A DNA stretch of 58,724 bases, filler included, from Sphacelaria rigidula (lineage: Eukaryota), in assembly GCA_964200075.2 (NCBI GenBank). It is 10 parts of 10 records of this genome, joined end to end, with 100 filler letters (N's around TTAATTAATTAA, not from the genome) between each part and the next. Parts side by side here need not be neighbours in the genome. Positions count along the whole stretch, not along the records: positions 47,061 to 52,842 come from CAXNAA020024506.1; 9 more parts are not named here. One strand, written 5' to 3'. Position 1 is the first letter of the stretch, and every line of letters begins with the position of its first letter. The position numbers were made by a program, and so were the translations under genes. Under the pieces are notes generated by a model. It was given only the letters and a program-made list of their open reading frames with translations, was not told the DNA's origin and searched no databases. Positions 1-58,724 of the stretch are shown here, piece after piece.

Positions 1-68
1 TTTGTAGGGATGCGAGGTCAATGGTCTGATGACTATGGCAAGCATGATCATGAGTACACCCCCCCCCC
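1..68 (+). repeat. Family A dispersed element, oligo(C)-proximal end (cut by contig start)
   Basis: tttgtagggatgcgaggtcaatggtctgatgactatggc...gagtacaCCCCCCCCCC is the reverse complement of the family A end seen at 5714, 24590, 27204, 27647 and 43730. Confidence 0.85.
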
Positions 69-2144
69 GCGCGCGCCTTCTTTAAAATCTTGGGTTGGCA
101 CATGTGTTTAAACGGCTGTTCCCAGGGTAGTTATCGTATGTTCGAGGGTCAGAGGTTCGTTCCACACATCAAACATTTGAATAATCGAAGTACACTCAAT
201 CGCAGGTTCCATTGGCGCATCAAACTGTACTCCCATGTTTTTGTTGCAGCACCAAGTAACCGTGTGTGCTTGTTTATATCAACTGTTGAGCCATATCCTC
301 TCTGTCCTAGGGCCGAAGCTCATAAGAGTAGGGCGGTGCGTGCACTGCGCCAAGCTGACAGCGGGGTTTAGTGGGTCGGACCCCCCACTCTGCCGTGAGC
401 AAACCTCGCAAACGCTCGAGGTACCTACCTCGCATGACTGCCGGCAGGCAGTCTAGCCGAGCCTCCACGTAATCAGCACACAAAGACTTGCGGGAAAAAT
501 GTTGGGTTAAGCTTGCTCCTTCCTTCAAGGGAAAATATTAAATGTAAACACGTTACTTGGATCCCTGGGTCCATATACCTGGTAATTCCATATGTTTAAC
601 GTCGAACTGGTCTTGCGTGAGATAGAAGAAGTCTCACAATGCCCCCCTCCGGCCGCGCGTGGATGCTGTCTCAGTAGAGACTACGCAAAGGTGGCACTTT
701 GTGGTTGTCCAGTTCGAACGAATCATGCGGAGCAGAAAAGATGAGTGGTTTAGTGCCGCGCAATATCTGCCCAAAAAACGTAGAGAAAACTAAATAGTGC
801 AAAAGAGATATTTTAGAGAGTAGGTCGAGCAGGTGCGGTCTTACTCGATCAATCCGAGACAGACACCCAGTTGGATGCTTCGATAGCGGAAAAGAACAAA
901 ACACCCGGAAACTCCCGCTATCATATCTCGCACATTTCCAATGTACAGGTCGTCTATCGTCTAGAGTGCCACGTGTTATGAGGTGGTATTCGATCAGTCG
1001 GTGCAGATGTGCTGGACGTACTTTTAGGCACTTCGCATCGCGGCAAATACTCGAACACCGAGAAACGTTGTTTTTTCATACGAGTTTTCAAGAGGCGCGG
1101 TAGCAGTACTGGCATTGTAGTGTAGGTTGGGCGAACTACAGAGGATAATAACTTTTTTCACGCTCAGCAGTAGTAAGCAAGTGGGAGTTCAAGCTTCTGA
1201 TAACGGTGGTTTAAGGTTTTATTTTTTCGGTCAATCAGAAAACTGCGTAACACTTTACTTTCCATACGCTTCCGTCGTCAGTCTTATCCCCCCGTGCGTG
1301 CGTCTGTCCGTCCTTCACGCCGGGCCCCCCTGACCTGACCGTCCTCTTGACAGCTCTATATTTCTGTACATGTTGTGATTTTCAAGCCTTTGCCCTAAGC
1401 TATTCCTGACTTTTTGTCACGATTTCCCGACGTGCAACTCGTGCCATGTGCCACGTAGCCGTTTGTTCGGGACTACCTGAAGAAGAATCATTCCCAGAAG
1501 TTCGAGACTCTATTCGGCCGGCGACGTGGCAATTCCATGATGGAGGCTACAGCAGGCAGCGTAATCGGCGTGGGAGAGGTGAGGTGAACGTCATTCCGGG
1601 TGCGATGCTCGATGTTCCTGTCGACGTTCTTGTGCGGCATCATCGCCAGCCCTGAATGCCGCAAGCCCCAAATGCATGTAGCATCGTCGTACTTGTGAGC
1701 AGCATTCGTCACCTTTATGCTCGACGTAAAATTTGGTCCCCTGGTTTTCGGTCAACCAACGACATATGCAGGGGATGACGTCTTGTTGCCATGACGATTT
1801 CACAGTGTCCTGCATAGCACAACGCTATCGTGAACGCAACCATTTCGCGCTCGGTCATACGACGAGGATCAGCTCTCGCTTTTCAGGTTTCGCTTTTCTA
1901 ATCACCAAAACCGAGGCTCCCTTGCAATCCTCGGCGTCCGAACAGACAAAAGCGTCTTCGGTTGCAGCATGGCTTTACGTTTGCTGGCCCCTTACTTGTA
2001 CCCACTGCACATGGTCTCTTGTTGACGGGCGCTAGCCGAGACCGCCGCCGACTTAACCTTGCCCCGCCGTTCCTCCGTTCCTTTTCGACCCTTGGGTGCT
2101 GTGTTCTCCGCCAAATGCGGGGCTGCACGTGGTGAAAAATCAAG

Positions 2145-2413
2145 GTTGCTTTGCTTCCCTTAGATCAGCTGAAGATCAAGGCACAGACGAACCCTGCGAG
2201 CCTAGCCGGTAGAGGTGTGGCCGACATCTTCGTCAAGGAAGGGAGGGGGCTGTACCGCGGAGCAGGTTGGACCGCCGCGCGGAACGCCCCGGGATCGTTT
2301 GCACTGTTCGGCGGGGCGTCGGTGGTTAAGGAGTACGTGTTTCGGCTTGAGCAACCGAGAGATGCTACCTTGTTCCAGGCGTTCGTCGCGTCCATTGCTG
2401 GTGCTGTGTCCAG
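2145..2413 (+). CDS. GGC1: Mitochondrial GTP/GDP carrier (GGC1/YHM1-like), internal exon
   Basis: aag|GTT acceptor and AG|gtgcgt donor. Encodes VALLPLDQLKIKAQTNP...GLYRGAGWTAARNAPGSFALFGG, with the carrier signature PxDxxK. Closely matches yeast Ggc1p as I recall it (LLPLDVLKIKRQTNP...YRGWGWTAARNAPGSFALFGG). Confidence 0.88.
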
Positions 2414-2843
2414 GTGCGTGGATGTGTGGTGGCCGGTCCGAGTTGTAGATACGCCGAACGATGGCACTGTTCCGACAGCCTTAACCACACTTCTTGCCCC
2501 TCAAGTCAACAAGTCTTGTGTTGGAAAATACACACGGAAGTCAGCACGTTGCGTGGCTACCAGGCGTGTATGGCGGTAATCGGACACCATGGCGGATACC
2601 GTAGTCTATATGTACTGTAGTCTCGGTCTGGGTGCTGCTGAGTAAACGAGGGGATCCCTGAGGTCCCTTTGCTGCTACAAAAGCAGTGTAGCAACTGTGG
2701 AATATACACAGCAGTTGAATATTGCCTTACTGCTGAAGTTCACGAGTCGACGCACTCACAGTAAGCTTCTTGCATGCGTACTGATGACCCGACGGTTCCG
2801 GCCCCCTGTATCCACCCCGGCGTTTTCTTATCGGCAAAAAAAG

Positions 2844-2979
2844 CATTACCGTGGCCGCCCCTCTCGATGTCATCAAAACGCGGATTCAAAACCGCCCTTT
2901 CAACTCCCCGGAGAGCGGGGTCGTCATCGTGCGCCGACTACTCGCCAACGAAGGCCCCGGGGCGTTTTTCAAGGGCCTG
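2844..2979 (+). CDS. GGC1: GGC1-like mitochondrial carrier, penultimate exon
   Basis: Phase-2 acceptor aag|C matches the previous exon. Encodes ITVAAPLDVIKTRIQNRPFNSPESG...NEGPGAFFKGL. Donor gtgagt at 2980. Confidence 0.88.
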
Positions 2980-3245
2980 GTGAGTTTTTGCAAGCCGCTG
3001 AAGGTGACCGGGGAGGCGGATGAGACTCCAGATCTTGCGGATCTCACCTGGTTTCGGTAGTTTGGGACACGTTTTGGGTAACCAGCGTTCACAAATTTAT
3101 TTTTGAACAGGTCTCGAAACTCCGCCGCTCCATCTACCCTTGCTCCGACGAGACAGCTTTGCTGCCCGGCAATCGGTTGCGTATTGCACTCTGCTTTCGT
3201 CACGTAGACAGCGTTAACGAGCTTGTTCTGTGTCAACTTTTCCAG

Positions 3246-3377
3246 GTGCCCAAGATCGTCGTGGTTGGACCGAAGCTCATATTCTCCTTCACCGTGGCGC
3301 AGCGCCTCATTTCTTTCTTAGAACACTCGTGGGATCCGAAACCTACATCAATTGCCGCCAGCAAGCTTAACGGCTAG
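3246..3377 (+). CDS. GGC1: GGC1-like mitochondrial carrier, last exon
   Basis: ttttccag|GTG acceptor in phase 0. Encodes VPKIVVVGPKLIFSFTVAQRLI...KLNG-stop, matching the Ggc1p C-terminal helix (PKLLTTGPKLVFSFALAQSLI). Confidence 0.86.
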   Translation: MPKIVVVGPKLIFSFTVAQRLISFLEHSWDPKPTSIAASKLNG

Positions 3378-5713
3378 CCGCGAATGTGACCTGTAAAGGG
3401 CCCAACAAACGCGGCAGGGCCGGGCATGAAGAGGGAGTCATAAACTTGTTTTGCAAGCCTAAGCTGTTGAAGTAGATAGTTGGAATAACGCACCCTTGAG
3501 ACGGTGGAGTATCGCTGCCATTAAAAGCTGTCCGCGGCGACCAATCGCTCAGGGGCGATGGAAATAAAGTGGAGCGATATCCACCTCGGGGGTTGAGCGG
3601 TGGGAAAATGGGATACACTAACCAGGCGTTCATTGCCGACAGTAGGTGTAACATCAGCTCAAGACCGTTGTAGGGGAAATTATATTTGATACCCTTTTTA
3701 TACGACACGTTTGTGGCAACACCGGGGGTCTTGGACGGTCAGACAGGTTAGCAAGACCTATTGTGATCGAGGTTGCTGAAGTGGAGCTAACTCTCAACGC
3801 GTACCAGAGCGTGTAGCGAGGAAGCTATGTTTTGATGCCTGCAGCACTGTTTGGTACGTCGTAGTAAAAACACCAACTTTAACGGGACACTGGGTAACGG
3901 GGTACTGGGCAACAGGTCCTATCGTGTTGGTGCAGCGGGGACAGGCAATAGAGTAAAAGATGAACGCTCATTTATGCAAAACTCGCATGTGTTGTACATT
4001 TTGACGGGGGGGGGGGGGGGGGGGGGGGGGGGGAGAAAAAAATAAAGAAAGGGGTTGGTCGGTTCGTCACTCCAACCAATGCACATTAATATTTTGCATA
4101 NNNNNNNNNNATAGGCATTGATATCGATGGTGTGTTTGGGTGTGTGGTGGGGGGGGGGGGGGGGGGGGGGGGGGGTGGAGCGAGTTGCGGGTATCAATAA
4201 TACCAGTGGTCTCCGTTTCCTAAATTCCAACATCTCGTGTAAAACTTTGTTCAACTCCTCTACTGTAATTTGGTTGATGGGAGGTAGCTGCTTGATGTCA
4301 CCGCAGTGACCCTAAGGGCACGCACTTTGTTTGACGCGCTGAGGTGATCAATATGGTGCAGAATGCCCAAGAGTTCAACGAGTATAGCATTATTTGCTGA
4401 GGCGAACAGCACAAACAAGGTAGATGGGGGGTGTTTGGCGTAGAGCATTGTCCATCCTCGGTAGTTTCGAAGAGAATGGACAGCAGCTTGGGATGAAAGC
4501 CCCCGCAGATTTTGCGAGGGGCGTTGCATCGGGAAGCGCAGCGTGTTGCAAGCTCATGTACGATTTTGATCCCGGATGTAGATCATATTTGTATGAAATT
4601 GCAGTCCTATGCCTGCATAGCTGAGTGCACAATGTTGGTTGTCATGGTTGATATTGTACGGTGCGAAGATAAATAGAACGGTTACGCTCCTGTATGCCGA
4701 GCCGCACGTTTTGCAAGAAGTGGCCGGTCGAAGTCCAGACAGCTAGACTAGCAAAATATGAAGAGGGGGAAAGCGATTAAATGCATGTGCTTGGTCAATG
4801 ATGCCAGCAACGACTTCCTGTTCGTGGTCTCTCATGACCTTTGCTGCTACACTGAGCCTTGACTTGTGTCGCTTTGGTGATGGTAGCGGTGTTTTGTTTT
4901 CACAGTACCAATATGCACGCCAATGCTCTCAACGGTTTCCCCGTGTTTTCCTCGAATCTCAAGTCTCGAGTCTTGCTCACGAGCATTGCATCGTTTTGTT
5001 TCGGAGTGCACGGATCGTGAGTTGACATTGTGCCGTCGAGCGTGTGAAGCACAAGTGTGTGGCTATCCGCGCCAATTGTTCCGAGGATGCTTCGGTTTTT
5101 TATAGTCCTGCCCCCCGCTTCTGGAGAATGGCCCCTGTAGGCGTAGATAGTCACCAGTACTAGCCGGGTGGGCGCTAGGACTCAATTCCCCGCGAATTTT
5201 AGTTTGTCTCTCAGTGAACGTGGGTGAGCAGGTGGGTTGGGTAATTTTTGTCACTTACATGTTGAACACGCAAAAGTCGACCGAGGTACTTTCCTGCTTG
5301 TGCAGGGGGGGGTTGTGAACGGAACGAACTCACCCCTGCGTTTCCACATGCGCACTACTCGTGTGCGTGTCAATTTATGCTCGTCATGCTTAGTTAGTTG
5401 GCCGTTGGGGGTGGGGGAGAACGTGTCGCATACATCTCAGGCGAAAGTGAAAACAACGGTACACACGCGTTCACCCCAGAAAAGCTGGAGGAGAGAGTAC
5501 TCCATCAAAGCTACTAGAGGGGGTGTCGACGGTGGTCCTGAAATACAAGAATGCTCATGATCGTCGCGGTCGCGTTCGTACAGGCCTAGGTCAACAGGCG
5601 TCCGACTAAGCGCCTCTTCAAGTCTGATGTAGTCCAGTATGTCCTCATCATGCAGATAAGTCAAGTGTGTGGTCCTGGGATGTGCGGTTAAGGTGGGCAA
5701 AACCACCCACAGA

Positions 5714-5783
5714 GGGGGGTGTACTCATGATCATGCATGCTATAGTCATAAGACCATTGACCTCGCATCCCTACAATGCCGGG
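5714..5783 (-). repeat. Family A dispersed element end (cut by contig end)
   Basis: ggggggtgtactcatgatcatgcatgctatagtcataagaccattgacctcgcatccctacaa, inverted relative to the copy at 1-68. Confidence 0.85.
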
Positions 5784-5883
5784 NNNNNNNNNNNNNNNNN
5801 NNNNNNNNNNNNNNNNNNNNNNNNNNNTTAATTAATTAANNNNNNNNNNNNNNNNNNNNNNNNNNNNNNNNNNNNNNNNNNNN
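5784..5883. other. Artificial contig linker (N44-TTAATTAATTAA-N44); one of nine
   Basis: Identical 100-bp spacers at 5784-5883, 11667-11766, 17550-17649, 23433-23532, 29315-29414, 35197-35296, 41079-41178, 46961-47060 and 52843-52942. TTAATTAATTAA gives stops in all six frames. The intervening contigs are 5783 or 5782 bp, i.e. size-sorted. Confidence 0.98.
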
Positions 5884-6579
5884 GTCAAATGTGTTGAACT
5901 TGGCTTCAGGCTACGAGCCCGTGTTGGAGGCATTATTTAGTGTCGGTGAGCCAGCAAAAGAACTGAAAGGAACCAGACCCCCAACGAGTGCTAGGATCGG
6001 GACACCCCAGTACGCTGACAACATCTAACCAATACAATTGAAGCGAACAAGCTGGAGATTCTCTCGAAGGAGTTCAAGAGAGGGAGACGGTAAGAACGGT
6101 CGGATGGAGAAGTAAAGAGTGGTCGAGCAAAGTACTCGTCGTTCTGGTATTCGGAGTTCGTAGCGATATGACAAGAATGGAGTTTCAAATGAAATGCAAT
6201 GGAGTTGGACTCGAATGTTTGGCAAAAGGAAAAGTAGAAAGGGGGGTAGAAGACTTCTGAGTCACGCTAAAGCAGAGCGCGAGCAAGGAATTGGAAAGGA
6301 TAGAGACAAGTAAGGTGTCGGCATGGGTTAGAAGAACAGGGTGGAGAGTGTGCATAGCTCATGGAACAGCAAACCTAGGACGTAGTCCAGGGGTAAACAG
6401 AGGGGAAGAGATGCAGGAACAGGCAAGTGTCCGGAAGGAGAAAGGGAGGAGACATAGCGGCCCGAAGCAAATAGAAAAAGACCAACGCAGAAACGGGAAG
6501 AACAATCAATCGAGGGAAAGTAAAAGTAAAAGCGACCGAGAGAGAATAGTAGACAACAGGAGAGCATATAATAATTCGG

Positions 6580-7660
6580 AAAGGAAGTTGAGAATAGGAT
6601 CGAGGAACGTGTGTGGGTTCGTCACAGACAAGCGCAAAAGAAAAGAGATAGCGCAACAAATGAGTAAACACGACCTAGATATAGTAGGAATTCAAGAGTC
6701 ATGGGAGAAAGAGGGGGCAGAAATAGGATGCAAAGTTGAAGAGTACGTATGGATAGGGAAGAAGCGGAAGGGACAGAAGTCCAAGAGCAGGGAAGCGGGG
6801 GGAATAGGATTCTTGGTCAAGGGATATATCTGTGTGACAGTATAGAAGTGATCGACGACACGAAATTCGACGAGAGCATATGGGTAAGGGTACCATGAAA
6901 GCGGGGAACGGAGGACTTCTTCGTAGGTGACATATGTACATCCCCCCAGAATCGAAGAGTAGGATGAACGATATACAACGGAGGTTTGGAAAGATGGCAG
7001 CAAATGTACATAAGTATAAAACGCAAGGAGAAGTAATGTCAGTGGGAGATTTTAATGCGAGTAGGGAGAGCATGCCAACCGGATGATATCATTAGGCAAT
7101 ACAGGGAAGGTAAGAAGAACACGAATGGGGTAGAAATACTGAAGTTTCTTGAGCATAACGAGATGAAAATGCTGAATGATGGAGCACAAAAGCCAAAGCC
7201 GCAATGGACATGGACTAGAAAATGCAAAAACGAGATAGAACGTTTTGTTCTTGACTATATAGTGGTAGAGCATGGGAATAGTAAAGAAATGGAAGTACAT
7301 ATATGCGCAGAAGACGTGGGAACTGCAGACGATTGCCTAATATGGACAGAAAGCCAACAGACGAGAGCTAAAAAAATAGGCGGGGTAGGAAGTTGTACAA
7401 ATGGAGAATCGGTAAACTAGATATGGAAGAAAAACAGCAAGAAGAGTTCCAAGAAGATATGGCCAAAAATGCAGGCAAGTTTTCCGAGCTGTTGGAACGC
7501 GTAGGTACAGTTGATACCGAAATGGAAAGAAAGCGGGCAGGAACGAAGATCATAGAAGGATGGGAGCAGATGGTCGAGAACTCAGCGAGAGAAGTCGTAG
7601 GGATGAAACTGATCGTATGCAACAGAGCAGTAAAATGGTGGGATGAGGAAGTGAGGGGCT
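6580..7660 (+). mobile_element. Decayed non-LTR retrotransposon (LINE) ORF2 fragment: APE-type endonuclease domain
   Basis: Motifs RIGSRNVCGF, DLDIVGIQESW, GGIGFLVK, VGDFNARVG, NGVEILKFL, QWTW, VLDYIVV and AVKWWDEEV lie in shifting frames with stops. The strand is strongly purine-rich. No RT domain follows. Confidence 0.8.
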
Positions 7661-7794
7661 GTTCTGGCTACAGTGGTCGTCGGAGGTGTGTTACAGAAGT
7701 TTTGTAGTCGTCGGAGGTGGGCAACATGAACTTTTTATCCCTGTAGTCCTGGAGAGCTTCGTCGCATCATTAGAATTTTGCAAGAGTCGGACGA

Positions 7795-8010
7795 ATGACC
7801 AATTCGTCTGGAAATTACTTGATTTTAGTGTGATTGATTCGTACCGTGCGAATCAACCCCTACGCTTTATTTCCAGCGTCGCAACCCAGGTATGCGCTGC
7901 CTAGGCACATGGAATGACGCAAAATTTGCGTAGAGACCTTTTGGACCAACGGTCAAGATTTTGTCTCTTTCGAGCAATCTGGCCTGAAAAATCGTGGATT
8001 CGGTGATTCG
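7795..8010 (+). repeat. Family B dispersed non-coding repeat
   Basis: attcgtctggaaattacttgattttagtg...gaatcaaccc...caacccaggta...tggaatgacgcaaaatttgcg aligns with 26460-26700 and 46810-46960. Confidence 0.75.
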
Positions 8011-8486
8011 AACCGGTGATGATTCGTCCGAACCGTGAAAGCTAGTGAAATACAGTATGAATGATATATGCAATAAGCCAAACATGATTCTTGACGATCC
8101 CTCAGGGGGAAATTCTGTATTAGATGCCTGTACAATATAAGAATCTCAAACTTAAGCATTTGGCGTTTTGCACCTCGTCGAACAATACTAATTTGGATTT
8201 AAGCATTTCTGCTGAAATCGGAGAGAAATTAAGACCCGAGCCTCGCTCAAAGTAAGGGTTTCTTAACATCCGTTGCGCCTTGTATGGTGAGAAAAGAAAA
8301 TGATCGCCTGACCTCACACACGAAACTCTCCCGACTTGAAATATTCACAAGGAATCGGCGATACTCTTTTACCCCCTTTGTGATGCCTGCAAACGAGATA
8401 CCGCTAAACTACCAGCTGCCACGGGCAAAACTGTTGAAACGCCGGACACACAGAAACAAGTTAGCTATACTGCGGCGATCGCTCAC

Positions 8487-8560
8487 GGTTCGGCAGAAAC
8501 GTTGACCGCAGATTCTGCGCTACCGCCGGCGACAAAGCCGAAGGTCTGAAGGCGGCTCAT
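8487..8560 (-). CDS. Possible first coding exon of an unknown gene (MSRLQTFGFVAGGSAESAVNVSAE-P)
   Basis: caacATG start after a C/A-rich leader, ending at a canonical CC|gtgagc donor. No homology recognised. Confidence 0.3.
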
Positions 8561-9209
8561 GTTGCAGACCGGTGTGGTTCGCAGCAAGTGGGTGTGCAGA
8601 GCGCGGATGATTTGCCTGTGGTTTTTGTGGTTTGTGTGGTGTGTGGAGTGTGCTGGGTTGTTGGATGGTGGGCAGTGGGGCGGTGGGCGGTGGGTGGAGG
8701 CATGCGAAAGAAGGGGGGAAGTTATCCTGTTTCCCCCCCCCCCCCTCCCCGGTAAAACAATAAATATATGTACAGTATATATCGATGACATCAGTGGTGA
8801 TCTATGAGTGTGCCTGAGGTTGTTTTTCGAGTTGCCCCTCGCCCGGCGGCCTTGCGAATCCCTTGCTGTCACCTGTCTTTTCTTTTCTTGTCTGTTCTTT
8901 TATTCCCCTTTCCTGTCGGTATGCTTTTCTCAGCAGATCTGATTTTTTTTTTTCATCCTGTTGAACTCGGGGAAGCTATTTCTCATGTTTTCCTTGGCGT
9001 ATCTCTTCTTATTTTCATTCTGGTAATATTTGAGTCAATTGCGTTTGCTCATGTGATTAGGCTGGAGTCTCTGAAAAAATGATGGGGGGCTCTATGTCTT
9101 GTAAGGAATAGCAGGGGCGATATTGGGAAGACGAGCCTACGTCTGTGACCACGGGTTCTAGAGATCGGACTAATGTGCGAAAATAATAATCATAAATAAA
9201 TTATAATCG

Positions 9210-9454
9210 GTGTGTGTTGTCGTCCCATTTATTCTGGACACCGGTCTACACCTTTCGGTATATGTGGGCGCACCAGCCGGGGTCACGCAGGAGGGAGGCC
9301 AACACACTTTTTTTTCTCATTTACTTGTTTTAGTTCTCCACCTTCCTCCTGCGGCGCTTGCCTTTATTGTTTATTGCAATAGGGGTTCAGCGGTCTCTTT
9401 CCCTCGGCGATCCTGAAGCCGAATTTTGTGTACCTACGACATAGTCGTGAACTC
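9210..9454 (-). mobile_element. tRNA-headed SINE family C, 3' body only
   Basis: The reverse complement aligns with 22940-23192 (ttcggtatatgtgggcgca..agc.gggg; gaag.cgaattt.gtgtac). It ends in a (CA)-type tail and lacks the head. Confidence 0.7.
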
Positions 9455-9515
9455 AAAATATGTGTCACTACAGTAGTACCACACATGGACAGATAGCACC
9501 CTGTGGGGCACGTCT

Positions 9516-9687
9516 ACAGGGTTCACGGAAACTGTGCAGTGTTACTCGCGGGGAATTAGCTGTAGGGTGTTTTTTTGCGCCACAGAGTACGCTTCACAGG
9601 GTTTCAGGGAAACTGTGCAATGTTTGTCGCGGGGATTTGGCTGTAGGGGTTTTTTTCGCGCCGCACAGTACGCTTCATAGGGTTTCG
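9516..9687. repeat. Tandem duplication, ~80-bp unit x2 plus partial
   Basis: acagggtt...gaaactgtgca.tgtt..tcgcgggga.tt.gctgtaggg...agtacgcttc starts at 9516 and 9596, with a partial third copy at 9677. Confidence 0.85.
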
Positions 9688-10169
9688 TCACCCCGAATAC
9701 TGTTCATTGTTCTGTTGTCAATATGCTGTACAGCCTTTGTAGCGCACATACAATATACTCCATACAGCATGGGCATGGTACTGGCGGGAAAAAACGGTTG
9801 GAGAATTGCAATGGTAGTGATTGAACTAACGATTTCGACCTCGGGAGCGCGACGATTTGCATACCGAGCTACCTGATTTGTTCTCGTCACGGTCAATATT
9901 TTGTGCCTCTAATAACTATCAAGCAAAAAACTCCATAAACAAAAGCATGCTCGATTGAGTGATTTTGGTAGACACTGGACCACTGGCGGGTTTTCATAAG
10001 CTATGTAGACTCATATATGCGAGGTATATACCGTCATCCCGACATCCACGCCTGGAGCCCAAGTGTCGTATCTAAGCTCATGCAGGCGTGTGGACATGCA
10101 CTCGTAAGCAGTGTGTTGGATCTCTATTCAGCAAAAGCTGTTGAGAATTATTCATCCTTAAGCCCAATT

Positions 10170-10340
10170 GGTACATGAACTGGGGGACAAAAGGATGAAG
10201 TACTTTCGCGGGAGTGCTGCAGGGAGCGGAGAGGTTCATGACTTCCCTCATGGCACAGAAATGAAGAGGAGACCAGTCGACTACGTGCGATAGACGGGAG
10301 ACCAGCGAAGCCCAAATAGCACAGCAATGACAACGGTCCA
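10170..10340 (+). mobile_element. Possible extreme 3' end of a decayed LINE ORF2
   Basis: The frameshifted peptide VLQGAERFMTS/WHRNEEETSRLRA resembles C-termini I recall from brown-algal non-LTR ORFs. No catalytic motif is present. Confidence 0.35.
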
Positions 10341-10817
10341 GAGAAGGGGGGGTTGGGGGATAAACCCCCCCGATGAGGGGTGTCGTTATGTCATGCAGTG
10401 CTTGTCTTGATACCCCTGGTATGCTTGTACGTATGGCTGTCCTTCGAGTGGCCGATAGATGGAACCTTGCGATTCTTAGTTTTTGGTTGGCGGTATTTGG
10501 GGCCTTGAGTCTCGCCCAGAGTCGGACCCTGTGTTCATTTTTACTTGGCGTCGCGCGTCGAGTTGGAAAGCCGGGTGCCAACCCCCTGAAGTCCGAATGG
10601 CCACCTGCGGAACCGGATCTTCTGAGGTTAGCCATAAGTACTATATTTCTTCTTTTTTATTTTTCCCTGTTTTGCTTGTATCGCGTTTTGTGAGTTTTAA
10701 TCTGGGTCCATTTTGTTTTGGTTTTTTTTTTGCTAGCCTGTGACAAGTGAAGGCGTCCGCATCAGATGCCCAGTACGAATGTAAAGCGCAGATATCGGAA
10801 TGGTTTTTAATGTGAAG

Positions 10818-10818
<1 letters not shown>

Positions 10819-10855
<37 letters not shown>

Positions 10856-10864
10856 AACAACAAC
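10819..10864. repeat. (CAA)n microsatellite
   Basis: Direct read of caacaacaa... with one interruption. Confidence 0.95.
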
Positions 10865-11327
10865 TTTCAACATTTGTTTCTGCGTGTCGGATCCCATACG
10901 CTGATAACGGTGCAGTATGCGGGATATGCCCAGCTGATGCTGTTCGCAATAAATCTCTTTTTGCCCAGTTTCCGGATGAATTGGAGGGCAAAGTGAAGAT
11001 TTATTTCGAGCTTCTTCTGCTGTTCAAATTCCAAATCTGCCAGTGTGCATGGGATTTGTGCGGCGGAAAAAGCTGTTCGAAATAAGTCCTTTTTTTGCCG
11101 AATTTAAGGCCAACGCTAATGGGAGCCATCCAAAATTTCAGTCGAAAACTGGCTTTTGGGCCCTTCCCCGTCGATTTACGCTCCAAAAGAGGACTAGGCG
11201 GATGTTGACGCCTTGGAATGACTTGCTCTACTCGTTGAGACCGTTGTGAGGCAGTTTTGGACAGGAATTTTGAACGGCTCGTAGTAGAGTCGGTCTAAAT
11301 GGGCGAGAAAAAAATCTGTTTTGAATA

Positions 11328-11407
11328 GCTTGTCCTCCTGTCCGAGATAAGTTCTTTTTGCCCGATTCAAATCGGGCAAGGAACTTATCTCGGACAGCAG
11401 GACAAGC
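11328..11407. repeat. Near-perfect 80-bp palindrome/hairpin
   Basis: gcttgtcct-c-ctgtccgagataagttc-ttt-ttgcccgat / loop tcaa / atcgggcaa-g-gaacttatctcggacag-c-aggacaagc. Confidence 0.9.
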
Positions 11408-13075
11408 AATTTAAAATATTTAAATTCACAGACGTTGTCCCAAAATAATTTGGAATTTTCAACAAAAAAAAATGGAATTTTCAAAATTGGGAGGGCCTCT
11501 CCACACACACGCGGCCATTCGGCTACCCCCTTAAAATCCTCTATCGTGATTTTCATCCTCTCGAGGGTAAAGCGACTCTCGGGAGGATAAAAATATCCTC
11601 TAGAGGGTATTTCATACTCGGTTCCGGTCATGAAACGAATCCTCTGGAGGGCATCTGATGCTTCAGNNNNNNNNNNNNNNNNNNNNNNNNNNNNNNNNNN
11701 NNNNNNNNNNTTAATTAATTAANNNNNNNNNNNNNNNNNNNNNNNNNNNNNNNNNNNNNNNNNNNNTTCCACGTGTCTGGGCTGCGTGTACCTGTGTTGC
11801 AACGCTGAAATAAGGCCTAGGGATTGATTCGTCACGAGTTGACTCATCATACTAAAACCAAGTAATTTCCAGACAAGTCATTATTTGTCCAACCCTTGCA
11901 GTCTTGGAATCTCCGGGGCCGTGCTGGCGCACCTCGAGCATGCTTTGATGTCGCACCGCATGTCACTTGTCAACTTCACTGTATTGAAATGCTGCAATGC
12001 AGCTGCACTGCATGCCTGCAGACACAATACGAACCGCACAGGACACTTATCCACCAACGGCTATAAAAACGACAACGGCAGCACAAAAAATCGATGTGTA
12101 ATCGCCATCTACTGCGCACAGCAGCGTAAGCAGCGGCTGTATCTGTGTGCACTGCGTTTTACGATACAGGAGCAGTACGTGCATCTACTTGACAATACCA
12201 AAGGCAAGGTAGCAGGGAATGCCCCAAATGCGAAGAGGCACATCGTTGTCGTCTGTGTTTTAATGGTTGAGTTTTCGATACCGGAAGGATTAAATACGGC
12301 ATAGCTGTGAAGTGGCGATGTGTAGCCCATCGGTAGGAGAACATGATGACCAAATTGACCAAAACAACAGAAAGTAGCCACTACCCTCCTTCAGGGCTTG
12401 GTTCCCGACGTAGAATTTCTCCCGTACCCGTCCAAACACGTATCGTTGACTTTTCGGTCAATCTGGAAACAGGCTTCTCCCCTCCTCAAAATCCACCCCG
12501 CCGCCCACCACCTTCTGGAAACCCCTAGATATGTCTGGACTGTCAGCTGGCGAAGCTTCTCTCCGACGATGCTCATAGTCTAACGATTTCACGGCTCTGA
12601 CACGTCTTACTAGAGCGATTACTTTCTCACGTAGCTTCTTTGCTTTGGACTCCAGCGTAATCATTCAGACCCACGGTCAGACGAGCGACGTTTCTCCGGA
12701 TAGACGTGGTCCACATACAGCTGTGTTCCACCGCTAGATAGAGGCAAACAACCGTCCTCTTCCCTTTATACTAAAAAAAAGTTCGACTACCCCCACTTCT
12801 AGCAGTACCTGATTACCATGCGCATGATATACAGCCCAATGGCTGACGGGTAGCGGGCAGCTGCATTTGGAATTTGGGTGTCTCACAACAAAGCCACATG
12901 AAGCAATTCTATTACGAAAAACATTAGAGATGAATTTCATGGTGTGGCTTTCACTCGCTTTTCCCTATCTTGTTCACACAAGTGCCTCGTTCACGCACCC
13001 TTGCCTACCTACTTCCCTTGTCTGTCTTTGATCCCCTTGCCCGGTGTCGTTGTCCCGTCCTCTATGGGTACACAG

Positions 13076-13109
13076 CTGGCCAGGAGAGATACAGGGCCAT
13101 CACGAGCGC
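13076..13109 (+). CDS. Rab-family small GTPase (Rab11-like), switch II exon
   Basis: cacag|CT acceptor, encodes (A)GQERYRAITSA, donor gtaagt. Confidence 0.85.
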
Positions 13110-13324
13110 GTAAGTGTCTCTTGTTACTTCAAGTGCTGTTCGTGTGCTAGGTAAAGTATCGTGTTCTTCCTGCTGGCACAATTACGGCAGATATCCATTG
13201 CGCAACGTTCGTAGTCTGGCGCATGACGTCACATTCGCCAGTGAAGCAAGCATCCTGCAGCATTTCCGTCACAAACGTGCCGGTTTGGTAAATTCATTTT
13301 CCTGCTTCCCTTGTCTTGCATCAG

Positions 13325-13482
13325 GCATTACAAGAGGGCGTCTGGAGCACTGCTGGTATTCGACGTTTCCAGTCGATCGAGCTTTGAAAACGCGGAGCGA
13401 GTGTGGCTACGAGAGTTGAGGAACGCCGCGGACTCAAATAGCAGTCTCATGGACTGCCTCGTGCTTGTCGGCAATAAAATTG
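13325..13482 (+). CDS. Rab-family small GTPase, internal exon
   Basis: Phase-consistent acceptor tcag|G. Encodes [31 protein letters not shown]...LVLVGNKI. Donor G|gtacgt. Confidence 0.88.
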
Positions 13483-14199
13483 GTACGTGTTCTTCTGTCT
13501 CTCACGTTGTTTTTTTCCCGAGGAAGCGGGGGATTGGTTGAGAAGCGTGCGCTTGAAGTTTGAAAGTGTGTGGCGAATCAGTTTGCTGTGGTTGAAAGGG
13601 GTTCAATTTCCCGAATTGATTTTACTCTAGTAGGTCCGTGGTGAGGCGCAGGGTTAGTCGCTCCTGAAAGTGGCCCCCACTTGCAGGTCTCGTACATCGC
13701 ACGCACTGCAGCATCACGGCGGCCCACGAAGATGTTTGGCCTCGTTGAGGTATGACGAGATTGGGTAACTGACGCCGAGGATCGTGCATATACTCACGCA
13801 TGGGATCATCGAGTTGTATGCGACACTGCTGGTCTGGTGGCTAGTATGATTCGATTGAACGCGACTCGAGGTACTACCGCTGTGTGCATGGATGACAAAA
13901 ACTCGTGGTCCTCACTGAACGAACGGCACGTTGTGAGAACACTTTCAGCGTAATTACGCTCTCAATCCCGTGGTGGCCTTACGCCGAGTTGTCCCTGTCG
14001 GAAGTGACGTATGTATGTCTTGGTTTCGCGCAACCAGACCACTTTGTATGAGCTGGGCCAGCAGTAAATCCCGCATTCGCATTTTACACCATAACTTATC
14101 AAGTTTACCAAATCAGCCCGACTTGAATATATCCGTGTGACCTGCAGACCAACGCGGTAACGCACGGGACCGCCGCCGAAGGAGTTTTTTTTTTAGTGT

Positions 14200-14325
14200 A
14201 CTGCATAATGTATCGCTTAACCGACGGAACAAAATGAAGGGAATTCGTTGGGATTCGAACTCGTGACCTCCATAACTGGAATCAACCGCATCACTTGGAT
14301 TAAACGAGCGCAGCCGTGCCACACG
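14200..14325 (-). repeat. Possible tRNA-related/SINE-like fragment in the Rab intron
   Basis: A B-box-like GAGTTCGAATCC on the minus strand (~14251-14262). No complete cloverleaf seen. Confidence 0.3.
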
Positions 14326-14695
14326 AAAAGTTGGATGCTGCGTCAAATTTCTGGAATTTTTGGTCGAAATTGTGCCAGGATCTCTTCTACACAAGGACGC
14401 ACAACTACACTGGGGATGCCTTGGCATTTCTGTATTTTCACGGAGTTGAAGCATTTTTATAATTTTTGCAGAAACTTCAAATCGCTCCAACTTTCCTTTT
14501 TTTTTTCTTCTTGGCATCCCCGGGGAGGTTGTGCGTGTGATCATGAAAGATTTGTGTCGAGATTTCAGCGCCCAACGCTTCGGATTACCCACCGCCCGGC
14601 CCGGATTTATTCGCAAATCACTGTCAGCTGGCCCAGCTCGTACCTTCACCATTATCTAGTGCTTAATGCGTACTGTTCCTGTCTGTTCTGTGCAG

Positions 14696-14979
14696 ACCTG
14701 CCAAACGCTGAGGTGCACGAGACGGATCAAGAAAGCGCCGCCTCAAGAATGGGACTGGCATCGTCGGCTCGGGTGTCCGCAAAGACCGGACAGGGAGTGG
14801 ACAAGGCGTTTGAGCGCCTGATTTTGCGCGTGTACGAAGTGGAGCATGGCACCGGTGCTGACGGTGGAAAGCAAGCCGATGCTCCGCCACCCAAGGAGGT
14901 GACAAGGGGGATTGTCTTAACTCCATCGTCTCTAAAACCTACAGAGAGAAGGGACAAGGGTGACGTCGACTGTTGCTAA
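14696..14979 (+). CDS. Rab-family small GTPase, last exon
   Basis: tgcag|AC completes GNKI-D (G4 NKxD). G5 reads VSAKTG, followed by VDKAFERLI, a hypervariable tail and the C-terminal CC prenylation motif before TAA. Confidence 0.88.
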
Positions 14980-16477
14980 CGAAGGGCGGCGACGAGCAAC
15001 TACTGTTAGGAGTGGTGGATTGAGTGTCTCGTTGTTTTGTATGAGCTTTCAGTTTTTCATTTCTCCGAGTAGGGTCATCTGCGGTTGCCGCCAAATTTTT
15101 CTAGGCGAGTAAACTCCTGTTATTCTCAAGAAGTTGTGAGGTGAACGACTCGTATTCTTTGCCGACGGTGTGGATGCGCGCAGTTTTTGGGTGTTCTCTT
15201 CGAGGGGCTTTTCAATTGTTCAAAGTTGTGGGTTGCTACTCCTTTCTGTCTTGCCGCTTGTCTTCGTCCGCAGGCCTTCACACATTCAAAGTAAACCGAT
15301 ATTATTGTCTTTTTCAAAAAAAGGCTTTGTATGCGCACGATGACTGGGTGTGTCGCTGTTACTTGGTACGTGTAAAAATTGGGATATTTTTGTTGCGTGT
15401 CCCCCAAGCGGTCAGCAATCGCTCACATATATGTTTTGGATTGCAACCCGGCTGTCACGGCACTGCACAGGGAGATATGGACTGCGGGCACCTGTGCCTT
15501 TTTCTCTCCTTTCAGTAGTGCAAGCTTATCTGGTATACGAGTAAAAGGTTGGTTTGTTGCGACACACGTGAGTAGCGCTGATGCGAAAAATCACGTGCCC
15601 GTAGAGCAGTGGAAGCAGCATCAAGTCGCCGGCATGTTTACTGGTGAATTTGAAGAGACTTGTGACTTGAACGACCTGGAACAGCTTTGGTGCGGGAGGG
15701 GGAGGGGGGGTTTCCACTATTCTTTGTGGCTGTCGGCAGTCACGGTGCAGATTGCTATCCAAAAAATACAGTTTTGTCTTGGGTCGTTGTAGTGTGCTGT
15801 CAGGGTTAGTCAAACGTTTCAAATATATAAATGTGTGGACATTCAAGTATTTTTCGCAAGTTGCGGTGTAGGGAAGATCGAACAAGCTGTTCGGCATAAT
15901 CTGGTGTGAGGTACAAAAAAAACAAAAATATTAATTTGTCATAAGCTCCATGTCGCGTTTGTCGTCTGAACATCGGCGTTACACCTGGTGCCGGCATTGC
16001 CTCCTCATGAGACATCACATGCAACGGGTCTTCATGCGGTTCCATTCTTCCACCAATTAGATTTCGGCACATTAAAAGGCGCCCCGACTTCTCTCGTTAT
16101 GGCCACGATAGTTTGCGAGTCTCGGGATGAGGACAAGATATGGACTGGGCTTGATGTCGGCATATCCATGCACCTACACATACAGATGGATCTCCGACGC
16201 CAAGAAGAAATTTATGCGCTCGTAGCAGTTACTCTTGCGCGGATGCTGCTCTCACAGGAGATGAAAAACCGTAAAGGTACCTGTGTGCGTGGCAAACGGT
16301 TCCGACCAGCAGAAAAGCATCTTGTACTGCGGAAAAAGTTGCTTGTTTTGCCCAGTGTTGTCGTCCCATCTATTCTGGGCGCCAGTCTGTACATATTTTA
16401 CCCTGTACAGTATGCACCATCTATGGAGAGCAAGAAAATCACATGTCGCCACTCATCGCTGATAGTGTTTTCGCTCT

Positions 16478-16747
16478 TCAGGAGTCAGAGAGCTCCAGTT
16501 CGAATTCAGACGCGCTGTCACTGTCGGAGCCTGTGGCACCACTTTTTTCAGAGCCATTGCCATCGTTATCGTCACTGCCCATGTCTTCGGAATCGCTGGG
16601 CGCGGACGGCCCGGCCCGGCGTCCCTTGGGCTGCTGCGGGGTAGACGCTTCCGTCCGACGTCGCCGTCTTGATCCCTCGATGACATTGCTCATATCGAGC
16701 CCTTCCAGATCAGCCTCCCTTGCCCTTTTCTCTTGCGCCTCTGTGAT
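16478..16747 (-). CDS. CHZ-domain histone-chaperone-like (HIRIP3-like) protein, last exon
   Basis: ttgcag|ATC acceptor. Encodes ITEAQEKRAREADLEGLDMSNVIEGSRRRRR, resembling the CHZ motif (E..LD..NII.G.RR), then an acidic Ser/Asp-rich tail and stop. Confidence 0.7.
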   Translation of the reverse strand: MTEAQEKRAREADLEGLDMSNVIEGSRRRRRTEASTPQQPKGRRAGPSAPSDSEDMGSDDNDGNGSEKSGATGSDSDSASEFELELSDS

Positions 16748-16949
16748 CTGCAAATTTGTGGCGAAGCGAACAGGTGACCAGTTATGAACGATTTTATAAA
16801 GAAGCACCGTGGACGTTCGATCGCTATATGTTGGTGACACGGAGGCAAAGAACGCCACAGTCTGTCTCACTACCCTTCGTAGACAGCTATACAAGCCGAG
16901 CGAGTTATTGGCAATATCTGGCCGACATGGCATCATTCCTTTACCTCAC

Positions 16950-17064
16950 CTGTTGCTGCTTGGGATAGGCCCCCGAGAAATGCGCGCCAGCGGCGATGAG
17001 ACGATCCCTCAGCGTACGTTCTGCTTCCCTTCTGTCCATCTGCTTCAGCCCGATCAATGCTCGT
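16950..17064 (-). CDS. CHZ-domain protein, penultimate exon
   Basis: ttacag|A acceptor. Encodes RALIGLKQMDRREAERTLRDRLIAAGAHFSGAYPKQQQ. The CAG|gtgagg donor is in phase 0 with the last exon. Confidence 0.68.
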
Positions 17065-17480
17065 CTGTAAAGTTAAAACGACACCAAGCATTATGCCGAT
17101 GACATGATGGAGTCAGGTGTCGCCTCTGAAAGATTTCGGAGACACGAAGAAACGTATGCCATACATGTAAAAAATATTAGGGTGAAAGCCGAACACGTTG
17201 TTCCTCCTGGTGATAGCTTGACGTTTCTGCCTATAACGGCCGACAACCCCAACAAACTGGTCGAACAAAGCAAGGTGAAACGAATCCATACACCAACGAT
17301 CTCGAGCTCACCGTCAGGAACACCCCTAAAACTTCGTTTTCAATCTGTTGAAAACCGCACGGAGCGGTCTGTAGACGCTGCAAGCTGGTGAAGGATTGGG
17401 TATGCCCCGCATGATCTGGAGCTTTACTGGTATTCTGTATTTAATAGAGGGTGTCGGACCGTTCTAAGGTGCACTTACTT

Positions 17481-17549
17481 GACCAGTCGCCCCGGTGGCT
17501 CAGTTGGTAACCTCGTAACCTTCTGATGGTTGAGTTGGGGGGTTCGATT
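17481..17549 (+). mobile_element. tRNA-derived SINE family C head (cut by contig end)
   Basis: A box TGGCTCAGTTGG and B box GGTTCGATT. Nearly identical to 58648-58724 and similar to 22822. Confidence 0.75.
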
Positions 17550-18080
17550 NNNNNNNNNNNNNNNNNNNNNNNNNNNNNNNNNNNNNNNNNNNNTTAATTA
17601 ATTAANNNNNNNNNNNNNNNNNNNNNNNNNNNNNNNNNNNNNNNNNNNNCCGAGCCTTTTGAACAAAATAAATGAAATTTCGATGGTCCGTTAAACCTCA
17701 ATTGAATGTTGAACTTTGAAAACGAATCCAGGCTGTTGAAGGTAGGACCGCATGCTGGGTTCCCTCATATGTCACACATCCAGTCATAACACAATCCGTT
17801 ACCGCAGACGAAATCTGGTACCCATAATATGTCATCAATCTGCTCCCCGTGTACCCGAATTAATCCACGTACACATGTACTACTGTCCAGCTCGACGATA
17901 TTCAAGTAGCGACGATATTCAACTAGCCCCCCTCGTCGAGGCTCAACCTTACTCATATCATACACAAAATCTTACTTCCATCCCATGAGATCAGACAAAT
18001 TCAAAAGCACAAATGCCGGGATACAAGGAAGACTCAGCAAAAAAAGAATCGTCAAGGCACATCATCTCCTGAATTATATG

Positions 18081-20840
18081 CCCCCCTGACCCCACATCCT
18101 CTCACCATTTTCGGGAGCATCAAGTATCAGAACTCATGAGGTGTTTTTCCAAAAATCTACCAAGAAAAAAACACTCTTTTCACCACAGTAATCAAAAGAT
18201 ACTCATGACATAGTCACGGTGGAATTCAAAGCAGTCTGCCGGTAAAACCTTCGACAAAAAGTCGGCATGCTGGTACTCAGATCTGACATGAATAGTTGAA
18301 ATATCCCGTCTTCCCACTAATTCCCTGAAAAATGGTATCTTACATCGATGTGCTTGGAATTAGAGGTTGATATGGGATTATATGCCATTTGAATAGCACC
18401 CTGGTTATTCTCGAACATCGGGATACATGTCTCTCCAACTTCAGGCAGCATGAATTCCCACCCCTGTCTCAAAAACAGCACCTCCTTCACCAAGTCGGTT
18501 ATTGCAACGTCTTCTGCTTCAGAAGTCGACAACGTCACACACTTTTTTGTCCTTGAGAAGCATGACACACATCCACCCCGCACATGACTAATCCACCCGA
18601 CACTGATCGCCTATCGGCAGCCTTACTCGCGTAATCTCCATCAGCATATGCGCGAAAGCTGAGACCTTGCAAACTGCCACTCCGAAAAGTAGTGCCCAAT
18701 GTGCTCGTTCGCCTAACATACCCAGGTATACCAAGAGCATTGCGCCAGTGAATAAACCTTGGGGATGCGCAATATCTCGCTACCGCTCTCATCGCGTTAC
18801 AAATATCCGGTCTCTTCTGGTTTGCCAGCCACATGAGTGACCCTACCAATTCTCTGAATGGGAACGTCGTGACCTGCTCAGCGTCATTGAAACCCTCGAG
18901 TTTTACACCTGCACTCATAGGCGTCTTACTCCCCCATGATATATTGTACTTCTCCGCCAACTCCTCTGCAAACGTTTGTTACGATACAGTAAGGGTACCC
19001 CTTTTCAAGTCTCTCTCGTACTATAGTCCCGAATACCATCTCAGTTCTCCTGGATTCTTGACTGGAACCATCGTGTTCAGCTGTTCACCAAATCCATCAC
19101 ACCTTTCCTCATCCCCTACGGCAAAGATATCATAGACATGTACCACCAAGGTGATCACCACTTGGTTGTCCTCCATCAGTTGGAACACACACGAATCCGT
19201 CAAGCACTGATCAAAACCTAAATTCTTAAGGCATCATGCTAAATGAATATGCCGCTGTCTCGAAGCCTGTCTGAGGCTATAGAGCGATTTATTGAGTCTC
19301 ACTACCTTACCAGACAAATCACCACAGCCATGAGGCAAACGCATAAAAACATCTTCGTTCAGCACGGACTGCACAAAGACTTGCTTGATATCGAAATGGC
19401 GCAACGAAAGATTTCGCTCACAAGCAAGTGCTGTCAGCAATCGTACACTCGAAACCGCTACTGTAGGTGCATACAATGCACCAAAGTTAATGTCTGCCCG
19501 TTGTCGATCTCGCCTTGCGACCAGGCTTGATTTCGCTTTCGTTGGCCACCCAAACTCATCAGTCTTCCAGTTGTAAACCCACTTCGCGGAAATAATATTA
19601 TCTACTGATTGCTATATTACCGCATCCATGGTTCCCGCTTAATTCAGGCCTTGAAACTCTCGCGCCATGGAGCCCTCCCATACTCCTCCCTATTCTGGGC
19701 GTGTTGCTTCAGCGTATGTCTTTGGTGTGGTCAACTCTTTCACTGGGCGATGGGGAAGTCTAGGTGGTTCATACGGCGGACGCTCCTCCTTCATTGCTAT
19801 GTTGATGTCCTCGCGCGTTGCCATTGTAGTCGCAGCCCGATGTTGCAAACCCTTGCGCCCCCCTGCCCCATCGCCCTGCCGCTTCCTTCGGGCCTCTCTT
19901 GCGGAGCGCGTCAGGTGGGCGAATGAAAGGGATGGTTTGTCGAGCTGCGCAAAAAGATCCCTCTCATGATGGAAAAGTGTAATGCTGTCGTCCCCCTTCC
20001 TCTCGACTGTATGCTGGGCCGTCTCCGATCGGGTCCTCCCCGGTTGCTGAGGGTCACTACTCAGGTCAAGTTTTTTCGCCACCCTGTCGGGCAACGGTGA
20101 TAGAGAGCGGTCTTGTAGACGGTGAGTTGCTGATGAAGCCTCAAAATGGATGATGGTGCCGAAGAGCCATTGAAAATTGAGGTTGAAGTTGGTTGACGGT
20201 GCAGCGAATGAGGTTGCTGGGGTGGTGAAGTCGGCCGTATGTCGCGCTGGTTCTGTTTGTGTTGCGTGGCGACGGATGGTGGTGGTGCCGACGATGTGGT
20301 GGAAGTTGGAGATGAATGATGTGCCGCACGAGTTGGTGTAAATATCGGTGGTGGCACGGTTGTGCGATGTAGTGGCGGTGGCAAAGTATATTGTGGTTGC
20401 GGGTAAATGAGATAATAAGGTCAATGTCGCGGCGGAAAACAATTGAAAGGTCGCAGCGGGACGAGATGGGAAGGCTTTTGGTGTCGTCCCAGCGGAGCAG
20501 TATAATATGGTCGTGGTGAGATGGGATAGTAAGTTCGCGGACCAGCACGGTGTGGCGGCGGCGGCAAGTTGGCGGCGGCGGCATGCGATTGCGGCAGTGG
20601 GATAGTTTGGTTTCGCGGCGGCGGCGGGTTGTAGACGGCGGCGGCGGGTGCGGGATGATGTGATGATGGAGCGACATGGTGGTGCGGCGGCAACACGCGA
20701 AGATACCGTCGAACAGCAAAACCAAACATTTCAGGGATTGGCATCAGGCAGTCCGTGAAGAACGGAACAGAAATCGACAAATTACCGTTCGTATTATGAA
20801 ACAACGCGCATGAAACGCTTTGCAGGTTGGACGACACGCA
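18081..20840 (-). mobile_element. Decayed, internally deleted Ty1/copia LTR retrotransposon (RT-RNase H retained)
   Basis: Minus-strand motifs KSSLVARRDRQ, YAPTV, HFDIKQVF, LNKSLYSLRQASR, VVHVYDIF, PFRELVGSLMWLA, RPDI, AYADGDYA...RRSVSG, TLSTSEAE, NNQGAI, SKHIDVRYHF and QHADFLSK, with frameshifts and a stop at 18192. A PPT-like GGGGTCAGGGGGG lies at 18093-18081. The Pro/His-rich region at 20050-20840 is gag-like. No integrase motifs seen. The upper boundary is approximate. Confidence 0.85.
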
Positions 20841-22099
20841 TTATCATGGAGAAGAAACTCTCCGTACCCCCATTAGTGTTCTATGCGCCTGTAAAAAGTC
20901 TACTGTCCTTCATTAATATCTGGCGGGGGGACAGGGAAGCCGTCCTCCCTCAGGTCTTGAGAGTCGTTTGAAGTGGGTAGATAAAGTTGAGAAAAATCAG
21001 CTGTTTAACTTTCATACCCTTGCGAACTTCGGCCGGGAGTAAGTACCGTAGCAGCGAAGCTAGCTATGGTTGGGTTTGCCTGCCGTACTATCGACAGCGT
21101 TGCGTGAAAGCCATAAAACCTTTACTGTCGGCGGTTGATGGCGTGAGCCTCAAATGCAAAGACAAGTGGTGAATCGTAGAGCACTCTCGTCCCAGCTTGT
21201 AATGCATGGCCTCCTCACATCGGAATAGTTCTGGAAAACTACTCTTACTGTACCGAGCTAGGTGTTCACGCGACCAGCGTGTGCTCCAGAATGCAGCATG
21301 GACAGACTCCTATGCGCCACACTAGCGACAGTTAGGTCACGACCATAGGTATCTTTTTTCACTCCGCATGTCAAGAAGGTCTCTACAAGGGTTTGGTCTC
21401 TCATACACTTCCCTCAACTGGCGTGTGGCACGTAGTCCTCGTCGGGATCCAGAGGGTCAGATGTGGGTAAAATCAATGATGAATAACACCCCCCGAGTTC
21501 AAATTGAATCTATTTGTTATAGCCGCACCATCGCCCTTGCTGGCATGTGTGTGACAGAGAACAGCAGTTACGGTGACGGGAACATTGCCCTGTTTTTCAA
21601 CGACATGTTTTTGAGCGCACAGAGGCGCGTCCTGTCCAAAAGGAGACGCAGAGAGAAATCGATCTCCGCATTCGTGAGCTCGACAGGCAATTGTGAGACG
21701 ATAGAAAATCTCTCCGCAGCTCGATGTTTCGGCACATGAAAAATTGGGCACATGCTGGTGACATCGGTGATGCCAGTCTCTCGAGAGTTTGGTAATCGCC
21801 GAGCGAGGACACACAAAGGACACAGGCGAGGAGCTTCCTTTCTGTCGTTGCTTCTCCGTGTGTGTGATATCGTCATCGACACGCATGTACACCGCATTCG
21901 TTAGGTGCACCTAGCCACAGCTGTTTTACTGCTGCGGACGTTTGGGGGGGAGGTGGCTTCGCTCAGTCGTAAGTGTTTCGCGTGATCCCTGCAAAAATGA
22001 AATGCCACTTCACCTCACTTTTGAGATGGACCCCATTTTCTAGGATCCACTGTTAGAAGAAGAAGCAGATGTTTAAACCCCGCAAAGCCTTCTAGACTT

Positions 22100-22462
22100 T
22101 TCGGTTTTTGTCAGTATCTATTGATCAATTCCTTGCAAGAAAATTGACGAAAAAAAGAAACCAGGAGAATTGAAAGAAAACGCCCTCTTGCACCTGAGGT
22201 CATCAGGACAGAGCGGACAAGGAGCAGAAGCAGAAGCAGATTTACAAACCCCGCAAAGTCCACCAGACCTTTCGGTTTTGTCAGTGTTTATTAATCATTT
22301 TCTTGCAACAAACTTACCAGAAGAAAGTCAAAACAGTCTGGATTGATCAATTTCCTGCAACAAAGTTGACAAAAAAAATCATGGCAATTTTCGAAACAAC
22401 GTCCTCCGGGGACAGGGAAGGGGGGGCTACGTGTCCGAAAACGTTCTTCGCGCTGGCCCCTG
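22100..22462. repeat. Family D dispersed repeat with internal subrepeats (MITE-like end)
   Basis: Reiterated tattgatcaatt(t)cttgcaa units and the terminus ...cgcgctggcccctg, shared with 48410-48591 (...cgcgctgccccctg). Confidence 0.65.
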
Positions 22463-22821
22463 AATAAACACGGATTTTCACAAATTGTTGGTGATAAATC
22501 TTTGCTTCAAGAGAAGCGAGGCCACACATTACGGCCGGAGAGTGCATTTACATCTTCCCCCGAGTTGTTTTCGATGGTATGATTCCCAAGGGTCATCCTC
22601 CAAAAAAGTTCACCCGGAATTAATTTGTAAGATCCCGTGTTTGTAGGGCTAAACTTCTAAAATCCAAACAGACCACAACAAGTTCGGACAATCGCGTCGT
22701 GTAAGCTAAGATCAGAGGACGTGTCTGAGCACATCACGGTTCTATCGAAAATTTCCAACGGAAAGGAAAACTTCCGATCTGATAAGTCGTAATTTCATTG
22801 TAAATGACCTGGACATGAGCA

Positions 22822-23192
22822 CCGGTCGCCCCGATGGCTCAGTTGGTAAACTCGAAACCTTCTGACGGTTGGGTCTTGGGTTTGAATCGCGATGCAGTCA
22901 CACAAGGTGGGATTATTTCTCACACCTTGCCCAAGAGTGAAGAACGACTATATCGTGCGTACACGAAATTCGACTTCGCGGTCGACGAGGAAAAGGGACC
23001 GCTGAATCCCTCTCGCAATACAAATTAAGGCAATCACTGCAGAAGAAAGATAGCGTACTGCAACACAATAAAGAAGGGAAATCCTCTCCTCGGCCTTCCT
23101 CCTGTGTGTAGCCCCAGCTGATGCGCCCACATATACCGAAATGTCTAGGCTGGCGTCCACATTCACTGGGACTACGACACAAAACAAAACAC
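22822..23192 (+). mobile_element. Near full-length tRNA-derived SINE (family C)
   Basis: A box tggctcagttgg (22835-22846), B-box-like ggtttgaatc (22879-22888), a body shared with 9210-9454, and a simple-repeat tail acacaaaacaaaacac. No clear TSD. Confidence 0.75.
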
Positions 23193-24169
23193 GCGAATGA
23201 CGACGTACCAGATATTGTTTTTTATTTCCTACAGCACTTTCTCGATCGAAAAATATCTTGCGAAGGTACGGCCAGAACCGATGAACCCCTAGACGGCGAG
23301 GGTAGGTCATCTGGCCATGCACTGATTTTTCAAGTGAAGCTGATGATGATTCAATAAATAACCTATGCTCGCGGTCAAAGGGTTAAAACAGCCGATCATC
23401 TATGTTGAGGATGGTGCTTTTCATTGAGGATGNNNNNNNNNNNNNNNNNNNNNNNNNNNNNNNNNNNNNNNNNNNNTTAATTAATTAANNNNNNNNNNNN
23501 NNNNNNNNNNNNNNNNNNNNNNNNNNNNNNNNATCTACTTAGGTGCCTTGTTTGCAGATCGGAGCGTGCGATGTAGTAGTGATCGATCTGACGCAGTAAG
23601 CTACCCCCCCCCCCCGTTCATGAAGAACAGCCAGGGCCAATTACCAACGTACGGATGGCTACGGGCACAACTAGTACGATAGTAATGAATCGGAACCTGG
23701 AGGGACGTCATCCCCCTGCAAATTTGTGCGTCAAGTAAAATCCCAAGTCGCCTCGTAGCGTGGACCCTGTACGGACTCATGCTACGGTAGGGGTTGCACA
23801 TCCGGGCTCAGATATTTGTCCTTCAGAGGCTCCTAACGAAAAAAAAATTCGGAGCACAAAAACAACACTGCGGCGGCTCGTTTATCGTCGTCGTCCCTGC
23901 CGCCCAATTTCGCGATATACATGCACACACATTTGTGTACATTATATTATATACGAAGTAAATTTTATTATTGTTATTTTTTATATTTTTATCAAGTATA
24001 TATATATATATGCATATATAACCCGAAACAAATGCATGGTCATGGCAGAACACGCACCGTGTATCACCATCACACCAAGAACTTTCTCCATCCCCATCAA
24101 AAATGAGGGGCAACACAAAAAAAGTCAACAAGAAAAAAAAAAACGGTGGCTCTCGTTTCATTCACGTAC

Positions 24170-24498
24170 GTCTTGGCAGCCTTCCTCGGGAACTCCGTCA
24201 CCTCCAGCGGCAACTCCGCCAGACCATCTTCGCCCAGCTCACAAACGTCACACCCGCAATCTCCACCCCCGGCCGCCTTCACCGACGCGTTGGCAAACTC
24301 CAACTCCATCTTTGTCACCTTCTCTCTCTTCGTCTTGTTTGCATCCATCTCCTCGCCCCCATGTGGAACACCTGACGGTGATGTTTTGCGGGGCTCTCCA
24401 GAGGTCAGGGCACGCGCTAAGCATGCATCCTTCAGGGGACACGCGGAACACGAAGGACTTTTTGCAGTGCACACTGTCGCGCCTAGTTCCATCAAGGC
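24170..24498 (-). CDS. MUTYH: A/G-specific adenine DNA glycosylase MUTYH/MutY, exon with 4Fe-4S motif and interdomain connector
   Basis: cccag|GCC acceptor. Encodes ALMELGATVCTAKSPSCSACPLKDAC (C-x6-C-x2-C-x5-C), ...DCGCDVC... and VTEFPRKAAK. Donor gtacgt (exact donor slightly uncertain). Confidence 0.9.
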
Positions 24499-24589
24499 CT
24501 GGGGGGTTTCACGAGGAATTCGCCGGGGAAGGGAAGGGGGTGGCAGGTGGAGGGAGGTACGCGGGCGGGGAGAGAGAAAGAGGAGAGGA

Positions 24590-25108
24590 GGGGGTGCACT
24601 CATGATCTTGCATGCCGTAGTCAGCAGACCATTGACCTTGCGTCTCTGCAAAGCCGGGATGGAGCACGCCAGGTTTTCGCCGGACCAGGCTGGCAATCAA
24701 GCACCGAGTGCAAGGGGCCGTGATATGTTTGTTCGGCGAATCACTCCAAGGGTGGACTGCATCCTGCTAAGGTTGTTCGGCCCGAAGCGTACAGATTATC
24801 TGCTGCATAGGGATGGCATCCTGCAATGAGTTGCTTCGCTTTCTGGTATCGCCACTTCGAGAGATAGCCACGGTTTACACTGTCTCATGGGTGTCTTACC
24901 ATGTAAATACCACGTATCGTAGTACGATCATCCTATTTGCGCGGAGTTGAGGTTCTCCACCCCGCACACTATGATTCAACTCGACCGCCATCATTGTTAC
25001 CGCAAAAAAAGTAAGCGAGGCAAAAAAGGGGTAGCGGTTGCCTAGCTTACGCGGCGAGTGGCTTGTTTTGCAGCGTCGTTGCCAACCGATGTCAACCCTT
25101 CAAAGGGG
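24590..25108 (-). mobile_element. Family A element, longest copy (~520 bp), in MUTYH intron
   Basis: Colinear with 43730-44240 over the whole length and flanked by G-rich tracts. Confidence 0.75.
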
Positions 25109-25999
25109 TTTATCGATCGGCCGGAGGGGGAGGGAGGCGGGTATTCTACACGTTGGAATTAAAAAAGAAGAAAAAATCGTGTCGCTGTTTTCACATGAGA
25201 ATCCCGTTCCGATATCCAAGCAGTACTTCTATTTTCATACTGGGCATCTGCGCGGACGCCTTCCGTGGTCACAGGTGAACTACCCACAGGTACGGTTCAA
25301 AGAAATTAAATTTAAATAAAATAGGCGCCAGACAAATCCACATATCCGCAATACGGCAGAAGGACAAATTCACCAACAAAGTATACGAATGCCAAACACA
25401 CTAGAAGGGAACCGAGCATCCCGTCAAAAATAAAACGAACAGATGCGCAAAACAAGAACAAAACAAGAACAGGTAGCACGTGAAATGTCCACCAATCACA
25501 ACCAAATGTGCATATTTTTGTTTCTTCGAATTCGAATTAGTAAACGACACAAGCAGATGGACTTTTTCACATCTTCCGACGATAAAAAAATAAAATAGCA
25601 TAGTACATCAGTCCCATGAATTTGCTTGGCTACGCTAGCACGACCCCTTAACGGTGTCAAATTTTTGTTCGTTTGTCTAAAGCCTTCTCTGGCATTTTGG
25701 GGGGGGTCAAAAATCGTCTTGATTACAGTCTGCCACTTCCCTCAGGAGGCCGAACGGCCGAGAGACAGCCAGTCGGGTCGAAGAAATAGCCTTATTTCGC
25801 CCCTGTTCGGATAAAAAAAACGTAGAAAAATGGGACGCCTGAAAAAGTCGCAGAAGAAAAAAACACAACCACACAGGGAAAAACGCGGGAAACGTCCTTG
25901 GTACCATTTTTGGCTTGAAGCTACGCTGCCTACGCATCGTCGGAACGCACTAGATCAACTAATTATCTCTTGTCTAATATGACAACTGCAAAAAAAAGC

Positions 26000-26700
26000 C
26001 AAGTATCGGTCAAAATCGGGCCATTTTTCACCAAAAACTTTGGGTAAACTGTGTATATTTATATTTCTCTTTTCTTCATTGTTCCCCATCCTAGCTTCGT
26101 TTTCATTTTGTCTTCATAATCAACCAAACGGCATTGTCATTTTCACCGTTCTTTTATCGATACGATCCTTCCAAGGGTCGGACAAATAATGATCCGTCTG
26201 TAAATTACTTGGTTTTAGTATGACTGATTCGACTCGTACGAATCAATCCCCAGGCTTAAAAAAAAATGAAGTCAAGTATCGGTCAAAATCGGGCCATTTT
26301 TCACCAAAAACTTTGGGTAAACTGTGTATATCTATATTTCTCTTTTTTCCATTATTCCCCATCCTAGCTTCGTTTTCATTTTGTCTTCATAATCAACCAA
26401 ACGGCATCGTCACTTTCACCGTTCTTTATCGATACGATCCTTCCAAGGGTCGTACAAATAACGATTCGTCTGTAAAATACTTGGTTTTAGTATAACTGAT
26501 TCGACTCGTACGAATCAATCCCTAGGCTTTGTTTTCAGCGTTTCAACCCAGGTAGGTACACGCAGCCCAGATATGTGGAATGGCGCAAAAGTTGCGTGGA
26601 TACCCCTTGGACCAGCGGTCAACTTTTTTCTCCCTTTTGGGCAATCAGGCCGAAGAAGTCGTGGATTCGGGGATTCTTACTGTAGTCGAGATGAATCGTC
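26000..26700 (+). repeat. Family B repeat with a ~273-bp tandem duplication
   Basis: caagtatcggtcaaaatcgggccatttttcacc... starts at 26000 and 26273 with high identity. The second unit continues into sequence shared with 7795-8010 and 46810-46960. Confidence 0.85.
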
Positions 26701-26779
26701 CTAACCGTGGATCCTTCGCGCTCCACAACCAAGCTAACTTTTGGGACAGAGGAAGTATACCGACACGAGGCTTGCTGAC

Positions 26780-26831
26780 CTGGTTGAAATCTCCGGGCCT
26801 ATCTGGATCCACGATGTTGCCAGCAAGATCC
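26780..26831 (-). CDS. MUTYH: MUTYH internal exon
   Basis: cccag|G acceptor completes a Trp codon. Encodes DLAGNIVDPDRPGDFNQ. The CAG|gtcagc donor joins ALMELGA to give the canonical PGDFNQALMELGA motif. Confidence 0.9.
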
Positions 26832-27203
26832 CTGGGCACACAAGGGATGGGGTGGGGTGCGCGACGGGGTTGTCATCAAAAAGCAACGGCCTGCCAAATG
26901 AAGGAACCCAAGGACGATCACGATAGGGCACAGTACCCTGCGTACTCAATTACCCTGGATCTCCCGAGCACTGCACGCACGGTGCTTGAGGGTATCGACT
27001 GCTAAAAACTACGAGGGTTCCCGAGTAGCTCAGATATCGACCGAACAAGATGCGGGGTATTTGATTAATAGCGTACCGGATATATGGTCACCGGGTCTCC
27101 GTATTTTTCCATATGCTAACGACCTTCGGAGGAGTCACACGTACTCACTCGGGAGACGTTCGCCTACGCAAGATGTCGTGGAACACGAGGAGATGGGGGA
27201 GGC

Positions 27204-27510
27204 GGGGGGTACTCATGAATTGCCTGCCATAGTCATCAGATCATTGACCTCACATCCCCACAAAGCCGGGACGGAGCACGCCGGGTTTTCGCCGGACCAG
27301 GTCGAAATCAATGACCAAGAGCGAAGCGCCGTGGTGTGTTCGGCGAGTCGCATGAAGGGTGACCTGCATCCTGCTAAAATTGTTCGGTCCGAAGCGTACT
27401 GATTATTTTGCATTTGGATGACAGCCTCCAATGAGCTGCTTCATTTTCTGGTATTGCCACTTCCAGAGACAGGCACGGCTTACACACTGCCTCATGGGTG
27501 TCTCATCATA
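27204..27510 (-). mobile_element. Family A element, truncated copy
   Basis: Shares the ggggggtactcatga end and stops after ~305 bp at another G-run. Confidence 0.8.
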
Positions 27511-27646
27511 GGGCGGGGGGGGGCACACTCATTTGTTGCTTGCCCTAGTCTGTGTCGAGACACCTCCAACATTTGGGCGGTCATTGCACTCATTCCTTAC
27601 ATTACACAAATGCAGAGATGATGAGGGCGGGGGGTGGGGTGGGGGA

Positions 27647-27791
27647 GGGGGATCTTGCATGGGGTAGTCTTGAGACCATTGACTTTGCATCCCTACAAAG
27701 CCAGGACGGAGAGCACACCGGGTTCTCGCTGGAACAGGCTCGCAATCACCAAGCGCGAAGAGCCGTGATGTGTTCGCCGAGTCGCATGAGG
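27647..27791 (-). mobile_element. Family A element, short truncated copy
   Basis: gatcttgcatgggg...gaccattgactttgcatccctacaaagcc...gagtcgcatgaggg, bounded by G-runs on both sides. Confidence 0.75.
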
Positions 27792-28814
27792 GCGGGGGGG
27801 GGGGAGGGGGGTTCGCAGTATGGAGAGAGGGCGGACTACAGTGAATAACACGAGGGGAGCTTGTGTTAGGAGGGCGACCATTGATCGATCAATCGTCTTC
27901 ACACCAGCTGATATGCTACGATCCCACCACGCAGTGGTTACAACATGTGTTCGAGAGAAAAATAAATATACGGGCGGAACGTTGTCGCGCGAAATCGAAA
28001 CTAGAGGAAAGTAAGGAGTCTTATGAACGGGGCGATAATTTCGGGGGGGGAAGGGTGGGGGGGGGCGGGTTCACTTTTTCCTATAAAGAGGATTTTCTGT
28101 TTCTCCGACTTCCCCCACAACAAGTTCCTGAGAGCAAATTCCGACGCTAAATTGCCGATTAAATCTGCGGTCGGTCATGAATTGATCTACTGCCTGACCT
28201 GGCTAACCCGTTGACCGCCAGATCAAAAGGTTAAGAAATATGCTTGCACATTCTTCGGAGAATATTTTTTGTTTTCCTGTTAGAAATCGAGATTTTGTGA
28301 AAATATATATATAGATAGATAGATATCCATTGATAATGCCCCCTAGGGAAAAAGGGAAAAAGAAAGACGAGTTGGTGAAAAAAAAAAAACTACACAGTAC
28401 ACTCACGACAACAACAAACAACAACAAACAACAACATAGACATCAACTGCATTCGTTTGTGTACGAGTTGCTGGGTTTTGTTGTTCGACCTTGTTGATTG
28501 ATGACTGTCGTTTTGATTTTTGAGCGCATGTTGATCTCCGGAGATCAGAGAACAAAATGAGCACCCTTTGTCGAGTACCTTTTCCAAGGTAATCGTCGGT
28601 GTACACATTACAAGTTTGCCGCACCCTGGACAATAGATTACATTGAAAAAAAAAATGTACTGCGTACAGTATCGACTACTGTGTCTATTGCAGTAGACAG
28701 TAGATGCTATACTGTTGGCAGTACACTTCTTTTCAATGTAATATTTTGTCTACAGCCCAGGGTGTGTGTGTGCAATCTGCAGAGAGTGGGAAGGGGCCAC
28801 GGCGCCGAGCTCAC

Positions 28815-28941
28815 CAGCAGAGCTTGTTGAGGGAAGCGTTCTTTGGGTCGGAGGCGATGGCTTTGAGCCGGGAGAGCACTCGAATCACATTTCCATCCAC
28901 CAGGGGCTCGCGCTGGCCGAATGCTATGGACGCCACCGCCC
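28815..28941 (-). CDS. MUTYH: MUTYH exon with catalytic Asp (VDGNV)
   Basis: ctgcag|GG acceptor. Encodes GAVASIAFGQREPLVDGNVIRVLSRLKAIASDPKNASLNKLC-W. TG|gtgagc donor. Not listed in this frame in the ORF track. Confidence 0.9.
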
Positions 28942-29246
28942 CTGCAGTTGCAACAGTCAATGGATAGATGGAATGATTGTTTCAAGGTGACAGATCCGCG
29001 AGGAAAACCCAGCTAGCCGCGGCGGTCGCAGTATAACATGCAAGGAAAAAAAACACATAACGCATACAATCAGATGCCCAGTACAGCGTACTGCGTAGAT
29101 ATCGGCATCGTTTTCAGGATTCACAACAACAACAACAACAACAACAACAACACACAAAAAACACATGAACAAAGCTGTACTTCGTCGTCTTAAGATAAGG
29201 AAATAGATATGATACCACCGCGCCTCGGTGATCTGAATTAAAAACG

Positions 29247-29314
29247 GAGCAATGCTACGGTAGGAGTGCACTTTTTTCGCGAAATTTTGTCTGGTTCAGG
29301 GGCTCCTCACGCTT
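29247..29314 (+). repeat. Family E repeat (contig end)
   Basis: gagcaatgctacggtagg.gtgcactttttt-cgcgaaatt.tgtctggttcaggggctcct.acg is near-identical to 52749-52813, which is also near a contig end. Confidence 0.85.
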
Positions 29315-31942
29315 NNNNNNNNNNNNNNNNNNNNNNNNNNNNNNNNNNNNNNNNNNNNTTAATTAATTAANNNNNNNNNNNNNNNNNNNNNNNNNNNNNN
29401 NNNNNNNNNNNNNNCTGACAACTGAGACCTTGAGGTCAGAAGAGCTGGGGAGTCCCTCAACAGCATTTAGATGCTGCAGTACTAGCAGACCTGCTAGCGT
29501 CACACACTTCAGCCTCATTTTGTAGATGAACCCCATTTTCTAGGATCCACTGTTTTTTGGTGTCGTGAGGATACATATTTCGGTGGTGTGAGCGCAGTAC
29601 GGGTGCAGCTTGCACGGTTAATGCTGGATGGGTAAAGGGTATACGAGGTTAATAATGAAGAGTTACTAAACATATCCCTCTCTCTAGAGCACCTCCTCTG
29701 AGGGGCCTCCATTACACCCTTCCCCTGTAAAACGCCACCCTGAAAATAGGTTCCAGGAAAATAGCATTTCAAGCCCGAAACAGCCCTCTAGTTCCAGCAA
29801 CGGACACGTTTTCTTGGCGACGGGACGAGGCCTCGCCATCACTTCCCACCACTCTATGTTTCAAATGGTGGACAAGTCAAAAGCAAAGAGTATTTGTTTC
29901 TGGTCACCTGGCCACAAGCTACTTCGCGTACACGATAAAGTGTACGTCGTTTTTGCACAGGTGCCCGCCGTGATGTGTAATCGATCCACGCAACATAAAG
30001 TGGACTTCCAAGCACTGTGTGATGCCCAGAATCAATTACAGCGAAGTCAGTCATGTTTGCCATATCGTAGACCCAAAATGGCCCCCCGTGCGGTTCACGT
30101 AGAAAACAAGTTTCGTTCAGCAGGATGGCACACAATACAAAATGCACTCGCGGGGGCGTCACAACGTATAATACTTGCGAGATGTGGTCCGGCGAAATCG
30201 CATACACAGAGAGCAGTAGTGAATGAATGTCCATGTTTACAAATAGAGCTCTACCTGTCTCTTAGACAAAAAACTAAGAGAACATACAGTACACTGACAA
30301 GTGAATGGAGCAAACCAAATGAAAAAGGCAAAGCAAAGACAAGAGAAACAAAAAGAAATGGCCGGCCTCCGGCCAAAAAGGGTTCACGTGGAGAAGGTCT
30401 TGCGCTAAAGCACATGCATTCCCACCCAATCGCGAACGAAAAAAGCCGTGGGTACATGATGCGATGTATCTACGTATTTCGGCCGAACTATTTCGGGTAT
30501 AATATGTTCACCCATTAACCCTATGGGAGCTAGGCACCATACTGCAACGTGTATACACCAGGAATAATGTTTACAATCAGTTCTACTCGATACAAATAGA
30601 TGCAACTCTCAACGATTTGTTCGCTCGAGCGGCACAACCTCCAGTGTACAAAGACCCACCTCCTTTACAGTTCTGGCGGTTATTTTCTCCCGCCGCACCC
30701 GCCCACCCCACCCACCACTCCAATGTATCATGTACGCACATCACAAGACAAGTACTACGACACGACATTGTGTTCGGAAGCGCGCACGACGACAACTTGT
30801 ATTTACTGCACCGAATACATGACGCGTAGATAGCAGTGAACCATACTCGTACACTAACTGGATTCGGAGATGTGCATGCAACACAGGACAAACCTTATCG
30901 ACGGGACGACAGAACACAAGATTCCAGTTCCTGCTATTTTCAACTTTTGTCCCACCCTACAGACAGAAAATCGACCGACCTTGTCGTCTGTCCTCTGCTC
31001 TTGCGGCCCTTCCTTTCCGAGCGCTCACATAATACCACTCTACATGAACGAAGACAGCCGTAAACACCCGAAGGTTGAGAAGTGAATCGGCTATTTACCG
31101 TCGAATTATGATACCAGATGACACTCTTTCTTGTGCCGGCTATTTTATGCCTACCCTAGAGCCAGCTGTACATTTTGATTTTGATATGATTGCCGAATAT
31201 CGACTGATCTCCGAGGGACCCAGGCATGATCACAAGATACATCGCTATGGTATTTTCATTCCTCGTATCTCTCGCTAGCGAAGTCCCAGTTCACCAGCTC
31301 CCACCACGCCGCTGAGTAGATATCAAGAACAACACGGCCGCAGGGGGGAGGGAGTGGAGGTGGAGATGGGGACTTAGAATCAAGCTCAAAACAGTACAGA
31401 CAATCATGGGTGGGAATGAGGGCCGATTTCGGTCACTATATTTCGGAAAGTGTTCTTCGACACCTGTCAACAGAAAAAATGAGACATGAACAAGCCAATC
31501 AGTATTGATCGCAGGTACCCCGCGTCACCTTGAAACAGCGACCTGGCCCATATGAAATGTAAATAGTGCCATTTAAATAGTACATGTCTAAAACAAGCCT
31601 GTGACCGACGTTGCTGTACATCTGTACACGGGGTCCGACAACAGGAGGATAGAAGCAGCTGCTCGTGTTGTTGTTGTGCCCCTCTTGTTGCACTATGTTG
31701 TCGTGCCAATCTTTCGACGCGGGTACCTCGGCAACCACGCAGAGGATTGGTCGAGATTGGCTGGAGGCTGCGGCACCCTCTAGTTGTGGACCCGCCGATC
31801 CCCCCCCGGATCCATCTCGTGTACTTGTTGCACGTGAACGTGACGTGAACGGGTACGTTACACCTGGTCTCCTTTACTGATATAAACGTGGTCAAGATGA
31901 TTATGATGTTCTCATGCTGTGCTGCAACGATAACTTGTAAGG

Positions 31943-33515
31943 TGTGCTGTGGCACGGAGCGCGCGAACTTGCTGAAATAGTATGGGCTAAACCATGGTCA
32001 TTCAAACTCACCCGTGTTTTTTGACGCACAATCTTCTAGGATTTCCAATTTCATTGTTGATTCGAAGTGTGCACCGCTTCATGTACTGTGTTTATGATGT
32101 TTCATGTAACGTGTACCGTCTAATTCCCGTGTAACGTCTAAAAGAGGTTACGCGTACCATGAAACGTTTCATATTTCGTGTTTCAAACGTTTGGACAAGT
32201 TAACGCTCACTTTACGTTTCGTTTGTCAGCGTTAGAAACAAATTAACGTGACGTGAACGTTCCATTCTAAAAAATTAACGGTTACGTTATGTTATGTTCA
32301 TCACGGAAAAGCAATTGACGTTGACGTAACGTGTAGCGCTGTGGCACGCGTAACGTGTGTAGCCCTGGAAAAATGGTGGAAAATCGGAGCAATAACGAAC
32401 ACGTCAAAAGCTATCCCCAGCTGTTCCGCAAAAAACACATGCTTCGTCACTAATTAACGTGGTTAGGGTGTACCACACCCGTACCAATTTCATCGCGTGG
32501 TTCTGAGCACAGGTAGCAAGCCGGCCTGTGGCACTTCACAGCCACCCCCGCACACACACAAGCTACTGTAGGGAAGCGCAAAAGGCTTCGGCTCAGATCG
32601 CCACAGCCGACCCCCGAAACGCCAAAAACAGCCTTGTAGAGTACCTTTCGGTTTGGTTCAGCATGTGTGAAACGCGTGAAGGGGTTCTCTTCTTTGTTTC
32701 CGTAGTTTGAGTGTGTGGCAACCGCGAGCAAGAAAGCGGATAATGTGTGCTGTGGCGCGAAACGCGTGGACTTGCAGAAATAGTATGTCCGACACCATGG
32801 TAATTCAAACTCACTCGCGTTTATTGAAGCCCAATCTTCTGGGATTTCAAATTTCATTGCATGTGCAAAAGAGAAGTGTACACCGCCTCCTGTAACATGT
32901 TCGTGACATGTCATGTAACGTGTAACGCCGGATGACCGGCGTTCAATCATGTTCACCATCTGTTGTGTGTACAGTATGTGCTGTCGTGCGAATTGCCAAG
33001 CATTTAGAAAATTGAAAATTGAGGAGAAAAAAATGAGAAGAGAGGAGACATGAATAAATACATAACGGTCAAAAACGAATGAACGATCCTCTGTAGAGAA
33101 AGTAACGTTACACAGTCAGATATTGCACCTACGCTAAAACATACGACGTGCCACCGTCGGAGTCACGTACACGGTAACGTCACACGTAACGTGACACGTT
33201 ACAACGCTTCAAACACTCGTAAATAAGCCGCGAAATGCACAGAAGGAATCATCACACTCGGACGATTCACGTGTTCATGAAACGTTATATCGGACGTTCC
33301 ATGTGACATTGGAACGTTTCATATTACGTTACACGTAACATAACGCAAGGTTTTCTTTTATTACGTGACAAACGTAACGTAACGTGACCGTTATATTTTC
33401 AAATGAAACGTTCACGTAACGTTACAAATTTTCAACGTGCCAAACGTAAGGTAACGCGAACGTTAAATTTTACAGACGTGATAAACATGACGTGAACGTG
33501 AACATGTGACGTGTA
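31943..33515. repeat. Two diverged direct copies of an ACGT-rich non-autonomous element
   Basis: 31943-32120 aligns with 32745-32930. Each is followed by ACGT-dense sequence. The first copy ends ...gtaacgtgtgtagccctg (32367). Confidence 0.65.
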
Positions 33516-35121
33516 GACCTCTGACCTTTTTCCCGCATACGTTTTTCAGTCGTTATGGCTCTCATTCCCACCCATAACAGTGTTGATAGATACCTGATAT
33601 ACTCAACCCTTTTCCCGCCCAGACTTCTCCTTGGATAATAAGCCGACGGACGAGTGGGAGGGATGATGGGGCGGGGGATGGGGGTACAGTAGTTGTTTTT
33701 GAAGAAAAACAAACGCCTGGAGGGAGAAAAATAATGAAATAAAAACAATTAAAAAATGTGACGCACACGCCGTGTCGTGAGTTACTGGTGCACAGGCCAT
33801 GACCAGCGGTATACTGCCGTCTCAGTACAGCAAAACGGTAGCGTCGATTGCACCAGTAGTGCGTGCGATCATGCATCAACGAAAATGTCGGCAAAACAGA
33901 AGCAAAATGATGCACGGCGGGGAATCAACAAGCACGCTCCTTACCCTACCATGGAAAGAGGCTGCTGCACCCCTACTGTCTCAAACTTGACAGTTGTGTA
34001 TCCTGCTAAGCGCCACGTGTCCGTTTGGCGTTCATTTACGCCTACAAGAGATTCATTGATTGATTGGTTGATTGATCGATCTTCGCACTTTTAACCAACA
34101 CCCCGGGAGACATCTAGCCGTGGTCATGTTTCACATGATGGACGTACCCAGGACCAACCTAGACCGGAACACTGGCTGAAGAAAAAGAAAACACTAAATT
34201 CTTCATAATTCGCGGGACTTTTCATCAGCATCGAAAATCTTGGCAAATACGCATGGGCGGTCGAAGGGCAAAGATGGAGACCATTATATCCGACAATTTC
34301 TGTTCAGTATCCGTCACTCCTATTCCTATTTTGAAAGCACGATTCTTTGCACAGTTTGACATGGGGTCAGCTTGAGATAAGTTGGATTCCGTCTTTGCAT
34401 CTGGTGGAGCTTGATTTTCCCCGGAATTACCAATATACCAAATTGGGCCAGCCGGCGTAACAATCATTTGAGTGTCTATGTGTATGGCCGAGGGTACGCC
34501 TGCCTTCAGATGTTGCCTGATCGCATGAGGATCATCTGAGGTCATACGTACGGTACAAGAAGCTGCTGCACTCACCAAGTGCTTCCAAGTGCAAAACAAG
34601 GAAGCAAAAATGGTGTTGCGCGCGCCAACACTACCTTCGCAGCACACACATGTAATGGCGACCGCCCCACGATACACGACAGGACAAGTCCACGAAAACA
34701 GCGTAGTAAAGGAAACCGCGAAAGAACGTGGAAAATTCAAGGGCCAGAACGACCATACACTCAAGAGCTTAGGTTGCACTACTGCATGAGCCAGACGTGA
34801 CCTTCTGCCGCATGATGGCGCATTGATCTCAACATGCGCATACATCTATATACAGCATATATTAAGTAAGGTCCGTCGACAACGTTCAGTTTGTGCCATT
34901 CACCATGATGAAACAGCATTGAAAAATATCTTCTCACACATGCATTTCGGGTCGGGACAAGAAAGGCGCGCACGATTCGTCCTCTTCCTTCTTCATTTCA
35001 TTTGGATGTTCACGCGAAGTGAACGTTATTACCAACTCTCAGTTTGGCCGCGATATATATACATATATATATATATATATTTCGATCGGCCATTTCTTTC
35101 TGTGCTCTGCTATTGTTTACT

Positions 35122-35133
35122 CTATTATTATTA

Positions 35134-35189
<56 letters not shown>

Positions 35190-35196
35190 TATTATT
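35122..35196. repeat. (ATT)n/(ATCATT)n microsatellite; (AT)n at 35053-35080
   Basis: Direct read. Confidence 0.95.
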
Positions 35197-36242
35197 NNNN
35201 NNNNNNNNNNNNNNNNNNNNNNNNNNNNNNNNNNNNNNNNTTAATTAATTAANNNNNNNNNNNNNNNNNNNNNNNNNNNNNNNNNNNNNNNNNNNNAGGC
35301 CTTGCTAATCTACACACGCCAGTCTTTGTTTGACAGAAATCCGTTCTGTATTGGACGAATGGCGGCTGCAGGCGTTTCAAGAACAACCGAAAACGTGTCG
35401 TTGCTGACCGTTTTGTAAGCGTGTGCTGCGCGCGCGTCTCACACAAATCATCATTTCTCAACGAATTCTGAACAGATGTGAGCAAGGTCACGCACAACGT
35501 GCACAGCTTATGAGCAGCTACGGCTCGAGCTGTGTGTTTTTGGGTTGCGGGGCCACCAAGTTCCTCAGGTTCAGCTGTGATTGTGTCAGGCTATGTGGTA
35601 AGCCTTTGCATGTGTCCCGGTGAACCGGACACGCATGTTCCCCCTCGAGGTGTCCGGAAATCCCCTCTTGAAGAGCGATTCATGTGCACTTTGAGGGGAT
35701 TTTTCTGGGGGGGTGGTATCGCAGCGACCAATCACCGATCGTTTTTCATAGAGCGGACTTTCAAAAAGGGGATTATCCCCTCCGTTAAGAAGGGCCCTAA
35801 CCGATATAATTTCAATCATGAAAATGAATATGATGGAGCGAATGATGATATAATCATAGAGATAGTAGTAGGCATCATCATCATCAAGCGTGATGATGGT
35901 GCTACTGTAATCGATCCAGAGGTAATGATGAGCATGTTTCCCGTACGTGAGCTCTGCTGCTCTGCGGGTATGAACATCGAGTAAATGTTGATATCAGAAA
36001 CAGTTCAGCTCACTGGAGCATTTTTTTACATGGAGACCGCGGGGTGTAGACTCATGGGAAGTTAGCCGTGCATGCAACATGACAGAGACTGTGTCTGCTG
36101 GGTTGACACATCAGCCAGCGTCTGTGACATGATGAATAAGCATCGCCGTACTGTACTCCTGCTGTCTGTAGTACGCCGCAACGAGTGCAATGCAGCTCGT
36201 CAATATTTTGGCACAAAGTACCAACACCCGAAAAAGATCGCA

Positions 36243-37330
36243 CAACGTCACCTTGGAGCGCTGTACTGTACTGTGTACTGCTTGTTGTGCGATGTTGTGA
36301 GATACGTGTTTGTGGTGTGGTGCGTCTTGCCACAGCTCACCGGTTCTTATGTAGGTGGCGGGTTCCGAGAGAAAGCGGGATTGCTCGCACGGCACCAGAA
36401 GAACGAAAAAGAAGAATCGTTTTTTTGGTTCCCTCTGACACAACGTTTAAAGGCGGCAGAAAAATCGAACCAGAAGAAAAATCGGTTCGGGTCGACGTCT
36501 TTTTTTTTCCGCCGCATTCCTGAACTTTTGGCCTCCACTTCTCAGCGGCAATCAACTCCGCTTGGCCGACGTGGAGGGGGTAGAGCCACTCAGAATGTTC
36601 GTGTGACCAAAATTGACTTTCGCAGAGCACACATCGTGAGTGGTGCCGGGGTTGCACCGCCAGTCTAGACCGGCGAATGCACGCGCACTGTACCTCTGCC
36701 CCATCGTCGAATTCGAAAATTCTGACACCAGATTCGTTATCCTTACCGTCCAAATGCCACACATTGAAATTTTCAGGTCAATCTGAGCACTATTGTAAAG
36801 CGGGATTGTTTTTGTTTTTGTCCATCCCCGCATTTTGTGTTTCCGCTAAGTTGCCTACCGGCAGATGCAACGCGTTGAAACCCGGACACCGCATGCTGGT
36901 ATTTCCCCCAACCTTCGAAGAAACATCATCTCAAACGCATAAGATCATGCGGAAAAAAAATCAGAGGTTGAGGAGGGGATGTTATGAAATCGTCCCCTCC
37001 CTGCAAAAAAAACAGGCTTTAGCTCGGAACCCGCCAGGTGACAATTTAGCGATTATCGAACGGGGAAGTATCTTTGTGCCGCTGCGCAAACATCGAACAT
37101 CTTATTCGGTCCCTTACCGTTTTCCCCATGTATCTCTAACTGTGAAGGACACGTCTTCACGTCTGCAGCTACCCTACACGTGTGTTCTAAACAGACGGCC
37201 TCCCGACGAAGGGGTTAGCGTGCCGTCATCATTCTGAACTGTTACTCAACATCACCTTGGAGCACTGTACTGTATAATGTACTGCTCGTTGTGCGATGTT
37301 GTGACACACGTGCTCGTGGTGTGCTGCACC
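36243..37330. repeat. Dispersed ~85-bp direct repeat (36243-36325 and 37247-37328)
   Basis: caac.tcaccttggagc.ctgtactgta...tgtactgct.gttgtgcgatgttgtga.a.acgtg occurs twice. Confidence 0.8.
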
Positions 37331-39930
37331 AGGCCGCTGTGCTCGTGGCAACTTTGATTTGCTTTCTAGTGTGCACGCGAACAGACAGCTTCTCATGGGT
37401 GCAGTCGTGGCGCGGCTCATGCTGTATGAATAGAGCCGGTTTGGCAGCGGCTGTACCCACTGCATAACTGTACCGTGGGTCGCGTAGACGAGCTTGTCAA
37501 AGGGTATGCCATGCCTACTCAAGAATGCCGTACCCTTTGAAGCATTTATCACTGAGTTTGCTCGTCGACTACTGCACAGACAGACGGCTCACCACTACTC
37601 TGAAGCAAATGGTATCAATTGCCCATCCATTGTTTGTCTCGATTCGCGTTGGCACAACAGCAGTCCAGAGCAGCACGTATGCGTTACATTTCCTACCTGT
37701 GCTTCTGTACTGTACTGTGACAGAAGTAAATACAGGGGTACGTGCTGTTATCGCCATGAGGCTCGACATAGTTCACAGTCAAATATACGGGGAACCCAGA
37801 AGTTGCTGTCACCATCCTTAATCCCCGTCTGCGTGCAGCAATCAGTTTTTATCTCTGCATTTTTCGGTGTTTGTGTCTCACTGCAAGAGGTCTCGTGAGA
37901 CAGTGGTGCGGTGCTTTGCGTACGTGATGAGAGGTACAATATCTCGAACTCGACGTTTCTGTTTATTGAACCGTAATTGTACTGTTGCACATAGTGGGGA
38001 ACAGGGTGGCGGAGAATAGTTCAACCAATAGCGTATTCGCGAGATTGAAAATAGTGGATACGATTGAGAGTGAAAAGCGGTCAATTATTTACTGAACAGT
38101 TTCAGTTCCGAAATGCCCCTCCATGAGGCCCGATATGCTTTCTGCAGTTTCTTGCCACTGGAGCCCTTGATATCCCTTGAGTAAAAAATCGATGTGTAGC
38201 CGTAAGCACCCGGCAGGGTTATAGGCAATGAAAAGCACACAGAGAATGAGTAACTGGTCAAGTTGAAACGAATGATCAAAGCCACTCTCGATCAACGCTG
38301 TACTCTCAATCTCACGAAAACATTGTTAACCGTGGTATGAAAGTCTATGGGGGGCGGTCTTGCAGCGTGCGACACGAACTGCTAATACACCTACATTCGA
38401 TTGCGCCCGGAATAATCTGAAGATGGTATGAGTAGATTACGGAGCTTGAGACACTGTACTGTTGTTGCACATAGTGGGGCACAGGGCGGCGGAGGATAGT
38501 TCAACCGTGGTATGCGGTAAAGTCTATGGGGAACGCAGTCTTGCAGCGTGCGACATGAGCTACAAATACATCTGCAGTCAGATATACCGAAATACTCGAG
38601 TTTGAGATAGCGGTGCGCACACGTGACCGCGCGCAGAACCGGCTCCCATGCCGACCGCACACCGGTGCGGTTTAGCGAGCCTCTGCTCAACAACATCGCG
38701 ACGACGCGTGTTCCTTCTGGACTCCCAAGCGGTCATGAACGCCTGCCGAAATATTGCAGGATCAGCCACCGCGATCACGCTTGTTCGAAGAGTCGCAAAG
38801 GCGAGCGTATGAGCGTTCCGCTCACACCCACACTAAATGTAGCACGAAATACGCGGACTGGACACCTAGCATTGGCGTTCGCCCGGACAGTCATCTCCCG
38901 AGGCGGGCGCTGAGGAACTTGCACACAAAAATCAGCATAAATGTCGTGGACGCCTCATTACAAAGTAGGCTGCGCGCTCTTGCGTCCAAGATGTTACACT
39001 TCCTCTGTTTCATAAGTCTGGGAACCTATCTTAGTACGAGCCCTTAAAGGTGTCCGATTTGATTTCTAATTTTTTGATTGCATTCGTTGGCATTTTTTGA
39101 GCTAAAAACAACACTCCTTCTGCAACGTGGGTGCTCGACGCGTGCAGTGTCGCGGTCGAGAAAAAGTAGGTCGGCAAAAAAACGGCAATTTTTCGCTCTT
39201 TTTCCCAGTGAGCATGGGGGATTCGGGAACACGAAAAATCGCGAAAAACCGTGAAAAAACCGTGAAAATCGCAAAAGAACCAGTGATTTTGTATATGTCC
39301 GTGACGTTAATCTACGCACGCCCCATCAAACATATTTTCAACATGTAATCGCTGGTGTTTGACGTAAAAACGTACAAAAATGGTCAATATTGGGGGTATA
39401 CGCGGACCAAAAATGGGCCAAAATGGGCATATTTTGACGTCATTTTAGTGTGGATCACTGACTTTTTTTTTTTTGCATCAGCTTCGTCGGTGTTTCATCT
39501 TTCCAACGAACCCAACTATAGGATGATCGGAAGTGTTTGAATGCGCAAACGATTGAACGTCCATAAGTGCCCGGACTTATGAATCAGAGGAAGTATATAT
39601 ACTATGTTCAGGTGACTTGTAACACAGAACACATGAAACCACAACGGTTGTCAATAGCATCGCTCGGGGAACACAAATTGGCTAGAAATAACGCTCTGGG
39701 CACGCAGACGCGTGTGTTGTACTACCAAAGTCGATGTGTTCTGTGTGAGAGCAAAATTCGAAATTGGGTTTTTGGCGGATTTGACTCTTGCGGGGTTCGC
39801 GACCTGTACGCTCTTATTTGCTTACCCCACCTGCAAAAGGGCCGCGCCACCGAAGAGCCCTACCCCACGAAATGACGGGTGGGAAACAAGATGTTCACAA
39901 GATTCAATATTCGTATGACATGAACATACG

Positions 39931-40330
39931 GTGGAGAACATGTACGCATGATCCGCGCTGCATAAATCAGAAGTGGAGAACATTTACATCTGATACACTT
40001 TGTATGAATGGAAGGTAGAGAAAATGTACGTATGATTCATGCCGCATGAATGGAAATTGGGAAACATGTACGCTTGATTCATCTCGTATAAAAAGGAGGC
40101 TGGGAACATTTACGTATGATTCATGCTGCATGGACAGAAATTGGGGAATCTGTACGCTTGATTCACTTCGTACGAATGGAAGTTGGGGTGCGTGTGCCAA
40201 TCGTTCATGCTGAGTGGATAAAAACTGGGAAACATGGACCTATAATTCACGCCATACGAATGGAAGGTAGGAAACTTGTACCTTTGACGGTGTACCGCAC
40301 GAATCACGAACTGGGAATGTGTACACGCAA
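39931..40330. repeat. Degenerate 42-bp minisatellite, ~9.5 units
   Basis: Units start at 39931, 39973, 40015, 40057, 40099, 40141, 40183, 40225 and 40267. Consensus is approximately NTGGGAAACATGTACGYWTGATTCAYNYYGYAYGAATGGAAR. Confidence 0.85.
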
Positions 40331-43300
40331 GGTGGTGTCGTGCGAATCACGAACCCAAAACATGTACAAATAACAATTTGTGTACAAATCGTATGATTGA
40401 TTCGTCCAAAAGTTGACTATGAGTCGAATCACGATAATAATAATAGTAAGAAGAAGAAGAAGAAGAAAAATAACTAGTGGTAAGCCACGGCTAACGCGAA
40501 TGGCAGCAGTGCCGCAGGTATCAACACGACGGGTCTCTTGAACGTGGAGGCTTGAACTAAAATAGCCAAGAGCAGAAAGCGACCCTGACCTTAACCAATG
40601 CATTAGTATTAGCAGATAAGGACTTTCAACTCCAAGATGAGGTGCTAGTCGGAGGGGTGCTAAACTCCGAAAAGTGTCCGGGCTGTCCGAGGACATTTTA
40701 TCGACCATAGACCATGTTTCTTCCTTGCTCCGGATACGCTCGGTTGCAGCTGACATCCCGGGATTTCACCTTTTTTTCGAATGTGTTTCAGGCTTACCCT
40801 TAAAACCCCGCAAAAAAGTTGAACAAAAAAGTACGTTCCCGATTTGTTTTGCTGACCGCGGGACGTGCCCTGAGAAAGGTTACACTTCGCCGCCCTCACT
40901 GTTTTTTTCGTCGCACTTCGAACTCCCCCCCTTTCTCGGGATGAGTCCGTGGTCTCGAGGGATCAACCCATCTCTCCCCCAATATAACTGAATCAAAGGA
41001 AATGGAAAATGAGCACAGAGGGAGGGAACTGGGGAGAGAACGTCGAAGGGGCGATCTAAGCAGGAAAGTACGTGAGCANNNNNNNNNNNNNNNNNNNNNN
41101 NNNNNNNNNNNNNNNNNNNNNNTTAATTAATTAANNNNNNNNNNNNNNNNNNNNNNNNNNNNNNNNNNNNNNNNNNNNAGTGTAACAGCTGTGGCTGTCT
41201 CAATGAGTTGCTTTATTCTGTGGTATCGCCACTTCTAGAGACAGCCACAGCTGTTACACTGCCTCATGGTCTAGAGGTTTCGCCCCCGCCTACGATGAGG
41301 ATTGGGCGCCGTTGGATGGGGTGGTGCATCGCAAAAGCGTTAAGTGGTGTCGAGGGCATGACATGGTACTACTGTCCACAGTCGTGCCGTACAAGTGACA
41401 ACTTTTCCCCTACCGCACGGTTATAACCGGTGCTACAGTACCACCATTTGGAGACTGCATTCACTTGGACCCATTGGCCGTGAGGGTAGTTCATCTGGAC
41501 CACGTATGTTTTTTTCGAGTGAAATTGATGCCGATTCAATAGATGACCCTACTATCGCCATCCCAGGGTTAATGAGGATTGTGTTGAGGTGTTGCAAGAA
41601 GTGTCACGGTCTAAGACAATTTTTTCATGGCAGGCACCAATCTTAATCTGTACGCAACTCGTGAGTATTCAAATCGGGAAACACCTATTATGGCACCCAA
41701 TTTGGCTCAAGTAGGGGAAGCTCAAATCGGGATGTCACAATTTGACAACGGTTTTCCAGGAATCTGGGGGCAGATCAGGGAGAAATCCGTGCAGTGACGT
41801 AGGATGATGGGGCAACGGGCGTTTGATATTTTCGAAACCGTGGCAGCAGACAGTCTCGTGACAGCACAGGCCGTGCCTGTCCGCGCCAGCTGCTGAAGCA
41901 GCTTCGCGCGGGTTTTGATAAGCGGATAAGAAGTGTTGACGCCATACCCTGCGAAGATGATGATATATTATGCTGCACTGCGCTGCCGCATGTGTCACCA
42001 TAGCAAACGGTACTGTACTATCCTAGTCTGTTGCCGCTGTACTTGCAGGGTGATGTATGGCACTGCACTACTGAACTCTTCTCGCACACTCTTCACAGTT
42101 CTCGAAATACCGACTGTCCCATCATGTATTACCACACGGAATTATCGTGTACTGTGATAGGGGAGTGTACTGCACCGCATTAAACCCTAGGAAATCACGG
42201 CACGACGCTTTCCTTGAAGGAGGATCAACTGCCCGCCTGTTCTTCGGCTTCACCGTGAATGCGATACCACACCCCTGCGGAAAATGCCCCTCCATGTACA
42301 GAACTATTTCAACCAATCTGCGAGGCCATAATGGGGCTCTACAAAGCTGACTTTCGCAAATATGAATCACCCCCCTTTCGCACAGATTGAGGTCTCTTCA
42401 GATTCCGGATTCGTGCCCGAAATATATGGTCCAAGGGTTAGGGAGTCGGTAGGCATTCGAAGAGGAAGCCGATCGTCTTTGGAAATATACTTGACAAATC
42501 TGTGTTGGAACAATATGGAGCAAAACTTCAGTGCTCGTAACGCGTTGGACGGCAGCGGCCAAAGCCTCACCTCCCCCATGCCGCAGCAGAAGGATGGGGT
42601 TTCGCCCCCACCTACTTCACTGCTGCACTGTGATAACCGGCGCTACATCACCATCACTTGATTTTTGCGTGACCTTTATTAGACCGCGGGGGTAGGTCAT
42701 TTGTTCAGTCGGCATCAATTTCATCGACTGCCCTCGCAACAAAGGGGTTAATCAAGATTTTTTCGCAGTCACACCGTATCGACTGTCCGCGACCCTTGGG
42801 ACAGACAGCAAGAGCACGTCATCGGTTGAGTCGGCATCAATTTCCCTTGGAAAAACTAAGCATTATCCGGATGGACTACCCTCTCGTGGCCAAGGGGCTC
42901 ATCGGGATTTGTCAGAAGCGTCACAGGGCGCCACTCCGCTCAGTTTGGTCCTTGCTTCTTCGGTATAGATTCTCTACTTGTGTAGCGCTGCCGGGTTGGC
43001 GCCAACACGGCACGGGCAGACCTCCTCTCTTCTTTCGTGATTAGCTGTCAGTTCACACACCACTCTTGAACTCGACGCCGTAGCAACCACCCGACAGTAA
43101 GGTGACAGGGCGTTCGAGAGCAGCGCACTACCCGTTTTTGTCACATTGTTGCTGGGATATATATATATATATATATTTGTACGGCGCACACCGCACTGCG
43201 TTTTACCAGCGCACGCAGGTCAAACCCCCCATTGCCTGATGGGTGTCCGGCCTCGTTAGGTGAGGGTTCGTGACGCTAAAAAACACTGGACTGCTGTGCA

Positions 43301-43729
43301 TGTGTGCAGTAAGTAGTATTGGTAGACGACGGAAAACGGGGTTTTCAATTTCAAGGGGTACGGAAAATGATGTCACCGTCTGCTAGTTGCATCATCTCTC
43401 GCTATGCTCGTTCGTAGTGATTGATGGTAACGATTACTCTTCCTGCACACAGCGTATTGGAAAAAAGAATTATGATTTGACAATTTTTATGCTGATCAAG
43501 GTAACCAAATAAGCTTTACGCTTACACTCATTAAAGTATTCGTCGGAGTTTCATTGCGCTATTGAAATATCTGATAATATTTCATACTGCAAATACTACG
43601 AATACTACGAATGCGAATACGAATACCGAAACTTGAACGAATATGAATTCGAACACAAACACAAGCACGAATACAGATACGAATACGAATACGCTGATAC
43701 TAATACTAATACTAAATAAAAAGAGATGC

Positions 43730-44240
43730 AACATGATCTTGCATGAGGCAGTCATGAGGCCGTTGACCTTGCATCCCTACAAAGCTGGGATGGCGCACGC
43801 TGGATTTTCGCCAGACCGGGCTCGCAATCAATCACCAAGTGCGAAGCGCCGTGGTGTGTTCGGCGAACCGCATGAAGGGTGAGCTACATCCCGCTAAGAT
43901 TGTTCGGCCCAAAGCGAACTGATTGCCTTGCATACGGAGGATAGCCTACAACGAGTTGCTTCATTTTCTGGTATCGCCGCTTCCATGCCGGGACCGCCTT
44001 GGCTTACACACTACCTCACGGGTGTCTCACCATTCAAACACTACGCAGTACGATCATCCCCTTTGCTCGGAGTTGAGGTTCTCTCATCCGCGCGGTATGA
44101 TCTGGCTCGACCACCATCATGGCTCCCGCAAAAAAACGCTAGCGCGCAAAAAAATCGGCAACCTGATTGCCTAGCTTACGCAGTGAGTGGCGTGTTTTAT
44201 AGCGTCGTTTCCAACCGACACCAACCCCGTATGGGGGGTA
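43730..44240 (-). mobile_element. Family A element, near full-length copy
   Basis: Colinear with 24590-25108, through ttgcctagcttacgc..gagtggc.tgtttt..agcgtcgtt.ccaaccga, followed by a G-rich tract. Confidence 0.8.
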
Positions 44241-44400
44241 GAGGGGGTAGGGGGGGTACACGGACATGCACTTCATCTTCTTTTTTTTTAAACGCACACA
44301 TACTCCCTTCTCTCTTTCTCTCTGTCTCTGTTTCTGTCTCTTTCTCCCCCTCTCTTATTCTTGTTTTCTGTTTCCTGTCCACATTTTTCACATTTCACAC

Positions 44401-44571
44401 CTTGACGTCGACGATGACCTGATCCTCCAAGTCTTCTACAGGTGCAGGCACGAGCTGATCCGCCATCCCACCGTTCCCGCAGCGACCGTACTCGCCAGAC
44501 CCGCACGTCCACACTTCGCCGTCTGTGGTGAGGAACACTGTGTGGTTTTGCCCCGCATCAACCATCGATAC
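44401..44571 (-). CDS. RCC1-repeat (RCC1-like domain) protein, internal exon
   Basis: tcag|GTA acceptor and AAG|gtgtga donor, 171 nt in phase 0. Encodes VSMVDAGQNHTVFLTTDGEVWTCGSGEYGRCGNG...LVPAPVEDL, a canonical RCC1 repeat. Confidence 0.88.
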
Positions 44572-46809
44572 CTGATAATTGATGGTGAAAAAACACACTA
44601 ACTTGATGAATTATTGAACACTTAAACACACGAAACCGACAGAAAGAAATAGAAGCAACTGACCCCAGAAGAAAATTGTACGTACACATGAGCGCAAAGA
44701 CGTACACTCATCGCATCGAAAAGAGTAGAAAACGTGTGTGACAACCACGACAACAACAACAGCAACAACAACGATAAACAGCACGAGCTCCATACACAAC
44801 GTACACCACAAATTCCATGAACCCGACTTTTTTCTCTAGTCAGCGTAACTTCCGTCAGCGTTAAGGCTGAAAAAAGAAGAAAAAAAGTGACGGGCTGTTA
44901 TGCTGAAATCATGCTTGTCAGCCCCACTGCTTTCAACTAACCTAAACGACCGTTATTTACCCTTACGCTGATGAAAGACGAAAAAACTCAAGCTTCTTTT
45001 TTTCGTCAGTATTGCATACGAGGGGGCTCATTACACAGTTTACAGTTTACGGCTTTTGCTTCAATGCGAGGAGAGGTACGCATGACTTGGGACAAAACAT
45101 AGAAGCCACCACGAGGAAGACTTTTCTCGGCATGCCTGGTGAGACAAGGTATTTCTAGCGTTGGCTTCGTTACTGCTGGCGTAGCCCACATGGGGATTAG
45201 CGGCGTGGTCCACATGGGGATCAGCGTGCTGTGAGAGCTGGGGGGCGCTTTTGATGTATAGTCAGTGCGCTTTTGATGTACAGTCAGTGCGCGCTGGGAA
45301 GGGACGGTGTGTTGAAATGCTCATTCCTCCTTCACTCGGCCAAGGCCATCACAACTTAGCGCACCCGCGGGGTGTATGATTCTACCGCGATCACAAGGGC
45401 ATTTTCCCAGACACATGAACTATGGACTACCGGAGCTTTAACGTATAGCTAAATTTTGATGGCCTAGAATTCACCACTGCGGTACATCATGTTCGGCATC
45501 GACACCGTCGAGCAACTCAGCCCATCCGGACAACAAGAATGAAGCCAAAATCAAACAGCCGAACAACACTCTGTTGCATGCAAAAAAATGACATTTGGAC
45601 GATGCCGTCGCCGTCGAGTGCAGACAGAGAAAGTCATGTCTGAGGTGTACTCGTACCTTGTCTCTATAGCAGCAGCGGGGAGCTACGTATCATGACACAA
45701 ATCAAGCTGTGTACCCAGCTGTGCCCGTTTTGCAGCCAGGAAAAAAAAAAAAAGACACACAAAAAAACTGACGACGCCGTCATGGTATAAGCCATAAAAC
45801 ACAGGCTTGGGCAACAAGGTGTCAGATCATCGAACCCTCACTGTACTTGCTGGCGGCTCCTGCAGTGCCGAGTTGAACGCGCAGTAACCACAGACAGTAC
45901 CGTGTTTGTTTGTATAGGTCTGGCGTAGACATGCTCGAGAACAGATGGAAAAAATGCGGCTGATGCAAGCAAATCAGCAAGCACATCGAAAAAAAGCCAC
46001 TTCATGCCAAGTTACGCTGACATTTTTTTGCGGGAGGTTCATCATCGTTTCCTGATGTTAGCTGAAAACAAAACACGCCCAATACTGACGAAAATCCATG
46101 CGTTTCTTTCCCCGAAATTATCTAATAAATTAGAGACAAGATACTGTGATATCAAGCATGTGACAGTAACCAGTGAAAACTGTCGGTGTGGTTCTACATA
46201 TCTATGGATCAAACGATAGCAACAGCAACAGCGACAGCAACAGCAACAGCAACAACACAGCAGCAGAAGTAGCAGTAGCAATCGTCGGATGAGCGTGTCT
46301 TTCGGAGCATTGTTGAGGACATTTGCCCAAACTGGCTGGGGGTCGGCGAGCACAGATTTTTGCGCACGAATTTTTGTTCAGCGGCCAATCTCGAAACCTC
46401 GGAGTCAAGGGAATCTGAAAAGCAGACTAAGCTCCTCTCTGTGGGGTGATGCAAAGTGTCCGAGACGTGTGTTGGCAGTTTTCTTGGATTAGGGGTTAAA
46501 AGGTGGGTCAAACGCGCCAAAAGTGGACAATCTGTGGGCCAAAATCTGTTCGCCATAACATCCGGCCTACGAGGCAAAATCTACATGCAAACCAAATGAC
46601 GAGAGCTGAGCACACCGAGCAACTGGGAACTCCCATGGTTGGGGATCGTTTTTGCCAATGTCGCCCATATGAGGGGCTTCATGAAGTCTGAAACCAGCTA
46701 TCATGCGCTGTATGGCCGTTTTCTTCGTGACAGTTTTGGGGCTGCTCTGGGGACGGGACGGGACGGAGAGGGGCATGACGACATCACTCATATACATGAA
46801 CCATAACTT

Positions 46810-46960
46810 CCAAGGGTCGGGCGAATCAATGATTCGTCTGGAAATCATTTGGTTTTAGTGTATTTGATTCGAATCGTACGAATCAATCCCTGGGCTTTGT
46901 TTTCAGCGTTGCACCCCAGGTACACGCAGCCCAGACACATGTAATGGCGCAAGGGTTGCG
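46810..46960 (+). repeat. Family B repeat (cut by contig end)
   Basis: Aligns with 26441-26600 and 7795-7930. Confidence 0.8.
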
Positions 46961-48409
46961 NNNNNNNNNNNNNNNNNNNNNNNNNNNNNNNNNNNNNNNN
47001 NNNNTTAATTAATTAANNNNNNNNNNNNNNNNNNNNNNNNNNNNNNNNNNNNNNNNNNNNCCCCACGCCGTACCGACCAGACCGGTCATGGCCTTCGTCG
47101 GAGGACGGGGAACGGAGTGTTAACTCACGAAAAAAAAAACTTTTTGGTGCATCTTCCCGATTTTTTTATTATGCCCTATGCATTGTCCATACCAAATTTC
47201 AGGGTCCAACTCTTATAAATATTGGCCGGCGCATTCGCTTTTCAAGAATCGGATCGGTAGAAATTCGGAACAGTATTTTGCAGGCCACTCACCGGCCCAC
47301 GTTTGGTTTTTTTGTATTGAAATTTTGTGTGGGCCCTCGCCAGAGCATAATTAACAAAACTCAGTTGATCAGTTCTTCGTTTATTCATTTTTTCACTGGT
47401 TGACGGCGTTTTAGTGTGGCAAAGACCATTTCTTTATGAGAACGCCCTAACCTCTATGAAAACAAAAAAATGAAGGCCCATTTTGTTTTTATTCGCCACA
47501 CTCCTGTGGTTCTCCATGTTTCAAATCACAATTCTAAATTTTGAGCTAAAATATTGAGATAAGGCCTGAGAGCAATGTCCATGTCTCCCTAAAACTCCAC
47601 TGAAAACACGAAAAAAAATGAAAAAAAAAAAATGAAAAACGTAACAAGCTGTTCTTATTTTTCTTATTATTGCACCAGCGGTTCACCACACGAAATGACA
47701 TGGAACAACTCTCCAAAACTGAGACGTGATATCCAGATTTAGGGCACCTAGTGCCCCTGCTCTTATTATATTTTGATTATAGTATGGAAACTCACGGGCG
47801 CCATATCTCGGGATATATGAGTTAGGTGCAGGTGAGGGTATTCATCGCCTCCCCGTGCTCCAGAGAATGTTCACACCAGAAGTCGTCGTCATCATCCGCT
47901 GAATGCATCGATTGGGGGTTCCATATAGATTTTAGTATAGACATGATCTCCGTTGGGTATAGGAATGACTAGACATAAGGTTTAATCAACGAGAATATAT
48001 GTGCCAAACATTTTGAGCAAATGGGCACCTCCCCCTTGGTAAGACGATTAATACGATATGCGGGTCACGGCCCAACTCGTCTATGTCGATGATATATTAC
48101 TTTGAGAGCTTGAATCCGTCTTTACGCTGGCCCAGCTCGTAAGGAGTGCTAAAATTTCGTCACAAGCAGCCACCTGCTCCGACACTCCCTCTGGTGCTGT
48201 GCGTTGGGGACCTGCGGTGCACTGTTGGACTACACACTGTTGAACTTCTGTCTTGTGTTCAGTGTAACTCGCTGTACTATCTATGATACTGTACGACTGC
48301 GTTGGAACCAAACTTTTGAAAAAATCCAAATTTTTCTGTCACACGTTTTCTGTCACGAAAAAATGTGACACGAGAAAAGGCCCCAAAACACCATTTTTCA
48401 TGCTGAAAA

Positions 48410-48591
48410 TTGGAATTGATCAATTTCTTGCAAAAAAAACAACAAAAAGTAATCGTAGAGTCTATATTGATCGATTTCTTGCAACGAAGTTTACAAAACA
48501 AAACAATTATGACAATTTTCTAAAAAATGTCCTCCCGAGGAGGGGGGGGGGGGGGGCACGCGTTCGAAATTCTTCTACGCGCTGCCCCCTG
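48410..48591. repeat. Family D repeat end
   Basis: Aligns with 22340-22462. Confidence 0.65.
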
Positions 48592-49357
48592 GTTTGGGTG
48601 TTATGTTCCTTATAAAATAAAAACGATGTACCCCTTGGCTATCGAAAAATAATATCAGATTTGTTTCCCATCAGAAACAAGAAGTGGGTTTTTGGTCGTT
48701 GATCAGAAGACGAAAGGGGCGGCAGCGTTCGAGAGGTCGTGGTGACACCGAGACAAACGAGAACCGGACCGCCGCTACAAAGGAAAGGCTGCTGCATCAA
48801 CAGCCGCCAATCAGAGAACTGACAACAATAGCTCGGGAGGAGTCCACGATGGATATGGCCCAGAAAATACTTGCCTTGTACACGACTAGGGATAACTGCG
48901 AAACATTTCAAAGCCGGGAAACAGATACTTGTAAAAAAGAATTGAATCCACCGGGATTTCAACCCTCAGCTTTTCGCCCTCATGCATTTTAGAGGAAGCA
49001 GGTGCAATCCAGGGCCGCGACGGTATGATGAGTGGGTACAAATGCACCCTTTTGCTCGGCGACCTACCAAACGCATTGTGAGATCAAGAGGTATCAGCCT
49101 AATTGAGATCGAAAAGTAGTAAAATCAGCTAGAAACAATATCAAGCTGCGAGGAAAAGTAGTCGAGATAATCGGCCATCACAAAATAACCCACAAACAAG
49201 ATTCGGCGGCCTTCGCCTCCCCTAGCTATCATCCAAACACCCGGAAACACATAAAATGACATCCATCGCGGACATTTGTGGGGAATCATACCATGCGCAC
49301 ATGACAGGTACTGTGAAACAGCATTATGCCGTATACCAGCTGGGGTGTGTGCACAAG

Positions 49358-51938
49358 CTAATCCTCTCGCGGGCGAGAGGGGGAAAACACGTCCAATTTT
49401 AACTCCACGTCGGCTCCCTCCTTTTCAAACATCCTATCCCTCGCTGCCACATCAAATAGCGGCTCCACCTGCGGCGTCCGGCGTGGCCGTTTTGTGCTTC
49501 TTCCACCGGTGATGACAATATCACAGCTCCTGTTTCTGGTAGTGCCACTGGATGGCTCAGCAACCAGTGGACCACTAGTTCTAGTCCCGTCGGGAATTGA
49601 GCGAGCAGGCGCAGCAGTTGCCTCTATTTCCATTTTCAAACGAGATTCTGCCCCACCCAGAGAAATCCTATCTGCTGCCGCCACGCGGGGAGGCGGTTCT
49701 GTGACGGCGGGCGACGTGGTCGTAAAACTCGCATCTCATCGCCCAGCACGGATCGCGCGCAAGCTACGACAAGAAGCGTTACGACCACCATCGTTCGCAT
49801 TCGCATCCGATGAATAGTCAACTCTTGCAGTACGTACATCGATACCGACACCAGTCTCCCCCGAAGCCGAGTTATTGTACCGGCGATTTTCTTCTTGGAC
49901 ATGCCCTGCTGCATAAGACGCAATGGCGGGAAAATGTGCGGTAGAACTATTGGTAGTTAACTACCCTCTAACACGATTGGAAGGACGCCATGACGAGCAT
50001 TCACTGCCGTTGGAACAACCTGCGCGGGCGTGCGTGGAACAGGGCTCCGCCTTCCTACCGGCTGCACCGAGCAATACTTTTTGCGAGTAGCCCTCGTTCT
50101 TATATCGTTTGTTTTTCACGTCAACCATGCCTGCCCGGGCGTGTGTGGCGCAGAACTCCGCCTTCCTGCTACCGGCTGCACCAAGCGATGCATTTTTGGA
50201 GCAGCCCTCTTCGCCGCACCGCTTGTTTCATACGTCAACTACACCCGCTCGGGCGTGTGTGGCGCAGAACTCTGCCTTCCTGCAACCGGCTGCACCGAAC
50301 GATGGTTGTGTGGAGCAGTCTTCCTCGCCGCACAGCCTACCTCTGACGTTTACCATGCCCGCTCGGGCGTGTGTGGCGCAGAACTCTGCCTTCCTGGTAT
50401 CGAGTACACCGAACGATGGTTGTGTTATGCGGCCTTCCTCGCCGCACAGCCTGCTTGCGACGTCAACCATGCCCGACCCGGGCGTGTGTGGCGCAGAACT
50501 CTGCCTTCCTGCTACCGGCTGCACCTAGCGATGCTCGCGTGAGGCAGCCGTTCTTGGAACACCGCTTACTTGTGACGTTTACCATGCCCCCTCGGGCGTG
50601 TGTGGAGCAGAACTCCGCCTTCCTGCTACCGGCTGCACCTAGCGATGCTCGCGTGAGGCAGCTATCCTTGGAACACCGCTTACTTGTGACGTTTACCATG
50701 CCCGCTGGGGCGTGTGTGGCGCAGAACTCTGCCTTCCTGCTACCGGCTGAACGGAACGATGCTCGCTTGGAGAAGCCCTCTTCACCGCACAGCCTACCTC
50801 TGACATTCACTATGCCCGCTGGGGCGTGTGTGGCGCAGAACTCTGCCTTCCTGTTACCGGCTGCACCGAACGATGGTTGTGTTGAGCAGCCCTTCTCGCC
50901 GCACAGCCTGTTTGCAACGTCAACCATGCCCCCTCGGGCGTGTGTGGAGCAGAACTCTGCCTTCCTGCTACCGGCTGCACCTGGCGATACTCGCGTGAGG
51001 CAGCCGTCCTTGGAACACCGCTTACTTGTGACGTCAACCAAGCCCGCTCGGGCGTGTGTGGCGCAGAACTCTGCCTTCCTGCCACCGGCTGCACCGAACG
51101 ATGGTTGTGTGGAGAAGCCTTCCTCGCCGCACAGCCTGTTTGCGACGTCAACCATGCCCCCTCGGGCGTGTGTGGCGCAGAACTCTGCCTTCCTTTTACC
51201 GACGGCACCAAGCGATGCTCGTTTGGAGCAGACCTCTTCGCCGCACCGATCTCTCACGCTAACCATTCCCTCTCGGGCATGTGTGGCGCAGGAGTCCGCC
51301 TCTCTGCTACCGGCTGCACCAAATGATGGCCGTTTGGAGCAGACCTCCTCGCCGCACCGGTCGTTTTTCACATCAACCATGTCCACTTGGGTGGGTGTGG
51401 GGCAGAACTCCCCCTTCGTGATACCGATTGGATCGCATAACGGTCGTGTGGAGCAGTTCATCTCGCCGCACCCGTGCTTGTTTTTTACGCCAATCATTCT
51501 CGCCCGGACGTGTGTGACGCAGAGCTCAGCCTTCCTCTTACCGACTGCTCCGAATGATGATAGTGTGGAGCAGCCCACCTCGCCGCACCGCTTGTTTTTC
51601 ACGTCAACCATGCCCGCTCGGGCGTGTGTGGCGCAGAACTCTGCCTTCCTGCTACCGGCTACACCGAACGATGGTTGTGTAGAGCAGCCCTCCTTGCCGC
51701 ATCGGTTATTCTTTACGTGACCCATGACCGCGTGGGCGTGCGTGACGCGGAACTCTGTACTTTTACAACCGGTCGCACCGAACGATACGTGTTTTGCGCA
51801 GTCCTCCTTGCCGCATAGCTTGCTTTGTACGTCAAACATGCCCGCCCGGGCGTGTGTGGCGCACAAGTTCGGCTTGCTGCTACCCGGCCAGCCATATGAT
51901 GCCGTCGTAATGCAAACTATGTGCACTCAAAAGGGCAT
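49358..51938 (-). pseudogene. EsV-1-7-type Cys/His repeat protein gene (17 x ~38-aa repeats), intronless, disrupted
   Basis: ATG at 51938 and 114-bp tandem units encoding C-x4-C-x3-(P/A)SFG-x9-C-x2-H-x3-GMVDV. Lesions: TGA at codon 4 (51929-51927), a +1 frameshift near 50476, and TGA at 50230-50228. Repeats span ~50020-51930. Inclusion of the low-complexity tail to 49358 is tentative. Confidence 0.85.
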
Positions 51939-54900
51939 CTTCACGACACAGGCCGCGGTAGTCCAGTCGCTGCTGCGCTGCGATCCGCACCGTCACACTC
52001 CCGCCCACAAAGACCAGCTCACCGATTCAGCAGCACCCTGGAACCATCAAGCAGCGAAGATATCATGCGTCGAACCCAAGGGCAAGGTAGGTAAACTGTC
52101 CCCACAGTGGAGTCCCCGGAAATAGGCATACGTATTGGAGTGGACAGCAAGCCTAACCATGGAGTGATCAAAATATGCTTTTTCTACACGGCGGGGCGAT
52201 TGAAGAAGAGAAGGGGCGTAGAACTCTAAACCTGCCCAGACATTTATAGTGCCGAGGTCACTCGTATTGTTTCTACTCATCGGATTTGCTCAACACACGA
52301 CGCGCCCGCGATCACACTGATCTGCGCTTCCTGGGTCGGGGGTTATACAGGCTGGACGGCCAGCTCATGTTGGTGATATCCCGTAGCAATAATCAGGTGA
52401 CGCCGAGAGCACAAACCAGGCGGGTGATGACGTGAAGATGGGCGGTATACGCCGATTCAACACGGTTAGCGTACTGTCATGGGCTGCCCTCGCCTGTGCG
52501 GGTAGGCGACGGGTGTGTGGTGATGGTGGGCACTGACAGGGGGGTTGTGCATGCTACTATACCCGTCGTACGGCCCCCACCAGACGGCATGATAACGGGG
52601 AGCTGTAGCTTACATTACGAACCCCCTATTGAGCTTCGAACGAGGGAAGATTGTGGAAATGCACTTCTCTCGGATACGCCACTCCGTCGCTCTGGAGGGT
52701 GTAAATAATGATTGTTAAGACTATTTGACTTGGCGGTATACAACCAAAGAGCAATGCTACGGTAGGGGTGCACTTTTTTCGCGAAATTATGTCTGGTTCA
52801 GGGGCTCCTAACGATTCAAGATGTACAAAAATATGGGTCAGGNNNNNNNNNNNNNNNNNNNNNNNNNNNNNNNNNNNNNNNNNNNNTTAATTAATTAANN
52901 NNNNNNNNNNNNNNNNNNNNNNNNNNNNNNNNNNNNNNNNNNTATATCACTAGACTGTTGTACCTTACCCTGACTTGGTGTATCTTACTGGACACCGCAG
53001 GCCATCCTACGAACACCACCTGGCTCGATACCATCTCGACAGTTGGTGGAAGAACATCAAGCGAAACAGTGGTCGGCTATCAACACCTCCTGTACGGAGT
53101 TTCGTGCCTGACCGACAGGTGCAAAGCTGCCTACAGTGCGATTAACATGTGACACTAACAAACGATAGCGTTTGAAGCATGATCACCCTGCCTTTCTAAA
53201 TCACCCCCGATTTTGAGCCGAAGCCGCAAAATCTTTCCCGAAACACTTACAGGCTGCTGCCCTTCGTATGCCGTGTGTGGCATGCTGCATGAGGTCGCGC
53301 GGACTCACGCGCCACCCTACTACGCATCCTCGAAAGTGACACCGCTAGAGGCGATTGCCTCCCAGAAAGCAAGCAACGCTCCAGAGTTCACAACACCGGA
53401 GACTAGCCCCATCGCCGTTGACAACGAACGGACGAACGGAACGGATCGTGTAAGCGAGGGGGGGTCTGACTTGCGGCAAAATTTGGTCACCAGAGGACGG
53501 GACACGAATAGTTGTCGAGTGGACGCTGATTGCGGTGGCGGTAGTAAGGAGTCGGGACAACCGCTAGAGGGAGGAAAGGGGAATCCGGCTGGCGCCGGAG
53601 AGCAAAGGGAACTTCAAGGTATCTATATTGGCAGGGAACGTGCCGCAAAGAATGTGAAGCTACACACAGATCACGTTGCTGAACAGTTAGGGAACGGAGA
53701 ATTCCCGCATCATCCAGTGACTCGTGATGTGGCAGTTCACGTCTATTGGGAACTTGATTGACCGGTTCATCAGAAGGACCGTCGCAAATCTCCATATTGT
53801 GCCCTGATACATACATGCATATGAAAATGTATATAAAATAGGGGTCTTCCCGAATCTATACGTCCCGTGGCGAAACAGGACTTTGTTACAGGAATGCGCG
53901 CAATAGCCAGATCAGAGTGGCTTGACGCCAATCATCCATTTTCGCGGGCGCACATCCCATTTGCATTCAGGAAAGTACATTTCCAGACGATGAATGTGGA
54001 AGTCCCGGCGCCCCGTGTAACGGTCAAGTTGATAATCGATAAGTCGAGGGCGACGGAGGTGACGTCTTCTCTGAAAACGTACCTCCGCTTCGCCCCTCTA
54101 CAGGCGACGACGTGGGGTGCACACCACCCACAAATCCTGTCCGTGAGCCAGCCAGCGATCTTCCGGCGTTAGTGAACAGGTCAGAATGTTCACGAGATCA
54201 GTTCGCTTCACTGTCCTGGGGAAACAGGAGACACACCAAACCTCATCGCTTTCCTCGAGGGAATATCACGCAAAAAGCCGTGCAAGCAATTACGTTTCTC
54301 GGCTGATAGCTCCATTCTGACAAAGTTGTACGTGCTTTCACGAGCTCGCTGGTAAAGAATATCGATGTGCTAAAGCATCCAACTTATTGTTCGTTCCCTC
54401 TTTTCTTCGTTCGTACGCGCAAAAACAAATGCTTCACCTACTTTCGGGCACCGAACGAACAGTAGAGGCAAGGGTCGTGCAGAAGTTGCAGAGGGGTCGG
54501 AGTGTGAAGTTCAACAATGGGTGTGGAATTGTGATTTGTGATACCAACAAGGTGAATGAATGGTAATGGCACACTGTCATTCAGAGCTACAGTCGTGCTC
54601 ATGTCCGCCATACGGTACAGATCAAGCGCCCACTGAAATTGTTTTTCAGACTTCAAACCATGGGCCTGGATTATTGAATGGCAATTGTAACAAGAAATCA
54701 CCCAGATAGTAAGGATGCTGCCGCGTACCAGAACAAGCATGCTCGTGTCGTAGAATGTTCTCGTCGAAGGTGCTCATCGTCACCTGTACTGTAGTGGTCT
54801 AACCGCAGGGTTCGCCTTGCTCCAAGGGTTCATCTGGAGTTTCAGTGAAATGCCGGGCGATGCACGGCTAAACAATGGAGGCTAAAACAATACCAACGTG

Positions 54901-54949
54901 CTGTGTCGCACAGAAGTAGATATATTTTGCGTACTTGTAAGAAGGGATC

Positions 54950-55841
54950 CAAGACTGTGTTCTGTACGGTACGACCTTTTGTACAGTATACCTAGGGCAT
55001 TTACCCGGGTATTTCCCGCGCCCGACAGTTCTGTGAGTTCTGCAGGCCTCTTGTACGGCTACGCGACAGCTCTGCGAGATATGTACCAGATGTTCACCCT
55101 CGCCCGGCGTACAGGTATATATCCTTGTAGATATGCCCGACTGTGAGTAAGAGTTTCTGTACAGCCTCCATACCGTACCCCGACAGGTTCGTTGAGTTCG
55201 GTAAAACTACCATACTGGTACCCGACACGTCTGTTTTGTGAGAAATCTCATACCCTACCAAACATACGCGTACCCTGCAGAAAAAATCTAGGAAACACAC
55301 TTCTTTTTTTGACCATCCTCAGAGGAATCCTAGGGGGGAAACAAGACCAGACCCAAGCCTAAACCCACGTGTGCGCAAACACAATGATGTGTCCAAGCAT
55401 GATTTCGTAGTATTTCAAGGTTCTGCTGTTTTGTAGCGGGAAATTTCATGTATCCGCGGGACTTTTTATCGGGTGTTACCCGTACTCGATAGTTCTGCGA
55501 GTACTACACGATTGTCACACCTGTACCCGGCAGTTCTGTAAGTTCTACAAGCCTCTCATACCGGTACCCGACAGTTCTGTGAGATCTGTACGAGATCTTT
55601 ACCCTTACTCGGAGCACCGGTATACCCGTGTAGAAATACCCGATTGCGGGTGAAGGTTTCTCTACAACCTCCATACTGTGCCCAGCAGTTTCTGCGAGTT
55701 ATGTAAAATCCTTCATACCAGTATCCGACGTGTTCTCTAAGTTCCGTAAGACTTCCATGGCGGAACCCGACCGTTCTGCAACTTGTGTACGAAATCTCAT
55801 ACCCTACCGAACATACCCGTACCCTACAGGACACAACCTTG
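54950..55841. mobile_element. Two adjacent copies of an hAT-like MITE with TACCCG-rich subrepeats
   Basis: Copies at ~54950-55290 and ~55416-55841. The outer ends caagactgtgttctgtacggtac and gtaccctacaggacacaaccttg are imperfect inverted repeats. Internal tacccgacagttctgtgag units recur. Confidence 0.65.
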
Positions 55842-57568
55842 AAGGGGGTTATCACACGGGAAGAGGTTGCGGTGAACAAGTAGTTCGAGCTAAATCCCCC
55901 AACTCTAAGCCGGCCGTTTTTGCTTTGACCCCAAAATATTGCGAGCGAGAGTTGCTCTGAGCTGCACGTTTTCGTGCGTGCTGCTGTAGACTTCATCGGT
56001 TGCATCATAAATTCACTCAGCGACCATGATATCTTCAACTAATCAAACGTTTCCGTTCACAAACGTTTCGGTCGATGGACAAATCGCAGGTACGAGATTC
56101 CCCCCTGCTTCTCTTCGTCTCCCCCTCTTTCTCCTCCGCCTCCCGTTTCCAGATTTTCCGCTGTAATACCCGTGCCGGATGTGTCTGCAGCCATTCGATC
56201 CCCTCGCTGGGAATCTCTACACCTACCACCTCTTACCAAGTTTAGTCGACGCTCCATAGTACTTTCTCCGTCCCGTAAGCGCGGTTCGTTGAGTTTGAGC
56301 TAACTCTTTACCTTGTCCGATTCTCCTTTCGTTTTCTAATTCATTACTTACAGTATTTTTAGCTGACACCTTTTCTCTTCACAACCGATGTCGCTTACCC
56401 CACGCCGTCGAACGACCGCAAACGAATCAGTCGGCCCGAAAATGGCCATATTTCGCACCTTCTCCGTGGGCAAGAGAATGAAAGCCCGAAAAAACAGGCG
56501 AGGAAACTCCTCGTCTAGAAAACGGCGAAAAGTGTTCGTTTTAGCTTGCTTCTCGTGCGCAGGATAGCTGAGGCTCATGCGGAACCACGCTGTCGCATTT
56601 TCACCCATGTCCAACACGAACATGGCAAAAGGCAGTGGAATTTGGCAAAACCCGGATTTGAAGTGGCCGAAATTGGGTGATTATTTACCCGAATTTTGAA
56701 CCCAAAATATACGCGGGATTCCCCCCTTCCCCCGCCCCCCGTCGGCTTCCTCAACATTTTATCCTTCCAACGATACCAACTTTAGCATCGTACACACACG
56801 CCTGTGGGGTGAACGCTCCTTGTAAACTCGAAGATCTTAACTCACGGGGCGGAGGAAGTATGTAGCCTGGTAAAAGCTTTTCCGATGTGAGGTCAGGCCG
56901 TGTCTTATCGAGACCAAAAAAGGAATCGGGAAGAGCAACAAGCGCCCAAAAGCAGAATGTTGATTGAGCGCCGAGCGGATCTATGGTTGCGGCGAATTAC
57001 TCAACATGATACTTTTGGATGCGTGTCTATTTTCCCGCTTCGTCTCTTGGTGTCGGCAAGATATGGCCTCATGATCGGCGTATCATCGGCCTCATCATCG
57101 AAAACAAATTTGCACTTCCGGCGCCTTGTGGTATCCCTAACACAGAAACCCACCAATCGAACGGCAGACCTCTCTTTGGGCGATATGGCCGCGTCTTATC
57201 GAGAGAAGAGTTTTGATCAGAGGCTTGCCTTTGAACATGGTTGTGATTGTTCAGAACCTCATAGTCAGCAGACATCACCCGCCATTCGTGTCGAAGGAAA
57301 ATATCTATCTTGATGTGAGAACATAAATGATGTCGTGGCAACACGCGAACAGACCAGTGCGCCATACGCCCAACATCTAACTGTGCACGTCTAGTGCGTG
57401 CCTCGGGCCCCCTGATGTGCCGAACGGCCCACGCATGGCAACCAATGTACATCTCGTTTCATGCTCAACGCATTGTTCCTCCGTGTTCGACAGAGAAATT
57501 CCAAAATGGTCACATACGAAGCAGTGCTTTTGAATTTTTTTCAAAAGCGTGTTGAGCATGTGACATCA

Positions 57569-57757
57569 GGCCCTATCTTAGCACTTTAGTTTTCGATCGA
57601 AATTGTGCGGTGAAAAGCAAAACCCCCGATCTGATAAGTCGTAATTTCAACCATCGTCGTTGACATTGAAGATGGTTGAAATCATGACCTGTCAGATCAG
57701 GATTTTTGCTTCTCACCGCACTTTTTCGATCGAAAACGCATGTGCTAAGACAGGCCC
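57569..57757. mobile_element. 189-bp palindromic PIF/Harbinger (Tourist-like) MITE
   Basis: ~88-bp imperfect inverted arms (ggccctatcttagcac...tttcaaccatc / gatggttgaaa...gtgctaagacaggccc), flanked by a TCA direct repeat at 57566-57568 and 57758-57760. A related fragment lies at ~22744-22797. Confidence 0.8.
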
Positions 57758-58647
57758 TCAGCCCTCAACGAATCGGACCCATAAAACACGTAAACAGGTG
57801 CAACCATGAACAAAAGAGAAGCTTTCTCCTCTCATTGAGATGGACCCTCAGTGTTTTTCAGCGTTGCTTGTGATCTCAAGAGTTGAATGCACGATACTCT
57901 GTGTCCATCTTTTCCCGTCCTCTGTGGTGAAACAAAACAGTGATGTGTGCCCTCGCCTTTGATTCGATCTGAACCCGCTCATTTGATTGTTGGGTGCTTT
58001 ATGCGTTCACGCAACCGACTTCCGAGGGACCCACGTGTGCGCGTTTCCTTTGCTTTGGTCCACGACTAGATTGTCTCATCAGCAGAAGTCTGCTTCTTGT
58101 TTCTTTTTGCTTCGGTACAAGTAACATATGCCTAACTGGCTGGTGTCTTTACTTCTGTCGTGCTCTGTTGTTGGAACGCCACCCGACAGCGTCGGCTAAC
58201 AGCGAATGCTCCCAATCTCATGGAAGCAATGAAGACCCCGGATTCACCCCAGACGGCAAACTAATGTGAGTATATTTTAGAGGCCCTTGGGGCAAGACAA
58301 TGCGCTGCAAAACTTTCCTCACCATTTTGAGATAAAACAGGACTGCCAGACACCGACCGCACAATGGGATAAGACAAGCGATGCTTGATGTAGCGCTCAA
58401 GTATCTACGCTTGCACCTACGGAGAGTTGGTCGGAGGTACCTGCATTCATCGCGTTCGCAAACCTTGCGATCCTAGACATTTTGATTATGCTCGCTCATC
58501 CTGCATCGAAGTACCTACAGTAGCTAGTACGATAGAAAAATATCAATGTTAACGTGGATCTTCGTTATTCCTTCTCATTTCCAAGCTGAGTGTCCGACCT
58601 ACGTATTGACGTTCTAGATAACCAACATATCCCTCCTCCATTGTATT

Positions 58648-58724
58648 GACCGGTCGCCCCGGTGGCTCAGTTGGTAACCTCGTAACCTTCTGACGGTTGA
58701 GTTGGGGGGTTTGATTCCCGGAGC
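58648..58724 (+). mobile_element. tRNA-derived SINE family C head (cut by window/contig end)
   Basis: A box TGGCTCAGTTGG and B-box-like GGTTTGATTCC. Near-identical to 17481-17549. Confidence 0.75.

Follow-up and report, generated by a model that had tools for sequence, protein, structure and literature searches.

A 17-unit EsV-1-7 array of Sphacelaria rigidula is very probably a pseudogene patterned by tandem-repeat evolution

EsV-1-7 proteins (PF19114/IPR043822), among them Ectocarpus IMMEDIATE UPRIGHT (IMM) and the product of EsV-1 gene 7, share with the locus described here a tandem 38-residue Cys3His unit. In the cited passages of a survey, 2018 EsV-1-7 proteins are counted in 31 genomes, the genes often lying in tandem arrays (10.1101/2024.02.19.579948), and an excerpt of a further report calls IMM a 'protein of unknown function' (PMC7457493). 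The excerpted text on the Tc1/mariner transposase TcMar-2_Ec32 describes an N-terminal EsV-1-7 domain as a possible zinc finger, so far uncharacterised (PMC12477816); such a fusion to an enzyme is the best current hint at DNA targeting by the repeat. Our literature search returned no report on the ligand or structure of the EsV-1-7 repeat.

TALE and PRDM9/KRAB C2H2 arrays consist of near-identical repeats with two to three variable positions. A sequence-only reading of the present locus had likened it to these systems, proposing a modular array of shuffled unit types on a fixed scaffold, in which a few localised variable residues might form a recognition code for nucleic acid or viral ligands. 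We find instead that the locus is very probably a pseudogenised, intronless member of the EsV-1-7 family, with a repeat pattern that reflects tandem-repeat evolution and not a recognition code.

The array lies in a window of 58,724 nucleotides, in which ten parts of the S. rigidula assembly GCA_964200075.2 are joined with filler. TRF reported a period of 114 bp with 15.6 copies at 50109-51884 (77% matches, score 1671), and anchoring on T-H-A codons yielded 17 units spaced by 114 nt, with exceptions of 117, 111, 115 and 111 nt, which upholds the tandem 114-bp array of 17 units that had been claimed. The units run on the minus strand, an orientation absent from the earlier description, and each comprises 38 residues with the Cys3His spacing C-x4-C-x16-C-x2-H. 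The claimed EsV-1-7 identity and C3H spacing were confirmed by Pfam, with PF19114 (EsV_1_7_cys; gathering cut-off 25 bits) matching 12 stretches of ORF 50463-51926(-) at E=4e-140 and 455.8 bits, and two stretches of ORF 50228-50524(-) at 96.3 bits. Judged by sequence, the locus is thus a member of an already known family. The IMM-specific N-terminal domain is absent from it. No enzyme domain was found at the locus, in the 93 homologues (precomputed Pfam) or in seven homologues scanned again, in which the locus differs from TcMar-2_Ec32, a protein of the same repeat family in the passages cited (PMC12477816). The gene and its units are laid out as follows:

49358..51938, minus strand: the presumed pseudogene as a whole, a single exon from ATG 51938-51936 to TAG 49360-49358 (tblastn with 93 homologues)
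50006..51941, minus strand: array of 17 EsV-1-7 units of 38 codons each (TRF, Pfam PF19114, unit extraction and codon alignment)
51941-51828, minus strand: unit 1 (u1)
51827-51714, minus strand: u2
51713-51600, minus strand: u3
51599-51486, minus strand: u4
51485-51369, minus strand: u5
51368-51255, minus strand: u6
51254-51144, minus strand: u7
51143-51030, minus strand: u8
51029-50916, minus strand: u9
50915-50802, minus strand: u10
50801-50688, minus strand: u11
50687-50574, minus strand: u12
50573-50459, minus strand: u13
50458-50345, minus strand: u14
50344-50231, minus strand: u15
50230-50117, minus strand: u16
50116-~50006, minus strand: u17
49361..50005, minus strand: C-terminal non-repeat tail (tblastn and tail alignment, common to 17 S. 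rigidula paralogues)
49495-49478, minus strand: conserved basic tail motif TKRPRR (tail alignment with 17 paralogues)
49411-49394, minus strand: conserved tail motif DVELKL (same alignment)

The conceptual ancestral product of about 860 residues would thus combine 17 units with a tail of about 215 residues, behind an MPxxC-type N-terminus similar to those of P0016, P0031 and P0059. A tblastn search with the 93 homologues gave a collinear alignment that keeps a single frame between 50476 and ~49367. For 19 of them the match, starting at 50494-50356, runs on downstream of the array with its frame unchanged; it extends to 49364-49394 for 17 S. rigidula proteins and ends at 49886 and 49793 for P0018 and P0067, respectively. 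Residues 1-392 of P0034 align with 50% identity (E=8e-96). Like the locus, tail-bearing paralogues such as P0034, P0002, P0046, P0047 and P0023 present EsV-1-7 units and then the tail of about 215 residues, collinearly, with the motifs TKR(P/L)RR and DVKLEL matching the locus tail and 48-50% identity over 340-390 residues; they differ in having three to seven units and open frames, as opposed to 17 units and five disabling lesions. The maximum among the 93 homologues, in a search limited to proteins of 267-853 residues, is 11 units. In the present comparison, the subfamily that by alignment combines units and tail is made up, besides the locus, of S. rigidula proteins only. No family was assigned to the tail by Pfam, an ESM Atlas search with the P0034 tail gave no usable match, and no match in the homologue search was marked as derived from the window. 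The TKRPRR motif resembles a nuclear localisation signal. Taken with the reported fusion of the family to a transposase, this basic motif suggests that the product, before inactivation, probably acted in the nucleus as a repeat protein binding zinc.

The reading frame is interrupted by two in-frame stops and a frameshift within the array and by two stops in the tail, which lies beyond the coordinates of the earlier description; none of the five had been noted there:

51927..51929, minus strand: lesion 1, TGA as codon 4, where unit 1 would have its first Cys (0 differences in contigs of runs X1, X2 and X4)
50472..50480, minus strand: lesion 2, one extra base at ~50476 in unit 13, +1 frameshift (unit 115 nt long; unit DNA alignment)
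50228..50230, minus strand: lesion 3, TGA in frame, in place of the codon that opens the unit 16 linker (outside the listed contig pieces)
49961..49963, minus strand: lesion 4, in-frame TAG in the tail, a sense codon in paralogues (contigs of X1, X2 and X4)
49736..49738, minus strand: lesion 5, an in-frame tail TGA, Arg in most aligned paralogues (contigs of X1, X2 and X4)

All five fall where paralogues or other units have a sense codon, and the frameshift brings a stop into frame at 50465-50463. Over 49400-50153, lesions 4 and 5 included, the contigs of X1, X2 and X4 show 0 differences, so that with lesion 1 three of the four internal stops are reproduced by three runs from two studies, one of which runs is possibly the source sample. 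The listed contig pieces miss lesions 2 and 3, and these two of the five are therefore seen in the assembly only. An alternative genetic code or stop readthrough was ruled out, as TGA and TAG both occur as stops alongside a frameshift. Introns removing the stops were likewise ruled out, as homologous proteins align there without gaps, an argument that applies to the tail and unit 16 and not to codon 4.

Decay also reaches the putative zinc ligands. While a fixed scaffold had been claimed, a Cys or His ligand is gone in seven of the 17 units, one or two having been lost per unit through single-base changes; all four are kept in the other ten, in runs never longer than two consecutive units. Among 441 homologue units the CCCH set is intact in 400, so that loss at the locus (7/17) exceeds that in the homologues (41/441; Fisher p=8e-4). 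Since the locus is a broken, untranslatable copy of a known family, its repeat pattern is most readily taken as what tandem duplication and decay ordinarily produce.

One part of the array stands out by its age:

50459..51029, minus strand: youngest part of the array (identity matrix, tree, permutation tests)

All the recurring unit types named by the sequence-only reading were recovered, TSKR/CSK../LTR in u9, u12 and u13 (with u12 reading CSKDSC and not ..GC), A(N/S)RL...TQP in u8, u10 and u14, and RGRL in u11 and u15, as were the near-identical neighbours at 50494 and 50608, which agree at 107 of 114 positions in its register. The first of these types (type A) shows 92-94% DNA identity and is private to the locus array, being found in 0 of the 441 homologue units. 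In the unit tree u9/u12/u13 group with support of 99/99 and u8/u10/u14 with 84/80, the other units being without resolved grouping; the recurring types are recent duplicates within the array.

Growth and reshuffling by unequal exchange, also part of the sequence-only reading, fared less clearly. The two supported clades speak for it, as do silent-site homogenisation (see below) and failure of the four-gamete test by 112 of 300 informative site pairs, but a PHI-type recombination test was not significant (479/5000 permutations). A possible three-unit block, u9-u11 against u13-u15, shows 88% identity, a level attained in 118 of 5000 permutations when all units were shuffled; when u8-u15 only were permuted, the block duplication was not significant (1508/5000). 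We therefore regard growth and reassortment by unequal exchange as plausible and weakly shown. On this account, in-register exchange would have enlarged the array and left u9/u12/u13 and u8/u10/u14 as young duplicates.

Variation among units had been said to focus on the linker and the four residues after the second Cys. All the linkers and four-residue strings listed in support were found, and the eight positions concerned do hold 31% of column entropy in 21% of positions, a share reached by 43 of 20000 random sets of eight non-ligand positions. The enrichment is modest, however, as equal variability (1.3-2.0 bits) is seen in the four-residue stretch that separates Cys1 from Cys2, and unit positions 16, 18, 19, 21 and 37 of 38 (columns 17, 19, 20, 22 and 38 of the 39-column alignment) vary as much. 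STQP, SKRP, SKRA and STRP are, moreover, among the commonest four-residue strings of the whole family, with the Pro conserved.

Nor does the variable part bear signs of positive selection. The measure is rough, as the repeat pairs that it pools evolve in concert and are not independent, and as the locus is a pseudogene. NG86 dN/dS came to 0.94 for the linker, 1.02 between the Cys residues, 1.08 for the four residues that follow Cys2 and 0.52 for the scaffold; the ratios at the positions proposed to confer specificity thus stay about 1, none of them counting as above it, and the scaffold value shows past purifying selection. Silent divergence is raised in the variable blocks as well (pS 0.41 versus 0.32). 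In the core units, codon pairs for the same amino acid differ in 95 of 348 cases in the N-terminal part versus 127 of 1038 in the C-terminal part, and third-position diversity is 0.31 versus 0.155 (Mann-Whitney p=0.016). Because silent sites are more diverged in the 5′ third of the unit, the fixed scaffold is in part a matter of homogenisation at the DNA level. The mechanism that we infer from this observed pattern is one in which the 3′ two-thirds of the unit stay alike in DNA, silent sites included, so that exchanges there would carry the diverged 5′ third along as cassettes. That third (linker, Cys knuckle and the four residues after Cys2) is weakly constrained, in the array and in the family, in keeping with its dN/dS of about 1. 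Ratios for the young type-A pairs lie at 0.34-0.86, with just seven to nine differences per pair, and suggest, together with the scaffold value, that inactivation may be recent.

The best-surviving alternative, which we nevertheless consider unlikely, is a truncated functional gene running from ATG 51839 to the stop at 50465-50463, which would encode 458 residues covering u2-u13, without the tail. ATG 51839, Met35 of unit 1, opens a frame of 458 codons with the start MFDV, similar to the MV(D/N)V with which many annotated homologues begin at the corresponding place of a unit; all four putative ligands are present in eight of its 12 units, and the scaffold ratio would fit a gene under constraint. 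The product would, however, have lost a ligand in the remaining four units and would miss the tail, which is conserved, basic motif included, in 17 of 17 aligned paralogues. Downstream units and tail are still collinear, which fits a recent frameshift better than a long-standing shorter gene, and an exact look-up of two ORF products in a collection of 15 billion proteins, this one among them, found neither.

Pseudogenisation thus remains our preferred reading, and it bears directly on the comparison with TALE and PRDM9/KRAB C2H2 arrays. As in these, the locus is a tandem of coding repeats, each about 100 bp long and of a kind that changes by unequal exchange, and some positions vary more than others. 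In contrast to them, its units are not near-identical (mean pairwise DNA identity 72%, range 45-94%, differences spread across the unit), variation extends over about 15 of 38 positions instead of two to three, and there is no non-synonymous excess; by Pfam, the domain is neither C2H2 nor a TALE helical repeat. Thus, an active modular array at this locus, with linker and post-Cys2 residues specifying a nucleic-acid or viral ligand under selection, is very improbable. While the entropy enrichment at the named positions, the mostly basic or polar character of the variable residues, the recurrence of unit types and the N-terminal EsV-1-7 domain of a Tc1/mariner transposase in the cited text (PMC12477816) would agree with it, the five lesions, the ratios near 1 with raised silent divergence, the low mean identity and the common family strings with their conserved Pro do not. 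Moreover, of the 11 codon columns that distinguish the near-identical units u9, u12 and u13, only one belongs to the proposed variable set. For this locus, the code-like reading therefore lacks support.

What might survive is a fossil version of the idea, in which the 5′ third would confer specificity for a ligand, most plausibly nucleic acid, in living EsV-1-7 proteins, and the DNA-homogenised 3′ two-thirds would be the recombination substrate through which unequal exchange reassorts such cassettes. We hold this to be quite doubtful; were it true, the expanded EsV-1-7 family of brown algae would constitute a natural library of modular binders.

That the lesions are assembly or sequencing errors in an intact gene is hardly credible, for although a short C/G run (CCCGACCCGGG), a typical site of long-read indel errors, holds the extra base, and short-read contigs break within the array, four of the five lesions are stop-creating base substitutions, three stops recur without any difference in the contigs described above, and the seven ligand-destroying substitutions agree with decay.

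As one decayed copy in a brown-algal family put at hundreds of members per genome, the locus carries little weight by itself and is unfit as evidence for a recognition code. It does yield two by-products that may be of use in studies of the family. The Sphacelaria-type subfamily, with its conserved tail and basic TKR(P/L)RR motif, offers a testable handle on localisation. In addition, a scaffold alike at silent sites next to a neutrally diverging 5′ third provides the null model to be beaten by any future claim that EsV-1-7 arrays have hypervariable specificity residues.

Regarding structure, a PDB sequence search gave 0 matches at E<=1. Two AlphaFold2 models, both without metal, reached pLDDT of 88.1 and 73.9 and pTM of 0.51 and 0.46 and contain short strands only. 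Foldseek against the PDB returned no match at E<=0.001 for either the four-unit or the two-unit model; its best rows, all with E above 1, are zinc-binding modules (nsp13 ZBD, RING, PHD, B-box and LIM). In a wide VIA search the four-unit model matched 0 chains at Z>=2 and the two-unit model two chains, at Z 2.5 and 2.3. These searches assign no fold to the repeat, nor do they make a case for a new one.

Contig joints that skip 136-1386 bases were considered as array-length alleles. Each is seen in one contig only, which has 20-24 bases to one side of the joint, and no skip is a multiple of 114; they were taken as repeat or paralogue artefacts. Run X6, which we guess to be RNA, gave short, mostly mismatched contigs on the repeat parts and none on the unique flanks. 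A proviral context was rejected, as no viral hallmark domain appeared in the 173 ORFs scanned, out of 181 of at least 90 residues, the remaining eight overlapping the array. The window otherwise holds cellular genes and one copia-type RT fragment.

Tandem Repeats Finder detected one strong array in the window (50109-51884; period 114 bp, 15.6 copies, 77% matches, score 1671), with its coding sense on the minus strand. Anchored on the conserved Thr-His-Ala codons, 17 units (u1-u17) extend from 51941 to about 50006 (-), with the consensus KNKR-C-GEEG-C-STRP-SFGAAGSRKAEF-C-AT-H-ARAGMVDV. Neighbouring units are spaced by 114 nt, except at four places:

u5: linker with one codon added
u7: linker with one codon fewer
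u13: one base added
u17: one codon absent

The EsV-1-7 identity of the domain was confirmed with the Pfam EsV-1-7 model, which matched ORF 50463-51926 (E=4e-140, 455.8 bits, 12 stretches) and ORF 50228-50524 (E=8.7e-28, 2 stretches). Moreover, the four-residue strings, linkers and recurring unit types listed in the sequence-only reading were all found among the 17 units, and the units at 50494 and 50608, described there as almost identical, agree at 107 of 114 positions. The tandem array is therefore real and far above chance expectation. Two more tandem repeats are present in the window, at 39930-40281 (84-bp unit, 4.2 copies) and 9516-9686 (81-bp unit, 2.1 copies).

When 93 homologue proteins were compared with the window by tblastn, 19 gave matches that continue 3' of the array within a single frame, with starts at 50494-50356. 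Those of all 17 S. rigidula proteins reached 49364-49394, while those of the homologues P0018 and P0067 ended at 49886 and 49793, respectively; the S. rigidula protein P0034 aligned over residues 1-392 of 394 (50% identity, E=8e-96). The 17 S. rigidula proteins (P0002, P0005, P0007, P0011, P0012, P0021, P0023, P0025, P0032, P0034, P0038, P0046, P0047, P0050, P0057, P0079 and P0083) have in common a non-repeat tail of about 215 residues with the conserved elements ..TKR(P/L)RR..VEP.FDV.. and ..DVKLEL..:

49361-50005, minus strand: C-terminal tail, by alignment with the 17 S. rigidula EsV-1-7 proteins

No Pfam family matched the tail, and an ESM Atlas search with it found nothing; its basic TKR(P/L)RR motif is possibly a nuclear localisation signal, and its DVKLEL end is acidic. 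The frame starts with an ATG at 51938-51936 and reads M-P-F-(stop)-V-H-I-V-C, an N-terminus of the MPxxC....C type, as in the homologues P0016, P0031 and P0059; 5' of 51950, none of the 93 homologues gave a tblastn match. The collinear tail, this type of start and the lack of upstream matches together point to a single-exon ancestral gene from 51938 to 49358, with a predicted product of about 860 residues. Five disabling lesions lie in the ancestral reading frame:

51929-51927, minus strand: TGA at codon 4, exactly the first-Cys position of unit 1
about 50476, minus strand: one added base in unit 13, a frameshift
50230-50228, minus strand: in-frame TGA
49963-49961, minus strand: in-frame TAG
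49738-49736, minus strand: in-frame TGA, Arg in most aligned paralogues

In addition, a zinc ligand has been lost in seven of the 17 units through point changes from TGC or CAC (u1 TGA, u2 CGC, u5 CCC, u8 TTC, u11 TTC, u14 CGC, u17 TAT and TAC), leaving intact units in runs of at most two in succession. Among 441 HMM-detected homologue units, 41 were non-CCCH, 15 of these merely cut at the alignment N-terminus (Fisher p=8e-4 for 7/17 vs 41/441). Contigs from three public runs (from two studies, with the source sample possibly behind one of them) reproduced 49400-50153 and 51647/51837-52400 with no differences; the frameshift at about 50476 and the stop at 50230-50228 lie outside the coverage of the contig pieces listed. 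Three of the four internal stops are thus confirmed. Both long ORF products were absent from a collection of 15 billion proteins, and no match in the homologue search was marked as window-encoded. We consider it very likely that the locus is a genuine 17-unit EsV-1-7 array, but one located in a pseudogene.

The sequence-only reading had placed variation in four linker residues before the first Cys and four residues after the second, on an otherwise fixed scaffold. Column entropy is indeed raised in unit positions 1-14 (linker, 1.5-2.3 bits; between the Cys residues, 1.3-2.0; four residues after Cys2, 1.2-2.2) and lower at most later positions, except 16, 18, 19, 21 and 37 of 38 (1.4-2.2 bits). 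The eight named positions hold 31% of the entropy, compared to 21% expected by number, a share matched or exceeded by 43 of 20000 random eight-position sets. The enrichment thus stands, but it is mild, and knuckle residues that had been assigned to the scaffold vary as much. Positive selection in the variable residues was not borne out, as pooled Nei-Gojobori dN/dS ratios were 0.94 for the linker, 1.02 between the Cys residues and 1.08 for the four residues after Cys2, vs 0.52 for the scaffold; this pattern is one of relaxed constraint, without any sign of diversifying selection. Silent divergence was also higher in the 5' third of the unit. In the eleven core units (u3, u7-u16), codon pairs for the same amino acid differed in 95 of 348 cases in the N-part vs 127 of 1038 in the C-part, and third-position diversity was 0.31 vs 0.155 (Mann-Whitney p=0.016; all 17 units, 0.38 vs 0.28, p=0.054). 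The sameness of the scaffold is therefore partly DNA-level homogenisation, besides protein-level constraint.

The unit types do recur, as had been noted. In a maximum-likelihood tree of the 17 units, support was found for u9/u12/u13 (99/99), u8/u10/u14 (84/80) and u16/u17 (83/79), beyond which the tree is a star. The nearest relative of most units is another unit of the array rather than any of the 441 homologue units, none of which carries the signature CSK..C-LTR of type A (u9, u12, u13). The types have thus arisen through duplication within the array. Their proposed reshuffling by unequal exchange is plausible. The 3' unit part is nearly uniform (mostly 88-94% identity in u3 and u7-u16) while the 5' parts sort into types, u11 combines a linker like that of u15 with a four-residue block like that of u7, and 112 of 300 informative site pairs failed the four-gamete test; however, a distance-ordered PHI-type statistic was not significant (479/5000). 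The units u9-u10-u11 and u13-u14-u15 are 94, 87 and 83% identical, a plausible trace of multi-unit unequal exchange; this likeness was reached in 118 of 5000 permutations of all units but in 1508 of 5000 with only u8-u15 permuted. Summed contig depth over 50107-50409 and 51521-51722, which does not represent copy number, exceeded flank depth by a factor of hundreds to a thousand (for example, 85308 vs 66 in the public run X1, of which 1219 contigs were aligned); many near-identical unit fragments are therefore present elsewhere in the organism's reads.

The analogy to TALE and PRDM9 arrays was rejected on each of the two defining features that could be tested. The youngest units, u9, u12 and u13 (92-94% identical), differ in 11 codon columns, ten of which fall outside the positions named as variable and one within, the opposite of the TALE/PRDM9 pattern, and dN/dS is about 1. 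Tandem duplication explains the layout of the array, together with homogenisation of each unit's 3' part at the DNA level and neutral or relaxed evolution of the weakly constrained 5' part. We suggest that exchanges occurred preferentially in the homogenised 3' part, carrying the 5' parts along.

An entropy profile of 294 strictly spaced homologue units correlated moderately with that of the array (Spearman 0.37-0.47), with further variable positions at 18, 19, 28, 29, 32 and 33; Pro is fairly well conserved at position 14. SKRP, STRP, STQP and SKRA (21, 12, 10 and 6 of 441 units), listed as variable strings in the sequence-only reading, are among the family's commonest four-residue strings. 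The best matches of the homologue search (49-68% identical) are mostly from S. rigidula, others from Pylaiella, Ectocarpus, Scytosiphon, Ascophyllum and Laminaria, which places the host among the brown algae, probably in or close to the Sphacelariales. One homologue from outside the window, P0024, scored 36.2 bits against Pfam PF24906 (WRKY19 zinc finger domain; cut-off 27), although no single stretch passes alone; this is a possible hint that the EsV-1-7 knuckle is related to a plant zinc-finger motif.

AlphaFold2 models built with a 94-row alignment had a mean pLDDT of 88.1 and pTM of 0.51 for four units (u7-u10), and 73.9 and 0.46 for two (u9-u10), both with short predicted strands at about positions 16-18 and 35-37 of each unit. 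A PDB sequence search gave no match, fold searches with both models gave no significant match, and no ligand or structure report for the repeat was found in the literature searched. One study counts 2018 EsV-1-7 members in 31 genomes (up to 335 in Ascophyllum), tending towards tandem arrays, with IMM as the sole member with a phenotype (10.1101/2024.02.19.579948); other papers term the IMM product a protein of unknown function (PMC7457493), describe expression patterns and Ectocarpus members without any other Pfam domain (10.64898/2026.04.27.720984), and report a Tc1/mariner transposase bearing an N-terminal EsV-1-7 domain (PMC12477816). For a possible recognition of nucleic acid by intact EsV-1-7 arrays, intact paralogues or enzyme fusions are better material than this pseudogene locus.

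Elsewhere, the window has the appearance of ordinary nuclear DNA rich in introns:

2136-3057, plus strand: mitochondrial-carrier exons
13245-13538, plus strand: Ras-family exon
16481-16945, minus strand: CHZ histone-chaperone motif
19237-19611, minus strand: copia-type reverse transcriptase fragment (RVT_2, E=2e-25)
24100-24696, minus strand: endonuclease III Fe-S motif

The 173 scanned ORFs of at least 90 aa (of 181; the remaining 8 overlie the array) held neither a giant-virus hallmark nor a second EsV-1-7 ORF; apart from the copia-type fragment, no transposon signature turned up in ORFs of this size. The EukProt protein P0085 (276 aa, EsV-1-7 family) matches 2333-2494 (-) with its residues 5-56 (39% identity, E=3e-6), on the strand opposite the mitochondrial-carrier exons; this may be due to chance or to a chimeric gene model. 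The window contains 802 N, in paired 44-N blocks at a step of about 5882 bases (5784-5883, 11667-11766, 17550-17649, ... 52843-52942; also 4101-4110), and these regular blocks look like masking rather than biology. At 6001-8000, a strong purine-strand bias extends over 2 kb (GC skew 0.33, AT skew 0.30).
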